Shown here one piece after another: positions 1 through 64,000 of a stretch of 64,000 bases of DNA. The translations under genes and the position numbers were made by a program. Under the pieces are notes generated by a model that did no database searches, had not been told where the DNA came from, and worked only from the letters and a program-made list of their open reading frames with translations. Source of the DNA: Acidimicrobiia bacterium (lineage in GTDB: Bacteria > Actinomycetota > Acidimicrobiia > Spongiisociales > ZC4RG35); NCBI GenBank assembly GCA_036556665.1, contig DATBIX010000029.1, forward strand, positions 6,429 through 70,428, in the 5' to 3' direction. How positions within the stretch are numbered: the first letter of the stretch is position 1; every line of letters starts with the position of its first letter.

Positions 1-172
1 CGTCCAGCCCCAGGTCGATACCGGCCCTCCGGGCACGGTCCCGGTCGGAGGAGAGTGCGCCGGCCACCAGCTCGTAGCGATCGTCGAGGCGCGCCGCAGC
101 CCGGTGCATCCCACCTATGAAGCTGCCCGGCCCGCCGCCGATCACAGCGAGGCGAAGCCGGCGGCCCAGCAT
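1..172 (-). CDS. Gfo/Idh/MocA family oxidoreductase (N-terminal part; runs off window)
   Basis: Manual translation from ATG at 172: [43 protein letters not shown], Rossmann start typical of this family. Confidence 0.8.
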
Positions 173-192
173 TGCGATCACCGGGTTGCCGC

Positions 193-1770
193 TCACCGGC
201 TCTCCTCCCCCACGATGACCCAGCGACCGCTGGCCCCCTGGCGCATCACGAAGGTGGTGTCCAACTCCGTGGTGAGACGTTCCTGCTCCTCACCATTCGG
301 GTCGTATCCCACCTGGTCGACGGTGCCTCTGGCGACCAGTGCCAGGCTGGCGCCACCTTGAGGCCCGTCCGTGAAGACGACGTCGAGATGCAGACTGTCG
401 AAGCTGTGCTCGTCGACCACCAAGTTGCCCAGGGTGGCCGCCACCTCCACCTTCCGCTCCATCTCGATCAGGCGGGGACCGTCGTCGACCGCTCGCAGCA
501 AGGAGGTGTCCGAGGAGAGCATCGCCTCCCCCTCGACTGCGAGGTCCTCGGCCAGCATCAGGGCCAGCTCGTCGGGATCCACCTCGCTGCTCAAGGCGAG
601 GGCATCGGGGCTCACCGTCACTTCGGGAAGGGTCGATGGATCGATGTCGACGTCGACCGACGACGACCCTGCAGCCGGTGAGGCAGCCACCCGAGCAGGA
701 GCCCCTGCCGCGACGATCAGGGCGGCGAGCGCGACAAGGGCGGAGCCGACCATCGCACCACGGAGGAATACCCTCCGCCGGCCTCCCGACGGGAGCGTTT
801 CGGTGAGCAGCGAAACCGGGGATCGCGCCGGCTCGCGACCGGGGAGGAGGCGATCGAACAGGTAACGGAGTGGGGTGAGGACCACCAGACCGCCGAGGAG
901 GGCCACCTTCGCCCCGAACTCGGTTGTCTGAGGCGCCATCAGCAGGGTGCAGGCGAGTGCGAGGGTGATTCCGAAGACGATCCGGGCCGACTTCCCCGCC
1001 GGAATGGTCTTGGGATCGGTGATCATGAAGAAGAGGAAGATCAACACCTCGGGAGAGGTGATGATGGTCCACCAGAAGGTCGATCCGCACACGGGTTGCA
1101 GGGCCCATGCCGTGGTCATGCAATGCCCCGAGGCGGCGAGCACCCCGATCCCGGCGGCGAGAGTGAGCCAGAAGCCGGCGGCGAGGGCGAGAAGCCGCAA
1201 CCGTCGGGTTATGAGGAGACCCCCGACGAGGATGATCAGATAGGCGGCCGCCATCCCGGGGTCGAGGGGGGACCACCAGAAGTCGAGGGGCTCGATCACT
1301 TCGCTCCCGATCACCAGGAAGGCAACGACGAGCCCGAGGTTGGAGGGGTTGAACACGTGTGAGCCCCGGAAGCGGATCAGGTACTTGCTGAGAAGCGAGA
1401 AGGCGGCGATCCCGGCAAAGAAATACCAGCCCGACCAGGTCCAGTGATCGCCTCGATCCTGGCCGACGATGCGCAGGATCAGGGCGACCCCGCTCCCGGT
1501 GAGCATGGCGCTGGCCGGCCACACGATCTCCTTGCTCTTGACGAAGGTCCAGCCGACCTCGATCAGAGCGCAGGTGAGTATCGCCACCAGTATCTGCGGG
1601 ACCGAGACCCTGAACCCGAGCGAGGTCTGGCCGAGGACGTGGATGGAGATGATCACCGCGGCGAGATGAAGACGCGGGTCGCCCACGTTGGGCAGGACCA
1701 CCGGGTAGTCGGCAGAGCCGAGACGGAGGGTGCGCAGGCCGGCAGTAGTCATCTGGGGAAAGGCTGCCAC
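193..1770 (-). CDS. RnfD/NqrB-like (NQR2_RnfD_RnfE family) polytopic membrane protein with C-terminal extracytoplasmic domain
   Basis: Many TM segments; HVFNPSN and [11 protein letters not shown] resemble RnfD/NqrB motifs; start may be ATG 1752. Confidence 0.65.
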
Positions 1771-1791
1771 ACCAGCCGGGTCAACGCGTGA

Positions 1792-2175
1792 TCAGCTCTG
1801 GCCGTACTCGGTGTCGCTGACCTTGCCTTCCCAAGCAGTGGGCCCTCCGCTGGTGATCGAGAGGTGCATCATCGGAGAGTCGGGCCTCGCCCCATGCCAA
1901 TGGCGCTCGCCGGGGGCGGCCCAGACCACGTCACCGGCACCGATCGCCTCGGCCGGGGAGCCTTCGCTCTGGACCAAGCCGGCTCCCGACACGACGTAGA
2001 GCACTTGGCCTTCGGGGTGACTGTGCCAATCCGTGCGCGCCCCGGGCGAGAACTGCACGGCGATCACGGTCGGGCCCGGCTCGCCTTCGACCAACCTGGT
2101 GTTCCAGACCGCCCCGGTGAAGTGCTCGAAAGGAGATGGGGCCCATTCCATGTGCTCGCCGCTCTTGTGCTCCAT
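1792..2175 (-). CDS. cupin domain protein
   Basis: WHSHPEGQVLYV and GERHWHGA cupin motifs. Confidence 0.85.
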   Translation of the reverse strand: MEHKSGEHMEWAPSPFEHFTGAVWNTRLVEGEPGPTVIAVQFSPGARTDWHSHPEGQVLYVVSGAGLVQSEGSPAEAIGAGDVVWAAPGERHWHGARPDSPMMHLSITSGGPTAWEGKVSDTEYGQS

Positions 2176-2184
2176 GGGCCGAAC

Positions 2185-2688
2185 CTAGCTCTCTGATACC
2201 GACGGCCGGCCCGGCGTGTCGAATCGCCGGGCGAGAAGGCGGAACTGCCCCGCCAGGGTGCGGCGAGCCAGACGTGGATAGAGCATTCGAGCGGCAATCC
2301 CGGGCGGATGGCGGAAGGTGGCGGTGGTGACCTGGGTCACACGGGAGTGAAGGCCATCAGGCACGACCGTCATCTCGATGTCTCGGGTCTGGAAGCGATC
2401 GACGGCCGTCCAGCGAATCGTGAGGTCGTGGATGCTCACGACCTCCAGGTCGACGTCGAACTGGAGTCGCTTTCCCCGTGGGCGGTCGAGATGCTGATGG
2501 AACCGGAACCTGGTCCCGACCACGACACCGTCCCCTTCGATCAGCTCGACCCATTCGACATTGGGGCACCACTCAGGGTCGTTCCTCGAATCCGAGACGT
2601 AGGCGAATACGTCCCGGGGTGACGCCGGGATGCGGGCGGAGACGGTCACCGGCCGCATGGGAGCGTTGCCCGCCGGCTGCTCAGACAT
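2185..2688 (-). CDS. SRPBCC / polyketide cyclase-dehydrase family protein
   Basis: IPASPRDVFAYVSDSRNDPEWCP N-terminal SRPBCC pattern. Confidence 0.8.
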   Translation of the reverse strand: MSEQPAGNAPMRPVTVSARIPASPRDVFAYVSDSRNDPEWCPNVEWVELIEGDGVVVGTRFRFHQHLDRPRGKRLQFDVDLEVVSIHDLTIRWTAVDRFQTRDIEMTVVPDGLHSRVTQVTTATFRHPPGIAARMLYPRLARRTLAGQFRLLARRFDTPGRPSVSES

Positions 2689-3016
2689 GTCCGTCCGTTG
2701 ACAACACGAAGAGCGGGATCACCCGCTCGGTGCGGTCTTGATAGGTCCGGTAGAGCGGGAAGGCAGAGGTCACCAGACTCCACAGCCGTCCTCGCTCGCG
2801 GCCATCGACCTCTCGGGCGACCACCTCCCGGGTCTGGCTCCCCTGCTTCACCAGGGCTCGGGGATTCGAGCGCAGGTTGTGCGCCCATTGCGGGTCATGC
2901 TCCGCTCCTGCCCAGGATGCCACGACGACCAGCCGCTCCTCGTCCGGGTAGGCATAGAGACGCACGTCGCGGGCCATACCGCTCCTCCGCCCCGTGGTCG
3001 TGAGCGTGATCGTCAT
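2681..3016 (-). CDS. F420H2-dependent nitroreductase/quinone reductase (DDN family), short form
   Basis: LTTTGRRSG, VVVASWAG, PQWAHNLRSNP, YQDRTERVIPLFVL. Confidence 0.85.
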   Translation of the reverse strand: MTITLTTTGRRSGMARDVRLYAYPDEERLVVVASWAGAEHDPQWAHNLRSNPRALVKQGSQTREVVAREVDGRERGRLWSLVTSAFPLYRTYQDRTERVIPLFVLSTDGHV

Positions 3017-3035
3017 CGCGGCACGTTATCGAAAG

Positions 3036-3049
3036 GGGACTTCCGGCCC
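3036..3049 (+). promoter_or_regulatory. DosR/DevR-like box upstream of hemerythrin-like gene
   Basis: GGGAC-TTCC-GGCCC; 24 nt later GATAGT (-10-like, 3074-3079), then 6 nt to ATG 3086. Confidence 0.6.
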
Positions 3050-3085
3050 TTCCCCGACGGAGTCACTGGATCAGATAGTTGGGTC

Positions 3086-3553
3086 ATGAGCTCGACACTC
3101 CAGCACGATTCCCCGAGCCCACTGGTCAGGGCCAACCACCGCCGACGCGCTCTCCATGAGGCGATGACCCGGCTCGAGGGGGCAATCGCCCGGCCGGTCG
3201 CCTCCGATGACTGGCTCGCCGAGGTCGATAGCGGGATGAAGGCGGTCACCAACGGTCTGCAGGCGCACATCCAGGAGGTCGAGGGGCCCGAAGGCATCAT
3301 CGCCGACATCGTGGACGTCGCCCCACGTCTCAGCGCGGCTGCCACCGAGCTGGCCAACGAGCACCACGGGATAACCGCGGCGATGCGCCGAGCCGAAACG
3401 GCCCTCGAGGCCGCCCGCCGTGGGGGTGCGACCGAGAAGACGCTGCTCCGCCGCCGGGTCACCACCCTGCTCGGACGGCTCACCATTCATCGACAGCACG
3501 GCTCCGACCTGGTGTACGACGCCTACAACATCGACATCGAGGCGGGTGACTGA
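3086..3553 (+). CDS. hemerythrin-like four-helix protein
   Basis: ATG 3086 in ORF 2738..3553; LHEAM, AHIQEVE, LANEHHG, IHRQHGSD His/Glu pattern. Confidence 0.6.
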   Translation: MSSTLQHDSPSPLVRANHRRRALHEAMTRLEGAIARPVASDDWLAEVDSGMKAVTNGLQAHIQEVEGPEGIIADIVDVAPRLSAAATELANEHHGITAAMRRAETALEAARRGGATEKTLLRRRVTTLLGRLTIHRQHGSDLVYDAYNIDIEAGD

Positions 3554-6441
3554 CCTCCTGGGGCACGGCGATCGTCCCCCGACCAGACTGAGGCCTCGCC
3601 TTCGGTGCCCAGTCGCCGGGCGATCAGCTTCCGCAGCTCGGCTGCCCAGAGCACAAGGCTCGCCAGCGCGATGCAAATCGACCAGTCACGCGGTCCGAGC
3701 GGGACAGTGCCGAAGGCCTGATTGAGCCACGGGGCTTGGACCACCGCGACCTGAAGGAGCCCCGACAAGGCAACCGCACCCCAAAGCCACCCATTCGTGA
3801 ACAGGCTCCTGAAGGCGCTGCTTCGATCCGATCGTGCGTTGAAGCAATTGAACAGTTGGGCAAAGACCAGGGTGGTGAAGGCCATCGTGCGCGCCTCGTC
3901 GATCGTGCCGGTTCCCTCGAAGAGCCCACCGGGGAGCCCAAGGTCGAGGGCGGTCAACGTGACCACCGCCATCACCAACCCGACCCAGATGATCCCGATC
4001 CACATCTCCTTGTCGATGACCCGCTCGGTGAGATGCCGGGGTGGCCGGAGCATCACGTCGTGGGGGGGCGGCTCGACGCCCATGGCAAGTGCGGGCCCTG
4101 TGTCGGTGAGCAGGTTGATCCACAGGATCTGGGTGGCGAGAAGCGGCACGGCCACCGCCCCTCCCGCCTGTTCCAGCCCGATCACCCCGGCCAGGACCAC
4201 CCCGAGGAACATGGTCAAGACTTCCCCGGTGTTGGACGACAGGAGGAAGCGAAGGAACTTCCGGATATTGGCGAAGATGCCCCTCCCCTCGCGCACGGCA
4301 GCGATGATCGTGGCGAAGTTGTCGTCGGCCAAGACCATGTCAGAGGCCTCTTTGGTCACGTCTGTGCCGGTGAGGCCCATGGCCACGCCGATGTCGGCTG
4401 CTTTCAGCGCAGGGGCATCGTTCACCCCGTCACCGGTCATGGCGACGATGTTGCCCTCGGCCTGAAGTGCCCTGACGATCCGCAGCTTGTGCTCGGGAGC
4501 GACTCGGGCGAAAACGGTGGCACTCCTCACCACCGCACTCAGCCCATCGTCGTCCATCTCCTCCAGCTCGGAGCCGGTGACGACTGCCTCTTGCTCGGAA
4601 ATGCCCAGGTCCCCCGCGATCCGGGCCGCGGTGAGTGGGTGGTCGCCGGTGATCATCAGGATCCGGATCCTCGCCTCGAGGGCGTCGGCCACGGCGGCCC
4701 GCGCCTCGGGGCGGGGCGGATCGATGATCCCAACCGTTCCCAGGTAGATCATCTCCTGCTCCACGGCATCTTCGTCACTGCTGCTCGCCCCATCGGGGAG
4801 AGGGCGGTAGGCAACGGCCATGGTTCGCAGTGCCTGACCGGCGAGCCGGTCGACCGTGGCGAGTATCTGTCGGCGGCGCTCCTCGGTGAGCGCTCGCTTT
4901 TCGCCCGCCACCAGCTCCAGGGTGCATCGGGCGAGAAGGACGTCGGGCGCCCCTTTGGTGACCACGTCGACCTGACCGTCACGCTCGGCGTCGGCCTGCA
5001 GGGTGGTCATCAGCTTCCGCTCGGAGCTGAACGGGATCTCACCGACTCGCCGGAATCGGGCCTCGCGCGACGCGGTGAGCCCGAGTTTCGCCTCGGCGAC
5101 GAGGAAGGCGCCCTCGGTGGGATCGCCATGGATCACCCATTCACCGTTCTCCCGACGCAGGACCGCGTCGTTGGCCAGGCTGCCTCCCATCAAGACCAGG
5201 CCGACCTCCTCGAGGAGCGGCCCCTCAGGTATTGGCTCATCCCCCGCCAGCACCTCGCCCTCCGGCCGGTAGCCGGTGCCGGTCACGTCGACCTCCCCCG
5301 ACGGAGTCGCCACCTTCACGAGGGTCATCTCGCTTCGGGTCAGAGTGCCGGTCTTGTCCGAGCCCACCACCGAGGCCGAGCCGAGCGTCTCGACCGACGA
5401 CAGCTTCTTGACGATGGCGTTCTTGTGAGCCATGCGTTGCACGCCGAGGGCAAGCACAAGGGAGAGGACAGCGGGGAGACTCTCTGGCACCGCGGCCACC
5501 GCAAGGGACACCCCCACCAACAGCACCGCGACGAAGTCGGCGGGCTCCCGGATCTCGCTGCCGAGGAGGATCGTGCCCACGACCACCGCGGAGATGATGA
5601 TCACAGCGATCCCGAGGGCACGGCCGATGGCGTCTACCTCGCGCTGCAGTGGCGTGCGCGCCTCCTCGGTTGTATCGAGGAGCCGAGCGATGTTTCCCAT
5701 CTCACTGGCCATCCCGGTGGCCGTCACGATGGCGCGTCCCCGGCCTCTGGTCACAGCGGTGCCGTTGAACACCATGTTGGTCCGGTCGCCGAGAGAGGAG
5801 GGCTCGTCGAGAGGAGCCGTGCTCTTGCTGACCGGCTCACTCTCACCCGTCAGCGACGCCTCGGCCACCATCAGGGACGCCACGTCGAACACCCTCGCAT
5901 CTGCGCTGACCGCGTCACCCTCGGCGAGGAGCAGGACGTCTCCAGGCACGACTTCGACGGAAGGCACCTGCATCTCCTCGCCATCGCGCAGGACGGATGC
6001 AGATGTCGAAGCCATCTCCTGTAGCGCGGCCACCGCGCGCTCGGCGCGCGCCTCCTGAACGTACCCGAGGATGGCGTTGGCGATCACGATCACCAGGATC
6101 ACCAATGCCTCGAAGGGCACGTCCTCGGCTCCCTCGATGGCCCAGACCGCGAGAGACACCACGACTGCGGCCAGCAGGAGGTAGACCAGCGGGTCGGCGA
6201 GATGGGAGAGGAACTTGCGCCAGCGTGGGACCGGTGGCTCCGATTCGAGCCGGTTCGGCCCGAATCTCTCCAGACGGGCCGATGCGTCACCCGGCGTCAG
6301 GCCACGGCTGGTCTCACAACCCAGCCCTGAGGCCACCTCATCCGCCGAACGCAACCAGGGCTGATCGGGAAGGGCTGTCTCGACCGGGGTCTCGGGCACG
6401 TCGAAACGGTAGGCGACCAGGGTGGGTGTCTCGGGAGACAC
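3523..6441 (-). CDS. cation-translocating P-type ATPase, P2A (Ca2+/CtpF-like)
   Basis: TGES, DKTGTLT, KGAPD, GDGVND; TM4 VPESLP, TM5 SSNTGE, TM6 INLLTD. Confidence 0.92.
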   Translation of the reverse strand: MSPETPTLVAYRFDVPETPVETALPDQPWLRSADEVASGLGCETSRGLTPGDASARLERFGPNRLESEPPVPRWRKFLSHLADPLVYLLLAAVVVSLAVWAIEGAEDVPFEALVILVIVIANAILGYVQEARAERAVAALQEMASTSASVLRDGEEMQVPSVEVVPGDVLLLAEGDAVSADARVFDVASLMVAEASLTGESEPVSKSTAPLDEPSSLGDRTNMVFNGTAVTRGRGRAIVTATGMASEMGNIARLLDTTEEARTPLQREVDAIGRALGIAVIIISAVVVGTILLGSEIREPADFVAVLLVGVSLAVAAVPESLPAVLSLVLALGVQRMAHKNAIVKKLSSVETLGSASVVGSDKTGTLTRSEMTLVKVATPSGEVDVTGTGYRPEGEVLAGDEPIPEGPLLEEVGLVLMGGSLANDAVLRRENGEWVIHGDPTEGAFLVAEAKLGLTASREARFRRVGEIPFSSERKLMTTLQADAERDGQVDVVTKGAPDVLLARCTLELVAGEKRALTEERRRQILATVDRLAGQALRTMAVAYRPLPDGASSSDEDAVEQEMIYLGTVGIIDPPRPEARAAVADALEARIRILMITGDHPLTAARIAGDLGISEQEAVVTGSELEEMDDDGLSAVVRSATVFARVAPEHKLRIVRALQAEGNIVAMTGDGVNDAPALKAADIGVAMGLTGTDVTKEASDMVLADDNFATIIAAVREGRGIFANIRKFLRFLLSSNTGEVLTMFLGVVLAGVIGLEQAGGAVAVPLLATQILWINLLTDTGPALAMGVEPPPHDVMLRPPRHLTERVIDKEMWIGIIWVGLVMAVVTLTALDLGLPGGLFEGTGTIDEARTMAFTTLVFAQLFNCFNARSDRSSAFRSLFTNGWLWGAVALSGLLQVAVVQAPWLNQAFGTVPLGPRDWSICIALASLVLWAAELRKLIARRLGTEGEASVWSGDDRRAPGGQSPASMSML

Positions 6442-6484
6442 CGAGGTCTCCCAGGTGGCCGGGCCTTTCCAGGACGAAGACCGA

Positions 6485-8104
6485 TCAGCCTTCCACGATC
6501 ACCTTTGCCCTCATCCAGGGGTGAGGAGTGCAGAAGTACTCGAACTCACCGACCTCGGTGAAGGTGTAGCTGAACGTGGCGCCCGTCTCGAGGAATCCTG
6601 AATCGAACGACCCGTCCACCGCAGTGACCGTGTGCATCTGACCCTCGTCGTCGTTGGTCCAGGTCACGGTGGTGCCGACACTCACCGTGAGCGTGTTGAC
6701 GGAGTAGTCCGCGGGGTCCTCCGTGGCTTCGAACTCGTCGGGTGCGCTCAGATCCTGGGTGGTCCATGCACCGGGGAGTATCGAGACGCTCTCACCGGTG
6801 GCCGCACCCTCGGTGGTCCCGGTCATCTCGTGACCGCCCGCTGCCGCCTCACCGGTCCCGGTGACATCCTCGAAGATCTCCGGATTCGGATCGCCCGAGA
6901 TGACTATCTGACCGATGGCTCCCTTGTCGACTGCCCGGGCCAGCGCGTGGTCGACGAGGACGACGGTCGAAGGGACCTGACCGATCAGCTCCACGACGGT
7001 CCCTCCGCCGGCCGGGACCAGAGTGGTCTGCGAGCCGCGCAGAGGTGGGTTCAAGAGAGCCGCCTCGGGATAGACCTTGTCCCAGTGGGACCCGATGGGG
7101 TGGAAGTTGGAGTCGAGGTTCAGGCCCGCGTTGATGAAGTACAGGCGGGCACGCTCGCCCACAGCCATCTGCAAGGCGTTGTCCCCGGTGAGGGAGCCGA
7201 CGGCTCCGTTGAACACGACGAACGTCGGAGCCTCGTCGGTCACCGCGGCGCGATCGAACTCGACGACACCCGGCTGCCGGTCGACGGTGTAGTACTCGGA
7301 CTGGACCATGTACCACTCGTGAGCCACTACGGGTAGCGGGTCCTCGGGGTCGACCAGGATCCCACCGAACATCCCGTGTGAGATATGGGCCGGGATGTCC
7401 CCGTAGGCGCAGTGGTACATGAAGAATCCCGGATAGAGGAGGCGGGCTTCGATGGTCTTGGTCTCACCGGGAGCGACTGTCGTCGCTTCGGCGCCGCCAC
7501 CCTGGCCGGTCACCGAGTGGAAGTCCACGTTGTGCGGGTTGTGACTCGTGGACGGGTTGGTGATGGTGAAGCGAAGGACATCGCCGACACGGGCCCTGAT
7601 CACCGGTCCCGGGGTGCCAACGACCAGGCCGTCGGGGCCATCGAGAAGGCGATATCCCCAGGTCTCGGTCTCGATCCCCGTGGCGGGGTCGATCGTCGAA
7701 ATCCCCTCGACCACCTCGAAGTGGACCTCGACGATCGCCTGGTCCGCCCGACCCGACGGGGGAGGCATCTGTGGTGCGATGGCGACGTTGACCTCGTCGG
7801 ACGGCACGACAGAGAGTTGGTCCTTGGGCATCAGCGTCGGCATGACGTCCTCCGGGAGCTCCACGGTCCCGGCTACGTCGCCCGATGCCAGATAGGCGTC
7901 GATCCTGTCCGAGACGATCGCGTCGTCCACGGAGTCACGACTGGCGGTGATCATGAGCGAGGCGACGCCTATGCCCACCGCGATGAGAGTCCCAACGATT
8001 CCGAGGGCCACCAGAGTGCCCAGTGTGTAATGCGGGTGTGGAGGTGGGGGCGGCGGCTGCGTGTGGCCGGGTTGGGCTTGTGCACGATCCACTGTCTGCG
8101 CCAT
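6485..8104 (-). CDS. nirK: copper-containing nitrite reductase with N-terminal TM anchor and C-terminal cupredoxin domain
   Basis: HNVDFH, YHCAYGDIPAHISHGMFG, NFHPIG; C-terminal HTVTA...YFCTPHPWM type-1 Cu site. Confidence 0.9.
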   Translation of the reverse strand: MAQTVDRAQAQPGHTQPPPPPPHPHYTLGTLVALGIVGTLIAVGIGVASLMITASRDSVDDAIVSDRIDAYLASGDVAGTVELPEDVMPTLMPKDQLSVVPSDEVNVAIAPQMPPPSGRADQAIVEVHFEVVEGISTIDPATGIETETWGYRLLDGPDGLVVGTPGPVIRARVGDVLRFTITNPSTSHNPHNVDFHSVTGQGGGAEATTVAPGETKTIEARLLYPGFFMYHCAYGDIPAHISHGMFGGILVDPEDPLPVVAHEWYMVQSEYYTVDRQPGVVEFDRAAVTDEAPTFVVFNGAVGSLTGDNALQMAVGERARLYFINAGLNLDSNFHPIGSHWDKVYPEAALLNPPLRGSQTTLVPAGGGTVVELIGQVPSTVVLVDHALARAVDKGAIGQIVISGDPNPEIFEDVTGTGEAAAGGHEMTGTTEGAATGESVSILPGAWTTQDLSAPDEFEATEDPADYSVNTLTVSVGTTVTWTNDDEGQMHTVTAVDGSFDSGFLETGATFSYTFTEVGEFEYFCTPHPWMRAKVIVEG

Positions 8105-8514
8105 CAGTTGCCTCCTTGGAGCTCGGTCTGCAACACGAAGACCTCGTCGAAGCCATCATCGAGAACGCGCCTGGCTTCCACCCAGATGGCGTGGATGGGA
8201 CAGGAGATGTCTCCAGGGCACGGGGCATCCCGGAGGACGCACCGCCCACTGGCCGAAGGCCCCTCGGTGGCTTCGATCACCTGGAGAAGACGGGCCTGGT
8301 GGGCCGACTCGGTGAGCTCATAGCCCCCTCCGGGTCCTCGCCGGGAAACGACCCAGCCTCCCCGGACCAGGCCCGCCATGACCTGGGGCAGGAACGAGGA
8401 CGTGGTACCGATCGAACGGGCGAGCTCGGCTCGGCCCAGCCTCCCACCGGCCTCGAGGAGTGCCCGCATAGCCTCGAGGGCGAGATCGGTGCGACGGCTG
8501 AATGTGATGTTCAT
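8104..8514 (-). CDS. Rrf2 family transcriptional regulator with three Cys (Fe-S type)
   Basis: SRRGPGGGYEL; C-x6-C-x5-C (CVLRDAPCPGDISC); ATG 8514; TGATG overlap with nirK. Confidence 0.9.
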   Translation of the reverse strand: MNITFSRRTDLALEAMRALLEAGGRLGRAELARSIGTTSSFLPQVMAGLVRGGWVVSRRGPGGGYELTESAHQARLLQVIEATEGPSASGRCVLRDAPCPGDISCPIHAIWVEARRVLDDGFDEVFVLQTELQGGN

Positions 8515-8540
8515 TAGTTGTTGAGTCGACAACTGATGAA
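8510..8540. promoter_or_regulatory. 12-7-12 inverted repeat over the Rrf2 start (candidate Rrf2 operator)
   Basis: TTCATTAGTTGT-TGAGTCG-ACAACTGATGAA, 11/12 arm match, AT-rich in a GC-rich genome. Confidence 0.6.
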
Positions 8541-8552
8541 TTCGATCCAGTA

Positions 8553-8566
8553 GGGCCATTGGTCCC
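8553..8566. promoter_or_regulatory. DosR/DevR-like box between rrf2-nirK and mgtE
   Basis: TA-GGGCC-ATTG-GTCCC-TA. Confidence 0.6.
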
Positions 8567-8628
8567 TATCGGGGTCTCACGACGCCGGCGGCATGGCCCG
8601 AGACGGGACGCGCCCCTAGGTAACGTCC

Positions 8629-9624
8629 TTGGCCAGGAGCCAAGTCATCGAGTCTTCACCCCGGCCAGAGCCGACAAGCGAGAGCGCATTCGCCCTCGCC
8701 TCCACTCGTGTCCCCATCGCCGGTCGCCACGACACGGTGTCGGAGGTCCTCAGACGGCTCCGCGCCAATGGACGGCTCGAGACCATCGCCGACATCGCCG
8801 TGGTCGAAGACGGCCATCTGCTCGGGCTGGTCCCCATCGAGGATCTCCTCGCCGCTCCAGACGACGCGGTCGCCGCCACGCTGATGGATCCCGACCCGCC
8901 CCTGGTTCGGCCCGGTGTCGACCAGGAGGTGGCGGCCACCAAGGCGGTCACACGCGGTGAGAGCAGTCTGGCCGTGGTCGACGAGGACGGCCTCTTTCTC
9001 GGCCTGATCCCTCCGCATCGGATGCTCAGCGTCCTGCTGGAGGAGCATCGGGAGGACCTGGCTCGTCTCAGCGGGTACCTGCATCAGAGCGAGTCGGCGC
9101 GGTCAGCCAGCGAAGAAGGTGTCGCCCTTCGCCTTTGGCACAGGTTCCCCTGGCTGGTGGTAGGGCTGGCTTCGGCGATGGCGGCAGCCGTCATCGTCTC
9201 GGGCTTCGAACAGGGCCTCGCCTCCCACATCGAGCTGGTGTTCTTCATCCCGGGAATCGTCTACATCGCCGATGCGGTGGGAACGCAGACAGAGGTCCTG
9301 GTGGTGCGAGGGCTGTCCGTCGGCGTCTCGGTCCGCAGGATCGTCGGCAGGGAGCTTGCCACCGGATTGGCGCTCGGGCTCATCCTCGGCATCCTCGCCT
9401 TTCCCGCAGTGCTCTACTGGGTCGACCGGCCGGTGGCGTTGACGGTGTCGACCAGCATTTGGGCCGCATCGACCGTGGCGACCCTCGTCGCCATGGCCCT
9501 CCCCTGGCTGCTATCACGGGCCGGGTTGGACCCGGCTTTTGGGAGCGGGCCGCTGGCGACGGTGATCCAGGACCTGCTCTCCCTGGCCATCTACTTCGCC
9601 TTTGCCGGCCTGTTCGTGCTCTGA
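8629..9624 (+). CDS. mgtE: magnesium transporter MgtE-like (CBS pair + TM domain, no MgtE N-terminal domain)
   Basis: CBS repeats ([25 protein letters not shown]), [25 protein letters not shown]; start uncertain. Confidence 0.85.
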
Positions 9625-10626
9625 TCGGCCCGAGACGACGAGAACGGCGGCACCGGTCACCCTGTCCTGGGCCAGGTCGAGCAGGGCCCGACTCGCCTCG
9701 GAGAAGTCGTAGGCCACGGTGGTGGGCCTGATCGGGATGCGCGCGGCGATGTCGAGAAACTCACGGCCATCCTGACGGGTGTTGGCAGTGACCGACCTGA
9801 TCTGACGCTCCTCGAACAGCCATCGATACTCGAGCGCCGGGATATCGGTCAGGTGGATGCCGGCGATCGCCAACGTGCCGCCCCTGTGCAACGCCCGCAA
9901 AGCGGGCGGGACGAGATCCCCGACCGGGGCGAATAGGATGGCGGCATCGAGTCTCTCCGGAGGCTCGTCATACGCATCTCCCGCCGAGGAGCATCCCAGG
10001 TCCAGGGCCAGTCGGCGCGCCTCCTCAGACCGGGTCATCACATGCACCGTCGCCCCCTGGTAGATGGCGATCTGAGCGGTCAGATGAGCGGAGCCTCCGA
10101 ACCCGTAGATGCCGAGCCGTCCCCCTGGTGGCAACTCGGCACGGCGAAGGGCGCGATATCCGATGATCCCGGCGCAGAGCAAGGGAGCAGCCTCGTCATC
10201 GCTGAATACCTCCGGTATGGCATAGGCGTATCCCTCGGCCACGACCGCGTGCTCGGCGTATCCCCCGTCGGCGTCCCAGCCGGTGAACTCCGGTGACACA
10301 CAGAGGTTCTCAGAGCCGGCGAGGCACCACGGACAGGCGCCGCAGGTCTGCCTCAGCCAGGCGATCCCGACCCTGTCCCCGACTCCGAAGCGACTTGCCC
10401 CGGGGCCGATCGCATCGACCACTCCGACCACCTCGTGGCCCGGCACCACCCGGGCCCGATGGACTGGCAGATCACCCTCGACCACGTGGAGATCGGTGCG
10501 ACACACCCCGCACACCGAGACCCTGACCCTGATCTCGCCTCGACCCGGCGATGGCGTGGCCACGTCGGCGAGTTGGAGCGGTTCGCTCTCCATCGGTCCG
10601 GGGGTGTGAACCTGCCAGGCGCGCAT
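9514..10626 (-). CDS. zinc-binding alcohol dehydrogenase family protein
   Basis: [23 protein letters not shown]...ENLC, YGFGGSA. Confidence 0.92.
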
Positions 10627-10637
10627 GGTGCGGGAAA

Positions 10638-11588
10638 CTAGGAGCCGGTGTCTTTGCGTGCCCGCCCGGTGAGACCCTCTGTGAGCAAGGCCACCAGGAG
10701 CGCCTGCTCGGTGTGAAGCCGGTTCTCCGCCTGATCCCCGACCACCGATTGCCTCCCATCGAGAACGGCATCGACGACCTCGTCACCACGATGAGCCGGG
10801 AGACAATGCATGAAGATGGCGTTGGGCGAGGCCAGGTCCATCATCGCCTCATCGACCCGGAATGGGGCGAGCAGGGCCATTCGCCTCTCCTGGGGCTCCG
10901 GCGGGTCGCCAATGGGCCACACGTCGGTGTAGACGACATCGGCATCCTTGACCGCCTCGGCCGGGTCGTGACCGAGGTCGATGGTGGCTCCGGTTCGCCG
11001 GGCCACTGCCCTTGCCCGGTTCACCACTCCCCTGTCGGGAGCAAGTTCGGCCGGGGTGCCGACGACGAGGTGCAAACCCGCCAGGGCCGCAGCCTGGATG
11101 AGGCTGTGAGCCACATTGTTGCCATCGCCGAGGTAGGCGACCCGCCGGCCCTGCAGTGAGCCGAGGTGGTCTCTGACGGTGAGCATGTCCGCCAGAGCTT
11201 GACATGGGTGATGCATGTCGGTCAGGGCATTGATCACGGGGATCGTCGCCGCCGATGCGAATCTGGTCACTTGGCTGTGCTCGAAGGTTCCGATCACAGC
11301 AGCGCTCGCGTATCGGGACACGACCATGGCAGTGTCTTCGATCGTCTCAGCCCCGTCGAGCTGCAGCTCGGCGGGCCCAACGAATTCGGCCTCGCCGCCA
11401 AGGTGGGTGATGGCAGCGGCGAACGAGATGCGGGCCCGGGTGGAAGGCGTGGAGAAGTAGCAGAAGACGATCTCGTCGGCGAGAAGGCCGTCGCGCAAGT
11501 GCGGCATCTCACGGGCCTCCAGAGCTAGGTCGAGGAGCCGGTTGAGATCGTCCCGTGTGAGGTCGAGGACCTCGAGATAGTCCTTCAC
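10638..11588 (-). CDS. ornithine carbamoyltransferase-like transcarbamylase, divergent active site
   Basis: [23 protein letters not shown] present; STRA, IGTF and DVWPIG replace STRT, IRTF and SMG; GTG start 11588. Confidence 0.85.
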
Positions 11589-11665
11589 ATCCGTCCCTTG
11601 GTCGTGCCTTGCCAACGTAAGCCCGCACAGCTGCTGGGGGCCAGCGGCGTTTTCCTCCCCTACAT

Positions 11666-11679
11666 GGGACCTAATGCCC
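11666..11679. promoter_or_regulatory. DosR/DevR-like box between OTC-like gene and amino acid permease
   Basis: GGGAC-CTAA-TGCCC; AACGAT (11703-11708) 23 nt downstream. Confidence 0.55.
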
Positions 11680-11740
11680 TTGTCGCCGGGCGAGATCATC
11701 CGAACGATGAGGGGGTTGGGCCTGACAAGGAGGTGCTCTC

Positions 11741-13129
11741 GTGACCGTGCAGAGTCACACGAAGAGGCGAGCCCTGGGGCCTTGGTTGGCGACCGCCCTG
11801 GTCGTGGGCAACATGATCGGGTCGGGCGTCTTCCTTCTCCCCGCCGCGCTCGCCGAATACGGTGGTATCAGCCTCATCGGATGGCTGTTCACCGGTGCCG
11901 GAGCCGTGCTCCTGGCAATCGTCTTCGCCCGGCTGGGCCGGGCCTACCCGCGGACCGGCGGCCCCTATGAGTACAGCCGACGGGCCTTCGGGGAGTTCGT
12001 CGGGTTCCAGACGGCCTGGGGCTACTGGATCGCGATCTGGGCCGGGAACGCAGCCATCGCCGTGGCTTTCGTCGGCTACCTGGCAGTGTTCTGGGAGGGC
12101 TTGGCGGACAACGCCCTGCTCGCCGCGTTGGTGGCGGTTGGGGCCATCTGGCTGCTGACCTGGGTCAATGCCCTCGGGGTGAAGCAGGGCGGATGGGTCC
12201 AGGGGATCACGACGGTCTTGAAGGTCCTGCCCCTGCTCGCCATGGCGACAATCGGGCTCTTCTTCATGGACACCGCCAACTTCACCCCGTTCAACCTGAG
12301 CGGCGGCTCGGCTTTCGCCGCGGTGACTGCGGTGGCAGCCTTGACTCTCTGGGCATTCATCGGACTGGAGTCGGCCACTGTGCCGGCTGAAGACGTGCTC
12401 GATCCTGAGCGCAACATTCCGAGAGCGACCATCTGGGGGACGGTCGGCACGACGCTGATCTACATCCTCAGCACGGTTGCGGTGCTCGGGATCATCCCGG
12501 CGGCGACCCTTGTCAACTCGACGGCTCCTTTCGCCGATGCAGCGGAGTCTGCCTTTGGCGGCTGGGCGGGGACCCTGGTGGCGATCGGTGCCATCATCGC
12601 CACGTTCGGTGCGCTGAACGGCTGGATCCTGTTGCAGGCCCAGATCCCGATGGCGGCGGCTCGTGATCGGCTCTTTCCGAGCAGGTTTGGTCGCACCAAT
12701 CGAGCCGGCGCACCGGTGTTCGGGCTGGTGGTCTCCAGCGCCCTCGTGACGCTGCTGATGCTGGCCAACTACACCAAGGGGCTCGTCGAGCTGTTCACCT
12801 ACATGCTGCTCCTGGCAACGCTGACCACGCTGATCCCCTATGCCTATTCGGCGGCCGCCCAGCTGATGCTGTTCGTCACGGATCGGGAGAAGTTCTCCGG
12901 GATGCGCCTGGCCAAGGACTCCGTGATCGCCTCACTGGCGTTCGCCTACTCGGTTTGGGCCATCTACGGGGCGGGCCAGGAGGTTGTGTTCTACGGGCTG
13001 CTCCTCTTGCTTGCAGGGATCCCCATGTACGTGTGGGTGAAGTGGAGGAACAGGGTCCACGACGAGAAGCTGCCCGACGGGATCGTCATCCCCGACTCCC
13101 CTGCAGCGCTCTTCGACGGTTCGATCTGA
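11741..13129 (+). CDS. APC family basic amino acid antiporter (AdiC/ArcD-like)
   Basis: NMIGSGVFLLP, LWAFIGLESA, about 12 TM segments. Confidence 0.88.
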   Translation: MTVQSHTKRRALGPWLATALVVGNMIGSGVFLLPAALAEYGGISLIGWLFTGAGAVLLAIVFARLGRAYPRTGGPYEYSRRAFGEFVGFQTAWGYWIAIWAGNAAIAVAFVGYLAVFWEGLADNALLAALVAVGAIWLLTWVNALGVKQGGWVQGITTVLKVLPLLAMATIGLFFMDTANFTPFNLSGGSAFAAVTAVAALTLWAFIGLESATVPAEDVLDPERNIPRATIWGTVGTTLIYILSTVAVLGIIPAATLVNSTAPFADAAESAFGGWAGTLVAIGAIIATFGALNGWILLQAQIPMAAARDRLFPSRFGRTNRAGAPVFGLVVSSALVTLLMLANYTKGLVELFTYMLLLATLTTLIPYAYSAAAQLMLFVTDREKFSGMRLAKDSVIASLAFAYSVWAIYGAGQEVVFYGLLLLLAGIPMYVWVKWRNRVHDEKLPDGIVIPDSPAALFDGSI

Positions 13130-13140
13130 GAGGAGGAGAC

Positions 13141-14502
13141 ATGAAGAAGATCGTGATCATGGGAGCAGGGGGAAGGGACTTCCATGACTTCAACGTCGTT
13201 TATCGGGACGATCCCGACACACGTGTCATCGCGTTCACCGCAGCCCAGATCCCTGGCATTGCGGGTCGGGTGTACCCGCCCGCCCTGGCCGGCCCCCTCT
13301 ATCCCGAGGGGATACCGATCATGGACGAAGCCGACCTGGCCGATCTGATCGCGCGGGAGAAGGTGGATCAGGTGGTCTTCGCCTACAGCGACCTCTCCCA
13401 CGTCGAGGTGATGCACAAGGCCTCCCTGGCGCTGGCCCAGGGCGCAGACTTCGCCATGATCGGGCCGGCCCGGACCATGCTCTCCAGCACCAAGCCGGTC
13501 GTCGCCGTTTGCGCCGCCCGCACGGGTTGCGGGAAGAGCCAGACCAGCCGGTGGATCGGCAAGATCCTGACCGAGGCAGGCCTCGACGTCTCATTGATCC
13601 GCCACCCGATGCCCTACGGCAATCTGGAGCGGATGATGGTGCAGCGTTTCGAGACGATCGAGGACATCGATGCCTCGGACCCGACTATCGAGGAGCGTGA
13701 GGAGTACGAGGAGCCGGTGAGGGCAGGCCTCCTGATGTGGGCCGGAGTCGACTATGCCGAGATCCTGCACCGGGCCGAAGAGGAGTCCGACGTGATCGTC
13801 TGGGACGGCGGGAACAACGACTTCCCCTTCTATCGCCCGGATCTCTTCGTCACGGTGGTGGACCCCCTCCGGCCGGGTCACGAGCTGGAATACCACCCGG
13901 GCGAGATCAACGTGCGGATGGCGGACGTTGTCGTGATCAACAAGATCGACGTCTCCAACCCGCACGATGTGACGCTGGTCATGGAAAACGTCCGATCGGT
14001 CAACCCGAAGGCGACCATCGTCCAGACCGCCTCACCGGTTCGCCTGGAACCGGGACCCGAGTTGGCCGGGAAGAGGGTGCTGGTGGTGGAGGACGGCCCG
14101 ACCCTCACCCATGGCGGAATGCCTTTCGGGGCAGGGACAGTGGCCGCCCGTCACGCCGGGGTCGGAACCATCGTCGATCCGCGACCCCATGCCGTCGGCT
14201 CCATCGTCGACACGTTCTCCAGGTTCCCCATGCTGGGCCCCGTTCTCCCGGCAATGGGCTACGGCGAAGCGCAGCTTCAGGAGTTGGAGGCGACGATTCG
14301 CAACGTGCCGTGTGACGTCGTCGTGACCGGCACACCCATCGACCTGGGGCGGCTGATCGAGGCCGGGCACCCGGTGCGCCGGGCGGTCTACGAATCGGTG
14401 CAACTCGGTGAGCCGAGGCTCGAGGAGGTCCTGCGCGGTGTCATCGACGAGGCCTGGAATCGGAGGCAATCGACGGGCCCCTACGAGATAGCCGCCGGCT
14501 GA
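13141..14502 (+). CDS. cyclic 2,3-diphosphoglycerate synthetase-like P-loop enzyme; probable arginine synthetase (ArcE) homolog
   Basis: IMGAGGRDFHDFN, FTAAQIPGI, RTGCGKSQT, RHPMPYG, EEREEYE, WDGGNND, EDGPTLTHGGM; RBS AGGAGG. Confidence 0.8.
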   Translation: MKKIVIMGAGGRDFHDFNVVYRDDPDTRVIAFTAAQIPGIAGRVYPPALAGPLYPEGIPIMDEADLADLIAREKVDQVVFAYSDLSHVEVMHKASLALAQGADFAMIGPARTMLSSTKPVVAVCAARTGCGKSQTSRWIGKILTEAGLDVSLIRHPMPYGNLERMMVQRFETIEDIDASDPTIEEREEYEEPVRAGLLMWAGVDYAEILHRAEEESDVIVWDGGNNDFPFYRPDLFVTVVDPLRPGHELEYHPGEINVRMADVVVINKIDVSNPHDVTLVMENVRSVNPKATIVQTASPVRLEPGPELAGKRVLVVEDGPTLTHGGMPFGAGTVAARHAGVGTIVDPRPHAVGSIVDTFSRFPMLGPVLPAMGYGEAQLQELEATIRNVPCDVVVTGTPIDLGRLIEAGHPVRRAVYESVQLGEPRLEEVLRGVIDEAWNRRQSTGPYEIAAG

Positions 14503-14603
14503 AGTCGATCGACCCTGCAGGGCGGGCCGACCTCGTCGAGGCCTTCCGACGATGTGACTTTGTTCTCTGGCGAGCGGGAAAGCCCAGGACGGATCATTGG
14601 GTC

Positions 14604-15551
14604 ATGAGATACGGCACACGCACCCGTCGCTACGTCGTGTCCCTGGCGGCGATGTCTCTGATTCTCGCCGCCTGTGCCACCGAAGCAGGCGACGAATCCA
14701 CCACCAGCGAGGGTGCCACCAGCACCACCGCGGCGAGCACGACTACCGGCTCCGCCGAGACGTCGACCACGACAGTCCCATCAACGACGACCACCGCAAC
14801 GGAGACCTCCGGCTTTGTCGTCTACTTCATGCTCGAGGAGCTCGACGTGGACGACGGAACGCCGGGGCCATACCTGGTCCCGGTGTTTCGAGAGGCCCCT
14901 GAATCGGGCATCGAGGCAGAGACCGTGATGACGCTCCTGCTCGAAGGGCCCAATTCGGGTGAGACCTCCGGCGTCCCGCCGATCTCGACGGCTATCCCGG
15001 ACGGGACCTCGCTGCTCGGAGTGACGGTCGAATCCGGTCTGGCCACAGTCGATCTGAGTGGCGAGTACGACGACGGCGGAGGGAGCTTCGGCATGTTCGC
15101 CCGTCTCGCCCAGGTGGTCTACACCCTGACCCGCCTGCCCGATGTCGAGGAGGTTGCCTTCAGTGTCGATGGGACACCCGTTACCACGTTCTCGTCGGAG
15201 GGCATCGAGCTCGACGGGCCGCAGAGTCGGGAGGACTACTACGACCTGCTCCCGCCAGTCTTCGTCGACAGCCCGGCGTGGGGCCAGCCGGTCACCTCAC
15301 CAGTCTCGGTCTTCGGCCTTAGCAACGTCTTCGAGGCGGTGTCCCAGGTGATGCTGACCGACGATGACGGCCTGCCTCTCTTCGAGGATCACGTGATGGC
15401 AACGTGCGGCACCGGCTGCTGGGGCGAATGGTCTGTCGACATCACCTACGATGTCGACCGCGAACAGTTCGGGGCCCTGATCGTCTGGGAGATCTCGGCC
15501 AAGGACGGGAGCCAGGTCAACGTGCGCGAGTACCCGGTCATGCTCGGCTGA
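14604..15551 (+). CDS. GerMN-domain lipoprotein with C-terminal Ig-like (Gmad2-like) domain
   Basis: Lipobox ILAAC, Thr-rich linker, ATVDLSGEY...QVVYTLT GerMN motif, GLSNVFEA. Confidence 0.75.
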   Translation: MRYGTRTRRYVVSLAAMSLILAACATEAGDESTTSEGATSTTAASTTTGSAETSTTTVPSTTTTATETSGFVVYFMLEELDVDDGTPGPYLVPVFREAPESGIEAETVMTLLLEGPNSGETSGVPPISTAIPDGTSLLGVTVESGLATVDLSGEYDDGGGSFGMFARLAQVVYTLTRLPDVEEVAFSVDGTPVTTFSSEGIELDGPQSREDYYDLLPPVFVDSPAWGQPVTSPVSVFGLSNVFEAVSQVMLTDDDGLPLFEDHVMATCGTGCWGEWSVDITYDVDREQFGALIVWEISAKDGSQVNVREYPVMLG

Positions 15552-15570
15552 TACCGCCGACGCGCACAAA

Positions 15571-15584
15571 GGGCCGTTGGACTC
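15571..15584 (+). promoter_or_regulatory. DosR/DevR-like box upstream of hsp20
   Basis: GGGCC-GTTG-GACTC; CACCAT (15608-15613) 23 nt downstream. Confidence 0.5.
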
Positions 15585-15687
15585 TGGACGGGCACCGACC
15601 CGGGACGCACCATCGAATCAACAAGCCTCGGCCGCGTCGGGCCACGCCGGGTCAAAGGCATCAGGTCCGAGAGGGGAGGTGAACTGT

Positions 15688-16134
15688 ATGGAACTGAAGT
15701 TGTGGTCTCCGTTCCTCGATCTCGACAAGGAGTGGCGCTTCGACTTCCCGCGCCTCCTCGACTTCCCCATGCTGGGTCGTGAGTTGACCGGATTCGAATT
15801 CCGGCCGGCCATCGATCTGGTCAAGGAGGAGGGCGAGCTGGTGGCCACTATCGAGCTGCCCGGAATGGACCCGAAGGACATCGACGTCTCCATCGAGGGC
15901 GACTACCTGACCATCAAGGGCGAGAAGCACGAAGAGAAGGAGGTGTCCGAGGACGATCGCTACTTCCGTGAGCGGAGCTATGGCAAGTTCGAGCGGCGCT
16001 TCCGGCTCCCGGAAGGGACCAGCGCCGACAAGATGAGCGCGATGTACGACAAGGGCGTGCTCACACTGCATATCACGCTTCCGGAGGAGAAGCAGCTAGA
16101 GCCCCTCCACATCCCGATCGAGGCCAAGACCTGA
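15688..16134 (+). CDS. Hsp20/alpha-crystallin small heat shock protein
   Basis: ELPGMDPKDIDVSI, ERSYGKFERRFRLP, YDKGVLTLHI; RBS GGAGGT. Confidence 0.93.
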   Translation: MELKLWSPFLDLDKEWRFDFPRLLDFPMLGRELTGFEFRPAIDLVKEEGELVATIELPGMDPKDIDVSIEGDYLTIKGEKHEEKEVSEDDRYFRERSYGKFERRFRLPEGTSADKMSAMYDKGVLTLHITLPEEKQLEPLHIPIEAKT

Positions 16135-16149
16135 TCGACGATTTGCTCT

Positions 16150-16185
16150 GATGCGAGGAGATGAGAGTGCTCGTCTCCTCGCATC
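16150..16185 (+). terminator. 16-bp stem-loop after hsp20
   Basis: GATGCGAGGAGATGAG-AGTG-CTCGTCTCCTCGCATC; no U tract. Confidence 0.6.
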
Positions 16186-16221
16186 GCGTCTTCACCCCTG
16201 GCGCCCTCCTATGGTGTTGAG

Positions 16222-18984
16222 GTGCTCCCCGGGCCCTCACTGATGGTGCCGAGCCGGCAAGACCAGGCCGACGTAGCCGAGATGGCAACCGAGGAGGTCT
16301 ATCGGGCCCTCGGCACATCGCCGTCGGGTCTGACCCAGGAGGAGGCGGCCGAGCGGCTCGCCGTTCATGGCCCCAACACGATCAGCCCGATCTCACGGAG
16401 ACGCCTCGTATCGAGGCTCCTGTCGAACTTCGTGCACGTGATGGCGATTCTGCTTTGGGTTGGCGGCGCCGTTGCGTTTCTCGCCGATCTGCCGCAGCTC
16501 GGAGTGGCCATATGGGTGGTCAACGTGGTCAACGGCATCTTCAGCTTCTGGCAGGAGTTCAAGGCGGAAAAGGCGACGGAAGCCCTGCTCCGCCTTCTCC
16601 CCTCCACGGCCACGGTCCTTCGGGAAGCGGTGCTCGAGCAGGTGGATGCCACCGCACTCGTACCCGGCGACGTGGTCTTCATCGAAGAGGGTGACCGCAT
16701 CTCGGCCGACGGCCGGCTGGTGGAGCACGTGGCGCTGCGCGTCGACCAATCCACCCTCACCGGCGAGTCACGCTTGGTCCGCAAGGCCTCGGATCCGGTC
16801 GACACGGCAGGAAGGAGCCGCCTCGAGCTGCCCAATCTGGTGTTTGCCGGTACCACGGTGGGGTCGGGGCGGGGAAAGCTGGTCGTCACCTCGACCGGGG
16901 CCGGGACCGAGCTCGGCGGCATCGCCGCCCTGACCGGGTCACTGGCCGACACCCCCAGCCCCCTCCAGCGCGAGTTGAGGAGGGTCAGTCTCACTGTCAG
17001 CATCGTGGCGATCGGTGTCGGAGTGGTCTTCTTCATCCTGGCGCTCGCCCTGGGTGGTTTGCCCCTGGCCACCGGCTTCGTCTTCACCCTGGGGATGATC
17101 GTCGCCTTCGTCCCCGAGGGGCTCCTCCCCACCGTGACCCTCGCTCTCGCGATGGGCACCCAGAGAATGGCGGCACGCAACGCCTTGGTGAGGAAGCTGT
17201 CGGCGGTGGAGACCCTGGGGTGCACAACGGTGATTTGCACCGACAAGACCGGCACACTGACTCAGAACGAGATGACCGTCCGCTCGGCCCTCGTCGGCGG
17301 TCGGCGATATGAATTCGAGGGAGTCGGGTACCAGCCTGAGGGTCGGATCCATCCCGGGCCGGACGATGGCCTGGTCACACTTCTGGCCACCGCGGCTCGC
17401 GCCTCCAATGCGCGCCTGGTGCACAACGATGGAGACACCGGGAGACTGACCGTGGTCGGCGACCCGACCGAGGGCGCAATCCTCACCGCCGCAATGAAGG
17501 CGGGAATCGATCTCGACGTCCTGAGCTCGGATGCTCCCCGCGTCGCCGAATGGCCGTTCGACCCGGTTAGGAAGCGAATGAGCTCCGTGGCGCGCATGGG
17601 CGGGGAGTTGGTGGTCGCGACGAAGGGGGCTCCCGCCGAGCTCCTCGAGCGCTGCTCCTCACTCCATTCCGCCGATGGAACGCTGGCCCTCGAAGTGGAC
17701 GACCGAAAAGGGATCATCCAGGCGGTGAATGCGGCTGCGGCCGAGGGCCTGAGAGTCCTGGGGGTTGCACGTCGGGTGATCGACCATCTCCCCGATGAGC
17801 GCGAGGACTTCGAGATCGACCTCGAGTTCATCGGGCTGGTCGCCATGCACGACCCGCCGAGACCCGAGGTCGAGGCGGCCATCGCCAGTTGTAGGAGCGC
17901 GGGCATCCGGATCGTGATGATCACAGGGGACTATGGGATAACCGCTGAAGCGATCGGGCGCAGGATCGGCATGGTCGGTGAGGGCCAGGTGAGGGTGGTC
18001 AACGGCGACGAGATGGACGCCATCGATGACGCCGCCCTCGGCGCGATCCTGGACGATGAGGTGATCTTCGCCAGGGTGACCCCTTCTCACAAGATGCGGG
18101 TGGTCGCCGCTCTCCAGGATCGCGGTGCGGTGGTTGCGGTCACCGGGGACGGGGTCAACGATGCCCCGGCTCTCAAACTGGCCGACATCGGGGTCGCCAT
18201 GGGGCAGTCCGGCACCGACGTCGCCCGGGAGGCAGCCGACATCATCCTGCTCGACGACAACTTCGCATCGATAGTCGCCGCCATCGAGGAAGGGCGGGCC
18301 GTCTATGACAACATCAAGAAGTTCACGACCTACATCCTCACGTCCAACGTGCCCGAAGCCGTCCCGTTCGTGGTCTTCGCATTCTCCGGTGGGCGAATCC
18401 CGCTCGCATTGGGCGTGATGCACATCCTCGCCATCGACCTGGGCACCGACCTCGCCCCTGCCCTCGCCTTGGGGGCGGAGCCACCCGAGCCTGGTGTGAT
18501 GGACCGGCCACCCCGCTCGCTCGATGCCCGACTCATCGACCGGCCCCTACTTGCCCGCGCCTATCTCCTGCTCGGGCCGGTCCAGGCGCTCTTTGTCATG
18601 ATTGCCTTCTTCGGGGCCTACCGCCTGCAGGGTGTCGAGGACTGGTCCAACCTGGCCTCGTCGGGGACGATCTATCTCGCCGCCACGGCAATGGCGCTGG
18701 CAGGGGTGGTGACCACGCAAATCGGCAATCTCTTCGCCCAGCGATCGGCTCGGGTCTCGCTGCGCCGTATCGGTCTGGGAGGCAATCGCCTTCTCTGGTG
18801 GGGGATACTCTCCGAAGTGGTGGTCATTCTCCTCATCGTCTATCTGCCCCCGCTGCAGAGGGTCATCGGCACGGCTCCGTTCCCGCCGATCGGGTGGGCC
18901 TGGCTGCTTCTCGGAGTCCCCCTGCTGCCGCTGGCCGACGAAATCAGGAAAGCGCTCACCGCCCACCGGGGAAGAGCACGATGA
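16222..18984 (+). CDS. cation-translocating P-type ATPase, P2C (Na+/K+- or H+/K+-ATPase)-like
   Basis: TGES, DKTGTLT, GDGVND; IVAFVPEGLLPTVT, YILTSNVPEAVPF, ILAIDLGTD; start may be ATG 16243 or 16282. Confidence 0.88.
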   Translation: MLPGPSLMVPSRQDQADVAEMATEEVYRALGTSPSGLTQEEAAERLAVHGPNTISPISRRRLVSRLLSNFVHVMAILLWVGGAVAFLADLPQLGVAIWVVNVVNGIFSFWQEFKAEKATEALLRLLPSTATVLREAVLEQVDATALVPGDVVFIEEGDRISADGRLVEHVALRVDQSTLTGESRLVRKASDPVDTAGRSRLELPNLVFAGTTVGSGRGKLVVTSTGAGTELGGIAALTGSLADTPSPLQRELRRVSLTVSIVAIGVGVVFFILALALGGLPLATGFVFTLGMIVAFVPEGLLPTVTLALAMGTQRMAARNALVRKLSAVETLGCTTVICTDKTGTLTQNEMTVRSALVGGRRYEFEGVGYQPEGRIHPGPDDGLVTLLATAARASNARLVHNDGDTGRLTVVGDPTEGAILTAAMKAGIDLDVLSSDAPRVAEWPFDPVRKRMSSVARMGGELVVATKGAPAELLERCSSLHSADGTLALEVDDRKGIIQAVNAAAAEGLRVLGVARRVIDHLPDEREDFEIDLEFIGLVAMHDPPRPEVEAAIASCRSAGIRIVMITGDYGITAEAIGRRIGMVGEGQVRVVNGDEMDAIDDAALGAILDDEVIFARVTPSHKMRVVAALQDRGAVVAVTGDGVNDAPALKLADIGVAMGQSGTDVAREAADIILLDDNFASIVAAIEEGRAVYDNIKKFTTYILTSNVPEAVPFVVFAFSGGRIPLALGVMHILAIDLGTDLAPALALGAEPPEPGVMDRPPRSLDARLIDRPLLARAYLLLGPVQALFVMIAFFGAYRLQGVEDWSNLASSGTIYLAATAMALAGVVTTQIGNLFAQRSARVSLRRIGLGGNRLLWWGILSEVVVILLIVYLPPLQRVIGTAPFPPIGWAWLLLGVPLLPLADEIRKALTAHRGRAR

Positions 18985-19631
18985 GAGCCGTCGTCATCGG
19001 GTGCGGGAGAGTCGGCTCCGCCCTCGCCTACCTGCTCGAGATGAATGGCACCCAGGTCACCATCGTCGACCGCGACGCCAAGGCGCTCCAGAGGCTCGGT
19101 GAGGGGTTCCACGGCGAGATGCTCATCGGCGTGGGTCTCGACCAAGACCTACTGGAGAGAGCGGGGGTATCGAAGGCGGATGCCCTGGCGGCGGTCACCG
19201 GCAGCGACGAGACCAATGCCGTCCTGGCGCGGCTGGCCACACGCCGATTCCGCGTTCCGAGAGTGGTGGCGCGGATGTACGACCCGCGCCAGGCCGACCT
19301 CTACCGACGACTCGGGGTCATGACCATCTCGCCCGTCGAGTGGAGTGTCACCAAGTTCGGTCACCTGCTCAGCCTGCAAGATCTGGCTCCGATCAGTGCC
19401 ATCGGCGCAGGTCAGGTACAGGTCGTGGAGGCATCGGTGACGCCAGGGCTCGCCGGACGGGCGGCTGGAGAGCTGGAGGTCCCTGGGGAGACCAGGCTGA
19501 TCGCCCTGACCCGTGCCGGGCGGACCTTCCTCGGCGCCTCCAACGTGATCCTCGAGCCCGGCGACGTCGTCTCGATCGCTGTGACCTCGGGGTCCGAGAC
19601 GAGACTTCAGCAACTGCTGGGGCTCGGATGA
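18981..19631 (+). CDS. trkA: TrkA/RCK family NAD-binding potassium uptake regulatory protein
   Basis: VVIGCGRVG, AVTGSDETN, RCK_C; ATGA overlap with ATPase. Confidence 0.9.
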   Translation: MRAVVIGCGRVGSALAYLLEMNGTQVTIVDRDAKALQRLGEGFHGEMLIGVGLDQDLLERAGVSKADALAAVTGSDETNAVLARLATRRFRVPRVVARMYDPRQADLYRRLGVMTISPVEWSVTKFGHLLSLQDLAPISAIGAGQVQVVEASVTPGLAGRAAGELEVPGETRLIALTRAGRTFLGASNVILEPGDVVSIAVTSGSETRLQQLLGLG

Positions 19632-19641
19632 GGGAGGTCTG

Positions 19642-20328
19642 ATGTCCTCTGTGATCGTCATCGGCGGAGGGAAGGTCGGCTCATACCTGGCCCCGTTGCT
19701 CATGGAGGGTGGGCACTCGGTGACCGTCATCGAGCTGGTTGACGAGCGAGCCAGTGAAATCCGGGCGCGTCTCGACGGGGGCGTCGTCGTCGCCGGGTCG
19801 GGGACCGATGCGACCGTCCTGGAGAGGGCAGGAGTCAGAGGGTGTGACGTGGTCGCCGCCGTGACCGGGAACGATGAGACGAACCTCGTGGTCGCCTCCC
19901 TGGCGCGATTCGAGTTCGAGGTCCCCCGTGTCATCGCCCGAATCGACGATCCCTCCAATGCCTGGCTCTTTGCCCCCGACATGGGTGTCGACGTCGCCCT
20001 CAACCAGGCGGATCTACTCGCCCATCTCGTGGCAGAGGAGATGTCGATGGGCGAGATGACAACTCTCCTCAAGCTCCGGAAGGGCCAGTTCGCCCTCGTC
20101 GAGCAGAAGGTCGCTCCTGAAGCCTCGGTTGTCGGGCGCTCGATCGAAGAGATCGAATGGCCGGCTCGCTGTCAACTGGTGGCCGTGCTGCGGAAGGGAG
20201 ATCTCATCGCCCCCGAAGGAGAGATCGTGCTCCAGGCCGCAGATGAGGTGTTGGCGGTCGCACACTCCGACAGTGCGCCGATTCTGGAGGCGTTGCTCGA
20301 TCGGCCGCAACGGGGAGAGGCCGGCTGA
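19642..20328 (+). CDS. trkA: second TrkA/RCK family protein
   Basis: VIGGGKVG, AVTGNDETN, LFAPDMGVD, RCK_C. Confidence 0.9.
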   Translation: MSSVIVIGGGKVGSYLAPLLMEGGHSVTVIELVDERASEIRARLDGGVVVAGSGTDATVLERAGVRGCDVVAAVTGNDETNLVVASLARFEFEVPRVIARIDDPSNAWLFAPDMGVDVALNQADLLAHLVAEEMSMGEMTTLLKLRKGQFALVEQKVAPEASVVGRSIEEIEWPARCQLVAVLRKGDLIAPEGEIVLQAADEVLAVAHSDSAPILEALLDRPQRGEAG

Positions 20329-20437
20329 CCGCCACCACGGCCTCAGGCCGTCTCAATCGAATGATCACGCCCGGATAATCAGGTAGTCGCCGGGATCGGG
20401 GAGAATCCCACTATGTCCCGGCCGCCGGGCGGGGTTC

Positions 20438-20451
20438 GGGTCTTTCGGCTC
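20438..20451 (+). promoter_or_regulatory. DosR/DevR-like box (weaker) upstream of GT4 operon
   Basis: GGGTC-TTTC-GGCTC; GAGACT (20476-20481) 24 nt downstream. Confidence 0.4.
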
Positions 20452-20484
20452 TATGGCGGGAACGACTGGGCGAAGGAGACTCGA

Positions 20485-21672
20485 ATGAGAGAGCCAAGGA
20501 TTCGTCCCGTGATCGCAGACCTGACCTCGAGTCCCCGTCTGCTCTTCGTGAGCACCTACCCGCCAACGCGCTGTGGGATCGCCGGGTTCACCCAGTCGCT
20601 GATCGAGTCACTGGAGGAGATCAGGGGAGAGAGATCCGACAGCGGAGTGATCAGGCTTCGCCCCGGGTGGGACGACACCGTTCATACCCATCAGGAGGTC
20701 GTGGCCGAGGTCGACGTCGACTCGGCCGGATGGGCCACGCGTATCGCCACCTGGTGCAATGGCTTCGATCTGCTCTGGATCCAGCACGAGTTCGGCATTT
20801 TCGGCCCCGAGGACGGGATCGAGGTCCTCGAACTGAGCCGCCGGTCGCCGCTCCCCGTCGCCACGACGCTGCACACGGTGGTTGCGAAGCCGACAGATCG
20901 CCAGCGCCAGATCATCGAGAGTCTCGGGGTGTCCTCCGAATTGCTGGTCGTGATGTCGCAGCAAGCGGCGGAACGCCTGCTCGACGTCTATGACATCGAG
21001 CAAGGGAAGGTGCACGTCGTCCCTCACGGTGCCAAGCCGTCGCCGGCTCGCCTGTCCGCGGTCGAACCGGGCCGACGGCCCACCATCGTGAACTGGGGTC
21101 TGATCGGGCCAGGGAAGGGATTGGAGTGGGGCATCCAGGCGATGGCCCGACTGCGACACCTGGATCCTCGCCCTCGCCTCGTGATCAGAGGGACCACCCA
21201 CCCGAACGTGAAGAGGCGGGAGGGCGAGCTCTACCGCGAGCACCTGGTCGAGCTGGTCCACACCCTCGGTGTCGAGGACTCGGTTGTCATCGAAGACGGG
21301 TACATGTCCCCGGCTGAGCTCGATCGGCTCGTTCGCAACGCCGACCTCGCCCTCCTCCCCTACGACAATTCCGAGCAGGTCACGTCTGGAGTGCTGGTCG
21401 ATGCCATTGGGGCCGGTTTGCCGGTGGTGGCCACTCGGTTCCCCCACGCGGTCGAGGTGCTCGCAACCGGGGCCGGCCTGATCGTGTCGCAGGGTGACGA
21501 TGAAGCCATGGCGGCCGCAATCGAGCAGCTCCTCACCCGCCCGGCGTTGCTGAGGGGGGCCGCAGAGGAGGCTCGCAGGGTGGGACAGCGCTTCTCGTGG
21601 CCTCGTGTGGCCGCGGCCTATGAAAGGCTGGCACGCCTGGTGGTGACGCGGGACAAGACCAGCGTCGCCTGA
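20485..21672 (+). CDS. glycosyltransferase family 4 (mannosyltransferase-like)
   Basis: STYPPTRCGIAGFT, QHEFGIFG, WGLIGPGKGLE, SEQVTSGVL; start ATG 20485 or GTG 20509. Confidence 0.9.
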   Translation: MREPRIRPVIADLTSSPRLLFVSTYPPTRCGIAGFTQSLIESLEEIRGERSDSGVIRLRPGWDDTVHTHQEVVAEVDVDSAGWATRIATWCNGFDLLWIQHEFGIFGPEDGIEVLELSRRSPLPVATTLHTVVAKPTDRQRQIIESLGVSSELLVVMSQQAAERLLDVYDIEQGKVHVVPHGAKPSPARLSAVEPGRRPTIVNWGLIGPGKGLEWGIQAMARLRHLDPRPRLVIRGTTHPNVKRREGELYREHLVELVHTLGVEDSVVIEDGYMSPAELDRLVRNADLALLPYDNSEQVTSGVLVDAIGAGLPVVATRFPHAVEVLATGAGLIVSQGDDEAMAAAIEQLLTRPALLRGAAEEARRVGQRFSWPRVAAAYERLARLVVTRDKTSVA

Positions 21673-21673
21673 G

Positions 21674-22741
21674 ATGGAGCAGCTGCTGCCGGAGCCGAGG
21701 ATCGACCATCTGGCCCGGCTCAGTGACGACATCGGGATCTTCGAGCACGCCTCCGGCCTCGAACCGCGGCGAGAGCTCGGCTACACCACCGAGGATGCGG
21801 CCCGTGCCTTGATCGTTACGGTCAGGTGGCAGCCCCAAACCGAAATGACCATGGCGCTGACACGCACCTACCTCGCCTTCGTGGCGGGATCGATTGTCGA
21901 GGGTGGGCCGATTCGGAATCGCATGACAACGGCGGGGGAATGGGTGGGACCTCCCTCGGCCGACGCTCATGGGCGCACCATCTGGGGATTGTGCGTGGCC
22001 GCGGCCGAATCCGCGGCCAACGAAACGGTCGAGGCGGCACTTTCCTGCCTGGAGCGGATCGGCGTCGTCGACGACCCGTCGATCCGCCCGTGGGTCTACA
22101 CCGGGATCGGCGTTGCCGAGCTGCTCTCTGCCCTGCCCGGCCATGGTTGGGCACGCCTCATCGCCAACCAGGTGCTCGGGCGCCTGCCCGGGCCCAGCGG
22201 TTCCGGGTGGATCTGGCCCGAGCCGCGGCTCACCTATGACAACGCCCGGTTGACCCAGTGCCTCCTCGACCTGGGTCGGGTGTTGGACCACCCGGAAGCG
22301 ATGGAGGACGGGCTCCGTCTGCTCGGCTGGCTTGTGACGTTGGAGCGCAACGGTGACCACTTCTCGTTCACCCCGGTCGGAGGCAGGGGCCCGGAGGACA
22401 CGTCACCCGCCTTCGACCAACAGCCCCTCGAGGCGAGTGCGATGGCTGATGCGTGCGTCGCAGCCTGGGAGGTCGATGGCGACGAGCGGTGGCTCGAACT
22501 CGCCTACCAGGCCGCACAGTGGTTCACGGGACGCAACGATGGGGCCGTCTCACTTTACGACCCGCAGACCGGGGCGGGGCATGACGGGCTCACCGAGGGG
22601 GGCGTCAACGCCAACGCGGGAGCAGAGTCCACCATCTCGGCCCTCGCAGCACTGCAACGTGGCAGACTCATCGAGCCCCACCGAGCTTCGGGCTGGAAGA
22701 AGACCATGCCGGTGGAGACTCTCCCGGCGGCACGAGCCTGA
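21674..22741 (+). CDS. six-hairpin glycosidase-like protein (partner of GT4)
   Basis: GYTTEDAARAL, YDNARL, FDQQPLEA, HDGL, NAGAESTIS motifs seen in GT4-associated (alpha/alpha)6 proteins. Confidence 0.7.
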   Translation: MEQLLPEPRIDHLARLSDDIGIFEHASGLEPRRELGYTTEDAARALIVTVRWQPQTEMTMALTRTYLAFVAGSIVEGGPIRNRMTTAGEWVGPPSADAHGRTIWGLCVAAAESAANETVEAALSCLERIGVVDDPSIRPWVYTGIGVAELLSALPGHGWARLIANQVLGRLPGPSGSGWIWPEPRLTYDNARLTQCLLDLGRVLDHPEAMEDGLRLLGWLVTLERNGDHFSFTPVGGRGPEDTSPAFDQQPLEASAMADACVAAWEVDGDERWLELAYQAAQWFTGRNDGAVSLYDPQTGAGHDGLTEGGVNANAGAESTISALAALQRGRLIEPHRASGWKKTMPVETLPAARA

Positions 22742-22742
22742 C

Positions 22743-23687
22743 ATGACACAAGCGAGAAGCCAGCAACTATTCACCCGACACGAGGGCAACCCGATTCTCA
22801 CCGCCCTCGACTGGCCCTACACGGTCAACGCGGTGTTCAACCCCGGGGCCACCACCGGGCCCGATGGCGACACCATCCTCCTCGTCAGGGTCGAGGACCG
22901 GGCCGGTCTGTCCCATCTCACCGTTGCCCGCAGTCGGGATGGCCTGAACGACTGGAAGATCGACACCCAACCCTCATTCGCCCCGCAGACCTCGACATAC
23001 GCCGAATGTTGGGGGGTCGAGGACCCCCGGATCACCAAGGTCGGTGATGAGTACCTCATCGCCCACACTGCGGTCTCGCGGAGCGGGCCGCTGGTCTCCC
23101 TGGTGTCGACCACCGACTTCGTCGACTTCACACGCCGCGCCATCGTGTCGCCCCCCGAGAACAAAGACGCGGCCTTGTTCCCCGTCAAATTCGACGACCG
23201 CTACGCCATGATCCACCGGCCGGTCTACTTCGCCGACGGCGGCGCCGCCCACATGTGGATCTCCTACAGCCCCGACCTCAGGCATTGGGGCGACCATCGG
23301 ATCCTCATGGAGAGCCGTAGGTCTGGTTACTGGGATCGCGACAAGGTGGGTCTCGGTCCGCCCCCGCTTCGGACCGACCAGGGATGGCTGATCATGTTCC
23401 ACGGGGTGAGGGACACTGCCGCGGGAGCGCTCTATCGGGCCGGGCTGGCCGTGCTCGACCTCGAGGAGCCGACCACGGTGTTGGCTCGAGCCGACGAGTG
23501 GGTGCTGGGGCCGGAGGTTGAGTACGAGCGAATGGGTGACGTGCCCGGTGTGGTGTTTCCCTGCGGTTGGATCGCCGACGACGACGGCATGCTTCGCCTC
23601 TACTACGGAGCGGCAGACACGTGTGTGGCCGTGGCCACGGCGCGTATCGACGATCTGGTCGCCTTCGCCTTCTCGCACACGATCTAG
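22743..23687 (+). CDS. GH130 family glycoside phosphorylase/glycosidase
   Basis: NAVFNPGA, GVEDPRIT, NKDAALFP, MIHRP, PGVVFPCG, YYGAADTC. Confidence 0.9.
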   Translation: MTQARSQQLFTRHEGNPILTALDWPYTVNAVFNPGATTGPDGDTILLVRVEDRAGLSHLTVARSRDGLNDWKIDTQPSFAPQTSTYAECWGVEDPRITKVGDEYLIAHTAVSRSGPLVSLVSTTDFVDFTRRAIVSPPENKDAALFPVKFDDRYAMIHRPVYFADGGAAHMWISYSPDLRHWGDHRILMESRRSGYWDRDKVGLGPPPLRTDQGWLIMFHGVRDTAAGALYRAGLAVLDLEEPTTVLARADEWVLGPEVEYERMGDVPGVVFPCGWIADDDGMLRLYYGAADTCVAVATARIDDLVAFAFSHTI

Positions 23688-23688
23688 A

Positions 23689-23904
23689 TCAGGCGGACCG
23701 TTTGCCCTGATGCATCGGCTTGTGATGCTCGATGACGGCGTCGCTGCCGGGGAACAGCACCACCTCGCGCCCGTCGGCTTCCCAACGAACCAGATAGGGA
23801 GGTTGTCCCTTCTCGCCGTGTACCTCGAGGATCTCGCCTTCGGCGTCGGCTTGTCCGGTCCGGTGGCCCTTGATCACCAGACGATCGCCGGGTTTTGCCT
23901 GCAT
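23689..23904 (-). CDS. DUF1918 domain protein (Rv0569-like)
   Basis: MQAKPGDRLVI...GEILEV...PPYLVRW...PGSDA; RBS GGAGGT. Confidence 0.88.
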   Translation of the reverse strand: MQAKPGDRLVIKGHRTGQADAEGEILEVHGEKGQPPYLVRWEADGREVVLFPGSDAVIEHHKPMHQGKRSA

Positions 23905-23958
23905 GATGACCTCCAACGCTCTGCGTCGAGAATGACACCGGAGTGACCGCCGACACTA

Positions 23959-23972
23959 GGGCACAAAGACCC
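23959..23972 (-). promoter_or_regulatory. DosR/DevR-like box upstream of DUF1918
   Basis: TA-GGGCA-CAAA-GACCC-AA (+ strand); minus-strand CATTCT (23934-23929) 24 nt downstream. Confidence 0.6.
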
Positions 23973-23986
23973 AACGCGGCAGCGAT

Positions 23987-24373
23987 TCAGGGCTGACGGG
24001 CCTCGACTTCGGCTGCGATCGCATCGAGATCGCCGGCAACCGGCTCGTGGGTCAGCACCTTGAGCCCCTTGACCACCTCCGGGTACCTCTCCGCCTGCCC
24101 GGGTCGGATGACGACACGGATCGGGATGTCGCTGCTGAGCGACTCCTTGTATCGGGAGAGGATCGCCCGGTGCTGGGCTCGATCGAGGTCGAGCTCGAAC
24201 ACGATCCCTTGGGCGCCCTCGGCCAGCTCACAACCGGCGCCGGTGAGGATCGGGCAAATCTGGCCCTCTCCCGGCCCGGGGCAGGTCATCACCCGGTGGC
24301 CGAGTTGTTCCAGGAATCGGTGATCCGTCGGCTCGCTGCCACCCGGGATATCGAAGAGGATGTAGTCGTCCAT
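23987..24373 (-). CDS. hypothetical protein with CPGP-x5-CP-x6-C motif
   Basis: ATG 24373 with GGAGGT RBS; TCPGPGEGQICPILTGAGC. Confidence 0.7.
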   Translation of the reverse strand: MDDYILFDIPGGSEPTDHRFLEQLGHRVMTCPGPGEGQICPILTGAGCELAEGAQGIVFELDLDRAQHRAILSRYKESLSSDIPIRVVIRPGQAERYPEVVKGLKVLTHEPVAGDLDAIAAEVEARQP

Positions 24374-24419
24374 CGCACCTCCTTTGACCCAGCATCCCGT
24401 CACCGGCGTTGGGCCACCA

Positions 24420-24433
24420 GGGGATTAAGTCCC
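24420..24433 (-). promoter_or_regulatory. DosR/DevR-like box upstream of the Cys-motif hypothetical gene
   Basis: GGGGA-TTAA-GTCCC; minus-strand GATGCT (24396-24391) 23 nt downstream. Confidence 0.6.
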
Positions 24434-24504
24434 AAAGCCAACTCTTTGTCCGTGACCGGGATCTTGCCGCGCTTCCAGCTGATCACTTATCCAACGGTTA
24501 CAAC

Positions 24505-24518
24505 GGGTCATTCGACCC
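24505..24518 (+). promoter_or_regulatory. DosR/DevR-like box upstream of fadD
   Basis: GGGTC-ATTC-GACCC; GATAGT (24542-24547) 23 nt downstream. Confidence 0.55.
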
Positions 24519-24567
24519 TTGTCAACCGACCGAGGAGATCGGATAGTCGAAGACAGGAGGTCGAATC

Positions 24568-26304
24568 ATGAGACCAGCGCTGTCCGCACAGGCCCGGCCC
24601 TGGCACAGCCACTACGACGATGGAGTGCCGCCGAGCCTCAGGTATCCCGACACCACACTGGACGAGGTGCTGAGGCAAACCGCCACTCGGTTTCCCGAGC
24701 AACCCGCCCTCGTCTTCTTTGGCAACCGGATCACCTACCACCGGCTCGACGAGCTGGTCGACCGGATGGCGAGCAGCCTCCAGGCGATGGGGGTGCGACC
24801 CGGTGATCGGGTCGCCGTGTTCATGCCCAATTGCCCGCAGATGGTCATCTCCTACTACGGGATCTGGCGCGCCGGCGGCGTGGTCGTCCCGATCAACCCG
24901 CTCTACACCGGCGCCGAGTTCGAGCGACAGGTCAATGATTCCGGCGCCACCACAGCCATAGTGCTCAGCGCCTTCTACAACCGGGTCAAGGCCGTGCGAG
25001 ACCGCACGGGCGTGAACAAGGTCGTGGTGACCAACATCAAGGAGTACTTCCCTCCCCTGCTGCGCGCCTTGTTCACCATCGCCAAGGAGAAGAAGGAGGG
25101 CCATCGCGTCCGCCTGCCCGGGAGCGATGACGTGCTCGCCTTTCCACGGGCCCTTCAGCTCGGGTCCGACAAACCGCTCGCCTCGTTCTCACGTCCGGAC
25201 GAGACCGCCGCCCTCCTCTACACCGGTGGGACCACCGGGATCCCCAAGGGAGCCGTGCTCTCCCACCGCAACCTGCTGTGCAACGCACAGCAGGTAGGGG
25301 TGTGGGCCACCGGGCTGGATGATGGTGCCGAGGTCATGATGTCAGCCCTCCCCCTGTCTCACTGTTACGCCATGACCGTGTGCATGAACCTGTCGATCCA
25401 GCGTGGCTGGGCCCAGGTCCTCCTGCCCGACCCGAGGGATCTCTCCCGCCTGCTCTCTGAGATACAGGGGAACCGCGTGACCATCCTGCCCGGCGTGCCC
25501 ACCCTGTACGCGGCGATCGCCAACCATCCCGATGTCCGAGCCGGCAAGTACGACGTCCGCTCGATCGAGGTATGCATCAGCGGTGCAGCGGGGCTCCCCT
25601 CCGAGGTGCAAGCCGAGTTCCAGCGGATCACCGGCGGGCGGCTCGTCGAGGGCTATGGCCTAACCGAGGCATCTCCCGTCACCCACGCCAACCCCATCGG
25701 AAGTGGGGGGCGGACCGGGACGATCGGTCTACCGCTTCCCGACACCAGATGCAAGATCGTCGATGTGGAGACCCAGTCGGAGGAGATGGAGCCGGGTCGA
25801 CCCGGGATCCTCTGCATCTCCGGACCTCAGGTCATGTCCGGCTACTGGAACCGTGCCGACGAGACGGAGTCGACGCTGCGGGTTGACGACGACGGCGTGT
25901 CCTGGCTCCATACCGGGGACGTGGCCGAGATGAGCCCCGACGGCTACTTCCGCATCATCGATCGGCAGAAGGACATGATCCTCGCCGCCGGCGGCCTGAA
26001 CGTCTATCCCCGTGAGATCGAAGACGTCCTGTACCAGCATCCCAAGGTCCTGCAGGCCGCGGTCATCGGGGTGCCGGTCGGAGGGATGGACCAGCGGGCC
26101 AAGGCGTTCGTGGTGCTGCGCGAGGGTCAGAAGGCCACCGAGGAGGAGATCCTCGGCTACCTGGGCACGATGCTGGCCAGGTTCAAGGTCCCGAAGTCAG
26201 TCGAGTTCCGCGAAGAGTTGCCTCTTGCCTTCACCGGCAAGGTGCTGCGACGGGTGCTGGCCGAGGAGGAGCGATCCAAGGCCGATCGGGAGGAAGTCTC
26301 CTGA
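24568..26304 (+). CDS. fadD: long-chain fatty acid--CoA ligase
   Basis: YTGGTTGIPKG, EGYGLTE, WLHTGD, DRQKDMI, VYPREIE. Confidence 0.92.
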   Translation: MRPALSAQARPWHSHYDDGVPPSLRYPDTTLDEVLRQTATRFPEQPALVFFGNRITYHRLDELVDRMASSLQAMGVRPGDRVAVFMPNCPQMVISYYGIWRAGGVVVPINPLYTGAEFERQVNDSGATTAIVLSAFYNRVKAVRDRTGVNKVVVTNIKEYFPPLLRALFTIAKEKKEGHRVRLPGSDDVLAFPRALQLGSDKPLASFSRPDETAALLYTGGTTGIPKGAVLSHRNLLCNAQQVGVWATGLDDGAEVMMSALPLSHCYAMTVCMNLSIQRGWAQVLLPDPRDLSRLLSEIQGNRVTILPGVPTLYAAIANHPDVRAGKYDVRSIEVCISGAAGLPSEVQAEFQRITGGRLVEGYGLTEASPVTHANPIGSGGRTGTIGLPLPDTRCKIVDVETQSEEMEPGRPGILCISGPQVMSGYWNRADETESTLRVDDDGVSWLHTGDVAEMSPDGYFRIIDRQKDMILAAGGLNVYPREIEDVLYQHPKVLQAAVIGVPVGGMDQRAKAFVVLREGQKATEEEILGYLGTMLARFKVPKSVEFREELPLAFTGKVLRRVLAEEERSKADREEVS

Positions 26305-26328
26305 CCGGGTAACGGGCACTACCTTGTC

Positions 26329-26859
26329 GTGATGGCGCCGGGCCGGAACCTCATCCTCACCGGGTTCATGGGCACCGGGAAGACAACGGTCGGCCGGGGG
26401 TTGGCCGACCGGCTCGGAATGCCCTTCATCGACACCGACCGGGTGATCGAGGAGCAACATGGGCCCATCGATCGGATCTTCGCCGAACTCGGAGAGGCCG
26501 AATTCCGTGAGATCGAGAGAAGCGTTGCCGTGGAGGTGAGCCACCTCGACGACCACGTGGTCGCCACCGGCGGCCGGATGTTGCTCGACCCGGCCAATCT
26601 GCGGGTGCTCGCCGTGAGCGGGCGCATCTTCTGTCTCGTCGCATCTCCCGAGGAGATCTACCGACGCCTCTCGGTCGATGGAAGCCCGGCGAAGCGACCT
26701 CTCCTCGCCACCTCCGATCCGGAGCGGAGGATCCGAGAGCTCCTGGCCGAGCGCGCGGCCGGCTACGGCCGGTTCACCCAGGTGAGCACGGATAGCAGGG
26801 ATGTTGCCGAGGTCGTCGAGGAGTTGGTCGATCTGTGGGAGGCGGACGAGGGCTCCTGA
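26329..26859 (+). CDS. aroK: shikimate kinase
   Basis: LTGFMGTGKT, DTDRVIE, GEAEFREIE, VATGG, RPLL. Confidence 0.9.
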   Translation: MMAPGRNLILTGFMGTGKTTVGRGLADRLGMPFIDTDRVIEEQHGPIDRIFAELGEAEFREIERSVAVEVSHLDDHVVATGGRMLLDPANLRVLAVSGRIFCLVASPEEIYRRLSVDGSPAKRPLLATSDPERRIRELLAERAAGYGRFTQVSTDSRDVAEVVEELVDLWEADEGS

Positions 26860-26863
26860 CCGG

Positions 26864-27619
26864 TCACCGCTCCAGCTTCGATCCGACCATCGCGGGGGAC
26901 GAGTTGGCGATGGCCAGATGCAGCTCGTGATATCGATGCAGCTCCTGCTCCTGCCGGGAGGTGATTCGCTGGCAGACGAAGTCCCAATGCATCGCCACCA
27001 GATCGCCCACGCCGATCTCCCCCGCGCCCAAAGGTGGTGACACCGCCTCGACTCTCGTGGGCCCGACGTCGAGCCGCCGACCGTCCCAGACGAGCGGGGA
27101 GGATTCGACCAGCAACGACCCGTCTGCCTCGCCCACCACGGCTCCCCATCGGACACGGCAGCGATCGAGCACCTCGAGGGCTCGGTCACCTGTCCCGGCT
27201 CGGAGGAGGCCGACCCAGGGGTAGATGCAGAAGACATGGAAGGAATGGGTTGGCCGGCCCCCGCCGATGAGAGCCCCGGCCACCTGGTCCCAATCCCAGC
27301 CGGCGCGTCTCCGGAATCGATCGTCCACGCTGTTTCCCATTTCGAGGAGGTCGACACGATCGAGCAAGGGGTTCCCAATCCAATAGGCTTCCACGACCCT
27401 GGCGTCGAGTGGGTCGAGACGAGCGCTCAGGCCGATCAGCTGGAGGTAGGGCCAGGCGCCGGCGAAGGCCGGGGCCAGGTGTCTGATCTCGTCTGCAGCG
27501 TCCTTCCCCCCGTTCACCACCTCGAGAAGCAGCTGAGGGTCGGAGGGACCGCAGTAGCCGAGCGAGTTGGGCGGGTAGGCGAACCTGAGGAACATGTCGA
27601 GGCCGAAGCGGCCCCTCAT
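26864..27619 (-). CDS. DUF6390-like protein (hydrogenase-associated, unknown function)
   Basis: AYPPNSLGYCGP, VVEAYWIGN, PTHSFHVF, LDRCRVRWG, GDLVAMHWDFVC; ATG 27619 overlaps DMT stop. Confidence 0.7.
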   Translation of the reverse strand: MRGRFGLDMFLRFAYPPNSLGYCGPSDPQLLLEVVNGGKDAADEIRHLAPAFAGAWPYLQLIGLSARLDPLDARVVEAYWIGNPLLDRVDLLEMGNSVDDRFRRRAGWDWDQVAGALIGGGRPTHSFHVFCIYPWVGLLRAGTGDRALEVLDRCRVRWGAVVGEADGSLLVESSPLVWDGRRLDVGPTRVEAVSPPLGAGEIGVGDLVAMHWDFVCQRITSRQEQELHRYHELHLAIANSSPAMVGSKLER

Positions 27620-28530
27620 GGCCCGGATGTGAGCTGCCGGGCCCGGGCCATCATCAACAGCACCACACCGGTTGCGACCAGGGCCAGGCCGGCGACGGGA
27701 GGCAGCTCCACGCCACGGATCCCGGTCTCGAGGAGGGCCGTGATGACGGCACCGCCGACCAACACCGCAGTCACATCGACGGCGGGAGCCCGGGACAAGG
27801 CGGCGTACCAGGTCCACACGTAGCAGGCCAGGGTCACGGCGGTGAGGGCGATCCACCCCAGGTGGAGCGCAGTGACTTCTCCCAAGGTCGAGAACGCGCC
27901 GCGGATGAGCCCGTACCCGATCAGTAGGGCTGCTCCGCCCGCCATGCGGGCAACCGCCAGGGTGGGCGGGCTCACCGTGACGAGGAGGCGCTTGGCGATC
28001 ACGGTTTCGATCGCCCAGAGGATGGTGGCTGCCAGGATCATCCACTCTCCCGGGCCGAGGGACACCTGGTCGACGCCGCCCGACAGAACCGCCTGCCCGA
28101 CCAGGAGTAGGGCAACCGCCCCGAGTTGCAGCAGACCCACCCTCTCGTGGAGGAGCACGGTGGCGAGCACTATGACCCAGATGACCAGGGTCTTGTGGAT
28201 GAAGGCCGCGTCGGTCGAGGTCGCCAGAGCAAGGCCCTCGAAGAAGAGGACGAAGGGCACACTGCCTCCCACCACCGCTACCACACCCAGCCCGATCCGG
28301 TTGCGTCTCGGCTCGACCACCTCGGGCGCCCGATCGGATCGCCTCCTTCCCACCAGGCCGGCGGTGACGAGGAGGATCAGAGCGGCGCCGGCGTTCTTCA
28401 GAGTGGTGTAGGTGGTGGGATCGGAGACCTCGGCCCAGACACGAACCCCATAGCCGTTGACGAATACCGACACCCCGCTGATCAGGGCCGCCAGCGCCGC
28501 CATGAGCAGACCGGTGTCACGTCGCTGCAT
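27616..28530 (-). CDS. DMT/EamA family transporter
   Basis: About 10 TM segments, LFFEGLAL...AAFIHKT; ATG 28530. Confidence 0.8.
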   Translation of the reverse strand: MQRRDTGLLMAALAALISGVSVFVNGYGVRVWAEVSDPTTYTTLKNAGAALILLVTAGLVGRRRSDRAPEVVEPRRNRIGLGVVAVVGGSVPFVLFFEGLALATSTDAAFIHKTLVIWVIVLATVLLHERVGLLQLGAVALLLVGQAVLSGGVDQVSLGPGEWMILAATILWAIETVIAKRLLVTVSPPTLAVARMAGGAALLIGYGLIRGAFSTLGEVTALHLGWIALTAVTLACYVWTWYAALSRAPAVDVTAVLVGGAVITALLETGIRGVELPPVAGLALVATGVVLLMMARARQLTSGP

Positions 28531-28635
28531 CTCTGAAGATCGGAACCCGGTCGCCACGAGCTTCAACCCTACCCACGGGCGCATAGGGGGGAGAGCCGGC
28601 ACCCCCGACATGTAGGGTTTCTGGATGGAGCCGCG

Positions 28636-29735
<1,100 letters not shown>

Positions 29736-29739
<4 letters not shown>

Positions 29740-30194
29740 ACCTGGAATCGCTGCGCCGAGACAGCGAGCTCCTCCGGTCGCTCGACGAGGCCCAGGTCGC
29801 TTTCCTGGAGTCGGTCTCGGAGGAGACGAACGTAGTTGCAGGCGAGACCCTGTTCGAGGAAGGCGGCCAGGCCGACCGTTTCTACGTGGTCTCGGTAGGA
29901 AAGGTCGCTCTCGAGATGACCAGCCCCGGACGTGCGCCCATGGTCATCCAGACCCTGGGCCCGGGCGAGCTCGTCGGTGTGAGCTGGCTGTTCCCGCCCC
30001 ATCGATGGAATTGGCGCGCCCGCGCCGTGGTCGACACCAAACTGGCCCGATTCGATGCGGCAGAGGTGCGCCGTCGATGCGAGGAGGACGCCGGGCTCCG
30101 AAGCGCGCTCCTTGCGGTCGTGGCCGAGGAGGTGGTGGGTCGTCTTCATCGAGCCCGGATCCAACTGCTCGACCTCTATCGGAGCGGCTCATGA
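29736..30194 (+). CDS. stand-alone cyclic nucleotide-binding domain protein
   Basis: LFEEGGQADRFYVV, LGPGELVG; no HTH. Confidence 0.85.
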
Positions 30195-31047
30195 CAGCCC
30201 AGCTCACACCGCCGGGCCCCGCAGCCGTCCCGGAGGCGATGCTGCCCCGGCCCTTTCGCGTCCTGTCCAAGACACATGAGACCGACGACACCGTCACCCT
30301 CGAGCTCGCCTCGGACGATGCGGCGCCGCTCGAGTTCAGCCCGGGCCAGTTCACCATGCTCTATTGCTTCGGGATCGGCGAGGTGCCGATATCCATCTCC
30401 GGAGACCCCCACCACCCGGCCACCCTGACTCACACCGTGAGAGCCGTGGGTGCGGTGACCGAGGCCATCGCCCGGTTGCAGGCCGGTGACTACGTGGGGA
30501 TCCGGGGCCCATACGGATCGGGCTGGCCGGTCGATCGGGCACAGGGAAGAGACCTGGTCTTGGTCGGCGGGGGAATCGGCCTGGCTCCGCTCCGCCCGGC
30601 GGTCCTCGACGTGCTGAGGAGGAGGGAGGAGTTTGGATCGGTCTCGCTGGTCTACGGCGCCCGCACCCCGGCCGATCTCCTCTATGCCGACGAGCTGCAC
30701 AGCTGGCGAAGCCGTTTCGACTTCCAGGTGGAGGTCACGGTCGACCGCTCCGAAGGCGGATGGCTCGGCGACGTGGGGGTCGTCACCGGGCTTCTTCCCC
30801 GAGTCGATCACGATCCTGCCGGCACGGTGGCCATGCTCTGTGGGCCGGAGATCATGATGAAGGTGGTGGCCACTCAGCTGGTCAACCGCGGAGTCACGGG
30901 CTCCGACATCTACCTCAGCCTGGAGCGCAACATGAAATGCGCCATCGGGCTCTGTGGGCATTGCCAGTTCGGGCCGGACTTCGTCTGCTGGGCAGGTCCC
31001 GTCCTTCCCTTCGAGAGGGTCGAGGCAAGACTCAGGGTGCCGGAGCT

Positions 31048-31051
<4 letters not shown>
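30191..31051 (+). CDS. hydG: group 3b hydrogenase gamma subunit (FAD/NAD(P), 2Fe-2S)
   Basis: [35 protein letters not shown]...C. Confidence 0.9.
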
Positions 31052-31813
<762 letters not shown>

Positions 31814-31824
<11 letters not shown>

Positions 31825-33109
31825 ACGCGAGATCGAGGTCGGCTACCTGGCCCGGGTCGAGGGCGAGGGGGCCATGTACTTGAAGCTCGATGGGGATGAG
31901 GTCCTCGACCTCGAGTTCCGGATCTTCGAGCCGCCCCGATTCTTCGAGGCATTCCTCCAGGGCCGCCGCTTCTCCGAGGCACCCGACATAACCGCGCGCA
32001 TCTGCGGGATCTGCCCCATCGCATACCAGACCAGTGCCTGCAACGCCATGGAGGTGGCCGCAGGAGCCCGGCTCGTGGGAGGTCTCCGCGACCTGAGACG
32101 CCTCATCTACTGCGGCGAGTGGATAGAGAGCCACGCCCTGCACGTCTTCTTCCTGCATGCTCCTGACTTCCTCGGCTACGAGAGCGCGATAGCCATGGCG
32201 GGCGAGCATCCCGATCGGGTCGCCACCGGGCTGCGGCTCAAGAAGGTGGGAAACGGGATCATGACCCTTCTCGGAGGACGCGAGATACACCCGATCAACG
32301 TGCGGGTCGGTGGGTTCTACCGGGTCCCGACGAGAGCCGACCTGCTCGCCCTCGTCCCCGACCTCGAATGGGCCCTGGAAGCAGCCATCGAAACGGTCGA
32401 CTGGGTCTCGAGCCTGCCTTTCCCCGACTTCGAGCGTGACTACGAGTTCGTCTCACTGAGCCATCCCGACGAATACCCGATTCACGAGGGCCGGATCGTC
32501 TCCAATCGCGGCCTCGACATCGGAGTCGATGAATGGGAGGAGCATTTCGAGGAAAGTCACGTCGCTTGGTCAAACGCGCTGCACGCCCGCCGGCAACCGG
32601 GAGGAACGGCCTACCACGTCGGACCGATGGCCCGTTACTCGCTCAACTTCGAGAAGCTGACCCCCCGGGCCGGCGCGGCTGCCCTCGCTGCCGGCCTCGA
32701 GGAAACCTGCCGCAACCCGTTCCGCAGCATCGTGGTACGGGCGGTCGAGATCGCTTTTGCGTGCGAGGAGGCCCTGCGCCTCATCGACGGCTACTCCATG
32801 CCTGACAGCCCGTTTATCCACGCCGAGCCGCGCTCGACCGTCGGCCACGGCGCCTCCGAGGCGCCACGCGGGCTGCTCTATCACCGTTACACGATCGATG
32901 GAGAGGGATTGATCACCGACGCACACATCGTCCCGCCCACTTCCCAGAACCAGCTGAGCATCGAGGACGACCTGCGCGCCTATGTGCCCGGGCGGGCCGG
33001 TCTCCCCGATGATCGCCTCCAGTGGGAGTTGGAGCAGGCGATTCGCTGCTACGACCCGTGCATCTCCTGCGCAACGCATTTCCTCGACCTCACCGTGGAG
33101 AGACAGTGA
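31814..33109 (+). CDS. hydA: group 3b [NiFe]-hydrogenase large (alpha) subunit
   Basis: RVEGEG, L1 [11 protein letters not shown]2 [10 protein letters not shown] plus short cleavable tail. Confidence 0.93.
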
Positions 33110-33531
33110 GACGCGTGGTGATCGGGGTCGGCAACCCGGACCGGGGCGACGACGGCGCCGGCATCGAGGTGGCCAGACGCGTCCGTGGAGTGGATGCCTT
33201 TCAGGACGCGACTGGGTCGTACCGGCTGATCGACCTGTGGGAGGGAGCCGCCGAGGTGATAGTGGTCGATGCAGCCCGGTCGGGCGCCCCTGCGGGCACC
33301 GTGCACCGGTTCCAGGAGCCGGATCGGCCTCTTTCCCCCGGTGTCCTCAGCAGCAGCACCCATTCGATCGGGGTGCAGGACACGGTCGAGCTCGCCCGGA
33401 CACTGGGACGCCTGCCCGAGCGAATCACGGTCTACGGCATCGAAGTGGCAGATGTCACCCAGGGCCACGGCCTGTCGCCTCCGGTTGAGGATGCAGTGCG
33501 CCGGCTGGTGGAGGAGATCGAAGATGCATGA
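33106..33531 (+). CDS. hydrogenase maturation protease
   Basis: GVGNPDRGDDGAG, VVDAA, SSTH. Confidence 0.9.
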   Translation: MRRVVIGVGNPDRGDDGAGIEVARRVRGVDAFQDATGSYRLIDLWEGAAEVIVVDAARSGAPAGTVHRFQEPDRPLSPGVLSSSTHSIGVQDTVELARTLGRLPERITVYGIEVADVTQGHGLSPPVEDAVRRLVEEIEDA

Positions 33532-33784
33532 GAGCGGACTGGTCCGTGACCTGATGGGGAAGGTGGAGTCTGAGCTGGAGGGCACCACGGCGAGGGTGAA
33601 TCGGGTCAGACTCCGGGTGGGAGCGATGTCGGGGATCGATCCGGCCGCACTGCGCGAAGGCGCCCGGCACTATGCCCTGGAAGATTGGGGCTATGTGCCC
33701 GAGATCGAAGTGGAGACTTCGACCGACCCGACAGATGTCAACGCCCTTGGTGTGCTCCTGGTCGCCATCGGAGTGGACGGCTGA
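33524..33784 (+). CDS. hypA: HypA-like nickel metallochaperone, short Cys-free form
   Basis: MHE N-terminus, VRLRVGAMSGIDP; no CxxC zinc motifs. Confidence 0.75.
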   Translation: MHESGLVRDLMGKVESELEGTTARVNRVRLRVGAMSGIDPAALREGARHYALEDWGYVPEIEVETSTDPTDVNALGVLLVAIGVDG

Positions 33785-33785
33785 G

Positions 33786-34016
33786 ATGTGTGTCGCGGTG
33801 CCGGGACGAGTCGTTGCCATCGGGAACCCATCGCCGATCTCGATCCCGGCCACTGTCGACATCGGAGGAGTGCAACGCGAGATCGATCTGGTCATGATCC
33901 CTGTGGCGACAGTCGGTGACTACGTGGTGACCCATTCCGGATACGGCATCGAGATCATCCCCGCTCAACGCGCCGTCGAGACCCTGGCACTGCTCCACGG
34001 GTCATCGGGCGACTGA
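33786..34016 (+). CDS. hypC: HypC/HupF hydrogenase chaperone
   Basis: MCVAVPGRVV, VGDYVVTHSGYGI. Confidence 0.88.
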   Translation: MCVAVPGRVVAIGNPSPISIPATVDIGGVQREIDLVMIPVATVGDYVVTHSGYGIEIIPAQRAVETLALLHGSSGD

Positions 34017-35251
34017 TGCAGCCGCAACGACAGCGCCGAGCCCGATTCGGCTCACTGGGGCTGATCCGGTTCCGGAGGCTCGAGCTCAGCCCCACGAAGC
34101 GACGTCTGCGCCAGGGGGTCTCGGTGGCCGACCTGCGCCGCCTGGCCCGGCGTCGCCTGCCCCGAGGGGTCTTCGACTACATCGACGGCGGCGCCGAGGA
34201 CGAGATCACGCTGGCATCCAACGTCGAGGCATACCGGCGCGTGACCTTCCGGCCCCGGGTGTTGCGGGACATCGAGGAGATCGAAACAGCCACGACCCTG
34301 CTCGGCAAGCCGCTCTCGTTTCCCCTGGTGCTGGCTCCAACCGGCTTCACCCGGATCGCCGACCCCGACGGTGAGCTGGCCGTGGCCAGGGCGGCGGCCA
34401 GAGCCGGCATCCCCTACTCGCTGTCGACTCTGAGCACCCGGTCGATCGAGGAGGTGGCATCGGTCGGCACCGGGAGGCTCTGGTTCCAGGTCTACCTCTG
34501 GAAGGACCGGGATCTGCAGATCGAGATGCTGAAAAGAGCCGCGGCGGCCGGCTACGAGGCGATCTGCCTCACGGTCGACACGGCGGCCCTGGGACGGCGG
34601 GAACGGGACGTCCGGCGCGGTTTCACCCTGCCTCCGAAGATCGGGCCATCCACGATCCTCGACGGAATCCTCCATCCCTCCTGGACGTGGAGGTTCGTCA
34701 CGTCGGAGCCGATCGTCTTCGCCAACGTGACCGGCCGGGAGGTTGGAGACGGGACCGAGGCGGTTTCGCTGGCCGCGTACTTCGCCGGACAACTCGAGTT
34801 GCGTCTCTCCTGGCAGGACGTTGCCTGGTTGCGCGACAACTGGGACGGGCCCATCGTCTTGAAGGGGATCCAGACGGTCGAGGACGCATTGATCGCGGCA
34901 GCCGAAGGCGTGGATGCGATCGCCCTCTCCAATCACGGCGGCCGGCAGCTCGACTCGGCCCCATCCCCCCTCATTCTCCTCCCCGACGTCGCCGAGGCCG
35001 TAGGCGATCGCATCGAGATCATCTGCGACGGCGGGATACGCCGCGGCAGCGACATCGTCAAGGCGCTTGCCCTCGGAGCCCGCGCCTGCATGGCGGGCAG
35101 GGCCTACCTCTACGGTCTTGGCGCAGCCGGGGAAGCAGGTGTCGACCAGGTGCTCGAAATCCTGGCTACGGACTTGAGACGGACAATGGCCCTGATCGGA
35201 TGCCGGTCGGTGGCCGATCTGAGCAGGGACTACGTGTCGTTCGAGGCCTGA
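34016..35251 (+). CDS. FMN-dependent alpha-hydroxy acid dehydrogenase (L-lactate dehydrogenase-like)
   Basis: FDYIDGGAEDE, LAPTG, LTVDT...RERD, SNHGGRQLD, DGGIRRGSD. Confidence 0.9.
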   Translation: MQPQRQRRARFGSLGLIRFRRLELSPTKRRLRQGVSVADLRRLARRRLPRGVFDYIDGGAEDEITLASNVEAYRRVTFRPRVLRDIEEIETATTLLGKPLSFPLVLAPTGFTRIADPDGELAVARAAARAGIPYSLSTLSTRSIEEVASVGTGRLWFQVYLWKDRDLQIEMLKRAAAAGYEAICLTVDTAALGRRERDVRRGFTLPPKIGPSTILDGILHPSWTWRFVTSEPIVFANVTGREVGDGTEAVSLAAYFAGQLELRLSWQDVAWLRDNWDGPIVLKGIQTVEDALIAAAEGVDAIALSNHGGRQLDSAPSPLILLPDVAEAVGDRIEIICDGGIRRGSDIVKALALGARACMAGRAYLYGLGAAGEAGVDQVLEILATDLRRTMALIGCRSVADLSRDYVSFEA

Positions 35252-35266
35252 GCCGGTCGGCCGGTG

Positions 35267-36355
35267 TCAACCGGGGCCCGGGGCGAGCTCGACCCCGATC
35301 TCGGTTGCCTTGATCGAGACCCAGATACGGTGGCCGGGTGCCAGGTCGAGCTCGTCGGCAGCCGCCGTGGTCACCTCGGCGGTGAGGGGAAGAGGCTGGC
35401 CGACGGCGACCCGGGCTCGCTCTCCCAGACGCTCGACCGCCCCGATCGTCGCCTCCCATGAGTTGCGCGGGCTGCCCTCGGGCCTGGAGCGATGGAGCGA
35501 GATCGCCGAGGGTCTGATGCTGACCAGCACCTCGCCGGAAAAATCCGGGTCTGCAGTCTGGAGGAGGTGGCCACCTGCGTCCACGGTCCCATCGGAGGCA
35601 TACCCGACGAAAAGGTTGGAACCGGCCAGATCTGCCGCATACGACGTTCGAGGTCGGAGTCGGATCGCCTCAGCGCTCCCGACCTGGGTGATCCGACCAT
35701 CCTCGATGATGTGGATCTCGTCGGAGAGGAGGAATGCCTCGGCCGGGTCGTGAGTGATCATGAGACGGGGGCCGGCGAAGGCGGTGAGATGCTCCGCCAG
35801 CTCCCTGCGCAGCTTGGCCCGGGTGGTCACGTCCAGTGCCGAGAGTGGCTCGTCCAGAAGCAGCATCCTCGGCTCGGTGACCAGAGCACGGGCCAGCGCC
35901 ACACGCTGAGCCTGACCACCGGAGAGGGACCCAGGCTTCTGCTCGGCAACTCGATCCAGGCCAAGCCGGTCGATCCAGCCTCTCGCCCTCCACCTCGCCT
36001 CCTCCCGGCCGAGACCGTGGTTGCGGAGCCCGAAGGCGACGTTGTCGACGACGCTCATATGGGGGAAGAGCAGGTAGTCCTGGAAGACGACGCCCATGCC
36101 CCGCTCCTCAGGTGGCACGAAGACGCCTGTCTGTGGATCATCGAGCACGTCTTCCCCCAGACGGACACACCCGCTGTCCACGGGGATCAGACCGGCCAGA
36201 GCTGCCACGGCAGTCGACTTGCCCGCCCCGTTGGGCCCGAGCAACGCCACTGTTCGCCCGGGAGGGATGGACAGTTCGATGTCGAGGAGGAACGACTGGC
36301 CGTGCCGGACGTCGAGCCGAGCTTCGAGCTCTCCGCTCACAGTGCCTTCCACCAT
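35267..36355 (-). CDS. modC: molybdate ABC transporter ATP-binding protein with TOBE domain
   Basis: GPNGAGKS, LSGGQ, LLDEP, C-terminal TOBE. Confidence 0.88.
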   Translation of the reverse strand: MVEGTVSGELEARLDVRHGQSFLLDIELSIPPGRTVALLGPNGAGKSTAVAALAGLIPVDSGCVRLGEDVLDDPQTGVFVPPEERGMGVVFQDYLLFPHMSVVDNVAFGLRNHGLGREEARWRARGWIDRLGLDRVAEQKPGSLSGGQAQRVALARALVTEPRMLLLDEPLSALDVTTRAKLRRELAEHLTAFAGPRLMITHDPAEAFLLSDEIHIIEDGRITQVGSAEAIRLRPRTSYAADLAGSNLFVGYASDGTVDAGGHLLQTADPDFSGEVLVSIRPSAISLHRSRPEGSPRNSWEATIGAVERLGERARVAVGQPLPLTAEVTTAAADELDLAPGHRIWVSIKATEIGVELAPGPG

Positions 36356-37149
36356 CGTTCGCGTAGGGCGATCAGCACCGCCAGAGAGACGACCACCATG
36401 AGCAGGCTGAGAGCCACCGCTGTGTCGCGATCGCTCTCCAAGGCGACGAACACAGCCAGTGGCAGGGTCTGCGTCCTCCCCTGAAGGTTGCCGGCGAAGG
36501 TGATCGTGGCCCCAAACTCACCGAGGGCCCGGGCCCAGGTCAACACCAGCCCGGCGGCCAGCGATGGCGCGATCATCGGCAGCGTCACTCTGCGCAGGAC
36601 GGTCCATTGCCCGGCACCGAGGGTGGCGGCGGCTCCCTCGTAGCGCCGGTCCAGATTGCGCAGGGCGCCCTCGACCGTGATCACGAGGAATGGCATGGCC
36701 ACGAAGGTGTTGGCCACGACCACGCCCCATGTGGAGAAGGGCAACAGCAGGCCGGTCGCTTGGTTGAGCGGCTCGCCGACGATTCCCCGTCGGCCCAGGG
36801 CAAACAGCAGCGCGGCCCCTCCGACGACCGGGGGCAGGACCAGAGGCAGGGTGACGAAGCCTCGCATCAGCCATCGGCCCGGAAACTCGACCCTGGCCAT
36901 CAACCAGGCGAGGGGCACCCCGATGACGAATGAGAGGGCGGTGGCGGCCAAGGAGGTGGTGATCGAAAGGCGAAGGGCTTGGGTCACGAGCTCGCTCGAG
37001 AGGAGTGATGGAAGCTCGCCCCAGGGCACCCGGGCGAGCAGGCCGAGGAACGGGATCACGAAGACCGAGAGCCCGAGACATCCCAGCACGATCAGCAGGG
37101 CTGGGGGCCTCATGAGGCGCCGCCGCTCCCCGGTCGTTGCTCGGGTCAA
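36337..37149 (-). CDS. modB: molybdate ABC transporter permease
   Basis: LPLVLPPVVGG, ARALGEFGATITFAGN, TQTLPLAV. Confidence 0.9.
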   Translation of the reverse strand: MTRATTGERRRLMRPPALLIVLGCLGLSVFVIPFLGLLARVPWGELPSLLSSELVTQALRLSITTSLAATALSFVIGVPLAWLMARVEFPGRWLMRGFVTLPLVLPPVVGGAALLFALGRRGIVGEPLNQATGLLLPFSTWGVVVANTFVAMPFLVITVEGALRNLDRRYEGAAATLGAGQWTVLRRVTLPMIAPSLAAGLVLTWARALGEFGATITFAGNLQGRTQTLPLAVFVALESDRDTAVALSLLMVVVSLAVLIALRERWWKAL

Positions 37150-37940
37150 GGTGAGGTGAAACCGTACTCGTCGAGGATCTCCTGGCCCTCGGCCGAGAGA
37201 GCGAACTCCACGAACGCCGCCGCCCCATCAGGGTTGAGCCCCCCAGCCAGGTGGACGATCGGGTAGGAGGCGACCACGTTGTGCTCCTCGGGGATGGACA
37301 CGCCTTCCACCATGCCCCCCGCCGCCAGCACGTCTGTGACATAGGTGATCCCGGCATCGAGCTCCCCTGCCTCGATCTTGGTCAGCAGCGCCCTGACGTC
37401 CGGCTCATTGGTGTCGATGACGGGGGTGACACCCGCCTTCTGCAGCGCCTGAAGGCCGAAATCGCCACAGGGCACGCCCTCGGCGCACAGACCGATCAAG
37501 AGGTCCTCCCTGGCGAAGTCCTCGAGACCGGTCACACCGGCCGGGTTGCCGGCCGGGACCGCGATCTGCAGGAGGTTGGTGGTGAAGACCTCGGGCTCTC
37601 CCGCCGCTTCGCCCGCCTCGACCACCTGGTCCATGTTGGTGGTGTTGGCGGAGGCGAACACGTCCGCCGGAGCCCCTTCCAGGATCTGCTCCCGCAGCGC
37701 CGAGCTGGCGCCGAGGTTGAGAACGACGTCGAGATCCGGATTGGCCACCTCCAAGGCCGACTCGAAGTCGGCAAAGGCATCGGTCAGCGAAGCGGCCGCC
37801 GACACGAGCAGCTCGCCGCTCGGCTCGGACACGGATCCGGTCGTCGTTGCTGTCTGCCCATCCGTGGCGGCGCAGGCCGAGCCGGCCAACGTCAGGGCTA
37901 CGACCACTGCCGATGAGAGCCGGCGCAAGACTTCCTCCAT
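37146..37940 (-). CDS. modA: molybdate ABC transporter substrate-binding lipoprotein
   Basis: AAASLTDAF, GASSAL, GAPADVFASA, VPCG, YVTDV. Confidence 0.92.
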   Translation of the reverse strand: MEEVLRRLSSAVVVALTLAGSACAATDGQTATTTGSVSEPSGELLVSAAASLTDAFADFESALEVANPDLDVVLNLGASSALREQILEGAPADVFASANTTNMDQVVEAGEAAGEPEVFTTNLLQIAVPAGNPAGVTGLEDFAREDLLIGLCAEGVPCGDFGLQALQKAGVTPVIDTNEPDVRALLTKIEAGELDAGITYVTDVLAAGGMVEGVSIPEEHNVVASYPIVHLAGGLNPDGAAAFVEFALSAEGQEILDEYGFTSP

Positions 37941-37942
37941 AT

Positions 37943-37976
37943 TCTCACTGTGACTAGCGGACTAGTCGCAGTGAGA
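37943..37976. promoter_or_regulatory. 15-4-15 inverted repeat between modA and padR
   Basis: TCTCACTGTGACTAG-CGGA-CTAGTCGCAGTGAGA, 14/15 match. Confidence 0.6.
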
Positions 37977-38038
37977 GTAGCGACGCGCTCCTGCTCTCGC
38001 CGGGCAGGGGGTTGGTCGCGCCTGCCTAGCCTCCTCAC

Positions 38039-38554
38039 ATGAGCGCCCCACCGTTGTCCCTGACCGAGTGGGCAGTGCTCGGACTCCTCGCCGAGCAGCC
38101 GGCTCATGGCTTCGCCATCTCCAAGCTGCTGCAGGTATCCGGCGCCGTCGGCAAGATCCTCACCGTCCGGAGGCCGCTCGTCTACCGCGCCCTCGACCGG
38201 CTCGCCGACCTCGAGCTCATCGAGCCGGCTCACACCGAGCCGGGTGTCGGCGGGCCCCACCGGACCATCTACCGGGTCACTCGTCGTGGACGGCGCCGCC
38301 TCGGCGGTTGGCTGTCGGAGCCCGTGGCCCACGTACGCGATCTCCGCATCGAGTTCCAGCTCAAGCTGGCGCTCCTGGTGCGGACGGGCCGGTCTCCCCT
38401 CGATCTGATCCGGACGCAGAGGTTGGTGTTGGAGCCCACCCTCGGTGCTTTGGACTCGGGGTCCGAGGGCGGGATCGACCACCTCGAGTTGTGGCGACGC
38501 CACATGGCGGTGGCCGCCGCCCGATACCTCGAGGACCTGGAGAGTCGTTACTGA
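38039..38554 (+). CDS. PadR family transcriptional regulator
   Basis: AVLGLLAEQPAHGF, VYRALDRL, YRVTRRGR, C-terminal helical domain. Confidence 0.88.
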   Translation: MSAPPLSLTEWAVLGLLAEQPAHGFAISKLLQVSGAVGKILTVRRPLVYRALDRLADLELIEPAHTEPGVGGPHRTIYRVTRRGRRRLGGWLSEPVAHVRDLRIEFQLKLALLVRTGRSPLDLIRTQRLVLEPTLGALDSGSEGGIDHLELWRRHMAVAAARYLEDLESRY

Positions 38555-38578
38555 CCAGCCTGGCGTCTCTCGGAACCA

Positions 38579-38604
38579 TGTCGATCCCGGCTCGGCCATT
38601 CGTT
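38579..38604 (+). promoter_or_regulatory. candidate ECF42-type promoter
   Basis: TGTCGA-N16-CGTT upstream of a DGPF/YciI gene. Confidence 0.45.
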
Positions 38605-38653
38605 GTGTATGCATCGACCAAGTTGGGTAACCCCCAACTGAAAGGAGACCGAC

Positions 38654-39076
38654 ATGAGAGTCATGGTGCTGATCAAGGGCGACACAGAGTCCGAAGCAGG
38701 AGTGCTCCCCGACGAGAAGACCCTCACCGAGATGGGGAACTTCAACGAGGAACTGGTGAAGGCGGGCGTGATGCTGGCCGGCGAGGGGCTCCACCCCACC
38801 TCGAGAGGGGCCAAGGTCAGGTTCTCCGGTGGCACCACCAGCGTGACCCAGGGGCCGTTCGCCGATGGGAAGGACCTCGTCGCCGGATTCTGGATCTGGC
38901 AGGTCGACTCGCTCGACGAGGCGATCGATTGGGTGAAGCGAGTGCCCAGCCCCGACGGTGCGGGTCAAGGCGAGATAGAGATCCGGCCCATCTTCGAACT
39001 GGAGGATTTCGGGGAGGCGATCACTCCAGAGTTGCGTGAGCAGGAGGAGCGGCTCCGGACGCAGACGACCGCGTAG
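38654..39076 (+). CDS. YciI/DGPF family protein
   Basis: AGEGLHPTS, TQGPFADGKDLVAGFW, EIEIRPIFE. Confidence 0.9.
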   Translation: MRVMVLIKGDTESEAGVLPDEKTLTEMGNFNEELVKAGVMLAGEGLHPTSRGAKVRFSGGTTSVTQGPFADGKDLVAGFWIWQVDSLDEAIDWVKRVPSPDGAGQGEIEIRPIFELEDFGEAITPELREQEERLRTQTTA

Positions 39077-39222
39077 CCCAGGTCATCCCGCTGGCGCCTC
39101 TCCAGACCAGTGGGGAGATGGCCAGCCCGCCTGACAGACCCGACCGGCCGGGTTGGTAGTCTCGTCCAAGAGCCGAGGAGCACTCCCCGGTCCTGTGAGT
39201 GAAGTAATGAAAGGATTGGGTT

Positions 39223-39918
39223 GTGCGCACGATTCGCTTGATGCTCCTGATGGCCCTGGTGGCTGTCGCCGCCTGTGGCGGGGGTGGGGATGGAGCCACC
39301 ACGACGGCCGGGGCCGAAGACGAGGCAACCACTACCACCGCTGCCGAGGCAGAGGCCACGACGACCACTGCCGCCGACGAGGACGAGGGCGGGGAATCGG
39401 TGTCGATCGACGACATCCCGCGGGAGTGCATGGAGGCATTCGTCGCCTTTCTCCGGGAGATCGAGCCGCTGGTCGAGCCCATCGACTGGGCCAATGCAAC
39501 CACGGAGGATCTGGAGGAGGTGGGGACCGCACTCGAGCCCATCGGCACCGAGTACGAGACGACGTTCGAGACCGCCGGCTGCGACGACATCCAGTTGGAG
39601 GGCACCGATGAGGAGCAGTTCGAGGTCATGATCGCGATCGCCGAGCGGGAGGCGCCGGGAACCGTCGGATACTTCGAGTGGATCCGGGACTTCGCCACGG
39701 GGTCGAGCGACGCGCCGGAGGCGAGTGGCGACTGTGAGACCGACATCGCAGCCATGCAGGCGATCGTCGACGAGGGACAGACGATGAACCAGCTCCCGAT
39801 CGCAGAGCTGCAGTCGGTGGGAACCTTGATGACCGCCATCGCCATGGAGTGCCCGCCTGAGCGGAGCGCTGAGTTCTTCGAGAAGGAGGACGTGGCCAAC
39901 TTCACCGGCAGCGGTTGA
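39223..39918 (+). CDS. hypothetical acidic lipoprotein
   Basis: Lipobox VAAC, Thr/Glu linker, four further Cys. Confidence 0.7.
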   Translation: MRTIRLMLLMALVAVAACGGGGDGATTTAGAEDEATTTTAAEAEATTTTAADEDEGGESVSIDDIPRECMEAFVAFLREIEPLVEPIDWANATTEDLEEVGTALEPIGTEYETTFETAGCDDIQLEGTDEEQFEVMIAIAEREAPGTVGYFEWIRDFATGSSDAPEASGDCETDIAAMQAIVDEGQTMNQLPIAELQSVGTLMTAIAMECPPERSAEFFEKEDVANFTGSG

Positions 39919-41948
39919 TCGACGTGGCCGAAAGCAGCGCTCTTGGGCGTCTGATGCGCCGTCGGGCGAGCAACACCGGCCTCGTCATGGCCGCTACCGC
40001 CACCCCCTACACCTTCCAGCGGACTCTGGTGACGCGCAACAACGCCGACCAGGCGATCGTCACCGGCCTCTCGTTCCTGCTCCACCAGACCACGACCTCG
40101 GCCATCCAGGAGACACTTCAGTTCCTGGCTCGCCCCCGGAAGACGGATCTGGACAGCGCGGATGGTGCCCACCGCTGGAGCAAACGCTCGATCGCGGTCG
40201 ATCTCGCCGCCTTCGCCGGTGGCATCGGAGTCCAGCGCGCTTTGAGGCAAGAGCAGGATGAGCCGATCCGGCGCGCCGCGGGGCGCACCGGCGGATGGCT
40301 GGTCTCCGCCGCCGGCGCTGCCGGCGCCCTGGTCGGAGTCGGACAGGAAGCGGCCGTGGCCGCACGACCCGGCGACCGCCGTTTCACCGGTTTGGGGGCG
40401 ACGGCATTGATCGCCGGAGCCATGGCGGGCCTGCGCGAGTTCGCCCGGCGCAGGGCAGCAGACCTCGACTCCGACCTCGGTCTGGAGCCATCGGACATCT
40501 CGGCCGGCCGGTCGCTGGCGCTGGCGCTAGGAGTCACCGCCGGATCGGCGCTGGTCGGCCACGGTGAGCGGGTGCTGGCCGACAGGGTCGCCTGGCTGTT
40601 CTCCAAGGCTCTGCCGGGGGATGAAGATCAGTGGCGCCCAATCGGGCATGTCGCCACCCTGGCCGCAGTCGGTTGGGGAGGCCGTTTGGCGGCTGCCCGG
40701 GTGGCCCATCTCATCGAGGGACGGGAGAAGCGCATGGAGCCCGCCCTCGACGTCCCGCCGCTGGCCCCCGAATTGAGCGGTGCGACGGGGAGCCTGGTCC
40801 CCTATCGAACCATGTCACGAATGGGTCGGCGGTTCGTCTGGACGGTGCGGAGGCCGGAGGAGATCGAGAGGGTGATCGGCGAGCCCGCCCTCGCCCACCC
40901 GATCCGCTCCTATGTGAGCTTGGAAGCGGCACCGTCCGAGGAGGAGAGGGTCTCGTTGGCCCTGCGTGAGCTGGAGCGGGCGGGTGGTCTCGATCGATCC
41001 TGGCTGATGGTCGCCTCCCCGACCGGCACCGGGTACGTCAACTATGCCGCCGCCGGGGCCCTGGAGTTCCTCACCAAGGGCGACTGCGCCACCCTGGCCA
41101 TGCAGTACTCGCAGCGACCATCCCCTCTATCTCTCGACCGGGTGAGCCATGGCCGGTCCCAGTTCTCCAAGTTGATGACGGCGCTTTCCGAAAAGCTCCG
41201 TTCGCTTCCCGAAGACGGTCGCCCCAAGGTCGTCTTGTTCGGCGAGAGCCTCGGCGCCTGGACCAGCCAGGACGCCTTCCTCGGCCAAGGGACACGAGGT
41301 CTCCGATCCGCCGGGATCGACTTCGCCATCTGGATCGGCACCCCGTACGGAAGCGAATGGAAGGACCAGGTGCTGGAAGGGCCCTCGGTCGACGTCGACC
41401 CATCTCTGATCGGGGTCTTCGACAGGATCGAGGAGCTGGAAGCCCTGGACGAGGCAGCGAGGAAGGAGATCCGCTACGTCATGGTCACTCACACCAATGA
41501 CGGCGTCGCCCTGTTCGGCCCCGAGCTCCTCGTGCAGCAGCCCGACTGGTTGGGAGTGCCGGAGACCCGCCCGCGCAAGATCCCGAAGAGCCAGAAGTGG
41601 ACGCCGATCACCAGCTTCGTGCAGACCATGATCGACACCAAGAACGCGGCACGAGTCGTGCCGGGCCGGTTCGATGCGGAAGGGCACGACTACCGAGCAG
41701 ACATCGTCCCGTTCTTCGATGCGGTGCTCGGCTTTGGGCGTCCGACCGATCTACTCGCCGCGATCGCCCGGGCGCTTGAGGAGGAGGAGGCGTTTCGGAC
41801 CGAGTGGATCGCAGAGCACGGGGAGGTGGGCAAGAGCATGGCATCGGTGGTCCTGTCCGAGGTGAGGGAGAGTCATCCCGAGGTGTTTCTCGAGGCCGTC
41901 TACTCGTTGAGGAGAAAACGGGGTCAGACCGTCTCTGACGCCGGTTGA
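39915..41948 (+). CDS. membrane-anchored alpha/beta-hydrolase (abhydrolase_9 type)
   Basis: PTGTGYVN, MQYS, GESLG nucleophile motif, GHDY. Confidence 0.82.
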   Translation: MIDVAESSALGRLMRRRASNTGLVMAATATPYTFQRTLVTRNNADQAIVTGLSFLLHQTTTSAIQETLQFLARPRKTDLDSADGAHRWSKRSIAVDLAAFAGGIGVQRALRQEQDEPIRRAAGRTGGWLVSAAGAAGALVGVGQEAAVAARPGDRRFTGLGATALIAGAMAGLREFARRRAADLDSDLGLEPSDISAGRSLALALGVTAGSALVGHGERVLADRVAWLFSKALPGDEDQWRPIGHVATLAAVGWGGRLAAARVAHLIEGREKRMEPALDVPPLAPELSGATGSLVPYRTMSRMGRRFVWTVRRPEEIERVIGEPALAHPIRSYVSLEAAPSEEERVSLALRELERAGGLDRSWLMVASPTGTGYVNYAAAGALEFLTKGDCATLAMQYSQRPSPLSLDRVSHGRSQFSKLMTALSEKLRSLPEDGRPKVVLFGESLGAWTSQDAFLGQGTRGLRSAGIDFAIWIGTPYGSEWKDQVLEGPSVDVDPSLIGVFDRIEELEALDEAARKEIRYVMVTHTNDGVALFGPELLVQQPDWLGVPETRPRKIPKSQKWTPITSFVQTMIDTKNAARVVPGRFDAEGHDYRADIVPFFDAVLGFGRPTDLLAAIARALEEEEAFRTEWIAEHGEVGKSMASVVLSEVRESHPEVFLEAVYSLRRKRGQTVSDAG

Positions 41949-43549
41949 CGCCCAGCTTCTGAGCCCACCGGCTCCACCGGGACCAGACGGGTGTAGTGGA
42001 GAGCGATGAGGGCGACAACGGCCAGCACTGCCAGGCTTGCCCGCAACCCGGCGATTCGCGCCATCTCGTTCTCCTCCATGATGGCGGCCGCCTCCTCCGC
42101 CGGGACCCCGGCCTCATCGAGCCCGGCTTGAAGCTGGGCATTGGAGACGAACGGGATCCCGCCTGCCAGCTCTACCTCGGCCTCGGCGGTCGCCTCGGGT
42201 GGTACGGCCGGGTTCTCCTGGATGCCCTGGATGAAGGCAGTGGTGAGAGCGGCGATCAAGATCGAGCCGGCCAGGGCAGTGCCGAGCGAGGCGCCCAGGT
42301 TGGTCATCGTGTTCTGCAGGCCACCGACCTCTCCACTCTCCTCATCAGGCACGGCGGAAACCGTGACCGCGCCCAGCTGCGAGGCGAGGGCGCCCACTCC
42401 GATACCGGCGAAGAGCAAGGGCACGGTGACGATCTCGGCGCCGGCCCCGGCTTCGAGAGCCGCGATCAACGAGACGATCCCGGCCAGCAGCGCCAGAAGC
42501 CCCCAACGCACCACCTTGCGTGGCGGCGCCTGGGGCCAATACCTGGGAATGGCCACGGCGGCCAGGAGCAGCGTGACCGAGAGCGGGAGCAGCCGTATCC
42601 CGGTATCCAACGCACTCAGGCCAAGTGCGACCGAGAGAAACAACGGCACGGTGAAGAACAGCCCCGCCTGGATCAGAAACTGGAAGAAGAACATGGTGAG
42701 CCCGCCGCGAAGCTGGGGGTTGTCGAGCATGGCGCGGCGAACCAGAGGCTCCCGGCCCTGGGCGACCACACGCTCCTCCCAGCCGAAGAAGAGCCAGACC
42801 ACGAACATCCCGGCCAGGATCAACCACAACGTCGGGGAGATCCCGAGGAAGTCCGGTCCCCCTGGCTTGGGCTGAACCCAGCCCCACTCACCGCTGCGAA
42901 GCACCCCAAAGACGGCGAGACCGAGCCCGATGGCGGAGAGCATCGCTCCGACCACATCCAACCGGTACCGGGCTTCGGGGGGAGCGTCGTTCATCCGTCG
43001 TGAAAGGGCGAGAATGGCGATGACGATCAGCACCTCGCCGGCGAACACGTAGCGCCACGTCCAGTAGGTGGTGACCGCCCCTCCGATCAAGGGGCCTGCC
43101 GCCACCGCGATGGCGCCTGCGGAGGCCACCAGGCCATATGCCCGCGGCCTCCCCGCCGGGGGGAAGTTGGAGGCGACCAGGGCGACGATGGCCGGCATGA
43201 TCAGCGCCGCCCCGATCCCCTCCAGGAAGGACCATCCGATGATGAGGACTGTCAGGTTCGGGGCGAGAGCGGTGGTCAAGGAACCGGCGCCATAGATGAT
43301 GCACCCGATGCTGAAGGCCTTGCGCCGGCCGATGAGGCTGCCGATCTTGCCCCCGGTGATCATCAGAGTGGCCATCACCAGCGTGTACAGCGTGATGGCG
43401 GTCTGGATGCCGGTGACCGTGGTTCCCAGATCCTCGGCGACCTGGGCGATCGACACGTTCATGACTGAGCTGTCGAGCGTCATCAGGAACTGGCCCGAGG
43501 CCAGTGTCAGCAGGACGATTCCTGTGCTGCTGCGCGCTGGCGTCGTCAC
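41924..43549 (-). CDS. MFS transporter (14-TM DHA2-like)
   Basis: LDSSVMNV, GGKIGSLIGRRK, GPLIGG. Confidence 0.9.
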   Translation of the reverse strand: MTTPARSSTGIVLLTLASGQFLMTLDSSVMNVSIAQVAEDLGTTVTGIQTAITLYTLVMATLMITGGKIGSLIGRRKAFSIGCIIYGAGSLTTALAPNLTVLIIGWSFLEGIGAALIMPAIVALVASNFPPAGRPRAYGLVASAGAIAVAAGPLIGGAVTTYWTWRYVFAGEVLIVIAILALSRRMNDAPPEARYRLDVVGAMLSAIGLGLAVFGVLRSGEWGWVQPKPGGPDFLGISPTLWLILAGMFVVWLFFGWEERVVAQGREPLVRRAMLDNPQLRGGLTMFFFQFLIQAGLFFTVPLFLSVALGLSALDTGIRLLPLSVTLLLAAVAIPRYWPQAPPRKVVRWGLLALLAGIVSLIAALEAGAGAEIVTVPLLFAGIGVGALASQLGAVTVSAVPDEESGEVGGLQNTMTNLGASLGTALAGSILIAALTTAFIQGIQENPAVPPEATAEAEVELAGGIPFVSNAQLQAGLDEAGVPAEEAAAIMEENEMARIAGLRASLAVLAVVALIALHYTRLVPVEPVGSEAGRQPASETV

Positions 43550-43616
43550 CGGGGCAAGCTACCGGGTGGAACTGGTGGATTGAGGAATTGGAAGCCGGCT
43601 GGCCGCCGAGACGAGG

Positions 43617-44804
43617 TCAGGTCGGCTCCGACCACGGGTCGCGCATATGGATCTTGGCCCAAACGTAGGAGAGAACGATCCTGAGATTGGCGACGATCGG
43701 AACGGCGAGTATCGCCCCCAGGATCCCGGCCACCTGGTAGGCGGCGGTGATCGAGATCAGGACCACGAGCGGAGGCAGGGTGACCGAGTGGCCCATGACC
43801 TTGGGAGCGATCAGGTTGCTCTCCAGTTGCTGGATCAGGATGTAGGCGACGATCACGATCAGGGCGAACAGGAAGTTGTTCATGTCGAATCGGGTCGAGC
43901 CCTGGAACAGGGCGATGAGAACTGCAGGGATTGTGGCGATGATCGGACCGAAGGTCGGGATCACCTCGAGCAATCCTGCTATCACACCGAGGAAGAGGGC
44001 ACCGGGAACCCCGATCAGCCAGGTCACCACGAAAGTGGTGAATCCGATGACCAGCACCATGATCCCCTGGCCACGGATGTAGTCGCTCCACGACCTGTTC
44101 AGTCGCCGGCCGAGCTCGATGACCTCGGGTCGGTTCTTCTCTCGTACGAGGCCGGGAAGAGGGCGGAACAGCCTTTGAGAATCGACGCTCAAGTAGATGG
44201 CGATGATCAGCACGAAGAAGATGGAGGAGACAACGCTCACCAAAACCCCGACCAACCCCGCCGCAGCGGCCAGGGCTTCCTCGAAAGCAGTGAGAAGGGC
44301 GCCGGGCTCGAGGAGCCCTGCCCCCTCCGATGCCTCGCTGCTCGCGCTCGTGATCGCCCCGGAGAGACCCGAGAAGTCGATTCCCATGAAGTCGCTCTCC
44401 TCCAGGCTCATGGCGAGATCGGTCAGCCAGGCATCGAGGTCGGCGACGATCTCCGAGAAATCGATCTGGGCGATCGAGTTGATCAGCAGTATGGGAAGAA
44501 GGAAGACGGCTCCGTAGGCAATGGCGGCGACGATCAGGTAGGTGACGGTCACCGCCGCCCACCGGGGTAGATGGAGCTTGCTGACCGCCAGACGCAGGAT
44601 CGGCTCGATCAGAAACGCCAGCAAGGCGGCGATCACGATCGAGTCGAGCACCCCGAACAGAAGGAAGAACCCAAGGACGACCACCCCGACCACGGTGGCG
44701 ATCGCTGCCAGGCGCCTCGTAGGCGCGTCCCAGACCGGCGAGCTCGGTCGTCGCGCTTCGAGGTCGCCGCCGGTTGTGGTCGGTTCGGACTGGTCGCCTG
44801 TCAT
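43617..44804 (-). CDS. AI-2E (PerM) family transporter
   Basis: YIRGQ, LEVIPTFGP, QQLESNLIAPKVMG; ATG 44804 with GAGGTG RBS. Confidence 0.88.
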   Translation of the reverse strand: MTGDQSEPTTTGGDLEARRPSSPVWDAPTRRLAAIATVVGVVVLGFFLLFGVLDSIVIAALLAFLIEPILRLAVSKLHLPRWAAVTVTYLIVAAIAYGAVFLLPILLINSIAQIDFSEIVADLDAWLTDLAMSLEESDFMGIDFSGLSGAITSASSEASEGAGLLEPGALLTAFEEALAAAAGLVGVLVSVVSSIFFVLIIAIYLSVDSQRLFRPLPGLVREKNRPEVIELGRRLNRSWSDYIRGQGIMVLVIGFTTFVVTWLIGVPGALFLGVIAGLLEVIPTFGPIIATIPAVLIALFQGSTRFDMNNFLFALIVIVAYILIQQLESNLIAPKVMGHSVTLPPLVVLISITAAYQVAGILGAILAVPIVANLRIVLSYVWAKIHMRDPWSEPT

Positions 44805-45047
44805 CGTCACCTCGGGGAGGATCTGCCCATTCTCGAGCCCCGCCTGGCTGACGAAAGGTAGCGGCGACCACGCCACACCGCCCGGCTCTTCCTTGGTGCC
44901 GGACGGCTCCTCAGGCAACCCTCGATGCTCGAGAAGGCTCCCATGGGGCGCCCCAGGTCATCGCACTGGCGACGAAGAGCTGCAGCCGCTCCTGCAACGG
45001 TGAGCTCATCGCCTTCGCCCAGCGACCCTGTCCTCGAGCAGGTTGGT

Positions 45048-46472
45048 TCACCCCGGAGGTGACAGGACCGCGTTGACCACATGAGCCAGACCGTTGGCCC
45101 CGGTTACGTTGCTGACAGTCACGATTGACGAGCCATTGAGCACCACCTGCCCTTGGTCCAACGATATGGCGATATCGCTCCCCTGAGCCGTGGTCACCGA
45201 GCTCGACCCCATCAGGTCGAACCCGCTCAGGCTGCCCTCCACCACGTGGTAGAGGAGCACCGCTTGCAGCGCTTCGGGATCGGTGGGCAATGGCTCGGCC
45301 AACTGGCCGAACGCCTCGTCGGTGGGTGCGAACAGGGTGAACGGGCCAGGTCCCGAGAGTGTCTCGGTCAGACCGGCTGTCTCGATCGCAGCCAGGAGCT
45401 GGGTGAACTGTCCCGCCTCGGCCAGGACGTCGAGGACCCCTCCCGAGACAGGCGGCACCGTCGTCGCCGGTGGGGTGGTTGTGGTTGGCGCCGCGGTGGT
45501 TGTGGTCTCCGCCGCCGTCGTTTCCGGCGCAGGAGCGGTGGTGGTCGCTCCGGCGGCTGTCGTCGAAGTCGTGGGGGGCGGGTTGCCCGCATCTTCGAGC
45601 GCTGCCTCGAAGGCGCGCATGGTGGCGGCATCCACCACACCGGTGGCGGGAACTCCCAGATCGGTCTGCAGGGCCTTCAGCGCCTCCTCGACCTCTGGCG
45701 ACCACTGCCCGTCCACGGGTCCGCCGTAGTGGCCGGTGGCGGTCAGGATCCCCTGCAGTGCTCCGATCTCGGCAGAAGACCTCTGACCGAGGGCGGCGGC
45801 GAGGGCTGCCTGTGTCGCCGGGTCCATCAACCCGGTCACAGGCAGGCCTGCCTCCTCCTGGAGGGTCTCCACCGCGGCGATGGTCATCGGACCGTAGATA
45901 CCGTCGATGCGCCCGGTGTAGTAGCCGACAGCAGTGAGATCGGTCTGCAACGCGGTCACGTAGTCGGAGACCCATTGCGTGGCCTGGGCCTCGTCCTCGA
46001 TGCACCCGGCGTCGGCGAAGAGAAGCGCCCACGCGACCTGAAGCTGATAAGCCGCCGAAGTGAAGGCAACGCCGGCGTCGACCACCGCCGTCCGCTGGTC
46101 GATTCCGGCCACCGCGTCCGCAAATGCAGCCTCCGCCTCTTCGACCGCCTCGATGCTCTCCGGCTCGACGATCTCGATCGTGACCGCCGAATCGGGGTCG
46201 GCCTGCACAGCCTCCTGGAACTCGGTGGCCGAGTCGAGCACGGCATCACGGGCCGGCTCCAGGTCGGCTCCGGCCGACTGGACGTCGCCGACGGTCAGTT
46301 CGACGTCTTCGAACAACCCTCCGTATGTGTCCAGGGCTGTCACGTACTCCTCGACGTCGGAGCAGAACTGTGCCTGGGCCTCCTCGACGTCAATCTCGTC
46401 CGACTGTCCGCAGGCCGAAACGGCGAGGGCGAGAACGACGATCCCGGTGAGAGTGCGTAGTCCGGCATTCAT
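45048..46472 (-). CDS. lipoprotein with two peptidoglycan-binding domains and C-terminal fasciclin (FAS1) domain
   Basis: Lipobox VSAC; DGIYGPMT..AV..LQ and DGQWSPEV..AL..LQ; FTLFAPTDEAF, LLYHVV, HVVNAVL. Confidence 0.82.
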   Translation of the reverse strand: MNAGLRTLTGIVVLALAVSACGQSDEIDVEEAQAQFCSDVEEYVTALDTYGGLFEDVELTVGDVQSAGADLEPARDAVLDSATEFQEAVQADPDSAVTIEIVEPESIEAVEEAEAAFADAVAGIDQRTAVVDAGVAFTSAAYQLQVAWALLFADAGCIEDEAQATQWVSDYVTALQTDLTAVGYYTGRIDGIYGPMTIAAVETLQEEAGLPVTGLMDPATQAALAAALGQRSSAEIGALQGILTATGHYGGPVDGQWSPEVEEALKALQTDLGVPATGVVDAATMRAFEAALEDAGNPPPTTSTTAAGATTTAPAPETTAAETTTTAAPTTTTPPATTVPPVSGGVLDVLAEAGQFTQLLAAIETAGLTETLSGPGPFTLFAPTDEAFGQLAEPLPTDPEALQAVLLYHVVEGSLSGFDLMGSSSVTTAQGSDIAISLDQGQVVLNGSSIVTVSNVTGANGLAHVVNAVLSPPG

Positions 46473-47293
46473 TGGGTTTTCGTCTCCTGATCGGAAGTCT
46501 GGGGCTTCTGGCCCCGCTTCGGCGTCGCCGGGGCAGACGGCCGCAACTGGGAGGAGAAGTAGTCGAGGGCGCTCTTGGTCTTGGTCGCCTGCTCCCCACT
46601 CAGGTCGACCCCGTGTGCAGTGAGAAAGGCACGCGCCTCGGCCGCCACCTGAAAGGCCTCGGCCGGCAGGCACTTGGTGGACAGCTCGAGGATCCGCGAT
46701 CCGTCCGGGTACAGCCAGAGCTCTGCCACCATCTTGCGGTCGAAGTCGGCTGGGTTGAACTTGAGTTTCAGGATGTTGATCGGGCCCAGCATGGCGAGAT
46801 CGTTCATCTTGAGGTCCTCGGGAGCGTGCTCCTTGTAGAACGCCTTCTGCTCCTTGGAGAAGACCTGGCCGGTCTTCGCCTTCCCAAGTGCCACCTCACG
46901 AACGGCTGCCGCGCTCGACTTGCCCTTCATCGAGGCCGAGCAGACAAAGCCGCCCGGCATCGCATCGACTTCGACACCGAACCCCGTCGAGCGACGTCTC
47001 TCGGGGGACAGCTGGTCGGGTACGACAGGTCGAAGCTTGATCACCGTGTCGCCCGCGCCGCCCTGGATCCGCCGGGCTCTGACCACCAGTCCGGCCTGAT
47101 TCAGGGTGAGCTCGGGCGTGTCGAAGAACAAGACCTGCCGTATCTCGGCGTCCAGAGGATCCATCCCTAGTGCGCTCGCCGTGGAGCGGATGTCCGAGTC
47201 GGGCACCGTGAGCTTGAGCTCGACCGTGTCCGACTTCTTCACCAGTTCGAGCATCTCGACCACCTGGGTGTCGGTAAGTCCTGGCGTCGTCAT
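46469..47293 (-). CDS. CYTH-like (triphosphate tunnel) protein
   Basis: VELKLTV, FFDTP, VRARR, VIKLRP, LELSTKC. Confidence 0.65.
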   Translation of the reverse strand: MTTPGLTDTQVVEMLELVKKSDTVELKLTVPDSDIRSTASALGMDPLDAEIRQVLFFDTPELTLNQAGLVVRARRIQGGAGDTVIKLRPVVPDQLSPERRRSTGFGVEVDAMPGGFVCSASMKGKSSAAAVREVALGKAKTGQVFSKEQKAFYKEHAPEDLKMNDLAMLGPINILKLKFNPADFDRKMVAELWLYPDGSRILELSTKCLPAEAFQVAAEARAFLTAHGVDLSGEQATKTKSALDYFSSQLRPSAPATPKRGQKPQTSDQETKTQ

Positions 47294-47312
47294 GGCGTCT
47301 ACCTCCTCGATG

Positions 47313-47636
47313 TCATTCGAACTCGATTGCCCGGTCGACGTCGTATCCGAGGGCCGCGGCGAGGCGAGGGGCCGCGGCCACGATCCTGGCTACCCCGGCG
47401 ACGGAGGCGACCGCCAACAGGGCGCCCACACACTCGGTGGGGCTGGCGCCGCCGGCGATGGCGTCTTCGACCAGGCGCCCGTAGGTTTGTGTCGAGGCCC
47501 CCATGGCAACGGCGGCACCGATCCCAACCAGGCCGCGCGTCCTCTGGTCCAGGGCGGGCGGCTTGAGCTTCCTCGGGGGGCCACCGGCCAGCCTCAACTC
47601 CGCCAGGATCGACTCGACTGTTCGGGAAGGGCTCAT
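47313..47636 (-). CDS. carboxymuconolactone decarboxylase (CMD/AhpD-like) family protein
   Basis: LDQRTRGLVGIGA...AIAGGAS; ATG 47636 preferred (ORF extends to 47714). Confidence 0.7.
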   Translation of the reverse strand: MSPSRTVESILAELRLAGGPPRKLKPPALDQRTRGLVGIGAAVAMGASTQTYGRLVEDAIAGGASPTECVGALLAVASVAGVARIVAAAPRLAAALGYDVDRAIEFE

Positions 47637-47709
47637 GTCTACGTGATGTCCATTGCTCGGACCAGCGAGCATCGCTTCGACCAGCAGACTGGGTGAGGGG
47701 TTGGAAAGC

Positions 47710-47728
47710 ATCACCCCTGGGGGATGAA
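47710..47728. promoter_or_regulatory. ATCRYCC-N5-GGRYGAW palindrome, copy 1
   Basis: ATCACCC-CTGGG-GGATGAA upstream of CMD-CYTH-fasciclin genes. Confidence 0.6.
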
Positions 47729-47734
47729 ACCCCT

Positions 47735-49951
47735 TCAGATGCCGAGCAAACCCGTCTCCTCGGCCTTTCGTACCGCCTCGCTTCTCGATGAGGCCTCAAG
47801 CTTTCGATAGATGGACATTGCCTGTGTCTTCACCGTATGTCTGGAGACAAAGAGACGCTCGCCGATCTCGGGGAAGCTGAGATGGGTCGCAAGCATCGGG
47901 AGCAGCCGCAACTCGGCATTGGTGAGAGCGGAGGCGCCCACCCGACCAGAATCCGGCGTCAAACCCATCTTGATCTCCTCGATTCTCTTGGGGAGAAGCC
48001 CCAGATCGGGGCGCTGGATGACTATGTCCTCGGCCTCACGAAGGACCTGTCTCGCTCCGGCCACGTCCGCCAGCTCGACGTAGGTGGTGGCCATCTCGAG
48101 TAGCGCCTGCACCGAGTATCCCGGCAGAGCCGCGTTGAGACGGGGTCGAAGACTCGCCGCTCGGGCCAGCAACTCGCGCGCCTTGGTCAGGTCGTTGCGT
48201 CTGCGAGCCAGCCGCGCCGACACGACGAAGGCGAGTGCGCTCGTGGCATACCCCTCGAGGCCGTAGTCGATGACATGACGCAACGACTTCGATGCGAAGT
48301 CGTTGGCCCGAGCCCAGTCCCCTGAATCGATGGCGATGACGGCGCGCTCCGCCAGGGCGACCGTGGCCGCGGCAGTGGCCAGATGGGGCTCGCTCAGTGT
48401 CACCGCCTCGGCGAACAATGAGTCTGCCCGTTCGACATCGCCATCCCACAGGGTGCCCATCCCCTCGATGGCGAACGCAGCCGGCACGAATCCCGAGCCG
48501 GGAGCCAGCTCTTCCCTTGCCGAGCGGGCATCCTCCACCATCGCCAAGGGCCCCGACCGGGTCTGGAGCGCTCGTGCCAGCCGGGCTATGGGATGCCGGG
48601 GCTCTTCTGCACCCAGCCACCTCTCCGCCCCCAACCCATCGCCGCTGAGGGCGGAGACCATTGCGCCCATGGCGGCGACGACCGGATAACGAGCCATCTC
48701 CCCGTTGTCCGCCAGCCAGTTCAGCCATGCCAGCAGGGTGTCGGAGCGGCCTCGCCCATAGGTGGCCCGGCCGATGTCGGCCACGATTCGCGCCACCCGA
48801 TCCACATCGCCGGCTCTCTGAGCATGATGGATGGCCATTTCCGGCAAGTGGTTGGCTTCGAACCACTCCGCGGCTCGGGCATGCAGGTCGACGATGTCTT
48901 CGGGATGGCGCAGGGCCAGCTCGGCCTGAAGCAGATCCTGGAACATGTGGTGATAGCGATGCCACTCCCGGGTGCGGTCGAGACGCAGGATGAGCAGATT
49001 GGACTCTTCCAGCGCCTCCAACACACGCCCTGAGCCAGTCGTCCCCAACACGGCATCGCACAAGGGGCCGCTGAGCTGGTCGAGAATCGAGGTTCGAACC
49101 AAGAACGACACCCGAGCCGGAGAGAGCCGATCGAGGACCTCACTGCGCATGTAGTCGGCCACGAACAGATCGTCACCTCCGACCGACAGGGGTCGTGGCT
49201 CCGAGGAACCGAGCTGCATGGCGAGCCCGGTGAGATGGACGCCGACCGGCCAGCCTTCGGTCCGCGTCATCACCTCTCCGAGGTCGTACCCCGCATCCAC
49301 CCCCATGGCGTCGAGGAGGGCGGCCGCCTCCGCCTCGTCGAAGGCGAGATCCTGGGCGGTCACCTCCAGGTGTGCCCCCCCGGATCGGAGCGCCGACATC
49401 GGCAAGTTCCTGTCGGAGCGTGAGGCGACGACTACCTGCATCCTCCGCCCCAGTTGGAACAGCAAGGCTCCCAGGACGTCGATCGACGAACGGTTGCGCA
49501 ACGAGTCGACATTGTCGAGGAAGACGAGCCCCTCCGAGCCAGACCGGATCGCCCGCATCAGCCGGGAGATTCCATGGGAGATCGCCTCGTCCGATGTGAA
49601 ATGGAGCTCCGAAGAGTTCCTCGACCTCATCAGACCTGCCCCGCGCAGCGCGACCGCGATGTGAGAGAGAAGGTCGGCGGGATCGTCGTCGGTGCGATCG
49701 AGAGACAACCAAGCAGTCGGCATCGCCGCGTCGACCATCGACTGCGCCATCAGTAGGGTCTTGCCATATCCCGCGGGAGCGACGATGGTGACCACCCGAC
49801 CAGCTCCTACCGCCCCGAGACGGGGGATCAGCTGCTCGCGCCGAACGAGACTGGGACGGAGGGCGGGGGGATGGAATTTGACCTCTGGGATGCCAGCCAC
49901 CGGAGGATGGTGGCCCGACAGCCCCGGCGACGGGCCACTGGTGGTGGTCAT
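47735..49951 (-). CDS. MalT-like LuxR family regulator (P-loop, TPR-like sensor, LuxR HTH)
   Basis: APAGYGKT, AWLSLD, RTEGWP, YHHMF, LTNAELRLL...TVKTQ..SIYRKL. Confidence 0.9.
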   Translation of the reverse strand: MTTTSGPSPGLSGHHPPVAGIPEVKFHPPALRPSLVRREQLIPRLGAVGAGRVVTIVAPAGYGKTLLMAQSMVDAAMPTAWLSLDRTDDDPADLLSHIAVALRGAGLMRSRNSSELHFTSDEAISHGISRLMRAIRSGSEGLVFLDNVDSLRNRSSIDVLGALLFQLGRRMQVVVASRSDRNLPMSALRSGGAHLEVTAQDLAFDEAEAAALLDAMGVDAGYDLGEVMTRTEGWPVGVHLTGLAMQLGSSEPRPLSVGGDDLFVADYMRSEVLDRLSPARVSFLVRTSILDQLSGPLCDAVLGTTGSGRVLEALEESNLLILRLDRTREWHRYHHMFQDLLQAELALRHPEDIVDLHARAAEWFEANHLPEMAIHHAQRAGDVDRVARIVADIGRATYGRGRSDTLLAWLNWLADNGEMARYPVVAAMGAMVSALSGDGLGAERWLGAEEPRHPIARLARALQTRSGPLAMVEDARSAREELAPGSGFVPAAFAIEGMGTLWDGDVERADSLFAEAVTLSEPHLATAAATVALAERAVIAIDSGDWARANDFASKSLRHVIDYGLEGYATSALAFVVSARLARRRNDLTKARELLARAASLRPRLNAALPGYSVQALLEMATTYVELADVAGARQVLREAEDIVIQRPDLGLLPKRIEEIKMGLTPDSGRVGASALTNAELRLLPMLATHLSFPEIGERLFVSRHTVKTQAMSIYRKLEASSRSEAVRKAEETGLLGI

Positions 49952-50005
49952 GCTCAGGCGAAGGGTAACCAGGACACATCCATGGTCAGTCCAGACAGGG
50001 GAGAG

Positions 50006-50332
50006 CTAGCTCTTTCCCGGCTCGATTCCGAATGCGGCGCTCAACTCAGGCACGGCGCTGCCGAGGCGGGCGGCTCCCACCAGTGGCGAGATGACGACAA
50101 CGGCCTCCAGGATCTCTTCGTCGTCGAGACCGGCGGCGTGAGCCCGGTCTATGGCCACCTGATACGAAGCGCCCTCCGCCTCCAGGGCGACGAGCGCCGC
50201 GATCAGGACCAACGCCGACGTGCGGTGGTCGAGGCCGCAGGCGACTTCGTTGTGGGCCAGGTTGTCGAAGGCATTCTCGTCGCCGAGGGTCAGCCGTCGG
50301 AGCAACTCTTCGAGGTTTTCGGGGATCGCCAA
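50006..50332 (-). CDS. CMD/AhpD-like family protein (second paralog)
   Basis: LDHRTSALVLIAA...AHAAGLDDEEI. Confidence 0.75.
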   Translation of the reverse strand: MAIPENLEELLRRLTLGDENAFDNLAHNEVACGLDHRTSALVLIAALVALEAEGASYQVAIDRAHAAGLDDEEILEAVVVISPLVGAARLGSAVPELSAAFGIEPGKS

Positions 50333-50400
50333 TGATTCCTCGAGACGGTCGCCTGGAAGCTCTTTCGAGCGTCATCGTCCGCTACCCGTTCGAAAGATCC

Positions 50401-50442
50401 ATCGCCCTCCATGGGTGATTCGTATCATCCAAGGTGGGCGAT
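50401..50442. promoter_or_regulatory. tandem ATCRYCC-N5-GGRYGAW palindromes, copies 2 and 3
   Basis: ATCGCCC-TCCAT-GGGTGAT tcgt ATCATCC-AAGGT-GGGCGAT in the divergent CMD/SHOCT intergenic region. Confidence 0.65.
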
Positions 50443-50499
50443 GCACAACGCCCCCTAGCTTCGTTGTATTGACAGCGACGACAACCGGAAAGGAGAGAA

Positions 50500-50883
50500 A
50501 TGCCACTGTTGGATCTGTTCTGGGCCATGCTCTGGTTCTTCATGTTCTTCGTCTGGATCTGGCTGTTGATCAGCCTGTTCGGAGACATCTTCAGGAGCGA
50601 GGACCTGTCAGGCTGGGGCAAGGCCGGATGGACGATCTTCATCATCCTCCTGCCCTTCCTCGGAGTGCTGGTCTATCTGATTGCGAGAGGCAAGTCGATG
50701 CAGGAGCGGGCCCTGAAACAGGCCGCGGAACAAGAGAAGATGACTCGCCAGTACATCCAGGAGGTGTCGGGCGCGTCCGGCGCCTCGGCAGCCGACGAGA
50801 TCGCCAAACTCGCCGCATTGCGGGATCAGGGCGTTCTGACCAACGAGGAGTTCAACGCCCAGAAGGCTGCCCTCCTCGGCTGA
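50500..50883 (+). CDS. PLDc_N + SHOCT domain membrane protein
   Basis: DIFRSEDLSGWGKAGW...LPFLGVLVYLIARG; ADEIAKLAALRDQGVLTNEEF. Confidence 0.9.
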   Translation: MPLLDLFWAMLWFFMFFVWIWLLISLFGDIFRSEDLSGWGKAGWTIFIILLPFLGVLVYLIARGKSMQERALKQAAEQEKMTRQYIQEVSGASGASAADEIAKLAALRDQGVLTNEEFNAQKAALLG

Positions 50884-50940
50884 GTCATGGAAAGTGGCAG
50901 TTTCCTGGCTGACAGCCGGAACTGTCTCCTGCGGTACGGG

Positions 50941-50970
50941 GCAGTAGAGGTGCCGGGGCACCTCTACTGC
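50941..50970 (+). terminator. perfect stem-loop after SHOCT gene
   Basis: GCAGTAGAGGTGCC-GG-GGCACCTCTACTGC. Confidence 0.6.
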
Positions 50971-50993
50971 CTCGTCTTCGGATAGGTTCCCCG

Positions 50994-51461
50994 TTGGCGA
51001 GATCACAGCAATCCCGTTGGCGTTTCGCGACCAACAACTGGCGGGTGGCTCTGGTTCGCTTCATGGTGAGCGGGCTGCTCGTGGTCTTGGTCATCGCCCT
51101 ACTCCCTTCGATCGACAGCGAGTTGGAGACGCCGATCGCCTCGGTTCTCACGCTCGCGGTGGTGTACGCACTCCTCGATGCCTTCGTTCGACCCTTTCTC
51201 AACGTCCTGCTGATGCCGTTCGTGGTCCAGTCCTATGGCCTGGCCCTCGTGGCGGTCGACATCCTGATCTTCGCCCTACTCCTTCGCTTCTCCCGAGGGT
51301 TTCTCGAGCTCTTGGGCAGCACCATCGTGGTCGACAGCCTCTGGCCGATCCTGATCGGCGGGCTTGTACTTGGCCTGCTCAAACTCGGTGCGGAGGCGGT
51401 GCTCGGACTCACCCCACCGGTCGAGGTGGAAGCAGGACCCGATCGGGCGTCGGCGAGATGA
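50994..51461 (+). CDS. 4-TM holin-like (superfamily IV / DUF360) membrane protein
   Basis: ALLDAFVRPFLNVLLMPF...GLALVAVD; start uncertain. Confidence 0.7.
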   Translation: MARSQQSRWRFATNNWRVALVRFMVSGLLVVLVIALLPSIDSELETPIASVLTLAVVYALLDAFVRPFLNVLLMPFVVQSYGLALVAVDILIFALLLRFSRGFLELLGSTIVVDSLWPILIGGLVLGLLKLGAEAVLGLTPPVEVEAGPDRASAR

Positions 51462-53206
51462 GACTCGGATCCGGAGCCGAGGAACGTCTTCGCCTGTTAC
51501 GCGTCTACGACACGCTCTGGGCATACGGGATCGATGCCGTCTTCGATCGCGAGGGGCTGATCGCCCGAACCCGGTGGCGCATGCAGAACTGGCTGTGGCG
51601 GCCCGACGTGACGCCCTCGCACGTTCCGGCCCCGGTCAGGTTCCGTTTGCTGCTCCAGGAGCTAGGTCCCACCTATGTGAAGATCGGCCAGATCGTCTCC
51701 AGCCAGGGGCGGGCCTTGCCCGCCGATTGGGCTCTCGAGCTGGAGAGGCTGCAGAGCGATGTGAAGCCATTCCCCTATGAGGAGGTGGAGGAGCGGATCA
51801 TCACCGACCTCGGCGCGCCCCCCCAAGAGCTCTACGCAACTTTTGAAAAGGAGCCCTTGGCGGCAGCCTCGCTGGCTCAGGTCCACCGCGCCAGCACCCG
51901 TGATGGCCGCCAGGTGGTGGTCAAGGTGCAGCGTCCCGGCATCCACGGTCAGCTTCGCTCCGACGTCCGCATCCTGGTTCGCATGGCACATGCCCTGGAG
52001 CGACGGACGCGGTGGGCGCAAGACGTCGACCTGTCGGGGGTTCTCCTCGAATTCGGCACCACCCTCCTGCGAGAGCTCGACTACTCGATCGAGGCATACA
52101 ACGCCCGGCGTCTCAACCGAGTGTTGGAGCCGATCGAAGGTCTCCACGTGCCCGAAGCGATCCCGGAGCTCTCATCATCCCAGGTCTTGACTCTCGAGTT
52201 CATCGACGGGGTCAAGCCGACGCGAAGTGCCGAGATCGATGCTGCCGGGATCGATCGCGCGGTTCTGGCGGATCGCATGATCCGGGGCGCGGTCAAGATG
52301 ATGATCATCGATGGGTTCTTCCACGGGGACCCGCATCCCGGCAACGTCCTCGTCGAGTTGGGCACGGGCCGATTGACCATGCTCGACACCGGGATGGTCG
52401 GCGAACTGACCGTACATGATCGGATCAAGCTCGGCAGCTTGATGCTGGTGATTCGAAATCGAGACGTGACCGGCCTGGCCCAGACCCTCAAGTCGCTCTC
52501 CACACCGTTTCGCGAGACCGACGACACCAGGTTCTACAAGGACTTCGAGCGGAAGCTCACCCCTTTCCTCGACCCACCACCAGGCCGGACGATCGAGGTG
52601 GTCTCAAAGGTGATCCCGAAATCGATGGATCTCCTTCGTGACCACGGATACCGGCTCGACCCCCAGTTGACGCTGGCGATCAAGTCGCTGACCCAGGCGG
52701 AGGCCATAACCACGGCCCTGGTGCCGGAATGGTCTGGGAGCGAGTTCATGCAGCGGGCGCTCGACGCATCCTTCGACCTTCTCCCCGAGGTGGTCACTCC
52801 GGAGGCAGTCAAGGACGTGGTGGTGAAGCAGGCCAGCTACGTGGTCAGGGAGGCGGCACAACAGCTGCCCTCCTTCCAGGAGGGTGCCTTCAAGTGGCTC
52901 GAGCACCTGAGACGAGGCGGTCTCAAAGTCGAATTGGACACCACCGGGCTCGATCGGCAGGTCAAGCAGCTGAGCGGCATCTCGAAGCTGCTCGCTCTGG
53001 CGATCCTCATCACCGGTCTGGTGATCGGGTCGGCCATCGCCGCCGGGGTTGCCGGCATCGAGGAGAGCCCGCTCTCCCCGGTGCGCGATTTCAGCCTCCT
53101 CATCTTCGCCGGGTCATCATTGATAGGCGCGGTCGCAGTCATCTATCTGGCCTGGCGCTTGGTGCGTGGCGAGCGAAAACCGAGGGAGCCGATCGACCGG
53201 CTGTGA
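51458..53206 (+). CDS. AarF/UbiB/ABC1 atypical kinase
   Basis: LGPTYVKIGQ, AAASLAQVH, VKVQRP, ELDY, FHGDPHPGN, LDTGMVG; C-terminal TMs. Confidence 0.92.
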   Translation: MRLGSGAEERLRLLRVYDTLWAYGIDAVFDREGLIARTRWRMQNWLWRPDVTPSHVPAPVRFRLLLQELGPTYVKIGQIVSSQGRALPADWALELERLQSDVKPFPYEEVEERIITDLGAPPQELYATFEKEPLAAASLAQVHRASTRDGRQVVVKVQRPGIHGQLRSDVRILVRMAHALERRTRWAQDVDLSGVLLEFGTTLLRELDYSIEAYNARRLNRVLEPIEGLHVPEAIPELSSSQVLTLEFIDGVKPTRSAEIDAAGIDRAVLADRMIRGAVKMMIIDGFFHGDPHPGNVLVELGTGRLTMLDTGMVGELTVHDRIKLGSLMLVIRNRDVTGLAQTLKSLSTPFRETDDTRFYKDFERKLTPFLDPPPGRTIEVVSKVIPKSMDLLRDHGYRLDPQLTLAIKSLTQAEAITTALVPEWSGSEFMQRALDASFDLLPEVVTPEAVKDVVVKQASYVVREAAQQLPSFQEGAFKWLEHLRRGGLKVELDTTGLDRQVKQLSGISKLLALAILITGLVIGSAIAAGVAGIEESPLSPVRDFSLLIFAGSSLIGAVAVIYLAWRLVRGERKPREPIDRL

Positions 53207-53252
53207 CCCGAACGGGCTCGTCGGACGGGCAGAGACGGCGCGTGTAGCCTCG

Positions 53253-53271
53253 ATCACCCGATGTGGGCGAT
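53253..53271. promoter_or_regulatory. ATCRYCC-N5-GGRYGAW palindrome, copy 4
   Basis: ATCACCC-GATGT-GGGCGAT upstream of DUF7144-like gene. Confidence 0.6.
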
Positions 53272-53346
53272 GACGAGGAGCTACGTGAGAGTTCGACTGT
53301 GGGAGACGGGGGCGAAGACGGTCGGGGGCACGTTCAAGGAGGCATT

Positions 53347-53748
53347 GTGACGAATCGAGAGACGAGCGGCTGGGCGATCGGATGGATCACCTTCGCCGCG
53401 GTGATGATGATCATGATCGGTTTCTTCCATGGGATCGCAGGTCTGGTCGGCGTGCTCGAGGACGACCTCTACGTGCTCACCAACGAGTACTTGTTCGAGC
53501 TCGATGTCACGACCTGGGGTTGGATACACCTGGTGATGGGTGTGCTGGCGATCGTTGCCGGGTTCTACCTCTTCACCGGGGCGGTGTGGGCCCGCACCAT
53601 CGGCGTGATCCTCGCCGTCGTGAGCGCCCTGGCCAACTTCGCCTGGCTCCCCTGGTACCCGGTCTGGTCGATCATCATGATCACGGCCAGCGTCTTCGTG
53701 ATCTGGGCGCTCACGGCTCACGGCCGCGACGTCGTTCAGCGCGTCTGA
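53347..53748 (+). CDS. DUF7144-like four-TM membrane protein
   Basis: GWITFAAVMMI, TTWGWIHL, WARTIGV, FAWLPWYPVWS. Confidence 0.8.
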   Translation: MTNRETSGWAIGWITFAAVMMIMIGFFHGIAGLVGVLEDDLYVLTNEYLFELDVTTWGWIHLVMGVLAIVAGFYLFTGAVWARTIGVILAVVSALANFAWLPWYPVWSIIMITASVFVIWALTAHGRDVVQRV

Positions 53749-53779
53749 GGAGGATGAGCCTGACGGCGGGAGCCGGGGA

Positions 53780-54235
53780 TTGACCGGCAACCTGGTCGAC
53801 GGTCTCTCGTTGCAGCTCACCGGGCTGCTCCCGGCGGACGGTTCTCATGTCCGCCGGGAGCTGTTCGACGAGATCGAGAGACGACTCCCCAGGGACCCGG
53901 AGGCAAGGGTCAACGTGCAGCTCTCCGAGCTCAACCCGGGCCGAACCGCGTCGTGGCACGTTCACAACGGGATCGTCTACTTCGTGATCGTGCGCGGGCT
54001 GATCACCCTGCACTACGAGGGCAGGTCGGAGCACTACTCGGCCGGCGACGTCTACACCGAGCCGATCGGCGTGGTGCACCGGGCGCTCAACCCCCATCCT
54101 GATATCCCGGCATCACTGATCGGGTTCTGGGTGACCGCAGCAGACCGGCCCCACGTGACCGAGGTGAGCCCTCCTCCCTGGGAGCCGGAGAAGACCAACC
54201 ACCCCTCCCTCGAGCGGGAGTCGTCCACGGGCTGA
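53780..54235 (+). CDS. cupin domain protein
   Basis: SWHVHNG, YSAGDVYTEPIGVVH. Confidence 0.75.
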   Translation: MTGNLVDGLSLQLTGLLPADGSHVRRELFDEIERRLPRDPEARVNVQLSELNPGRTASWHVHNGIVYFVIVRGLITLHYEGRSEHYSAGDVYTEPIGVVHRALNPHPDIPASLIGFWVTAADRPHVTEVSPPPWEPEKTNHPSLERESSTG

Positions 54236-54257
54236 TCGGCCACGGTCATCGCGAACA

Positions 54258-54271
54258 GGGCCGTTCGCCCC
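54258..54271 (+). promoter_or_regulatory. possible DosR/DevR-like box upstream of sugar isomerase-like gene
   Basis: GGGCC-GTTC-GCCCC; GAGAAT (54296-54301) 24 nt downstream; overlaps a GCGAAC/GTTCGC hairpin, so ambiguous. Confidence 0.3.
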
Positions 54272-54311
54272 TGGATCGTTGTGGGACTTGGATCCGAGAA
54301 TCGGCATCATC

Positions 54312-55532
54312 ATGGCCCGTTTCACCTACCAGACCGTCACCTCGGGGCTCCAGAAAAGGCCGGAATCGGCTTCGTGGCAACGTCTGGCTGTCACACTCGC
54401 CGGCTGCGGTGGCGTTCCGGCCAACGGCCCAATAGCCCACGACCTCGACGTGTACGCCGTTCTGACCGGAGGCACCGAGAGGAAGCTGGCCGATCTGTGG
54501 CTGAGCCGCCCCGACCGAAACGCCCCGGTCCTGTTGGTCGCCCACCCCGAGGACAACTCATTGCCCGCGGCCCTGGAGGCGCTGGCCTGGTGGCAGCAAC
54601 AGGGAAACAGGGGCCAGATCGTGTTCATGGCCGGCGACGAGGACCAAGCCTCACTCGAGTCCGCCCTCGAGGACCTCGAGGCATGGCACACGCTGCGCCG
54701 CAGTCGAATCGGGGTAGCCGGTGTGTCGGATTGGCTGATCGCCTCATCACCGGACCCCTCCGATGTCCGCCGGGTGTGGGGCCCGGAGGTGGTGACCCTC
54801 GACCTCGCCCCGGCGATCAGGTCGTACGCCATGGTCGGGGCTGACGGGGGTCTCGCACTGAGCGAGAGCGTCGAGCGCGGTGCTCTGGAGACTGTCGAAC
54901 CGACCTCGATGGGGATCCGCCATGCCGCCGACGTGCTCCCCTCCCTGGTGGGGATGATGGAAGGACAGCACCTCGATGCCGTGACCGTGCGTTGCTTCGA
55001 CCTGCTGGAGGCGCTGGGGACATCCGGCTGCCTGGCATTGGCCGAGCTCAACGACCGGGGAGTCGTCGCCGGCTGCGAGGGAGACGTGCCAAGCACGCTG
55101 GGAATGCTGTGGGCACGAGCCCTGATCGGCACAACCTCGTGGATGGCGAACCCGGCTCGGGTCGACACGGCGACGAACAGCCTCCTGGTGGCGCACTGCA
55201 CCATTGCCCGTTCGATGGTGAGCTCCTACACCTTGCGGTCACACTTCGAGTCGGGGATCGGCGTGGCCATCGCGGGTCGGATGCCTGCAGGCGATTACAC
55301 GATGCTTCGAATCGGGGGCCGTCGTCTCGAGAGCTTGTGGCTGGCCGAGGGAGTGGCCACCGATCGGTCGGCCGAGGAAGGGCTCTGCCGCACCCAGCTC
55401 GAGCTACTGCTCGACAGGGGCTCCGTCGACGAGCTGCTGATGAGACCACTCGGAAACCACGTTGTGGTACTTCGCGGCCGGCAGGCCGACCGCCTGCACA
55501 AGTGGTGGCAGACCTTTGTGGCTGCACCATGA
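54312..55532 (+). CDS. L-fucose/L-arabinose isomerase-like protein
   Basis: TVRCFDLL, AGCEGD, WMANP, AHCT, LGNH. Confidence 0.7.
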   Translation: MARFTYQTVTSGLQKRPESASWQRLAVTLAGCGGVPANGPIAHDLDVYAVLTGGTERKLADLWLSRPDRNAPVLLVAHPEDNSLPAALEALAWWQQQGNRGQIVFMAGDEDQASLESALEDLEAWHTLRRSRIGVAGVSDWLIASSPDPSDVRRVWGPEVVTLDLAPAIRSYAMVGADGGLALSESVERGALETVEPTSMGIRHAADVLPSLVGMMEGQHLDAVTVRCFDLLEALGTSGCLALAELNDRGVVAGCEGDVPSTLGMLWARALIGTTSWMANPARVDTATNSLLVAHCTIARSMVSSYTLRSHFESGIGVAIAGRMPAGDYTMLRIGGRRLESLWLAEGVATDRSAEEGLCRTQLELLLDRGSVDELLMRPLGNHVVVLRGRQADRLHKWWQTFVAAP

Positions 55533-55544
55533 CCCAGGTCGGCC

Positions 55545-55994
55545 TCAGCCGGCCTCGATGAGGCGGACCAGTGGAATCACACGAACCGTGCTCGCCTGAT
55601 AATCGGCGAACTGCGGCGCTCTGGGGACGACCACCGACTCCCAGAGCCGGTCCCGCTCGGCACCGTCGATGGTGACCGCGGTGGCGGGGTAGAACCGGGC
55701 ATCCCGTCTCACCCACACCCTCCGGTCGGCGACGAGATTGAGGTACCAGTCGGGGTGGTGGGGTGAGCCGCGGTACGAGGCAGCCACCAATAGGTCATCG
55801 CCGACCTCGAAGAACCTGACCGGAGTCCTTCGGATCTCGCCGGAAGAGCGGCCTTTCGTGTAGAGCAAGATGAGATTGCCTGCCGCCGGATGGTCTACCT
55901 GCGCGCCGTCACTCGCCAGATACTGGCGGGCATGCTCGGCGGCGTGGGCGGCGGCGCTGTCCGTTGCCCGGCCTTCGATGCTCGATTCGGTCAT
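55545..55994 (-). CDS. F420H2-dependent nitroreductase/quinone reductase (DDN family)
   Basis: LYTKGRSSG, VAASYRG, PDWYLNL, YQAST.RVIPLV. Confidence 0.85.
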   Translation of the reverse strand: MTESSIEGRATDSAAAHAAEHARQYLASDGAQVDHPAAGNLILLYTKGRSSGEIRRTPVRFFEVGDDLLVAASYRGSPHHPDWYLNLVADRRVWVRRDARFYPATAVTIDGAERDRLWESVVVPRAPQFADYQASTVRVIPLVRLIEAG

Positions 55995-56017
55995 CGAGCC
56001 AACCTACCTGGGCGATC

Positions 56018-56767
56018 TCAGGCCCGTCCCTGCGCCCTGGGGTCGAACCGGTAGGGAAGCTCGAGCCGGTGCCGCCGCATCAGCTCGTCATCGGTGAGGA
56101 TGTCAGCGGTCTGATCAGCGGCCACGATCCGGCCCTGATCCATGACCAGGGCACGCGGGCACAACTCCAAGGCGAAGGGAAGGTCATGGGTGGCCACCAG
56201 TTGGGTCACGGGCAGCTCGCGCAGCACTTCGATCAGCTCACGCCGGGAGGCGGGGTCCAGGTTCGAAGTCGGCTCGTCGAGGACCAATATCTCCGGCTTG
56301 ATCGCCAGGGCGGTTGCGATGGCTACCCGTCTTCGCTCCCCGTAGCTGAGATGGTGCGGTGCGCGATCGGCAGAGTCGGCCATGGAGACTGCTCCCAGTG
56401 CCTCGGTGACACGCACGTCAAGATCCTCGCCCTCCACACCGAAGTTGGCCGGCCCAAAGGCGACGTCCTGGCCCACGGTCGGCATGAACAGTTGGTCGTC
56501 GGGGTCCTGAAACACCAGGCCGACCCTCCGCCTCACCTCCATTGACGTGTCTGAGCCGACCTCGAGCCCCGAGACCCGCACCCGGCCCGAGGCCGCGGTC
56601 AGGATGCCGTTGAGATGGAGCAGCAGGGTGGTCTTCCCCGCCCCGTTGGGCCCGAGTAGGGCGACCCGTTCCCCGTGGTGGACATGGAGGTCGACACCGC
56701 TCAGCGCCTCGTGCCCGTCCGGGTAGGAAAAGCAGAGGTCGACGACCTCGAGCGAAGGCTCGCTCAC
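56018..56767 (-). CDS. cbiO: ECF Ni/Co transporter ATPase
   Basis: GPNGAGKT, FQDPDDQLF, LSYGERRR, LDEPT; GTG 56767. Confidence 0.9.
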   Translation of the reverse strand: MSEPSLEVVDLCFSYPDGHEALSGVDLHVHHGERVALLGPNGAGKTTLLLHLNGILTAASGRVRVSGLEVGSDTSMEVRRRVGLVFQDPDDQLFMPTVGQDVAFGPANFGVEGEDLDVRVTEALGAVSMADSADRAPHHLSYGERRRVAIATALAIKPEILVLDEPTSNLDPASRRELIEVLRELPVTQLVATHDLPFALELCPRALVMDQGRIVAADQTADILTDDELMRRHRLELPYRFDPRAQGRA

Positions 56768-57534
56768 GACAGCACCGTCAGTGAGAGAAACGCCAGCACC
56801 AGGGCTGCAGCCGGCACGGACAGCCCCACCACCCACTCGCGGGCGGTAGCGGGCCGATCGCCGAAGGACGGCATCCGCCCCGAGAACCCGCGCGCCACCA
56901 TCGCCTGATGGACCCGCTCCCCTCGTTCGTAGGACCGGATGAACAGCGCCCCGGCCGACTGAGCCATGGGACCGGTCTGCCACCACCACCTCGGCTGGTA
57001 TCCGCGCGCCGACATCGCCACCTTCCGTCTGGAGAACTCCCCGGCGACGATGTCCAGATAGCGCACCATGAACCCGGCGATGGCCGTGATCACCCTCGGC
57101 ACACGAATATGGTCCATTGCCCGGATGATGTCGGGGATCGTCGTCGTCGAGGCGAGGGCTATCGACGCCCCCAGACCCAGAGTGGCCTTGGCGATGATGG
57201 TCCAGGCTCCCCACAGGCCTTCGACCGACAAGGTCAGGCCCAGGACCTCGGTCGTCTCACCCTGGCCGAAGAAGGGCAAGAGAAGGGCGAACACCAGGAT
57301 CGGGATTTCCACGACCAGCCGACGGAGGACCAAGCCGGCGGGCAACTCGGCCAGGATCATCACCCCGGCGAGGAGACAGCCGGCGAGGGCGTAGGCCCAG
57401 AAGGCCTGGGAAGGGATGAAGAGCACCGCCACCACGAACACGAGGAGACCGACCAGTTTGACGTGGGCGGGAAGCCGGTGGACCGGGGTGTGACCATGCA
57501 GGTAGAGGACATGGGCGTGGTGTGTCCCGCTCAG
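56764..57534 (-). CDS. cbiQ: ECF Ni/Co transporter T component (probable CTG start)
   Basis: YLHGHTPVHRLPAHVK, MSARG, RSYERGERVHQAMVARG. Confidence 0.88.
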   Translation of the reverse strand: MSGTHHAHVLYLHGHTPVHRLPAHVKLVGLLVFVVAVLFIPSQAFWAYALAGCLLAGVMILAELPAGLVLRRLVVEIPILVFALLLPFFGQGETTEVLGLTLSVEGLWGAWTIIAKATLGLGASIALASTTTIPDIIRAMDHIRVPRVITAIAGFMVRYLDIVAGEFSRRKVAMSARGYQPRWWWQTGPMAQSAGALFIRSYERGERVHQAMVARGFSGRMPSFGDRPATAREWVVGLSVPAAALVLAFLSLTVLS

Positions 57535-58520
57535 ATCTTCGACGCGCTCCTCTTTCTCAGCACCACGAATGTGGCGACGATGGCAACACCGACTCCGAAC
57601 GTGATGAGGACACCGACCAGACCCGCCACCCTGGTACCTGCTGTCTCGTCCTCGACGCCTGAGACTCCGTAGTCGGCCAGGGGCGAGCCGGAAAGGGGGT
57701 GGTCCTCGGCCTCTTCGATGAAGCCCTGGTCGATCGCCACCCGCTCCAAACCGTCGGGTTGGCTCGACGCCAGAGGGGCCGCCACCAGGACCAGGATCGC
57801 AGCTACCGCCAGCCCGGCGGCCACGAAGCCCCATATCCCGGATCGTACGGTCGTCCTGTCGGCGCCCCGGATGTCGAAGCCCTCCAGCCCTGCGATCAAC
57901 TCAGGTCGCGCTGCACCTACCGCTCCCACCGCGGCCGCAGAAATGAGACCTTCCCCGAGTCCGATCAGGAAATGGACCCCGACCATGGCGGTGAACACGG
58001 TGGCCACCTCGACATTGCCCCGCCCCCCGATGGCGTACTCGATGACGAAAGCGATCGACGAGGCAACCACAGAGGCCAGGGCAGCCGAGAAAGTGGAGAC
58101 GAGAACCGAGGTCCAGGTCTTGGGCAGGAACCTCATCAGCGACCTGAACACGATCCAGCCCACCGTCCCGGTGACCAGAGCCATGTTGAGGATGTTGGCC
58201 CCGAGGGCGGAGACCCCGCCGTCGGCCATGATCAGGGCCTGGACGAGGACCACCACGCTCACCGCGGTGATACCGAGCCAGGGCCCGACCAGGATCACGG
58301 CGAGCGCCCCACCGAGGAGGTGGCCCGAGGTCCCCGCGGCGACCGGGAAGTTGAGCATTTGGAGGGCGAACACGAACGCCGCCACCAGACCGGTCATGGC
58401 GATCGCCTTGTCCTGGAGGTAGGCGCCGGCCCGTCTGATCGAGTAACCGAGGCCAGTGGCAGCCACCACCGCGGTTCCCGCCGAGGTGGCACCGTTGAGG
58501 AATCCGTCCGGGATGTGCAT
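57531..58520 (-). CDS. nikMN: ECF Ni/Co substrate component NikM/CbiM fused to PDGLE (NikN) domain
   Basis: MHIPDG N-terminus, GTSGHLLGG, QPDGLERVA. Confidence 0.9.
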   Translation of the reverse strand: MHIPDGFLNGATSAGTAVVAATGLGYSIRRAGAYLQDKAIAMTGLVAAFVFALQMLNFPVAAGTSGHLLGGALAVILVGPWLGITAVSVVVLVQALIMADGGVSALGANILNMALVTGTVGWIVFRSLMRFLPKTWTSVLVSTFSAALASVVASSIAFVIEYAIGGRGNVEVATVFTAMVGVHFLIGLGEGLISAAAVGAVGAARPELIAGLEGFDIRGADRTTVRSGIWGFVAAGLAVAAILVLVAAPLASSQPDGLERVAIDQGFIEEAEDHPLSGSPLADYGVSGVEDETAGTRVAGLVGVLITFGVGVAIVATFVVLRKRSASKI

Positions 58521-58530
58521 CTCGCCTCTC

Positions 58531-58547
58531 TTGCGAACCAGTCGCAA
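58531..58547. promoter_or_regulatory. Nur-box-like palindrome upstream of nikM
   Basis: TTGCGA-ACCAG-TCGCAA, 11-27 nt before the ATG. Confidence 0.6.
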
Positions 58548-58574
58548 CAAGCCTAGCAAGGCGACAGGATGCGC

Positions 58575-59006
58575 TCAATCGGCGCAATTGGCGCACAGGC
58601 CGGAAAGGGCGAAATGACTGGCGTCGAGACGGAAGCCAGTCGACTCCTCGATCGACCCGGCCAGCTTCCTCGTCTCCTCGTCGGGCAGGGTGAGTGTCGC
58701 ACCGCATTTGATGCAGATGAGATGTTGGTGGCCAGAGTCCTCCGACAGGTGGTACACCGACGGCCCGTGGCCGAGATGTGAGTGCGTGAGCAGGCCCGCG
58801 CCCTCCAGGGCGTCGAGGGTCCGGTAGACCGTGGACCGGTCGAGCCGTGTCCCGGATTGGGCTCGTGCCCGGTCGTAGATGTCCGCGGCGGTGAGGTGCT
58901 CGTCATGGGCGGCGGCGATCACCTCACACACGGCGCGTCGAGCCCTGGTGATCCGGTAGCCGTCGCGGCTCAGTGTGTCGATCAGCGTCCCCGCCGTGAT
59001 GTGCAC
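58575..59006 (-). CDS. nur: Fur family regulator, Nur (nickel uptake regulator)-like
   Basis: STVYRTL, THSHLGHG..VYHL, HLICIKC, HFA..G.C..C; GTG 59006. Confidence 0.8.
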   Translation of the reverse strand: MHITAGTLIDTLSRDGYRITRARRAVCEVIAAAHDEHLTAADIYDRARAQSGTRLDRSTVYRTLDALEGAGLLTHSHLGHGPSVYHLSEDSGHQHLICIKCGATLTLPDEETRKLAGSIEESTGFRLDASHFALSGLCANCAD

Positions 59007-59061
59007 CGACTCCAGGGTATGCCCCGATCGGGAGCGGCGCCGCCGGTTAGCTTCGGGGATC

Positions 59062-59862
59062 ATGCCGATCGCCCTCGTCACCGGGCCAGGTTCCGGTATT
59101 GGAAGGGCCACCGCCCTGGAACTGGCGATCGAGGGTTATCACGTGGTGGCGGCCGGGCGATCCCCTGAGAGAATCGAGCTCGTGATCGGCGCCATCGAAA
59201 GGTCTGGTGGCACGGCCGAGTTCCTCGGGCTCGATCTCTCGTCGCTTGCATCAGTTCGGTCCGCCGTCGCTCGATTCCTCGACTCGGGGCGGAACCTCGA
59301 CGTGCTGGTCAACAACGCCGGGATCGGGATCAACCGACGGGGTTTGACCGACGACGGTTTCGAGGTGCATTTCGGGATCAACCACCTCGGGCACCACCTC
59401 CTCACCACCGGACTGAGCGCAGCCTTCCACCCCGGGACCAGAGTCGTGTCCCTGGCCAGCGCGGTCCACTTCCGTGCCAGGGGAATCGACTTCGATGCGG
59501 TGAGAAGGCCGATCCGAGGGATCGGTTACGACGCCTACGCCGTCTCCAAGCTGGCCAATGTCCTCTTCATCAGGGAACTGGGCCGTAGGCACCCCGAATG
59601 GGATTCATACGCGGTGCACCCAGGTCTGGTCGACACCCCCCTCATTCCCCGCTGGGTGAGGCTGTTCACCCGATCCTCGATGCTCACCCCCGAGCAGGGG
59701 GCGGACACCGTGGTGTGGTGCGCCACCTCCGATGAAGCGAGCGGCCAGACCGGCCACTACTACCAACGCCGCCAGGTCACGACACCCTCCTTGCCCGCCC
59801 AGGACGACCAACTCGCCCTCCAGCTCTGGGAGCGATCCGAGCAGTGGTGCCTGCAGCCGTGA
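59062..59862 (+). CDS. SDR family oxidoreductase (retinol dehydrogenase-like)
   Basis: VTGPGSGIG, NNAG, NHLGH, YAVSK, VHPG. Confidence 0.9.
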   Translation: MPIALVTGPGSGIGRATALELAIEGYHVVAAGRSPERIELVIGAIERSGGTAEFLGLDLSSLASVRSAVARFLDSGRNLDVLVNNAGIGINRRGLTDDGFEVHFGINHLGHHLLTTGLSAAFHPGTRVVSLASAVHFRARGIDFDAVRRPIRGIGYDAYAVSKLANVLFIRELGRRHPEWDSYAVHPGLVDTPLIPRWVRLFTRSSMLTPEQGADTVVWCATSDEASGQTGHYYQRRQVTTPSLPAQDDQLALQLWERSEQWCLQP

Positions 59863-59893
59863 CACACGCCATGCACGCCGACAATTAGCGTCA

Positions 59894-60982
59894 ATGGTGA
59901 TGGACCAGGACCTGTACTACGGAAGCTATCTCCAGCTGGACAAGCTGCTCGACGCACAGGAACTGGAGAGCGCCCGGAAGGGGCGAGCGGTCCACGACGA
60001 GATGCTCTTCATCGTCGTTCATCAGGCGTACGAGCTCTGGTTCAAGCAGATCCTCTGGGAGATCGACGAGGTGCGACGCATCTTCGGCCAGGAGACGGTC
60101 GACGACGCCGACATGGGCACCGTCGTCTCCCTGCTCCGCCGCATCACCGAGATCCAGAAGCTGCTCATCCAGCAGGTCTCGGTGCTGGAGACCATGACCC
60201 CGCTCGACTTCCTCGACTTCAGGGACTATCTGTTCCCCGCCTCCGGGTTCCAATCGGCCCAGTTCCGGCTGGTCGAGAACAGGCTGGGGCTGAGGGCGCA
60301 GGACCGGATGAAGCTGGGGGGCGCCCCCTACACCGCCCGGTTCAGCGCCGAGGACCGGGCCAGGGTGGTGGAGACCGAGTCCGGGCCGTCGCTATTCGAT
60401 CTCGTCGAGCGATGGCTGGAGCGAACCCCCTTCCTCGACCACGGGGACTTCAGCTTCCGGGAGGCTTTCCAGCAAGCGGTCAAGACCAGACTCGAAGCCG
60501 ATCGGGAGGTGGTGCGGACCAATCCACGTCTCACCGAGGAGGAGCGGGAGGCGCAGCTCAAGGAGTTCGTGAGCACGATGGAGCAATACGAGGCCATCTT
60601 CGACCCCGCCCTCCACGGCGAGCAGCAGGCGGCCGGGAGACGCCGTCTCTCCCATCGCGCCTTCCAGGCGGCACTGTTCATCACTCTGTACCGCGACCAG
60701 CCGGCTCTTCAGGAGCCGTTCCGGCTGCTCGAGCTTCTCATGGACGTCGACGAGGGCTTCACCTCATGGCGCTACCGGCATGCCCAGATGGCGCTGCGCA
60801 TGATCGGGCGGAGGATTGGCACCGGGGGCTCGGCAGGCGCCAAGTACCTGGAGAGGTCGGCGGAGCGAAGCCGCATCTTCGGCGACCTGTACGACCTCTC
60901 GACCTTCCTCATCCCGAGGGCCGACCGGCCCCCTCTGCCCCAGGGCATCGTCGAGTCGATGCGATTCAAGTACGAGGGATGA
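59894..60982 (+). CDS. kynA: tryptophan 2,3-dioxygenase, long (eukaryote-like) form
   Basis: YGSYLQL, HDEMLFIVVHQAYELWFKQ, SGFQS, WRYRH, GTGGSAG. Confidence 0.92.
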   Translation: MVMDQDLYYGSYLQLDKLLDAQELESARKGRAVHDEMLFIVVHQAYELWFKQILWEIDEVRRIFGQETVDDADMGTVVSLLRRITEIQKLLIQQVSVLETMTPLDFLDFRDYLFPASGFQSAQFRLVENRLGLRAQDRMKLGGAPYTARFSAEDRARVVETESGPSLFDLVERWLERTPFLDHGDFSFREAFQQAVKTRLEADREVVRTNPRLTEEEREAQLKEFVSTMEQYEAIFDPALHGEQQAAGRRRLSHRAFQAALFITLYRDQPALQEPFRLLELLMDVDEGFTSWRYRHAQMALRMIGRRIGTGGSAGAKYLERSAERSRIFGDLYDLSTFLIPRADRPPLPQGIVESMRFKYEG

Positions 60983-62112
60983 ACCTCAAAGAGGGCTTCT
61001 CCCGATTCCTTGCCGCGAGACCGGGCCGTCTGCACTTCGCGGCTCATTCGCATCATCCCTGGCCAGACGTCAGCTTCGGAGCCCAGCAGCAGGCCTGGCT
61101 GGATGCGACCGAGCGAGTTGACGACAAGTGGGACCACGTGCTCGGGACGGTGGTCCCCTCGGCTGCTTCGGGTGTGGCACGGATCTTGGGCCTGTCCGAT
61201 CCGGGCACCATCACCTTCGGGCCGAACACCCACGGTTTCCTCATGCGGATCTTCTCCTGTCTCGAGCCCCCGGTGCGGGTGCTCACCAGCGACGCCGAGT
61301 TCCACTCCTTCACCAGGCAGTCGAGGCGATGGGAGGAGGCCGGTCTCGCCATCGTCGACCGGATCCAATCCGAGCCGTTCGACACCTTCGCCGAGCGATT
61401 CACCCGGGAAGCGAGGGCGGGCGTCCACGACCTGATCTACCTGAGCCAGGTGTTCTACGACTCGGGCTTCGTGGTACCCGACCTGGACCGTGTGGTGTCG
61501 TCGGCCCCGGAGGACCGGACCTTCATCGTGATCGACGGCTATCACGGCTTCATGGCCATACCCACCCACCTCGGTGCCGTGCAGGATCGGGTCTTCTACC
61601 TGGCGGGCGGGTACAAGTACGCCATGGCCGGCGAGGGTGCCTGTTTCCTCCATTGCCCGCCCGGATACGGTCCGCGACCGATCGACACCGGCTGGTATGC
61701 CGGATTCGGGCAGTTGGAGACAGGGGTCGGAGCGGAGATCTCATACCGGGAGGACGGGAGCCGGTTCGCCGGCGCCACCTATGACCCATCCGGGGTCTAC
61801 CGGTTGGATGCCGTGCTCCGCTGGCTCGACGAGGTGGGAATGACCGTGCCGGCGATCCACGCCCATGCCGTCTCGCTGCAGGAGCGGTTCTTGGCCGCCG
61901 ACGCGATGCCGGGCGAGCTGCTCCCACCGGCCCGACACGACCGAGGCAATTTCATCACCTTCCGCTCCGATACGGCAGGCGACACCTACCGCGCCCTCCA
62001 CGACCGGGGGGTGATCACCGACTACCGGGGCGACCGTCTCCGCTTCGGCTTCGGGATATACCAGGACGAGGGAGACGTCGAGCGGCTGCTCGCCATCCTG
62101 GCCGGTATCTGA
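60979..62112 (+). CDS. PLP-dependent class V enzyme, kynureninase/PvdN-like (AAHSHH type)
   Basis: HFAAHSHH, IDGYH, GGYKYAMAGEG, GATYDPS; ATGA overlap with TDO. Confidence 0.75.
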   Translation: MNLKEGFSRFLAARPGRLHFAAHSHHPWPDVSFGAQQQAWLDATERVDDKWDHVLGTVVPSAASGVARILGLSDPGTITFGPNTHGFLMRIFSCLEPPVRVLTSDAEFHSFTRQSRRWEEAGLAIVDRIQSEPFDTFAERFTREARAGVHDLIYLSQVFYDSGFVVPDLDRVVSSAPEDRTFIVIDGYHGFMAIPTHLGAVQDRVFYLAGGYKYAMAGEGACFLHCPPGYGPRPIDTGWYAGFGQLETGVGAEISYREDGSRFAGATYDPSGVYRLDAVLRWLDEVGMTVPAIHAHAVSLQERFLAADAMPGELLPPARHDRGNFITFRSDTAGDTYRALHDRGVITDYRGDRLRFGFGIYQDEGDVERLLAILAGI

Positions 62113-62142
62113 CCGGCCAGGATGGGTGAGGGAGCCAGTTAC

Positions 62143-62235
62143 TCAGTCCTCGTCGTTGCGGTTGATCAGCCGCTTGGGCAGAACCACGAATGCAACGAAC
62201 ATCGCAATGAAAGCGCCTATCGCCACGAACTCCAT
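62143..62235 (-). CDS. small single-TM protein (30 aa) downstream of amt
   Basis: MEFVAIGAFIAMFVAFVVLPKRLINRNDED*; RBS AAGGAGAGG; absent from supplied ORF track (below length cut-off). Confidence 0.65.
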   Translation of the reverse strand: MEFVAIGAFIAMFVAFVVLPKRLINRNDED

Positions 62236-62256
62236 GACCGCCTCTCCTTTCCTTGC

Positions 62257-63606
62257 CTATCGCGGGCTCTCGGACAACTCCAAGACATATCCGGGCTGGG
62301 TGAACTCGGTGGCGTCGACACCGGCCTCCTCGTCCTCGGCGGAGACCCTGAGGCCGATGGTGCGCTTGATGAAGCCGAACACCACCACCGAGGCAAGACC
62401 GGTCCAGGCCACTACGGTGACCATCGAGACCAGTTGGGCGACGAAGGTGTCGGTCCCACCGGCGATCAGACCGGCGACATCGAGGTACTCACCGTTGGCG
62501 AAGATCCCCAACGCCAGCAGCCCCCAGAGTCCCCCGAGGCCATGGCAGGCGATGGCCCACACCGGATCGTCGACCTTCAGCCTCTTCTCGATGAATGCTG
62601 CGCCGAAGATGACCAGTGCCCCGCCGATCCCACCTATGACCACTGCGGCCCAGTAATCCACGAAGGCACAGGGGGCCGTGATGGCGACCAGACCGCCGAT
62701 GATCCCGGAGCAGGTGGCTGCGATGTCCGCCTTGCCGGTTCTCACCAACTGGATGTAGTAGGCAACCAGGCCAGCGGCGATGCCGGCCAGGAAGGTGTTG
62801 ACCGCGATCACCGCGATCTGGGGGTCGTTTCCGTTGAGCGTGGAGCCGGGGTTGAAGCCGAACCAGCCGACGAAGAGGATCATCGTGCCCAGGACGACGT
62901 ATCCCATGTTGTGACCGGGGATGGATCGAGGCTTGCCATCCGGGTCGAACTTGTCCCTGCGGGGGCCCACCATCCTGGCTCCCACGAAGGCGGCCACCCC
63001 ACCCACCGCGTGCACCACGCCGGAACCGGCGAAGTCCCATGCACCCAACTCGGCCAGCCATCCACCGCCCCACACCCAATGGCCGTAGATCGGGTAGATG
63101 AGGGCTGAGATCAGGAACGAGTACGCCATGTACGAGTCGAGCCGGGTCCGCTCGGCGAGCGCGCCGGAGACGATGGTGGCGGCAGTGGCGGCGAACACCA
63201 TCTGGAAGAACCAGAGCAGGGCGGTGTCGGCCGTCCCGTAGTCGCCGGAGAGGAAGAAGCCCTCGGTGCCGAAGAACTGGTTGCCCGGTCCGAACATGAG
63301 GGCGAAACCGAAGGCCCAGAAGGCGAGCCCGCACATGCAGAAGTCCATCAGGTTCTTCATGAACACGGAGCCGGCGTTCCGGGATCGGGTCGAACCGGCC
63401 TCGAGCAGGGCGAAACCGGCCTGCATGAAGAAGACGAGGACCGCGGCGACCATCACCCAGACGAAGTCGACCGCCGAGGCAACACTCTCGACCGTGGGGC
63501 CCTCCTGTCCCAGAGCCATTCCGCCCGGCACCATCCCGATCACCAACAGCACCAACGCCACCCAGAGCCGCCGCTGCCGCACCCAACGCCTCAAAACACC
63601 CGCCAT
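62257..63606 (-). CDS. amtB: ammonium transporter
   Basis: FFMQAGF, FQMVFAATAATIVSGA, DFAGSGVVH, GWFGFN, DDP...H (twin His). Confidence 0.95.
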   Translation of the reverse strand: MAGVLRRWVRQRRLWVALVLLVIGMVPGGMALGQEGPTVESVASAVDFVWVMVAAVLVFFMQAGFALLEAGSTRSRNAGSVFMKNLMDFCMCGLAFWAFGFALMFGPGNQFFGTEGFFLSGDYGTADTALLWFFQMVFAATAATIVSGALAERTRLDSYMAYSFLISALIYPIYGHWVWGGGWLAELGAWDFAGSGVVHAVGGVAAFVGARMVGPRRDKFDPDGKPRSIPGHNMGYVVLGTMILFVGWFGFNPGSTLNGNDPQIAVIAVNTFLAGIAAGLVAYYIQLVRTGKADIAATCSGIIGGLVAITAPCAFVDYWAAVVIGGIGGALVIFGAAFIEKRLKVDDPVWAIACHGLGGLWGLLALGIFANGEYLDVAGLIAGGTDTFVAQLVSMVTVVAWTGLASVVVFGFIKRTIGLRVSAEDEEAGVDATEFTQPGYVLELSESPR

Positions 63607-63673
63607 ACCTTCGCAGTCTCCTGAATCGCGTTGCCTGGTACCTCCAGGATGGGCAAGAGGTTTCCGCGCGAAT

Positions 63674-63700
63674 GTTTCGAGGCTGTTTCGCGTTAGTTGC
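63674..63700 (-). promoter_or_regulatory. GlnR-like box upstream of amt
   Basis: Minus strand GCAAC-n6-GAAAC-n6-GAAAC, plus another GAAAC at 63664-63660. Confidence 0.6.
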
Positions 63701-63714
63701 GAGTTGACGATCGG

Positions 63715-64000
63715 TCAGGAACCGGGGACGACGGCGACACAGACCAGTTCGACGAGTGCCCGCTCGTCGAAGAGCCGCTCGACTCCGATCAGCGCCATGG
63801 CTGGGAAGTGCCGTCCGAACACGGCGCGATAGGCCGCACCGATCGGGCCCAGGTTGGCCCGATAACCATCGACGTCGGTGGTGTAGATGGTCATCGAGAT
63901 CAGGTCCGACGGCTCCCCACCCGCATTCCCGATCACACGCGCCACCGAGCGGCAGGCCTGGGCGAACTGGTCGACCAGGCTTGGGTCGATGGTGAGATCC
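63715..64000 (-). CDS. RidA/YjgF family protein (C-terminal part; starts outside window)
   Basis: DQFAQAC, TIYTTD, FPAMALIGV, LVELVCVA. Confidence 0.85.
   Translation of the reverse strand, partial: DLTIDPSLVDQFAQACRSVARVIGNAGGEPSDLISMTIYTTDVDGYRANLGPIGAAYRAVFGRHFPAMALIGVERLFDERALVELVCVAVVPGS

Follow-up and report, generated by a model that had tools for sequence, protein, structure and literature searches.

A putative ArcE-type arginine catabolic locus with a probably impaired OTC in a member of the Acidimicrobiia

Gene arrangement and control region

The locus lies in a 64-kb stretch of DNA from an uncultured member of the Acidimicrobiia, the whole of which is referred to here as the window. 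Its three genes are arranged as an earlier note on this DNA had described them, with an antiporter gene directly upstream of a gene encoding a P-loop enzyme, and a gene resembling that of ornithine carbamoyltransferase (OTC; ArcB/ArgF, EC 2.1.3.3) in divergent orientation. The features are as follows, with coordinates counted from the first letter of the window.

10638-11588, minus strand: OTC-like gene, an arcB-type OTC homologue with degenerate active-site motifs (Pfam OTCace_N, PF02729, and OTCace, PF00185; 316 aa from a GTG at 11588)
11589-11740, no strand: divergent control region between the OTC gene and the antiporter-arcE operon (from orthologous intergenic regions)
11666-11680, plus strand: imperfect palindrome of 15 bp, GGGACCTAATGCCCT, kept in orthologous promoters (the 'DosR-like' box)
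11741-13129, plus strand: AdiC-like basic amino acid/polyamine antiporter of the APC superfamily, 462 aa (Pfam AA_permease_2)
13141-14502, plus strand: ArcE-family arginine synthetase homologue, a P-loop protein of COG2403 ('predicted GTPase'), 453 aa (by homology)
24419-24433, minus strand: another occurrence of the box, GGGACTTAATCCCCT, flanked by a hypothetical gene (23987-24403, minus strand) and a gene for an AMP-binding enzyme (24568-26304, plus strand)

The OTC-like ORF is open over 10638-11699 on the minus strand, up to an ATG at 11699 that is probably an over-extension. Translation most likely starts from the GTG at 11588, because the orthologues in the close relatives L087, L090 and L007 (312 aa) begin there; MKD(F/Y)LEV is the N-terminus of these orthologues, and the conserved non-coding box lies within the 110 bases upstream of the GTG. 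The antiporter gene starts with a GTG preceded by an AAGGAGG ribosome-binding site. The P-loop gene, listed as an ORF at 12955-14502, actually starts at the ATG at 13141, which is preceded by GAGGAGGAG and has the same position as the starts of 453-aa homologues. Since the gap between the antiporter stop and the arcE start is 11 nt and includes a ribosome-binding site, these two genes form a predicted operon.

The earlier note had reported neither an arginine deiminase nor a carbamate kinase in the window, and our searches of the 64 kb agree: tblastn found no carbamate kinase (E<=1), and no ADI or AA_kinase Pfam domain occurs in the ~65 ORFs spanning the window. A carbamate kinase, another OTC or even an ADI may be encoded in the genome beyond these 64 kb. 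An adjacent carbamate kinase is also absent in L087, L090 and L007. Among the window's ORFs, Pfam searches revealed no other arg biosynthesis genes near the locus. A [NiFe]-hydrogenase cluster is encoded elsewhere within the window.

The palindrome in the divergent control region had been called DosR-like and connected with hypoxia. The box is indeed present and conserved: GGGACCTAATGCCCT occurs exactly in L087/L088 and L090-L092 and with one mismatch in L007, and the orthologous intergenic DNA (L087, L090, L007) has diverged outside the box and the ribosome-binding sites. This exact conservation in orthologous intergenic regions supports a putative functional cis-element. Within the window, the 14-mer core with two mismatches is not rarer than chance (64 matches vs 102 in shuffles).

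The resemblance to DosR sites is imperfect. The box has two mismatches to the stringent consensus GGGACTTNNGNCCCT and one to the weak consensus RRGNCYWNNGNMM (both consensus sequences from PMC6448022), and its right half-site lacks the G. A 20-mer form of the DosR motif is mismatched at more than 6 of its 20 positions. No REC+GerE regulator or HisKA_3 kinase is encoded in the 64-kb window, whose only protein with a GerE domain, at 47735-49951, is a STAND regulator of the MalT type, and the link to hypoxia is hypothetical. In relatives, either a REC+GerE regulator paired with a HisKA_3 kinase or an HD+GerE protein is encoded near arcE. The GGGAC-type imperfect palindrome is a candidate operator, probably for a DosR-like regulator of the GerE/NarL type. 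The second box, identified with a search pattern that was defined after the sites had been seen, differs from the stringent DosR consensus at one position and is suggestive of a regulator shared with the arc locus.

The P-loop enzyme and the antiporter

The earlier note likened the P-loop protein to ArcE, and correctly gave the reaction of that enzyme: TK2200 of Thermococcus kodakarensis catalyses Arg + ADP + Pi <-> Cit + NH3 + ATP, which is reversible (K about 10) and allows this archaeon to grow on citrulline (PMC11032458). The window protein is 50% identical over 419 aa (408 bits) to a homologue from Hyperthermus butylicus (P0418), and 49% identical over 412 aa to one from Pyrodictium occultum (P0454). 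Both genera are named among the arcE carriers in the 2024 ArcE paper (PMC11032458), and the family assignment is a comparison with these archaeal homologues rather than with the TK2200 sequence directly; the genome scan for homologues covered the best 80 loci, with no Thermococcus among them. The residues that are invariant in the family are present, namely TGxGK (128-132), WDGGNND (221-227), K268 and D318/P320/H324/G325. JGI names the protein 'predicted GTPase', an annotation that is mentioned for ArcE in the same paper. An AF2 model (pLDDT 89.2) submitted to Foldseek had as its top neighbour 8ORU, a cyclic 2,3-diphosphoglycerate synthetase (cDPGS; TM 0.47, 14% identity, E=6e-19), and next LpxK (4EHX/4EHY, TMt 0.59-0.62). 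A distant cDPGS and LpxK (4EHY superposition) are likewise the structural neighbours given for ArcE in PMC11032458.

The possibility that the protein is a genuine cDPGS can be given almost no weight. NCBI often gives this product name to ArcE-family proteins, and the cDPGS of Methanothermus fervidus (PDB 8ORK/8ORU; 9SXB) is the closest solved fold, with a P-loop core. Against this stand a phmmer similarity of 37 bits (9sxb) or 17 bits (8oru/8ork) that is confined to residues 211-327 (~110 aa), structural alignments at 14-15% identity, the lack of any NCBIfam cDPGS match, the far higher score to archaeal ArcE homologues, and a wholly different gene context, in which the neighbours are OTC, carbamate kinase and an amino-acid antiporter.

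That context emerges from a census of 52 species-representative loci, each flanked on both sides by 3 kb or more of sequence. Within 3 kb of arcE, OTC is encoded in 15 of the 52, carbamate kinase in 16, both in 12, and either or both in 19. One protein (P0125) is a carbamate kinase-ArcE fusion, and locus L019 has a complete antiporter-arcE-arcB-arcC row. In L087, L009, L010, L019 and L021, the gene immediately upstream of arcE encodes an antiporter orthologue, at 57-89% identity. The family is therefore genomically linked to OTC and carbamate kinase. Because of the full-length identities, the fold neighbours and this gene context, we assign the predicted protein to the ArcE (arginine synthetase) family, with whose members it groups, and not to cDPGS. 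By homology, it is a putative producer of citrulline, NH3 and ATP from arginine, and we infer the catabolic direction of the reversible reaction from the antiporter linkage only.

The antiporter aligns with E. coli AdiC structures (PDB 3L1L, 5J4I) over 431 residues (296 bits), and equivalents of the AdiC substrate site are kept: the GSG motif (TM1), N101 (GN), W202/I205/E208 (FIGLES) and W293 (NGW). Unlike AdiC, it has no arginine decarboxylase gene nearby and is paired with ArcE, and its score falls short of the AdiC equivalog cut-off (377 vs 574 bits), as do its scores for the TIGR00905 subfamily (362 vs 409), PotE (288 vs 409) and the ArcD-type (240 vs 591). By homology, the protein is a predicted APA-family basic amino acid/polyamine antiporter, with scores that assign it to no particular exchanger equivalog. 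Since it is paired with ArcE, its counter-substrate is more likely to be ornithine or citrulline.

Degeneration of the OTC

The predicted OTC scores above the NCBIfam cut-offs (NF001986, 349 vs 306; TIGR00658, 331 vs 281), at ~30-36 bits under its L087 orthologue on OTC models. Some motifs are kept, namely HPxQ (as HHPCQ), HCLP (HCLPA), the D of DxxxSMG, and ENRLH. The earlier note had called this OTC altered, and the alteration proves both real and more severe than could be seen at that stage. The phosphate-binding SxRT(R) motif reads STRAR in the window OTC vs STRTR in all 119 nearest homologues, and the conserved Lys before STRTR is Thr. At the equivalent of human R141 (E. coli R106), the window OTC has Gly (AAVIGTFEH), where all 119 homologues have Arg. 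The RGE motif, found in all 119, is also altered. In DxxxSMG, which becomes DVW-PIG, one residue is deleted, Ser is replaced by Pro and Met by Ile, whereas 118 of the 119 homologues have the Ser of DVWxSMG and all 119 have the Met. Overall, 7 of 90 near-invariant columns deviate, compared with a mean of 0.57 among 113 homologues (Poisson p about 2e-6), and all seven are located in the SxRT, R141-equivalent, RGE and DxxxSMG motifs. In L087, the nearest relative, whose ArcE is 89% identical, the OTC is canonical.

In established OTC structures, the backbone NH of the SMG loop contacts the ornithine carboxylate. The roles of the carbamoyl-phosphate and ornithine motifs have been described (PMC12090190), and in human OTC the replacement S267R, at the SMG serine, lowers the efficiency for ornithine about 1,800-fold (PMC12090190), though this differs from the Ser-to-Pro replacement in the window OTC. 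Human OTC deficiency alleles affect R141, S267 and K88, and the window OTC is similarly substituted at the equivalents of K88, T93, R141, S267 and M268. Unlike those alleles, the changes in the window have become fixed jointly in a natural population of bacteria, within a gene that is otherwise conserved and intact.

Polymorphic codons have a nonsynonymous:synonymous ratio of 6:2 in the OTC gene vs 7:16 in neighbouring genes (p=0.043), a test that involves 8 OTC codons and contigs chosen for identical ArcE. Because ligands of the phosphate and of carbamoyl phosphate and the ornithine-binding SMG loop are lost, and constraint is relaxed, the window OTC is probably catalytically impaired, which may leave citrulline as the end of the route. 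However, it may keep some activity or have another function, since its frame is intact, its dN/dS relative to L087 is 0.10 (with dS saturated), and its scores exceed the NCBIfam cut-offs.

Proposed pathway and its relation to known systems

The reading that we favour, and hold to be probable though far from certain, is that of an ArcE-type arginine catabolic locus with an impaired OTC, which would most likely yield one ATP per arginine, end at citrulline, and be controlled through a candidate GerE/NarL-type operator. The AdiC-like antiporter, co-transcribed with arcE, would bring arginine in and take a product out, and ArcE, by homology to the T. kodakarensis enzyme, would convert arginine, ADP and Pi to citrulline, NH3 and ATP. 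In related genomes, an arcB-type OTC and carbamate kinase would continue the breakdown, giving ornithine, CO2, NH3 and one more ATP. In the window, where the OTC has lost the SxRT Thr along with the R141-equivalent Arg, the Lys before STRTR and the SMG loop, and is probably impaired, the local output would most likely be one ATP per arginine, with citrulline as the end product. The citrulline could then be exported against arginine, or handed to an OTC encoded elsewhere. Both transcription units would be governed by the shared ~150-bp control region with its conserved palindrome, probably via a GerE/NarL-type regulator.

A less likely but still credible alternative is the full three-step arginine synthetase pathway, in which the variant OTC still phosphorolyses citrulline, the antiporter takes up arginine and releases ornithine, and the carbamoyl phosphate either serves a carbamate kinase whose gene lies elsewhere or feeds pyrimidine synthesis and the maturation of [NiFe]-hydrogenase. 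The intact OTC frame, its low dN/dS, its supra-threshold model scores and its four retained motifs all fit this alternative, as does the [NiFe]-hydrogenase cluster in the window. So does the lack of an adjacent carbamate kinase in L087, L090 and L007 alike. In T. kodakarensis, too, the pathway mainly supplies carbamoyl phosphate and arcC is dispensable (PMC13260591). However, five conserved residues (the SxRT Thr, the R141-equivalent Arg, the preceding Lys and the SMG Ser and Met) are lost together with a one-residue deletion, where in the human enzyme S267R, albeit another replacement, is damaging by itself, and the OTC gene shows an excess of nonsynonymous polymorphism. Somewhat more doubtful is a two-protein, one-ATP module, in which ArcE would be the sole catalytic step beside an AdiC-like arginine/citrulline exchanger, the former arcB would persist under purifying selection in a non-catalytic role (as a sensor of citrulline or ornithine, for instance, or as a partner of ArcE), and control would be DosR-like and respond to low oxygen.

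We consider it improbable that the locus is biosynthetic, with ArcE using citrulline, ATP and NH3 to make arginine, and with citrulline or another precursor brought in by the transporter. The reversibility of ArcE and the growth of T. kodakarensis on citrulline would permit this, and OTC is ordinarily a biosynthetic enzyme too. However, the operon partner of arcE encodes an AdiC-like exchanger that keeps the guanidinium-binding residues, the family as a whole is linked to carbamate kinase, a catabolic marker, the citrulline-feeding OTC is the degenerate component, and further arg biosynthesis genes do not occur near the locus.

The earlier note had also raised the use of another guanidino substrate, and this idea is disfavoured. 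A different guanidino or ureido substrate, such as agmatine converted to carbamoylputrescine, with the carrier acting as an agmatine/putrescine exchanger, seems to us very improbable. It would agree with the best transporter match, an arginine/agmatine antiporter, and with the Ser-to-Pro change in the SMG loop, which removes the backbone NH that binds the ornithine carboxylate and has a similar counterpart in a second OTC linked to ArcE and the antiporter (L009/P0365). However, the closely similar ArcE of L087 has a canonical OTC as its partner, and the putrescine carbamoyltransferase model gives 261 vs a cut-off of 500. The window OTC has, moreover, lost carbamoyl-phosphate residues and not just those for the second substrate; because every transcarbamylase uses the Thr and Arg missing here to bind carbamoyl phosphate, loss of function would be a better explanation than re-targeting.

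Compared with the pathway of T. kodakarensis (ArcE TK2200, ArcB TK0871 and ArcC TK2158; Michimori et al. 2024, PMC11032458; 2026, PMC13260591), our preferred reading of a citrulline-terminated catabolic locus shares the first-step family, a ~450-aa P-loop protein with a distant relationship to cDPGS and LpxK, and the linkage of arcE to an arcB-type OTC with no arginine deiminase nearby. It differs in that the locus is bacterial, arcE is predicted to be co-transcribed with an AdiC-like antiporter, arcC is absent from the 64 kb, arcB has lost carbamoyl-phosphate- and ornithine-binding residues, and the divergent promoter has a conserved operator-like box. The ADI pathway, arcABC(D), resembles it in importing arginine by exchange and converting it to citrulline, with OTC and carbamate kinase following for ATP; in the window, however, the first step would be non-hydrolytic, without ArcA and with energy conserved as ATP, and the antiporter is AdiC-like and not the curated ArcD equivalog.

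The pathway type, its occurrence in Actinomycetota, which are among the arcE carriers, and the clustering of arcE with arcB and arcC were all published in 2024 (PMC11032458). What is peculiar to this locus is its degenerate OTC.

The three-gene locus and its P-loop enzyme

The arrangement set out in the earlier note, an OTC-like gene, a permease gene and a gene for a P-loop protein, is present as it was described:

10638-11699, minus strand: ORF of the ornithine carbamoyltransferase (OTC) homologue, with Pfam OTCace_N and OTCace domains and NCBIfam OTC models above cut-off
11741-13129, plus strand: APC-superfamily permease (the antiporter), AA_permease_2
12955-14502, plus strand: listed ORF of the P-loop protein, with only a marginal CobW/HypB P-loop match in Pfam and NCBIfam

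The names of the best matches place the organism within uncultured Acidimicrobiia, and the same locus is found in six JGI metagenome contigs at 98-100% identity; JGI samples with this population are 3300036848, 3300061734, 3300049587/8, 3300054114 and 3300036836. The P-loop gene starts at an ATG at 13141, which follows GAGGAGGAG and is equivalent to the position at which 453-aa homologues begin; we preferred this start and dropped the 62-aa N-terminal extension of the listed ORF. As this ATG lies 11 nt past the antiporter stop, the two genes form one operon. The OTC most likely starts at a GTG at 11588, equivalent to the start of its 312-aa orthologues in three relatives' loci (L087, L090 and L007), and a conserved non-coding element lies within the DNA between this GTG and 11699. 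The earlier note also saw neither arginine deiminase nor carbamate kinase in the window, and our searches agree: tblastn (E<=1) found no carbamate kinase, and none of the ~65 ORFs spanning the 64 kb gave an arginine deiminase or amino-acid-kinase domain. A scan of 10500-14800 for sigma-70 promoters and terminators gave nothing informative.

The reaction that the earlier note gives for ArcE (arginine synthetase), in which arginine, ADP and Pi yield citrulline, NH3 and ATP, is correct for Thermococcus kodakarensis TK2200, where it is reversible (PMC11032458). According to the same study, ArcE occurs widely among bacteria, Actinomycetota included, is frequently annotated as a putative GTPase, is encoded near arcB or arcC in some genomes, and resembles cDPG synthase only weakly; Hyperthermus and Pyrodictium are named as genera carrying arcE (PMC11032458). 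Comparators from these two genera, obtained in a protein search with a Thermoproteota homologue, stood in for TK2200. Over 419 residues the window protein shares 50% identity (408 bits) with its Hyperthermus butylicus homologue, and it shares 49% with that of Pyrodictium occultum; its proposed link to TK2200 itself is indirect, through these ArcE-family archaeal homologues. The family is very large, with at least 8,000 candidates in a word-indexed search and 3,519 representatives by HMMER (50% clustering, E up to 0.001), and conservation within it is high: the window protein is 55-60% identical to proteins of Bathyarchaeia or Chloroflexota. None of the best 80 loci from a genome-collection scan with an 11-sequence alignment came from Thermococcales, and no Thermococcus name appeared in two cluster look-ups of 50%-identity representatives.

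An AlphaFold model of the protein (pLDDT 89) has cyclic 2,3-diphosphoglycerate synthetase (cDPGS) as its top neighbour (TM 0.47, 14% identity) and LpxK as its second, the structural neighbours that the ArcE authors also give (PMC11032458). However, solved cDPGS is matched at only 37 and 17 bits over ~110 residues, in contrast to the 408 bits for an archaeal ArcE-family protein, and the protein does not group with cDPGS, which by the earlier note would have refuted the ArcE reading. Many ArcE-family proteins, including the H. butylicus protein, bear the NCBI name 'cyclic 2,3-diphosphoglycerate synthase'. Since true cDPGS is only 14-15% identical to the family, this family-wide naming is probably a propagated misannotation, and the public labels 'cyclic 2,3-diphosphoglycerate synthase' and 'predicted GTPase' are very likely wrong or uninformative.

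Departures from conservation in the OTC homologue

We compared the window OTC with the 119 homologues nearest to it, at 56-81% identity, after setting aside members of its own 99% cluster. It departs at 7 of the 90 columns with at least 97% conservation, whereas the other homologues depart at a mean of 0.57 columns (Poisson p ~2e-6 for the window OTC), which bears out the alteration described in the earlier note.

Changes in the window OTC
Before STRTR: K to T
Within STRTR: T to A, giving STRAR
RGE motif: R to G and G to A
Arg equivalent to human R141 and E. coli R106: R to G
DxxxSMG: Ser to Pro, Met to Ile and a one-residue deletion, giving DVW-PIG

All 119 homologues have the Thr, Arg and Met, and 118 of them the Ser. 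SxRT and R141 constitute the phosphate/carbamoyl-phosphate site, and DxxxSMG is the ornithine loop (PMC12090190); in human OTC, the single change S267R at the loop serine, a replacement differing from that in the window, lowers ornithine efficiency ~1,800-fold (PMC12090190).

In the closest relative (L087/L088), ArcE and the antiporter are 89% identical to those of the window and the OTC is fully canonical (STRTR, VIRTF, DVWVSMG), so the changes in the window OTC are recent and lineage-specific. The intact frame in six population contigs and a dN/dS of 0.10 against L087, with dS saturated, led us to reject a plain pseudogene. Polymorphic codons in the population contigs are 6 nonsynonymous and 2 synonymous in the OTC versus 7 and 16 in neighbouring genes (Fisher p=0.043; small numbers). 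Judged by its sequence, the OTC has probably lost its transcarbamylase activity recently, and a less likely alternative is that it has taken on a non-catalytic role. Identity as a putrescine, N-acetylornithine or YgeW-type carbamoyltransferase was rejected on NCBIfam scores. As the lost residues bind carbamoyl phosphate in all transcarbamylases, the use of another second substrate is the weaker explanation.

The SMG loop is altered as well in a second OTC lineage linked to ArcE and an antiporter, where D is replaced by A or G and Ser by Pro: the ornithine loop reads YTDAWTPMGD at 7433-8381 of locus L009, and YTGVWTPMGD in the protein P0365, in which the near-invariant His just after HCLP is also changed (HCLPAY). 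The OTC and carbamate kinase of L009 are each split over two frames; either frameshifts or errors in long reads could account for this.

Antiporter, promoter box and gene neighbourhood

An alignment of the antiporter to E. coli AdiC extends over 431 residues and scores 296 bits; the TM1 GSG motif is conserved, as are the residues corresponding to AdiC N101, W202, I205, E208 and W293. Since these substrate-site residues are kept, a guanidinium-bearing substrate is plausible. The best NCBIfam match, arginine/agmatine antiporter, is sub-threshold and every curated equivalog cut-off is missed, so the counter-substrate is not readable from sequence. In several Actinomycetota loci an orthologue (57-89% identity) is encoded immediately upstream of arcE; one of these loci, L019, is a complete Gaiellaceae operon in which antiporter, arcE, OTC and carbamate kinase genes are consecutive. 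This recurrence supports a dedicated role for the antiporter in the ArcE pathway. Among 52 species-representative loci whose sequence extends 3 kb or more beyond arcE in both directions, genes within 3 kb of arcE encode OTC in 15, carbamate kinase in 16 and both in 12. Carbamate kinase and ArcE are even fused in a 766-aa metagenome protein (P0125): residues 3-309 are carbamate kinase (NF009007, 314 bits; cut-off 266), and residues 329-759 form an ArcE domain with 52% identity to the window protein.

The divergent promoters enclose the box that the earlier note called DosR-like:

11666-11680: box GGGACCTAATGCCCT, within a ~150-bp divergent control region
24419-24433, minus strand: second exact instance of the box pattern, GGGACTTAATCCCCT, flanked by a hypothetical gene (23987-24403) and a gene for an AMP-binding enzyme (24568-26304)

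Orthologous promoters carry the box unchanged in L087/L088 and L090-L092, and with a single mismatch in L007. Since it is kept amid diverged intergenic DNA, this putative operator is very likely real. The resemblance to DosR sites is imperfect: the box differs from the stringent consensus at 2 positions and from the weak one at 1 (PMC6448022); no site with six or fewer mismatches to the DosR 20-mer TTSGGGACTWWAGTCCCSAA occurs at the arc promoter, and no DosR-type regulator is encoded within the window. Relatives carry REC+GerE/HisKA_3 or HD+GerE genes near arcE. Statistical enrichment was dropped as an argument for the box, as two-mismatch matches to the 14-mer core GGGACNNNNGTCCC, of which the box is one, are commoner in shuffles (102) than in the window (64). 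The second copy lies upstream of the AMP-binding enzyme gene, and may share a regulon with the arc promoter.

Several other features lie in the window:

6485-8104, minus strand: NirK-like multicopper/cupredoxin protein
8104-8559, minus strand: Rrf2-family regulator, adjoining the NirK-like gene
9514-10626, minus strand: zinc alcohol dehydrogenase (TIGR02822), 370-aa ORF
29661-34016, plus strand: soluble [NiFe]-hydrogenase cluster

The hydrogenase cluster encodes a cNMP-binding protein, an NAD-binding/Fe-S diaphorase-like subunit, the small (Oxidored_q6) and large subunits, a HycI-type maturation protease and HypC. Maturation of [NiFe] enzymes needs carbamoyl phosphate (PMC13260591), which could tie this cluster to the arc locus. 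Germane/Gmad2 lipoprotein, Hsp20 and cation P-type ATPase genes recur near arcE in the clade (window 14604-18984, L087, L090 and the P0007 contig), in what looks like a conserved stress island; one such ATPase in relatives is fused to hemerythrin. Hsp20, the P-type ATPases, the NirK-like copper protein with its Rrf2 regulator and the hydrogenase are together compatible with a stress or low-oxygen island, though they prove nothing. A near-perfect palindrome, GGGCCATTGGTCCC, lies at 8553-8566, at the Rrf2 start. The alcohol dehydrogenase ORF overlaps the 3′ end of an MgtE-like gene (8629-9624), and its codon 334 is polymorphic (stop/Arg) among population contigs, one of which has a 322-aa form.

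Proposed route and its significance

Arginine would be taken up by exchange through the AdiC-like carrier, and the window ArcE homologue would yield citrulline, NH3 and ATP, as TK2200 has been shown to do. Given an OTC step that is probably defective in this population and no carbamate kinase nearby, the local route most likely ends at citrulline, which would be exported or used by enzymes encoded elsewhere. The weightiest rival is that the variant OTC still works, in which case the whole pathway would provide carbamoyl phosphate or serve a carbamate kinase encoded at a distance. Operation of the locus in the biosynthetic direction comes second. Third is a different guanidino substrate for the enzymes, and last a P-loop protein that is true cDPGS.

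Work published in 2024 had already described the pathway, its broad occurrence (Actinomycetota included) and the arcE-arcB-arcC clustering; what is locally new is that this clade conserves an antiporter-arcE operon and a putative operator, and that the OTC is degenerate. ArcE has to date been characterised in a hyperthermophilic archaeon only. With its dedicated AdiC-like exchanger and conserved putative operator, the window locus is a clean bacterial example, which could serve to test arginine synthetase-driven substrate-level ATP formation in mesophilic soil or sediment Actinomycetota. The degenerate OTC beside an intact ArcE, together with the canonical orthologue in a relative with a closely similar ArcE, provides a ready-made comparison for asking whether ArcE on its own makes a useful energy module, and how fast downstream steps are lost.

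Follow-up and report, generated by a model that had tools for sequence, protein, structure and literature searches.

To our knowledge, all TrkA-type proteins characterised so far act together with a partner of the TrkH/KtrB or CPA2 type. The locus described here, which lies in a 64,000-nt stretch of DNA from an Acidimicrobiia bacterium (the window), raises the question of what two such RCK proteins do next to a P-type ATPase. Three genes on the + strand, encoding a P2-type ATPase, TrkA1 and TrkA2, occupy positions 16222-20328, and every element that a first-pass annotation had described there was found in place:

16149..16186, + strand: perfect hairpin of 17 bp, after the hsp20 stop and ahead of the pump gene, probable hsp20 terminator
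16222..18984, + strand: P2-type cation ATPase, 920 aa from GTG (Pfam domain set, PDB matches, AlphaFold model)
17098..17124, + strand: TM4 motif IVAFVPEGL (alignment to Na,K-ATPases and non-gastric H,K-ATPase)
18331..18450, + strand: TM5 YILTSNVPE and TM6 ILAIDLGTD (phmmer, family alignment columns)
18712..18816, + strand: TM8 TTQIGN and TM9 SE (alignment, family columns)
18981..18984, + strand: ATGA, TrkA1 start on the pump stop (direct sequence reading)
18981..19631, + strand: TrkA1, half-size TrkA, 216 aa (Pfam, PDB matches, orthologue conservation)
19632..19641, + strand: 10-nt spacer with a Shine-Dalgarno sequence (direct sequence reading)
19642..20328, + strand: TrkA2, second half-size TrkA, 228 aa (Pfam, PDB matches, orthologue conservation)

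Gene boundaries, TrkA proteins and the search for TrkH

The hairpin upstream of the pump gene folds as RNA at -44.1 kcal/mol (z = -4.4), and none of 200 shuffled sequences was as stable. It has no T-tract and gave no match in a scan for consensus terminators; it probably terminates hsp20 and would thus set the upstream limit of the transcription unit that holds the triad. The start of the pump is uncertain, the candidates being GTG 16222, ATG 16243 and ATG 16282: homologues align only from about residue 15-25, and residues 1-14 of the model have pLDDT < 50. At the other end of the gene, the TrkA1 start codon (ATG, 18981-18983) overlaps the pump stop codon (TGA, 18982-18984) to form ATGA, implying translational coupling. 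This is the only overlap in the triad, as TrkA2 lies behind the 10-nt spacer with GGGAGG at 19632-19637 ahead of its start. This qualifies the idea that the pump is translationally coupled to both RCK genes.

Both downstream proteins have the hallmarks of the TrkA (RCK) family, namely TrkA_N (89.6 and 91.8 bits) with GxGxxG and an acidic ribose ligand, and TrkA_C, which scored 44.6 bits in TrkA2 and 24.9 bits in TrkA1, just below the Pfam cut-off of 27. Their nucleotide motifs are invariant: G7-C-G-R-x-G12 (G7/G9/G12) and D30 in 69 TrkA1 orthologues, GGGxxG (G8-G10/G13) and E31 in 65 TrkA2 orthologues. Between its N and C lobes TrkA2 has a highly conserved block, NQADL..L.AEEMSLG.M.TLLKL. The best PDB matches of TrkA1 were Vibrio TrkA (4J9U, 1e-31) and Thermotoga TM1088A/B, while TrkA2 matched TrkA at 4e-32 and TM1088B at 2e-23. 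Scores against the full-length NCBIfam TrkA equivalogs (PRK09496 series) were 117 and 143 bits, below the cut-off of 293. Taken together, TrkA1 and TrkA2 correspond to one full-length TrkA of two tandem RCK units.

No TrkH had been noticed in the window, and the searches agree: a Pfam scan of its ten multi-TM ORFs gave no match to TrkH (PF02386), and phmmer with E. coli TrkH found nothing in its six frames. Applied to 1.66 Mb of flanking DNA and the window, this single query, which may miss a distant KtrB, brought up no TrkH relative (E <= 10). The surroundings of 161 related loci were covered in this way out to 6-10 kb.

Family placement and ion sites of the pump

The pump carries the Pfam domains Cation_ATPase_N, E1-E2_ATPase, Cation_ATPase, HAD and Cation_ATPase_C. 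Its catalytic motifs DKTGTLT (aa 341-347), TGES (180-183) and TGDGVNDAP (641-649) are invariant or nearly so in an alignment of 83 rows, 78 of them family rows. With DKTGT, TGES, the hinge motif and a ten-TM architecture (AlphaFold model, pLDDT 81.8), it is a type 2 P-type ATPase. The best match among solved structures was the Na,K-ATPase alpha subunit (E 6e-146), with SPCA1 forming a close second tier in the PDB sequence search (5e-141), and the top 27 Foldseek PDB matches of the model were all Na,K- or H,K-ATPases (TM-score 0.62-0.80). When the C-terminal part was searched with phmmer, non-gastric H,K-ATPase scored 5e-22 and Na,K-ATPase about 1e-20, versus 3e-11 for SERCA, SERCA and SPCA lying at about 1e-11. 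Over its whole length the pump reached no NCBIfam P2 subfamily cut-off; the highest score was for IIA2 PMR1-type (TIGR01522, 566 bits vs 798), and IIC (TIGR01106) gave 560 bits vs 946.1. Public annotations class the pump as a Ca2+ or Mg2+ ATPase ('calcium-translocating', 'magnesium-transporting'). The 'P2C' label given in the first-pass annotation thus fits the ion-site signature, the best solved-structure matches and the fold, but not whole-length family membership.

The same annotation had set the pump apart from a paralogue at 3523-6441 (- strand). Since the paralogue carries the SERCA-type motifs VAAVPESLP, LLSSNTGE and WINLLTD, this contrast is real. The paralogue has the P2A pattern in TM5 and TM6 (N..GE and N..TD), whereas the pump has N.PE in TM5, D..TD in TM6 and Asn in place of the TM8 Glu of P2A pumps. 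In the model, the TM7-TM8 loop of the pump is only about 13 residues long; that of animal pumps is much longer and binds the beta subunit. A loop this short would offer no beta-subunit site, and a beta-like protein encoded elsewhere is possible.

The three P2C-like motifs singled out earlier, IVAFVPEGL (aa 293-301), YILTSNVPE (704-712) and ILAIDLGTD (735-743), are all present and align with those of Na,K- and non-gastric H,K-ATPases, and across the 78 family rows the columns of this signature hardly vary. In TM4, compared with shark, human alpha-4 and alpha-3 Na,K-ATPases and non-gastric H,K-ATPase, the pump aligns residue for residue with IVANVPEGL of Na,K-ATPase. TM5 and TM6 align in the same way with YTLTSNIAE and ILFIDLGTD of non-gastric H,K-ATPase (P2C), Na,K-ATPase chains scoring nearly as well over this span, and hold equivalents of Y771, T774, S775, N776, P778, E779, D804 and D808. 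All ligands of K+ sites I and II (E327, S775, N776, E779, D804 and D808 in Na,K-ATPase) are found in the pump as E299, S708, N709, E712, D739 and D743, each in 78-83 of 83 rows. Next to E299, the position of N324 is taken by F296, a Phe in 78/83 rows; the corresponding residue is Tyr340 in gastric H,K-ATPase, an aromatic that reshapes the K+ sites (PMC8481561). In TM8, Q833 matches Q923 and N836 stands at the position of D926 (vvttQIgNL vs imiqQIaDL of non-gastric H,K-ATPase), with Asn in 81/83 rows and Gln in 80/83. E865, conserved in 78/83 rows, lies opposite a Gln in the alignment to non-gastric H,K-ATPase; it is the presumed equivalent of E954 of Na,K-ATPase. Of the Na+ site III set (Y771, T774, Q923, D926, E954), Tyr, Thr, Gln and, by this presumed equivalence, Glu are kept and D926, which is essential for this site, is replaced by Asn. 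As N324 to Phe and D926 to Asn are family-wide, a faithful 3Na+/2K+ cycle is doubtful.

Conservation of the triad

Co-occurrence of the three genes, which had been proposed as a check, was followed in both directions. A forward set of 80 species-representative genomes with a pump at 52-73% identity gave 78 informative pump loci, 77 of which have a TrkA1 and then a TrkA2 orthologue directly downstream on the same strand. The reverse search took the 80 best TrkA2 relatives from an independent metagenome collection; where the contig reaches far enough, TrkA1 lies upstream in 59/60 cases and the pump in 51/53. The hosts span at least six bacterial phyla, including Actinomycetota, Chloroflexota, Desulfobacterota, Deinococcota and Gemmatimonadota, and also archaeal Methanomicrobiales, among them Methanospirillum and Methanoregula. 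A -4 nt junction (ATGA) between pump and TrkA1 is the commonest (44/73 loci); five loci have -1 nt and the rest mostly < 60 nt. Between TrkA1 and TrkA2 the median spacer is 13 nt. Apart from the pump, TrkA1 and TrkA2, no ORF within about 8 kb recurs, and thus no beta-subunit or FXYD gene.

Across phyla, TrkA1 orthologues and TrkA2 orthologues are 40-68% identical, whereas TrkA1 and TrkA2 share only about 30-37% identity with each other, so that the triad predates its spread. Distance matrices of the pump correlate with those of TrkA1 (r = 0.82) and TrkA2 (r = 0.50; Mantel p = 0.001), a correlation that shared descent alone also gives. Exceptions include locus L064, which holds a pump of the family but lacks a TrkA within 8 kb, and L119, at which a TrkA1/TrkA2 pair of the same kind follows a multi-TM permease in place of the pump, so that the link between pair and ATPase is not absolute. 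A piece of a related permease is found at L158. Altogether, the retention of the triad in both directions strongly supports, at the level of comparative genomics, the earlier suggestion that the functional link of this P2C-like pump is with two RCK proteins and not with a TrkH.

Proposed function and relation to known systems

A chance or lineage-specific adjacency without functional meaning has nothing in its favour beyond the single window, and is refuted by the recurrence of gene order and junction in 77 of 78 species-level genomes and, in reverse, in 51/53. A more serious competitor, though one we consider unlikely, is co-regulation without contact, in which the TrkA pair would gate another K+ transporter (TrkH/KtrB or an APC-type permease) encoded elsewhere and share the operon for the sake of K+ homeostasis. 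The partners of characterised TrkA proteins are indeed separate and may be encoded far off, as is E. coli trkH, which lies between yigZ and hemG with no adjoining trkA. The permease-linked pair at L119, the permease piece at L158 and the solitary pump at L064 point the same way, as does mycobacterial Trk, described as 'two TrkA proteins' (PMC13163235). However, the linkage is near-exclusive both ways, and it has outlasted transfer among bacterial phyla and into archaea with different other transporters. The dominant junction is moreover a 4-nt start/stop overlap, which typically goes with stoichiometric co-production of partners, and the single E. coli TrkH query found no relative near any of the 161 loci.

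We regard it as improbable that the pump is instead a P2A-type Ca2+ (or Mn2+/Mg2+) ATPase whose RCK proteins sense divalent cations or nucleotides with no link to K+. The top whole-length score for IIA2, the closeness of SPCA1 in the PDB search and the names given in public sources would fit such a pump, and some RCK domains, e.g. that of MthK, bind Ca2+. Yet the IIA2 score is itself below cut-off, TM5, TM6 and TM8 follow the P2C pattern (TSN.PE, IDLGTD, TQIGN) and not the SERCA/SPCA pattern of the paralogue, and both the C-terminal search and the structural matches favour P2C pumps. The RCK proteins also belong to the TrkA type that binds nucleotides, and their GxGxxG is invariant.

We therefore favour, with some reserve, an operon that encodes a P2C-like K+-transporting pump and, dedicated to it, a two-subunit RCK regulator that senses nucleotides; physical contact, ring stoichiometry, the transported ions, their direction and the identity of the ligand are parts of this proposal that we infer. 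The three genes would form one operon, in which the pump comes with its own cytoplasmic regulator, a TrkA1/TrkA2 RCK assembly. The pump would spend ATP on K+ import through its pair of conserved K+ sites, with Na+ or H+ exchanged for it, a canonical 3Na+/2K+ cycle being unlikely with Asn at the third-site carboxylate throughout the family. The RCK assembly would bind nucleotides at its two intact Rossmann sites, likely ATP/ADP as in TrkA, which gates TrkH through both (PMC6987127), with NAD(H) or c-di-AMP as other possibilities. On binding its ligand, the assembly would dock on the cytoplasmic face of the pump and switch it on or off, so that ATP would be used for K+ uptake only when needed. 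For the specific picture of a hetero-oligomeric TrkA1/TrkA2 ring that docks on the ATPase and licenses its catalytic cycle, we see the chances as evenly balanced.

The animal Na+,K+- and H+,K+-ATPase alpha subunits are the closest known relatives by sequence and structure matches. They share with the pump the ten-helix P2 fold, the side-chain ligands of K+ sites I and II, Y771, T774, Q923 and presumably E954, as well as the TM5 Pro and TM6 Asp-x-x-Thr-Asp of P2C pumps. Identity is, however, only 31-34% and the IIC cut-off is missed, Asn replaces D926 of Na+ site III, Phe replaces N324 (aromatic like Tyr340 of gastric H,K-ATPase), the TM7-TM8 loop is short and the neighbourhood lacks a recurring beta or FXYD gene. 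We know of no P2C pump with two RCK genes alongside. Prokaryotic 'Na+/K+-ATPase-like' P2C pumps have been noted in methanogenic archaea and some bacteria, their function being uncharacterised (Palmgren, JBC 2023, PMC10654040; the section 'P2C ATPases: what do they do in archaea?' cites BBA 2023 'Evolution of the sodium pump'). They resemble the present family in sodium-pump-like ion sites and methanogen hosts, but all three Na+ sites are described as conserved, whereas the present family has Asn at D926; this comparison follows the review's description, and the two sets may differ. The terms TrkA and RCK are absent from that review, and no report of an RCK linkage of prokaryotic sodium-pump-like ATPases was found in the literature searched. 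If our reading is correct, these enigmatic relatives of the sodium pump would have a physiological role in regulated, ATP-driven K+ uptake, as K+ pumps with a soluble regulator instead of a beta subunit.

The RCK proteins are of the same TrkA type as in TrkAH/KtrAB, with TrkA_N, TrkA_C and intact nucleotide motifs, but there the membrane partner is the channel-like TrkH/KtrB, while here a P-type ATPase is coupled to the pair. A two-gene regulator is also seen in mycobacterial Trk (CeoB/CeoC) and in the two-subunit TrkA rings of Thermotoga TM1088A/B (PDB 3L4B). KdpFABC likewise joins a P-type ATPase to a K+ channel/Trk-world module in an ATP-driven K+ system, the K+ role of the present pump being a proposed one. 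In KdpFABC the P1A-type ATPase KdpB is paired with a membrane subunit, the channel-like KdpA. The triad, by contrast, pairs an ATPase that has P2C-type ion sites of its own with a soluble, regulatory RCK module. Finally, in KefC, KhtTU, CpaA, MthK and Kch a cytoplasmic RCK assembly with its nucleotide or ion controls a cation transporter, as we propose here; the literature searched describes no primary pump as an RCK target. All known targets of these RCK/KTN systems are channels or secondary transporters, whereas the triad, conserved across phyla and in methanogenic archaea, points to a previously undescribed form of ion-pump regulation and, if the proposal holds, would provide the first RCK-regulated P-type ATPase, with an RCK gating assembly directly controlling a primary ion pump.

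Anatomy and surroundings of the triad

Three genes lie in a row on the plus strand at 16222-20328, in a genome of 66% G+C that is Acidimicrobiia-like and from soil or rhizosphere. They are preceded by a hairpin without a T-tract:

16149-16186, 17-bp perfect, G+C-rich hairpin separating hsp20 (15577-16134) from the pump gene
16222-18984, plus strand, gene 1, pump: 920 aa with a complete P2 domain set
18981-19631, plus strand, gene 2, TrkA1: 216 aa, half the size of TrkA, with a match to TrkA_C beside its TrkA_N lobe
19642-20328, plus strand, gene 3, TrkA2: 228 aa, half the size of TrkA, with a match to TrkA_C beside its TrkA_N lobe

The pump carries the catalytic motifs DKTGTLT, TGES and TGDGVNDAP, and its start is uncertain between GTG 16222, ATG 16243 and ATG 16282. 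Its TGA (18982-18984) is overlapped by the ATG of TrkA1 (18981-18983), and TrkA2 follows after a gap of 10 nt with GGGAGG inside; the ATGA overlap into trkA and the second trkA behind it, both claimed in the first-pass annotation, can thus be read directly in the sequence. The TrkA_C match of TrkA1 falls slightly below the Pfam cut-off. With a folding energy of -44 kcal/mol (z = -4.4; no shuffle was as stable), the hairpin probably closes the hsp20 unit. A consensus scan of 15400-20700 gave no promoters or terminators, and no Rfam family reached gathering score anywhere in the window. Support for co-transcription from RNA is thin. Two soil metatranscriptomes yielded only scattered low-depth contigs, one of which, at 19616-19865, crosses the TrkA1/TrkA2 junction but may stem from DNA carry-over; full-coverage Roseiflexus runs are of unrecorded library type and DNA-like appearance.

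The same annotation had found no TrkH in the window, and this held: none of the ten Pfam-scanned multi-TM ORFs is a TrkH (they are MgtE, amino-acid permease, EamA, BPD_transp_1 ABC-transporter permease, MFS, AI-2E, CbiM, CbiQ, Amt and an RnfD-like protein), and E. coli TrkH was unmatched in six frames. Ion and metal transport genes of the window apart from the triad are thus an MgtE-like protein with CBS domains (8629-9624), a CbiM/CbiQ cobalt ECF module (56764-58559) and an Amt ammonium channel (62257-63606), among others. A 12-TM amino-acid permease ORF (11741-13129) shares 175 nt with the next ORF (12955-14502; 515 aa, with a weak CobW match alone); either the second ORF starts later than listed or both are related parts of one locus. 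Upstream of the triad, 14604-15551 encodes a 'spore germination'-type protein (Germane/Gmad2) for which a TM segment is predicted at the N-terminus. Its gene is also found in two other Acidimicrobiia loci (L001:449-1255 and L004:6632-7519; L-numbers denote related loci from other genomes or metagenomes) and is absent elsewhere, so that its proximity to the triad is lineage-level synteny only. Immediately 3' of the triad, 20413-23687 holds genes for a GT4-type glycosyltransferase and a GH130 mannoside phosphorylase-like protein, with an unassigned ORF of 355 aa between them; none of the three is a conserved neighbour in other loci.

A pump with P2C-type ion sites

The three TM motifs by which the pump had been likened to animal Na,K-ATPase are all present. 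The TM4 motif aligns position for position with Na,K-ATPase, while those of TM5 and TM6, and also TM8, do so with non-gastric H,K-ATPase. The contrast drawn with the paralogue at 3523-6441 (minus strand) likewise stands, as that protein has the SERCA-type VAAVPESLP, LLSSNTGE and WINLLTD. The paralogue, of 972 aa with SERCA/PMR1-type ion-site motifs, is probably the organism's Ca2+ pump.

By sequence, the closest solved structures to the pump are Na,K-ATPase alpha subunits (6e-146), followed in order by non-gastric H,K-ATPase, SPCA1, gastric H,K-ATPase, Listeria LMCA1 and SERCA. Whole-length NCBIfam models scored the pump at 566 bits for IIA2 and 560 bits for IIC, each far under its cut-off, and the paralogue at 672 bits for IIA2, also below cut-off, vs 450 for IIC. 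The P2C signal of the pump is strongest in its ion-binding half: residues 699-920 matched non-gastric H,K-ATPase at 5e-22 and Na,K-ATPase at ~1e-20, and more weakly SERCA (~3e-11) and SPCA (7e-11). An AlphaFold model built with 55 family sequences (pLDDT 81.8, pTM 0.73) has ten TM helices with a TM7-TM8 loop of merely ~13 residues. Every one of its best 27 PDB matches is a Na,K- or H,K-ATPase, and the highest TM-scores (0.76-0.80) were obtained with E2-type states.

We compared the ion sites in an alignment of 83 ATPases, 78 of them family members. In these 78 pumps the equivalents of E327, Y771, T774, S775, N776, P778, E779, D804, D808, Q923 and E954 (Na,K-ATPase numbering) are nearly invariant, and two positions differ from the sodium pump family-wide. 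One is D926, where the family has Asn; in the sodium pump this Asp serves as a ligand at the third, Na+-specific site, and a D-to-N change there impairs Na+ binding. The other is N324, replaced by Phe; its counterpart in gastric H,K-ATPase is Tyr340, a bulky residue that reshapes the K+ sites (PMC8481561). Because of these ion-site residues, including the Asn and Phe replacements, we infer from sequence that the pump has two K+-type sites and probably lacks the canonical third Na+ site, and that it would import K+ in exchange for Na+ or H+.

Conservation of the triad and alternative explanations

A forward search with the pump against one genome per species of the GTDB collection gave 80 loci with pumps of 52-73% identity.

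Loci of the forward search by taxon (taxa assigned from record titles)
Chloroflexota: 37
Desulfobacterota ('Deltaproteobacteria'): 18
Methanomicrobiales and related archaea: 11
Actinomycetota / Acidimicrobiia: 9
Deinococcota (Meiothermus): 2
Gemmatimonadota: 1
Methylomirabilota: 1
Pseudomonadota MAG: 1

Two of the loci stop at the pump's last codons, leaving 78 informative ones. Co-occurrence of the triad, a check that the first-pass annotation had proposed, was found in 77 of these: a TrkA1 and then a TrkA2 orthologue lie directly 3' of the pump on the same strand where the contig continues. The sole exception is the Methylomirabilota locus (L064:4765-7680; pump 55% identical), in which no TrkA occurs within 8 kb downstream and the genes after the pump are on the opposite strand. 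Of the 73 loci with a measurable pump-TrkA1 junction, 44 share the 4-nt ATGA overlap and 5 others overlap by 1 nt; between TrkA1 and TrkA2 the median gap is 13 nt across related loci. Cultured carriers include Roseiflexus sp. RS-1, Meiothermus hypogaeus, Pelolinea submarina, Ornatilinea apprima and Methanospirillum purgamenti, and CP000686, AP018437 and CP075546 are among the complete genomes with the triad.

Conversely, an alignment of TrkA2 orthologues (A1) was searched against an independent metagenome collection. Among the best 80 loci, TrkA1 lies upstream of TrkA2 in 59 of the 60 with sufficient flank and the pump upstream in 51 of 53, the exceptions being L107, which has TrkA2 alone, and L119. 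Between phyla, orthologues share 40-68% identity for TrkA1 and TrkA2, vs ~30-37% for the TrkA1 and TrkA2 paralogues, which argues that the unit spread after the duplication had occurred and the triad had formed. Pairwise distances are correlated (pump vs TrkA1, r = 0.82; pump vs TrkA2, r = 0.50; Mantel p = 0.001), which fits co-inheritance and co-transfer as a unit and is alone no proof of contact. Clustering of all ORFs in the forward loci gave no other recurrent neighbours, antisense shadow ORFs apart.

Several loci depart from this layout in detail. The Pseudomonadota MAG (L035:10754-12453) has the whole triad with junctions widened to 814 nt and 236 nt, apparently non-coding. In L016, L037, L045 and L059 the TrkA2 match is limited to the first 110-135 residues or split over two frames, perhaps through frameshifts in the assembly, or perhaps because these are true N-lobe-only versions like Thermotoga TM1088A. 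In Roseiflexus sp. RS-1 (L161:14404-18843; CP000686) a PAS histidine kinase, a response regulator and a hybrid kinase follow the triad; they do not recur beside other triads and could reflect local regulation. No pump-RCK fusion protein was seen among the best 120 TrkA1 relatives and the best 120 pump relatives, and an apparent TrkA1-TrkA2 fusion in Pelolinea submarina (L046) was rejected on finding a stop codon between the genes in the translation.

Given this conservation, chance adjacency of the pump and trkA genes is refuted. Existing annotation calls the pump a Ca2+ or Mg2+ ATPase and its partners Trk uptake proteins, and so hides the link between pump and RCK pair; the ion-site signature speaks against such a pump, which we consider unlikely. 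A stronger competitor is that TrkA1 and TrkA2 regulate a transporter encoded elsewhere and are merely co-expressed with the pump. On the metagenome contig Ga0268298_10041033 (L119:14-2487), what precedes such a pair, whose members share 43% and 57% identity with TrkA1 and TrkA2 of the window, is not a P-type ATPase but the C-terminal portion of a multi-TM permease that has a cytoplasmic tail; a permease piece 75% identical to it lies downstream of TrkA2 at L158:2253-2585. We take this layout to resemble the mycobacterial permease-ceoB-ceoC arrangement. Split TrkA pairs, on this evidence, seem to work with several membrane partners other than TrkH. An E. coli TrkH query, which as a single query may overlook distant KtrB proteins, found no relative at E <= 10 in 1.66 Mb (all loci plus the window). 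These two permease loci, the family pump of L064 without TrkA and the reach of the TrkH search, which covered the loci and the window, are the reasons for retaining a partner elsewhere as a less probable reading.

The RCK pair, a possible mechanism and known systems

The nearest relative of both RCK proteins is an authentic TrkA, that of Vibrio parahaemolyticus (4J9U; 1e-31 and 4e-32). Second nearest is the Thermotoga TM1088A/B pair, crystallised together in one PDB entry (3L4B), and KtrA is far more distant. Since each aligns to both TrkA halves, TrkA1 and TrkA2 together correspond to one TrkA. G-C-G-R-x-G and D30 are invariant in TrkA1, as are G-G-G-x-x-G and E31 in TrkA2, and therefore both predicted Rossmann sites should bind nucleotide. 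Residues 121-146 of TrkA2 (NQADL..L.AEEMSLG.M.TLLKL), at the end of the N-lobe and in the linker, are at least 90% conserved in A1 and are, speculatively, a candidate contact surface.

We infer that the RCK proteins act on the pump by contact. A single operon would supply, through translational coupling, the pump and matching amounts of a TrkA1/TrkA2 assembly, probably a 4+4 ring by analogy with TrkA and TM1088A/B. This assembly would dock on the pump's cytoplasmic side, and the bound nucleotide would decide whether it allows or blocks the pump cycle. ATP/ADP would be the default expected ligand. An alternative may be c-di-AMP, because the triad-carrying taxa are presumably ones reported to make it and because some TrkA-type proteins bind it. 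Such binding is described for Streptococcus and Haloferax (excerpts of PMC12453120 and PMC12699388), and TrkH is described as closed by ADP-TrkA and opened by ATP-TrkA (excerpt of PMC6987127).

Phylogenomic work has already brought to light sodium-pump-like P2C ATPases in methanogens and in a few bacteria, and the review that calls their function an open enigma nowhere mentions TrkA or RCK (PMC10654040). The searched full texts, mostly without subscription papers, gave no report of an RCK/TrkA partner of a P-type ATPase. K+ channels, Trk/Ktr transporters and Kef-type antiporters have RCK domains as their usual regulators. If a P-type ATPase is the RCK target here, the principle would reach primary pumps and add a new form of P-type ATPase regulation. 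The conserved RCK linkage makes the prokaryotic P2C question experimental, by way of K+ transport, nucleotide or c-di-AMP control and the structure of the complex. A split TrkA pair, as here, also occurs in Thermotoga (TM1088A/B), and mycobacterial CeoB/CeoC is another; the mycobacterial Trk system is described as having two TrkA proteins (excerpt of PMC13163235). What is new in the triad is the way its known modules are combined, and this combination is evidently ancient.

Follow-up and report, generated by a model that had tools for sequence, protein, structure and literature searches.

The question raised by this locus is which protein recognizes four copies of a 19-bp inverted repeat lying around a gene for a MalT-like LuxR-family regulator, and what it does there. 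The window, the whole stretch of DNA analysed, is 64 kb long. We consider it likely that the four repeats are DNA sites of the adjacent regulator, acting as a class II activator at four promoters.

The putative operator copies and the regulator

The pattern ATCRYCC-N5-GGRYGAW occurs in four exact copies in the 64-kb window, all of them intergenic:

47710..47728, minus strand: site S1, 22.3 bits; predicted activator site for the downstream CMD - CYTH - lipoprotein (- AI-2E - MFS) promoter
50401..50419, minus strand: site S2, 17.8 bits; predicted activator site for the leftward CMD-regulator operon promoter
50424..50442, plus strand: site S3, 23.0 bits; predicted activator site for the rightward SHOCT - holin-like - ABC1 promoter
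53253..53271, plus strand: site S4, 19.6 bits; predicted activator site for the DUF7144 - cupin - 417-aa unit

Since three of the four read as palindromes, counting both strands gives 7 matches; 0.06 would be expected by chance, and 0 of 100 shuffles gave as many. A weight matrix with 81 sources as its training set gives the four sites 17.8-23.0 bits. The best position in the rest of the window has only 9.1 bits and lies inside a gene, and a reversed-sequence control has no position of 6 bits or more. The pattern and weight-matrix scans confirm the four intergenic copies that a sequence-only reading of the window had reported, and show none comparable elsewhere in the 64 kb.

S1 is located 7 nt past the stop codon of the regulator gene (47735), ahead of the downstream CMD gene, and reads TTCATCCCCCAGGGGTGAT and then GC on the minus strand; this position behind the regulator is also filled in many other loci. 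S2 and S3 share the intergenic region from which the upstream CMD gene and the SHOCT gene diverge, and in an alignment of this region (A3) the conserved islands are the sites and the -10 blocks. S4 follows the ABC1 kinase gene and precedes the DUF7144 gene; it has a counterpart in a related locus, L201.

47735..49951, minus strand: MalT-like STAND/LAL regulator, 738 aa, or 721 aa with the start at 49900

The regulator is a true MalT relative. It consists of a P-loop NOD domain, a helical-repeat sensor and a C-terminal GerE helix-turn-helix (Pfam: GerE, TPR_MalT and P-loop). Compared to E. coli MalT the N-terminal NOD domain is 27% identical over 377 aa (E 1e-27) and the GerE-type C-terminal domain 31% over 62 aa, and in the sensor region there is no sequence alignment between the two. 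PDB 8bob is matched both by sequence (E 2.8e-28) and by fold (TM 0.77). The NCBIfam MalT equivalog score, 225.8 bits, is below the cut-off of 537 bits.

The genes around the regulator

41924..43549, minus strand: MFS transporter (Pfam)
43617..44918, minus strand: AI-2E family transporter (Pfam), without a site of its own
45048..46472, minus strand: lipoprotein with PG_binding_1 repeats and a fasciclin domain, lipobox VSAC
46469..47293, minus strand: CYTH / triphosphate-tunnel-metalloenzyme-fold protein, 274 aa (fold match)
47313..47672, minus strand: downstream CMD-fold protein, D type (Pfam); the ORF extends to 47714
50006..50332, minus strand: upstream CMD-fold protein, U type, 108 aa, just ahead of the regulator and in the same direction
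50500..50883, plus strand: PLDc_N-SHOCT small membrane protein (Pfam)
51045..51461, plus strand: small membrane protein with a Phage_holin_4_2 (4-TMS) match (Pfam)
51458..53206, plus strand: ABC1/UbiB-type atypical kinase, 582 aa; the first 4 nt overlap the holin-like gene ahead of it
53347..53748, plus strand: DUF7144 four-helix membrane protein, GTG start with AAGGAGG ahead
53780..54235, plus strand: Cupin_2 protein, assigned to the DUF7144 unit by position
54279..55532, plus strand: 417-aa protein with a weak sulfoquinovose isomerase match, last gene before a convergent gene

Pfam, the fold match and the lipobox bear out the gene content that the sequence-only reading had listed, and its statement that the sites head these units also holds. 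The regulator's own operon carries S2, which would mean positive autoregulation. The U-type CMD protein has no CxxC motif. For the D-type protein a predicted transcription start at about 47676 would make the ATG at 47672 or at 47636 the start codon. No Pfam family matched the 274-aa protein; its structural model (pLDDT 92) matches CYTH/triphosphate-tunnel enzymes, AtTTM3 with E 1.4e-9. The lipoprotein gene starts 4 nt inside the end of this CYTH-like gene, overlapping its stop codon. The AI-2E gene is probably co-transcribed with the leftward CMD-CYTH-lipoprotein unit; its synteny is identical in L201, and in another locus, L193, it is a direct target. The MFS gene may close the unit as its last gene, and a terminator-like hairpin is found there at 41939-41923.

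Promoter geometry and proposed mechanism

The sites have a polarity. A T at +36 is present in 70/107 cases towards the gene and in 24/107 away from it (p 3e-10), and the gene-proximal half-site is extended to GATGC. A -10-like element follows at a constant distance, 31-36 nt from the centre of the site, which would place that centre at about -43 and let the site overlap the -35 region. As a signal the -10 is weak, with a strict TANNNT at +31 or +32 in only 22/254, and the one match to a sigma-70-like promoter in the 14.7 kb searched is at none of the sites. The hexamers predicted in the window are:

50464..50469, plus strand: predicted -10 hexamer TTGTAT, SHOCT promoter, 31-36 nt from the S3 centre
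50374..50379, minus strand: predicted -10 hexamer GACGAT, CMD-regulator promoter, 31-36 nt from the S2 centre
47683..47688, minus strand: predicted -10 hexamer TCTGCT, downstream CMD promoter, 31-36 nt from the S1 centre, read by the spacing rule
53293..53298, plus strand: predicted -10 hexamer TCGACT, DUF7144 promoter, 31-36 nt from the S4 centre

The mechanism which we propose is that a dimer of the C-terminal GerE-type domains would bind two 7-bp half-sites, (A/T)TCRYCC and GGRYGA(T/A), 5 bp apart. On this statistical geometry the site would be centred about 43 bp upstream of the predicted transcription start, and the promoter-proximal half, GGRYGATGC, would overlap a weak -35 located 17 bp from the TANNNT-like -10. 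Bound at -43 the regulator would work as a class II activator; we infer activation from the promoter geometry together with the genetics in Actinoplanes described below. By analogy with MalT, ligand and ATP may free the NOD-sensor module from autoinhibition. The regulator would then drive the leftward CMD-regulator (positive autoregulation) and CMD-CYTH-lipoprotein(-AI-2E-MFS) promoters and the rightward SHOCT-holin-like-ABC1 and DUF7144-cupin-417 aa promoters. The arrays of sites expected earlier from MalT-type regulators are not what we find: there is one inverted repeat per promoter, and paired sites, spaced from 23 to 107 bp, serve divergent promoters.

The system had been called uncharacterised and the operator the regulator's own, and in that form this is not supported, since the same palindrome is published for a MalT of Actinoplanes sp. 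SE50/110, together with deletion and overexpression transcriptomics (Droste 2020, PMC7567727). This MalT, ACSP50_3915, is encoded in the maltose-regulated region ACSP50_3900-3950; deletion of malT lowers and overexpression raises the expression of about 40 genes headed by TCATCC-N5-GGATGA, and binding to the palindrome was inferred by these authors (PMC7567727). The 3' end of the site is there 34.4 +/- 1.0 nt from mapped transcription starts (PMC7567727).

Recurrence in other genomes

We collected 80 GTDB loci on the sole criterion that they encode a regulator relative (39-63% identity); the counts are given for 81 sources. The loci contain 219 sites of at least 14 bits and the reversed-sequence control 0. 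The motif is thus conserved with the regulator, a point proposed earlier as a check, and its behaviour is that of the regulator's operator. At least one site is present in 68/81 sources, and 13/81 have a regulator relative and no site of at least 14 bits. Although the DNA is 86% coding, 203/219 sites (93%) are intergenic. Motif and regulator relatives are kept together in genomes of Acidimicrobiia, Thermoleophilia and Actinomycetes, a co-occurrence which is partly by construction, a regulator relative having been the selection criterion. A site within 600 bp accompanies 42/51 regulators whose helix is SRHTVK, compared to 21/49 of the other regulators, in counts that ignore phylogeny.

A site is found upstream of 50/66 CMD genes (in a separate count by type, U 20/27 and D 24/28), 15/16 SHOCT genes and 15/19 DUF7144 genes, and also of genes for CydA of cytochrome bd (8/20), glutamate-decarboxylase-like proteins (7/11) and GH15 (6/11); sulfatase, ion channels and a Na+/H+ exchanger are further targets across the genomes. 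The cassette (divergent SHOCT)-site-site-CMD-regulator-site-CMD is seen in at least 16 sources, and all four site positions are preserved in the two closest relatives. A scan starting from nothing but the motif gave 49 intergenic matches in high-GC DNA, 29 of which adjoin the same target families and 12 the regulator; additional matches adjoin DUF7144, AI-2E and ion-channel genes. None of the 27 intragenic matches adjoins these target families, and in the 44 low-GC loci none of the families was matched anywhere. The motif-first loci are mostly 1-6 kb and too short to show a nearby regulator. The regulator-and-site pair is widespread across many soil Actinomycetota.

The envelope or membrane-remodelling response suggested by the sequence-only reading stands as one possible theme, but the cytochrome bd, glutamate decarboxylase, GH15, sulfatase, ion-channel and Na+/H+ exchanger targets go beyond it. 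From these heterogeneous lists a membrane, ion and energy-homeostasis stress programme seems most likely, a suggestion made with low confidence.

Alternative explanations

The palindrome could be bound by another transcription factor, encoded elsewhere in the genome, with the MalT-like regulator merely as its target. The 13 sources lacking a site would agree with this, and so would the presence of the regulator in only 12 of the 49 intergenic motif-first cases, although its absence there says little given the length of those loci. No second family of DNA-binding proteins turns up repeatedly among the 81 sources, where CMD and the regulator alone are common; the half-site is identical to the MalT-box core GGA(T/G)GA, and a 7-5-7 inverted repeat suits a dimer of GerE-type domains. 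In Actinoplanes, moreover, deletion and overexpression of malT shift the motif-headed genes as expected (PMC7567727). We regard another factor as unlikely. That the regulator binds the sites but blocks the -35, and so represses or has a dual effect, seems quite unlikely as well; MalT and those LAL regulators that have been characterised are activators. Overlap with the -35 is a position which repressors use too, but the promoters with a site have no recognisable -35/-10 pair of their own, and the fixed register with the -10, with the centre at about -43, is a class II activator arrangement. Overexpression of malT slowed growth of Actinoplanes, which taken alone points neither to activation nor to repression; the targets go down in the deletion and up in the overexpression (PMC7567727).

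It is highly improbable that the repeats work in RNA, whether as a hairpin, as an attenuator or as a terminator, or that they belong to a family of small mobile or REP-like repeats. A 7-bp stem is possible at each site, S1 and S4 come directly past stop codons, and the adjacent pair at 50391-50452 folds into a long hairpin (-30.1 kcal/mol, z -5.3). Single sites, however, are of ordinary stability (z -0.6 and -2.0), no T-tract follows the sites, an Rfam search gave no match, and the double site would not be transcribed from these promoters, since the predicted starts are downstream of the sites. The two arms vary independently, with 107 complementary pairs against 107.7 expected and in a second count 91 against 100.1, which argues for binding of a protein to the DNA and against an RNA hairpin. 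The variable spacing of paired sites and the limitation of conservation to a core of 19-23 bp, without a flanking repeat body, also speak against these readings. Activation by the adjacent regulator remains the reading which we prefer.

Comparison with known systems

E. coli MalT and the window regulator share a homologous N-terminal NOD domain and a GerE-type C-terminal domain; MalT is an ATP-dependent STAND activator, and the window regulator would be one likewise. The core of the MalT box, visible in the malP promoter, is shared with the window half-site GGATGA, and in both systems the promoter-proximal site overlaps the -35. The window regulator is shorter (738 aa against 901 aa), E. coli promoters carry several asymmetric 10-bp boxes, arranged as direct repeats, where the window has a single inverted repeat, and unlike those of E. 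coli MalT the window targets include no maltose or maltodextrin genes.

LuxR/TraR-type activators bind as GerE-type dimers to a lux-box palindrome of about 20 bp, which is centred near -42.5 and overlaps or replaces the -35, and give class II activation. The same arrangement is proposed for the window palindrome. The half-site sequences are unrelated, and where LuxR/TraR sense through an acyl-homoserine-lactone-binding domain the window regulator has a P-loop STAND ATPase and a helical-repeat sensor. The cluster-situated LAL regulators of Streptomyces (PikD, SCO6993), also from Actinomycetota, have the same N-terminal P-loop and C-terminal LuxR helix-turn-helix. They control secondary-metabolite clusters, whereas the window LAL heads conserved membrane, ion and energy genes, and its motif is common to several classes of the phylum.

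Closest is Actinoplanes, with ACSP50_3915 compared by its published description. It was in strain SE50/110 that the actinobacterial MalT / TCATCC-N5-GGATGA regulon type, to which the window system belongs, was first described. In both a MalT-like LuxR-family regulator lies inside its own regulon, the palindrome overlaps the -35, and the regulator activates its targets, as would be the case in the window; the distance mapped in Actinoplanes equals the centre at about -43 deduced for the window sites. Small membrane proteins and transporters without an assigned function make up most of the targets in both, with SHOCT, AI-2E and MFS among them, and a DUF2252 gene is also listed for the corresponding region of A. 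missouriensis. Actinoplanes has 17 mapped promoters and about 40 genes where the window has 4 sites and about 13 genes, and the arginine deiminase genes, amylase and glucosidase of Actinoplanes are absent from the window. Its host is probably Acidimicrobiia-like and not of Micromonosporaceae, and the Actinoplanes system is maltose-regulated. The window has a CMD-regulator-CMD cassette, whereas the Actinoplanes region is without annotated CMD and the regulator's neighbours are an alpha-amylase and a membrane protein. With operator type and activation already published for Actinoplanes, this conserved cassette is the most novel element of the locus.

The predicted operator and its proposed regulon in the window

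The pattern ATCRYCC-N5-GGRYGAW occurs at four places in the window (G+C ~66%), at 47710, 50401, 50424 and 53253, here called S1 to S4. The chance expectation is 0.06 copies, and the observed count was reached in none of 100 shuffles. When scored with the weight matrix that was built later, a motif model trained on the 81 sources described below, the four sites have 17.8-23.0 bits and the runner-up across the 64 kb, which is intragenic, has 9.1 bits. The four-copy operator pattern proposed in the sequence-only reading thus stands. The sites fit (A/T)TCRYCC-N5-GGRYGA(T/A), and the consensus of the weight matrix is ATCATCC-N5-GGATGAT. A copy of the palindrome with one mismatch (ATCGTTCGCGTAGGGCGAT, 9.1 bits) lies inside overlapping coding sequence at 36354-36372 and is most likely a chance match.

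Genes were called by codon score and checked with frame-specific GC3, Pfam and NCBIfam. The features around the sites are:

41924-43549, minus strand: MFS transporter
43617-44918, minus strand: AI-2E transporter
45048-46472, minus strand: PG_binding_1+fasciclin protein
46469-47293, minus strand: 274-aa protein
47313 (end) to 47672 or 47636 (start), minus strand: CMD protein, downstream type (after the regulator gene)
47735-49951, minus strand: MalT-like regulator, with S1 directly after it
50006-50332, minus strand: CMD protein, upstream type (preceding the regulator gene)
50401 and 50424: S2 and S3, next to each other in the 167 bp that separate the divergent CMD and PLDc_N-SHOCT genes
50500-50883, plus strand: PLDc_N-SHOCT protein
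51045-51461, plus strand: holin-4TMS-like protein
51458-53206, plus strand: ABC1/UbiB-type kinase, with S4 after it
53347-53748, plus strand: DUF7144 protein
53780-54235, plus strand: cupin
54279-55532, plus strand: 417-aa protein

Neither Pfam nor NCBIfam gives a match for the 274-aa protein. It has more than 8000 close homologues, the top matches being 65-80% identical, and it is more conserved than the regulator. Its predicted structure (pLDDT 92) has CYTH/triphosphate-tunnel enzymes as best PDB matches, and the match to AtTTM3 (5a67; E 1.4e-9, TM 0.79 on target) bears out, at the level of a predicted fold, the earlier suggestion of a CYTH-like enzyme. Relatives of the protein are named 'adenylate cyclase' in two NCBI records. 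The PG-binding/fasciclin protein had been called a lipoprotein, and this was confirmed by a lipobox in its N-terminus (MNAGLRTLTGIVVLALAVSAC).

Start and stop codons overlap by 4 nt between the CYTH and lipoprotein genes (46469-46472) and between the holin-like and ABC1 genes (51458-51461), which suggests translational coupling inside the leftward and the rightward unit, respectively. A terminator-like hairpin (GTCAGAGACGGTCTGAC, then a T-rich tail) at the end of the MFS gene (41923-41939, minus strand) could plausibly mark where the leftward unit stops. Just outside the regulon, with no sites nearby, are genes for an F420H2-dependent quinone reductase (55545-55994, minus strand) and a CbiM-PDGLE fusion for cobalt/nickel uptake (57531-58559, minus strand).

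The regulator

The regulator has the features of a MalT-type STAND/LAL protein: a P-loop NOD with a Walker A motif, a helical-repeat sensor and a GerE helix-turn-helix. The Walker A sequence GYGKT is invariant among 23 relatives. Residues 29-389 match the MalT fragment 8bob by sequence (E 2.8e-28), and a BLASTP alignment with E. coli K-12 MalT spans 377 aa at 27% identity (E 1e-27). The DNA-binding domains are 31% identical over 62 aa, and residues 675-730 match PF00196 with 36.4 bits (cut-off 23.5). No sequence alignment to K-12 MalT was obtained in the sensor region, and Pfam TPR_MalT scores 34.7 bits, under its cut-off of 45. In the predicted structure (pLDDT 83) residues ~330-663 are all-helical repeats, mostly with pLDDT above 85. 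The best fold match is again MalT 8bob (Foldseek E 3.7e-13, TM 0.77), followed by the STAND-TPR protein 6mfv (694 columns) and Apaf-1/CED-4; TPR proteins are found as well. The NCBIfam MalT equivalog NF003420, whose cut-off is set at 537 bits, gives 225.8 bits, with a match confined to the N-terminal half. Judged by its NOD and fold matches to MalT and by an equivalog score under the cut-off, the regulator is MalT-like and not MalT.

Covariation of the recognition helix with motif variants was examined among the relatives. The helix is nearly invariant, so only a coarse presence/absence association between helix and motif is obtainable.

Conservation of the motif with the regulator

A profile made from the 23 relatives was used to select the best 80 loci from species-representative genomes, with regulators of 39-63% identity. 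They come from Acidimicrobiia, Ilumatobacteraceae, Thermoleophilia, Streptosporangiaceae, Jiangellaceae and unclassified Actinomycetota; no Micromonosporaceae are among these best 80. The strict palindrome is present in 25 of them. The iterated matrix finds 219 sites of at least 14 bits in 1.48 Mb and none in the reversed-sequence control, and 68 of the 81 sources (the window and the 80 loci) carry one or more sites. Coding sequence makes up 86% of the DNA, yet 203 of the 219 sites are intergenic. The expectation that the motif should be conserved with the regulator thus holds in the loci of its relatives.

Predicted proteins were clustered into target families and the members with a site upstream were counted.

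Target families and members with a site upstream
CMD: 50 of 66
PLDc_N-SHOCT: 15 of 16
DUF7144: 15 of 19
Cytochrome bd subunit I: 8 of 20
PLP-dependent (glutamate) decarboxylase: 7 of 11
GH15: 6 of 11
Sulfatase: 4 of 6
ABC1: 4 of 6
DUF6325: 3 of 10
DUF2252: 3 of 7

Three Pfam-less families are likewise common targets. Common neighbours are CydB, an NDH-2-like flavoprotein, glucose-6-phosphate dehydrogenase, a GMC oxidoreductase, an ion channel, an M20 peptidase and a P-type ATPase, the last recognised by sequence outside the Pfam scan.

The same order, a divergent SHOCT gene (not in every locus), two sites, a CMD gene, the regulator gene, one site and a second CMD gene, is repeated across many loci. 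In the two closest relatives (L201 and L202, ~60% identity) the synteny of the window is kept and sites are found at all four equivalent positions. When the divergent regions are aligned, the conserved islands are the two sites and two -10-like blocks. In the window the CMD-regulator operon is headed by S2, and for 37 of 105 regulator genes a site is carried by their own start or by the start of the preceding CMD gene.

Some loci (L016, L024, L025, L035 and L037) have 5-8 sites each and regulons far larger than that of the window, the sites heading genes for glutamate decarboxylase, ABC1 kinase, DUF7144, cytochrome bd, GH15 and an unnamed 133-aa family. In Streptosporangiaceae-type loci (L021, L022, L049, L055, L060 and L061, ~12200-12400 in each) another LAL gene (P-loop and LuxR helix-turn-helix architecture) comes after that of the regulator; it encodes a longer paralogue with a different recognition helix (SVNTVKSHLKSIYRKL). 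As a site lies between the two LAL genes, the arrangement suggests a regulator cascade in these loci.

Since the 80 loci had been preselected for the regulator, metagenome contigs were scanned for the motif alone. The scan used one narrow motif variant, which samples only ~2% of the site variants, and matched 120 loci. Chance matches account for 71 of these: 44 are on low-GC contigs, where no related genes were found, and 27 of the 76 high-GC matches are intragenic, with no related gene adjoining. Among the 49 intergenic high-GC matches 29 adjoin the same families (DUF6325, DUF7144, SHOCT, DUF2252, GAD, sulfatase, GH15, CMD and two Pfam-less families) and 12 adjoin a regulator. Other intergenic matches adjoin DUF7144, an AI-2E transporter, a K+-channel-like protein, a Na+/H+ exchanger, PAP2 and others. 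With the same families beside intergenic matches, the regulon is recovered starting from the motif alone. The main inference of the sequence-only reading is upheld.

Nature of the site and promoter geometry

An inverted repeat could act as an RNA hairpin or as a pair of binding sites for a protein. The arm positions vary independently of each other (107 complementary pairs against 107.7 expected, and 91 against 100.1 expected), so the conserved object is a pair of protein-binding half-sites and not a hairpin. The RNA hairpin is ruled out by this lack of covariation, by single sites that are not unusually stable and by the lack of an Rfam match; no terminator-like match was found at any site. 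S2 and S3 jointly fold into a long single-strand hairpin at 50391-50452 (-30.1 kcal/mol, z -5.3). It is probably a by-product of two palindromes sharing half-sites, because the predicted transcription starts both lie outside 50391-50452 and the spacing of paired sites is variable in other loci.

When sites are oriented towards the gene, TANNNT has a peak at +31 from the site centre. The peak is only small in a strict search, and the usable signals are a T at +36 and a weak -35. The T at +36 is found in 63% of 212 target promoters and 24% of controls, and, where only one side of the site has a gene, in 70 of 107 cases towards the gene against 24 of 107 away from it (p 3e-10). The half-site on the promoter side is longer, GGRYGATGC; its T at +9 and G at +10, present in 82-84% of cases, read as a putative weak -35 (nTGnnn), 17 bp from the -10. 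No further conserved positions were found upstream of the inverted repeat, and a scan with the sigma-70 consensus gave no match at any of the sites. The fixed distance to the -10 and the weak -35 place the site centre, by computation, at about -43, which is the position of a class II activator. All four sites in the window obey the spacing rule, with predicted starts near 47676, 50367, 50476 and 53305 for S1 to S4, and by this rule the start at 47714 is excluded for the downstream CMD gene and that at 53263 for the DUF7144 gene.

The regulator had been expected to bind arrays of sites, as MalT does. We find a single inverted repeat per promoter and a spacing of 23-107 bp between paired sites, and that expectation was not borne out. 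From their layout the paired sites are predicted to serve divergent promoters, not a cooperative array.

The CMD proteins and the physiological theme

Sites precede 20 of 27 upstream-type and 24 of 28 downstream-type CMD genes. An AhpD-like redox role for the proteins is unsupported: both types are without the AhpD CxxC motif and without a conserved Cys, and the sole match is a weak, sub-threshold one to 'peroxidase-related'. A tentative and, in our judgement, rather unlikely reading of the CMD-LAL-CMD cassette is that the small, non-catalytic CMD proteins flanking the regulator are its dedicated partners. They would be anti-activators or co-sensors, like MalY, MalK or Aes on MalT; the upstream CMD gene is co-transcribed with the regulator gene and the downstream one has its own site. 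Together the three would form a signalling cassette that drives a programme of ion, pH and energy homeostasis. The programme would comprise cytochrome bd, NDH-2, glutamate decarboxylase, a Na+/H+ exchanger, a K+ channel, a P-type ATPase and many DUF membrane proteins, and would be shared by several classes of soil Actinomycetota, most of them uncultured. A literature search found nothing relevant on CMD and LAL partnerships.

The target lists, with many small membrane proteins, ion transporters, cytochrome bd, glutamate decarboxylase and the arginine deiminase of Actinoplanes, suggest ion, pH or energy homeostasis as the theme of the regulon. A link between DUF7144 and the acid-resistance membrane protein HdeD (DUF308), considered for an acid-stress theme, was rejected (hhalign probability 1.4%).

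Comparison with known systems

E. coli MalT controls maltose/maltodextrin genes, whereas the site-headed genes of the window include no mal gene, and the targets across the loci (CMD, SHOCT, DUF7144, cyd, GAD, GH15 and similar) are unlike those of E. coli MalT. The E. coli protein binds asymmetric 10-bp MalT boxes in direct-repeat arrays, in contrast to the one inverted repeat per promoter in the window. The region upstream of malP in E. coli K-12 (L203, 2475-2640) shows TCATCC and GGATGAGG, in agreement with the published MalT-box core and with the half-site found here.

A close counterpart is the MalT-like regulator ACSP50_3915 of Actinoplanes sp. SE50/110 (Droste 2020, PMC7567727). About 40 of the 51 genes ACSP50_3900-3950 are lowered by malT deletion and raised by overexpression. 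The motif 5'-TCATCC-5 nt-GGATGA-3' was found at 17 mapped promoters, with its 3' end 34.4 +/- 1.0 nt from the transcription start and overlapping the -35. The authors remarked that the motif agrees with the E. coli MalT-box core GGA(T/G)GA and inferred binding by the Actinoplanes MalT. The region contains SHOCT, AI-2E, MFS (Table S3), DUF1269 and DUF308 genes, an arginine deiminase operon, glucosidase, amylase and a second MalT-like gene; the matching region of A. missouriensis contains a DUF2252 gene (Table S4). The system was reported within Micromonosporaceae only (PMC7567727), and our literature search found no later work on the Actinoplanes region.

The window and Actinoplanes have in common the motif, its register and the regulator family. 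The overlap with the -35, with the 3' end ~34 nt from the start, was mapped in Actinoplanes and matched computationally in the window. In both cases the regulator gene lies inside its own regulon, in the window through S2 upstream of the CMD-regulator operon. Compared by annotation names, the target families shared with the window or its related loci are SHOCT, AI-2E, MFS and, through A. missouriensis, DUF2252. The two MalT-like genes of the Actinoplanes region recall the Streptosporangiaceae-type loci. The systems differ in host, which is probably Acidimicrobiia-like for the window and Micromonosporaceae for Actinoplanes, and in size, the regulon of the window being the smaller. The CMD-regulator-CMD cassette is a feature of the window, and the annotation of the Actinoplanes region shows no CMD gene.

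The system had been taken as uncharacterised, but its type was already described in Actinoplanes. The finding is real, and the regulon belongs to a described type and is not a new kind; no new regulatory principle is revealed. The regulator-operator pair first known from Micromonosporaceae extends to Acidimicrobiia, Thermoleophilia, Streptosporangiaceae, Jiangellaceae and many metagenomic lineages. It ties together, as a fixed set, the uncharacterised DUF7144, DUF6325, DUF2252, PLDc_N-SHOCT, the Pfam-less CYTH-fold family and the CMD-like proteins, and links this set to cytochrome bd, glutamate decarboxylase, GH15 and ion transporters. The motif, the promoter geometry and a candidate master regulator offer a starting point for finding out under which condition, and in what role, these families act. 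The comparison also suggests that the 'maltose-regulated region' of Actinoplanes may be read as a general stress or homeostasis regulon.

Follow-up and report, generated by a model that had tools for sequence, protein, structure and literature searches.

The amtB-glnK pair is held to be one of the most conserved gene couples in prokaryotes. Its second product, GlnK, is a soluble, trimeric P-II protein of 112 aa; it is a sensor of 2-oxoglutarate and ATP/ADP and acts as a plug in the pores of Amt from the cytoplasmic side. Other transporters are accompanied by small membrane proteins. KdpF is a 29-aa single-helix subunit of the KdpFABC K+ pump, where its proposed role is that of a stabilizing, non-catalytic accessory. 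The enterobacterial modulators (AcrZ of AcrB, MgtS and MgtR of MgtA, SgrT of PtsG, MntS of MntP, and CydX) are small proteins of fewer than 50 aa, mostly single-pass helices, that are induced under the stress answered by the target transporter and act by helix-helix contact in the membrane. For Amt, the only described small-protein regulator found in our literature search is sP36 of Methanosarcina mazei, a soluble 61-aa product of the nitrogen regulon that is dispersed in the cytoplasm when nitrogen is limiting, relocates to the membrane after an ammonium upshift and mediates the binding of GlnK1 to AmtB1 (PMC10714827). The literature searched contained no membrane-embedded small partner of the Amt family.

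We analyzed a 64-kb stretch of DNA (the window) in which a first-pass annotation had reported an unlisted 30-aa open reading frame, with its own ribosome-binding site, 21 nt after the stop codon of an amt gene; the exact coordinates and the spacer were verified. The amt gene (62257..63606, minus strand) is the upstream gene of the operon and encodes an ammonium transporter of 449 aa. Its product matched TIGR00836 with 438 bits (cut-off 343; E-value 3e-131) and PF00909 with 414 bits (cut-off 23.2; E-value 6e-124; residues 49-440) and, judged by this full-length match above curated cut-offs, is a member of the Amt/AmtB family. The amt stop codon, TAG, is at 62259-62257 and is followed by a spacer of exactly 21 nt (GCAAGGAAAGGAGAGGCGGTC, 62256-62236, minus strand). 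The spacer contains a Shine-Dalgarno site (GGAAAGGAGAGG, 62241..62252, minus strand; core GGAGAGG), within which AAGGAGAGG at 62249-62241 ends 5 nt before the ATG of the small open reading frame (sORF). The sORF occupies 62143..62235 of the minus strand, stop codon included, with the ATG at 62235-62233, 30 codons and the stop at 62145-62143. From the reading frame, its family and the selection acting on it (see below), we designate the product (MEFVAIGAFIAMFVAFVVLPKRLINRNDED) a putative 30-aa single-helix membrane microprotein.

A perfect 14-bp GC-rich hairpin (CCAUCCUGGCCGGU-CAGAU-ACCGGCCAGGAUGG, 62093..62125) lies 18 nt past the sORF stop. It has a folding energy of -39.5 kcal/mol (z -4.9), and none of 200 shuffles folded equally well. 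A kynureninase-like gene (60982-62112; PF22580/PF00266), with a tryptophan 2,3-dioxygenase (TDO) gene ahead of it, runs toward the sORF, and the hairpin overlaps the stop codon of this convergent gene. The hairpin has no U-tract and is probably a bidirectional terminator. It was absent from the list returned by a consensus terminator scan, and a consensus promoter scan found no sigma-70-like promoter. Because this hairpin follows the sORF and the interval between amt and the sORF contains no comparable structure, we place the sORF inside the amt transcription unit. The absence of glnK beside amt, also part of the first-pass annotation, extends to the whole window, which has no P-II (glnK/glnB) homologue in any frame.

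The sORF shares with glnK its genomic position, immediately after amt and in the same operon. However, its product is only 30 aa long, with no P-II domain (PF00543) and no obvious ligand-binding capacity, and the two genes co-occur in two relatives (L008 and L148). The peptide resembles KdpF in its length of about 30 aa, its one membrane helix and its encoding in the operon of the transporter it accompanies. It differs from KdpF in several respects: there is no sequence relationship (no Pfam/NCBIfam match among 45 members); the presumed partner is an Amt channel and not a P-type ATPase; kdpF is first in the kdp operon, whereas the sORF is located after or before amt, here with amt and the convergent kynureninase-like gene as neighbors; and the sORF can be multi-copy with its own putative promoters. 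The genes of the enterobacterial modulators are mostly unlinked to their targets and narrowly distributed, whereas the sORF is syntenic with its presumed target across two phyla. Like sP36, the peptide is presumed to be a small nitrogen-regulon product with an Amt transporter as its target, but the published properties of sP36 set it apart from the peptide, which is a predicted integral membrane helix, bacterial, and usually encoded without an adjacent GlnK (no adjacent P-II in 13 of 14 loci). By analogy, we propose that the peptide may work like the KdpF, AcrZ and MgtS-type small transporter partners, while being a member of none of these families.

The peptide has an unbroken apolar stretch from F3 to L19 followed by P20, with E2 before it and K21/R22 after it, and continues with KRLINR and then NDED, in keeping with the hydrophobic helix and basic-then-acidic tail of the first-pass annotation. 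In relatives, the maximum 18-residue Kyte-Doolittle mean is 2.5-2.8. The peptide is accordingly predicted to have one hydrophobic helix that is long enough to span the membrane and is flanked by charges. The family consensus reads M-E-x3-A-x2-A-F-x-G-L-F-x2-W-V-V-L-P-[KRTS], followed by a basic stretch and sometimes an acidic tail. P20 was present in all members (263/263), F9 and W/F16 in 262 each, F13 in 258 and V17 in 253. On a helical wheel, the best conserved positions (5, 8, 9, 12, 13, 16, 17 and 20) fall on one half and the most variable positions (4, 7, 11 and 14) on the opposite half, with a modest conservation moment of 0.13. This one-sided conservation is the pattern expected for a helix packed on one side against a protein partner, but is no more than suggestive.

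Searches of large protein collections indicated that the family is sizable. A profile search of 5.8 billion proteins returned 333 clusters, the best 120 of which (E ≤ 1e-8) were 27-60 aa long and had no Pfam domain. An exhaustive HMMER scan of 1.84 billion representatives recovered 235 clusters at E ≤ 1e-3, so that the family comprises 235 or more clusters (at 50% identity). Of the 150 best-scoring clusters, nearly all were 27-80 aa long and none was an Amt-peptide fusion. A few longer proteins carry the helix at the N-terminus (384 aa in L007, with no Pfam match; 200 aa in P0275, HAD-like by eye; 125 aa in P0307); they are singletons, uninformative, and may be gene-call artefacts. The window peptide matched nothing in Pfam/NCBIfam at E ≤ 1, and 45 members matched nothing at E ≤ 0.1 apart from scattered chance matches. 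We found no relative in the PDB, no family member in the IMG/VR viral contigs, and, in the literature searched, no relevant paper on the WVVLP motif or on a small membrane protein that accompanies Amt. The family is therefore undescribed, having no name, no Pfam/NCBIfam model, no structure and no paper that we could find, and the earlier description of the peptide as a new small protein stands. Its description as unlisted needs to be qualified: the exact 30-aa product has already been called as a ‘hypothetical protein’ in JGI metagenomes, but is otherwise undescribed.

We collected relatives of the window Amt, taking one genome per species, and obtained 80 loci. The 80 Amt loci and the window together contain 19,307 frames of 20 aa or more, all of which were searched with the peptide profile. 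It gave 17 matches in 13 loci and the window, with E-values from 2e-17 to 5e-8, and the next best value was 0.26. All copies in this set share the strand of amt and lie close to it, on either its downstream or its upstream side. The profile had been built from small ORFs of recognizably similar sequence that follow amt in the Actinomycetota loci L001 (MELVAIGAFIAMFIVFAVLPKRLINRHEED) and L005 and in the Chloroflexota loci L002, L003, L007, L010 and L021; L007 derives from a Thermoflexus MAG. The copies added by the profile lie upstream of amt in L006, L008 and L009 (two copies in L009) and further downstream of amt in L015, L016 and L024 (three copies in L024). The matches in Acidimicrobiia and Chloroflexota confirm that the sORF is conserved beside amt in relatives, on which the first-pass proposal depended.

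The substitution pattern in these relatives was that of a coding sequence. Between the window and L001, the sORF showed 13 synonymous and 6 non-synonymous changes, with a dN/dS of 0.07 in the sORF frame compared to 1.4-1.5 in the other two frames. Over the 20-codon ungapped core of 61 distinct copies, the differences at codon positions 1:2:3 were 669:206:1810, and family-wide there were 1518 synonymous and 712 non-synonymous codon changes. This pattern indicates that the sORF is under purifying selection. A Shine-Dalgarno-like core was found 4-18 nt upstream of the start in 57 of 64 distinct family copies. The identical 30-aa product was read in eight JGI soil/rhizosphere contigs, all eight with the same synteny (a RidA-like gene, amt, the sORF, then the convergent kynureninase-like and TDO genes). 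Two soil metatranscriptome runs yielded contigs of 384 and 395 nt that span 61888/61916-62282/62299, over the sORF and the 3’-end of amt, and further amt pieces were present in three metatranscriptome runs; these contigs are unstranded, may derive from read-through from the convergent kynureninase-like gene or from DNA, and represent RNA coverage, not translation. Taking the evidence as a whole, we consider it highly probable that the sORF is a real gene and is translated.

Across all loci examined, each of the 72 copies with amt in reach was on the amt strand (72/72), 64 of them within 700 nt and 45 within 200 nt. As far as these loci reveal, co-orientation and adjacency with amt are conserved across distant taxa (Acidimicrobiia and Chloroflexota), the exceptions being orphan copies and one relative without the sORF. 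In a neighbor-joining tree the sORF-linked Amts, including that of the window, formed nearly one group, with an archaeal Amt that has glnK (L004) and L022 as the exceptions within it. The same tree identified the second amt that follows the sORF in marine loci as a sister type. The other Amt loci sampled, those of other actinobacterial Amts included, had no sORF. The window Amt is 56-61% identical to Chloroflexota Amts compared to about 49% identical to other actinobacterial Amts, which suggests that the amt-sORF pair may have moved together. An insertion sequence is located between amt and the sORF in one Chloroflexota-type contig, L085.

Amt homologues of 63-70% identity led to four more distinct loci in Actinomycetota, whose neighboring genes are unrelated to those of the window. 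In three of the four, the sORF lies 55-90 nt after amt with a hairpin behind it, and none of these three loci has a P-II gene among its called genes. Hairpins also follow the sORF in L001, L005, L143 and L146. A terminator is located directly after amt in L141/L142 (Amt 70% identical) and the sORF is missing, suggesting that the transporter is not strictly dependent on it.

The first-pass annotation had placed the peptide in the position normally taken by glnK. A P-II gene was in reach in 1 of 14 sORF loci compared to 50 of 67 other Amt loci (Fisher p 3e-6, phylogeny ignored), so the claim stands in the sense that most other Amt loci carry glnK there and sORF loci rarely have a P-II gene. Three observations nevertheless argue against a strict replacement: in L008 and L148 a P-II gene shares the cluster of the sORF, Chloroflexota carry 2-4 tandem copies per amt, and about half of the marine copies recovered with the peptide have no amt on the contig DNA available.

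We further analyzed the sequences upstream of amt and of the sORF copies. Direct repeats (GCAAC-n6-GAAAC-n6-GAAAC-n9-GAAAC, 63660..63700, minus strand) are located 55-95 nt upstream of the amt ATG in the window and form a putative nitrogen-control site of the amt-sORF operon. The GCAAC-n6-GAAAC-n6-GAAAC portion at 63674-63700 holds the only exact GAAAC-n6-GAAAC in the 64 kb. Allowing at most one mismatch, the box pattern was matched four times in the 64 kb compared to 1.0 expected, and 2 of 100 shuffles reached four. Relatives have the same periodic box layout upstream of amt. Nearly every Chloroflexota copy is preceded by TGTAACAAAGATTTAACA-N14-16-TGTAACA, and of 61 distinct Chloroflexota copies, 56 have [GT]TAAC-n6-[GT]T[AT]AC some 90 nt ahead of the ATG, compared to 0.08 in shuffles. 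Actinobacterial GlnR boxes have a 5+6+5 layout, in which 5-nt boxes of the form xTnAC / GnAAC recur at 6-nt intervals, described as gTnAc-n6-GaAAc and as t/gTAAC-n6-Gc/aAAC (PMC10704036). The motifs upstream of amt and the sORF copies match this layout and are putative sites of the same kind. These GlnR-box-like motifs suggest that the peptide belongs to the nitrogen regulon, by co-transcription with amt in Actinomycetota and through its own promoter-like motif in Chloroflexota. We regard it as highly probable that the sORF product is a real translated microprotein of the nitrogen regulon.

With regard to function, our leading proposal, to which we give about even credence, is that the peptide serves this Amt clade as an accessory subunit that crosses the membrane once and is under nitrogen control. 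The same transcript would yield an Amt of a particular clade and the microprotein. The peptide would insert N-out/C-in according to the positive-inside rule, with E2 outside and K21/R22 inside. The F3-L19 helix may then pack via A/G5, A8, F9, L/M12, F13, W/F16, V17 and P20 against the lipid-exposed surface of the Amt trimer; it is from linkage and conservation that we infer this physical binding. The bound peptide might stabilize or tune Amt when nitrogen is scarce, which is the presumed direction of the effect.

The wider genomic context of the family bears on an alternative that is possible, but that we consider less likely: the peptide could be a small membrane protein induced by nitrogen starvation whose target is not Amt, or not Amt alone, with the adjacency to amt reflecting shared regulation. 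Such a protein might exert feedback on a GlnR-like regulator or an unknown sensor or tether it to the membrane, might act on glutamine synthetase, or might have a general membrane role. MgrB, for comparison, acts on PhoQ. In the Chloroflexota-type contigs, amt is followed by 2-4 sORF paralogues in tandem, and these by glnA, glnA and gdh. The location of copies between amt and glnA/gdh, the tandem arrays, and the GlnR-box-like motif of each Chloroflexota copy (56/61) are consistent with a target other than Amt. Arrays that outnumber amt are less easily reconciled with a 1:1 subunit than with a protein that is required in abundance or has a wider role. Copies are also found directly after the gene of a GlnR-like Trans_reg_C regulator in L148 and L008. 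The gene order in L148 is glutamate-synthase genes, a 220-aa OmpR-family regulator, sORF, sORF, amt, amt, P-II and GSIII; the receiver and GlnR_1st matches of this regulator are sub-threshold only, and the same regulator is present in L008.

Marine copies are relevant to the same alternative. A peptide-first scan of marine metagenome contigs found amt in 22 of 46 loci, typically in the order amt, sORF, amt, glnA, and at least 13 marine loci with ample flanks carry no amt. These orphan copies have the same upstream motif and precede, by about 350 nt, an acyl-CoA-dehydrogenase-like or an amidohydrolase (Amidohydro_2) gene, as might be expected of a protein that serves something other than Amt. 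Phage-like neighbors were seen in one case only, the low-GC contig L135. Several observations argue against a non-Amt target. In Actinomycetota amt is the sole constant neighbor of the sORF, and the pair recurs amid unrelated flanks at a spacing of 21-90 nt, with a hairpin behind the sORF. Neither a regulator gene nor glnA lies near the Actinomycetota pairs, and no regulator homologue was found anywhere in the 64 kb of the window. In addition, the family tracks one Amt clade and is missing from the other Amt loci sampled.

We also considered a more far-reaching reading, which we regard as rather improbable, in which the peptide and Amt constitute a GlnK-independent control module. This module could take either of two forms. 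The peptide might gate or destabilize Amt after an ammonium upshift, taking over the function of the GlnK plug from within the membrane. Alternatively, Amt and the peptide together might provide the ammonium sensor that is otherwise missing and signal to the orphan regulator of the GlnR type encoded beside the sORFs in L148 and L008.

It is very unlikely that the peptide is a type-I-toxin-like or otherwise membrane-perturbing hydrophobic peptide that lies near amt by chance. Toxins of the Ibs, Ldr and TisB type are short, with one hydrophobic helix and a charged C-terminal tail, and occur in tandem multi-copy arrays; the peptide shares the short length, the single helix and the charged tail, and in some genomes the arrays. 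Yet the sORF keeps a stable synteny with amt and nitrogen genes in two phyla, has a strong and apparently accessible Shine-Dalgarno site, is co-oriented and apparently co-transcribed with a housekeeping transporter, and has nitrogen-regulator-type motifs upstream. Searches for an antisense RNA feature or an Rfam family were negative: Rfam gave only noise across 61500-64000 of the window and no match at the gathering threshold in 13 loci (the glutamine riboswitch and the Downstream-peptide motif were considered). The lack of family members among the IMG/VR viral contigs likewise argues against a toxin.

Just as little credence is given to the possibility that the sORF is a cis-acting leader, or upstream ORF, whose translation controls a downstream amt or glnA while the peptide itself is functionless. 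The arrangement in marine SAR202-like loci and in L006, L008, L009 and L148, where the sORF is located 60-200 nt upstream of amt, would suit such a role. In the window and in the other Actinomycetota, however, the sORF is the last gene before the hairpin and the convergent gene, leaving nothing for it to regulate in cis there. The amino-acid sequence is moreover kept across phyla with mostly synonymous change, and the conservation lies in the membrane helix, which argues against a functionless peptide.

We reject, as having hardly any chance of being correct, both a chance ORF in a GC-rich window with many long spurious ORFs and read-through of the TAG that would add a 12th helix to Amt, for which the 21-nt spacer does keep the sORF in the amt frame with no further stop, in view of the conservation, selection and own Shine-Dalgarno site of the sORF, of a frame relation that is not kept (L001 is out of frame with a 49-nt gap, the sORF of L144 overlaps in another frame, and a stop intervenes in L146), and of a topology in which a helix after the cytoplasmic Amt C-terminus would put K21/R22 outside, against the positive-inside rule.

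The proposal of an accessory subunit bears on how ammonium uptake may be organized outside the amtB-glnK arrangement. In place of that couple, a whole Amt group has the gene of a 27-40-aa membrane microprotein in the same nitrogen clusters. The nameless family of at least 235 clusters also highlights what standard annotation misses. Its carriers are abundant but poorly cultured, and include soil/rhizosphere Acidimicrobiia, Dehalococcoidia and marine SAR202-like Chloroflexota. Judging from the GlnR-box-like motif and from the gene of a GlnR-like regulator, a nitrogen regulon of the GlnR type may extend into Chloroflexota and, if the GlnK-independent module were true, Acidimicrobiia and Chloroflexota would share a nitrogen-sensing route that has so far gone undescribed. 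Should the peptide indeed bind Amt, the Amt/Rh family would have its first small-protein partner that is integral to the membrane, and there would be a handle on the control of ammonium uptake in the organisms that carry the sORF.

The amt gene of the window (62257-63606, minus strand) is preceded, 55-95 nt 5' of its start codon, by the minus-strand repeats GCAAC-n6-GAAAC-n6-GAAAC-n9-GAAAC (63660-63700), and the exact GAAAC-n6-GAAAC string occurs only once in the 64-kb window, inside these repeats. Similar xxAAC boxes with an 11-nt period were found 5' of amt in the Actinomycetota loci L001, L141, L143, L144 and L146. Judged by sequence, the repeats have the layout of GlnR boxes, and the amt-sORF operon is therefore probably under GlnR control.

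At its 3' end, the operon converges on a kynurenine-pathway gene pair on the plus strand (59732-62112), tryptophan 2,3-dioxygenase (TDO) and a kynureninase-like gene, which overlap via their start and stop codons. As a mechanical ORF, the TDO gene encodes 416 aa, compared to 362 aa in metagenome gene calls, and it therefore probably begins at a start codon 3' of the one that opens this ORF. A perfect 14-bp hairpin (62093-62125), common to the two convergent units, includes the kynureninase-like stop codon (62110-62112) and lacks a U-tract on both strands. A terminator hairpin with a U-tract lies immediately 3' of amt in L141 (5410-5520) and L142, two Acidimicrobiia loci whose Amt is 70% identical to that of the window and is not followed by the sORF. 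The peptide is therefore either dispensable or lost in certain close relatives.

The Chloroflexota sORF copies (L002-L024, L081-L140) carry a conserved DNA motif, TGTAACAAAGATTTAACA-N14-16-TGTAACA, approximately 45-100 nt 5' of the ORF; it was present in 56 of the 61 distinct copies vs 0.08 in shuffles. L006, L008 and L009 each have four to five boxes of this motif, spaced 11 nt. From its sequence the motif looks like a binding site for a GlnR-type regulator in Chloroflexota. A candidate for the regulator acting on these boxes is a 220-aa OmpR-family protein encoded directly 5' of an sORF pair in L148 (4178-4840) and L008 (1059-1733), within a cluster of GOGAT, amt, P-II and GSIII genes. The protein gave a strong Trans_reg_C match, and its Response_reg and GlnR_1st matches were sub-threshold only.

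Two to four sORF paralogues stand in tandem between amt and glnA in L024 (5668-7255), L081 (4001-4809), L083 (4001-5063) and L084 (3722-4093), and each repeated unit comprises the upstream motif, a Shine-Dalgarno sequence and the ORF. In L085 (1861-3573), a DUF772 transposase-like gene is inserted between amt and the sORF, which retains its own upstream motif; apart from this insertion, L085 matches L084 and L086.

The family helix is also the N-terminal segment of a few predicted proteins of 96-384 aa (L007 1248-2399; P0275, P0307 and P0375), followed by unrelated sequence. These are either true membrane-anchored fusions or artefacts of gene-calling or assembly. A Pfam scan of the L007 protein, the only longer one scanned, returned zero matches. 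By eye, one of the longer proteins resembles a HAD-type phosphatase.

A further copy, MITLLAAGAFVGLFGMWVVIPKFLKK (L135 3501-3578), lies on a 37%-GC contig next to RNA-ligase and RlaP-like genes, and this contig may be phage. No further viral copy of the family turned up when the IMG/VR viral contigs were scanned. On other marine contigs, orphan copies are located approximately 350 nt 5' of an acyl-CoA-dehydrogenase-like gene (L102, L110, L112 and L126) or of an Amidohydro_2 gene (L129, L134 and L136), with no amt within 2-3.5 kb. The copies before both enzyme genes carry the same upstream motif as the Chloroflexota sORF copies and may be additional members of the same nitrogen regulon.
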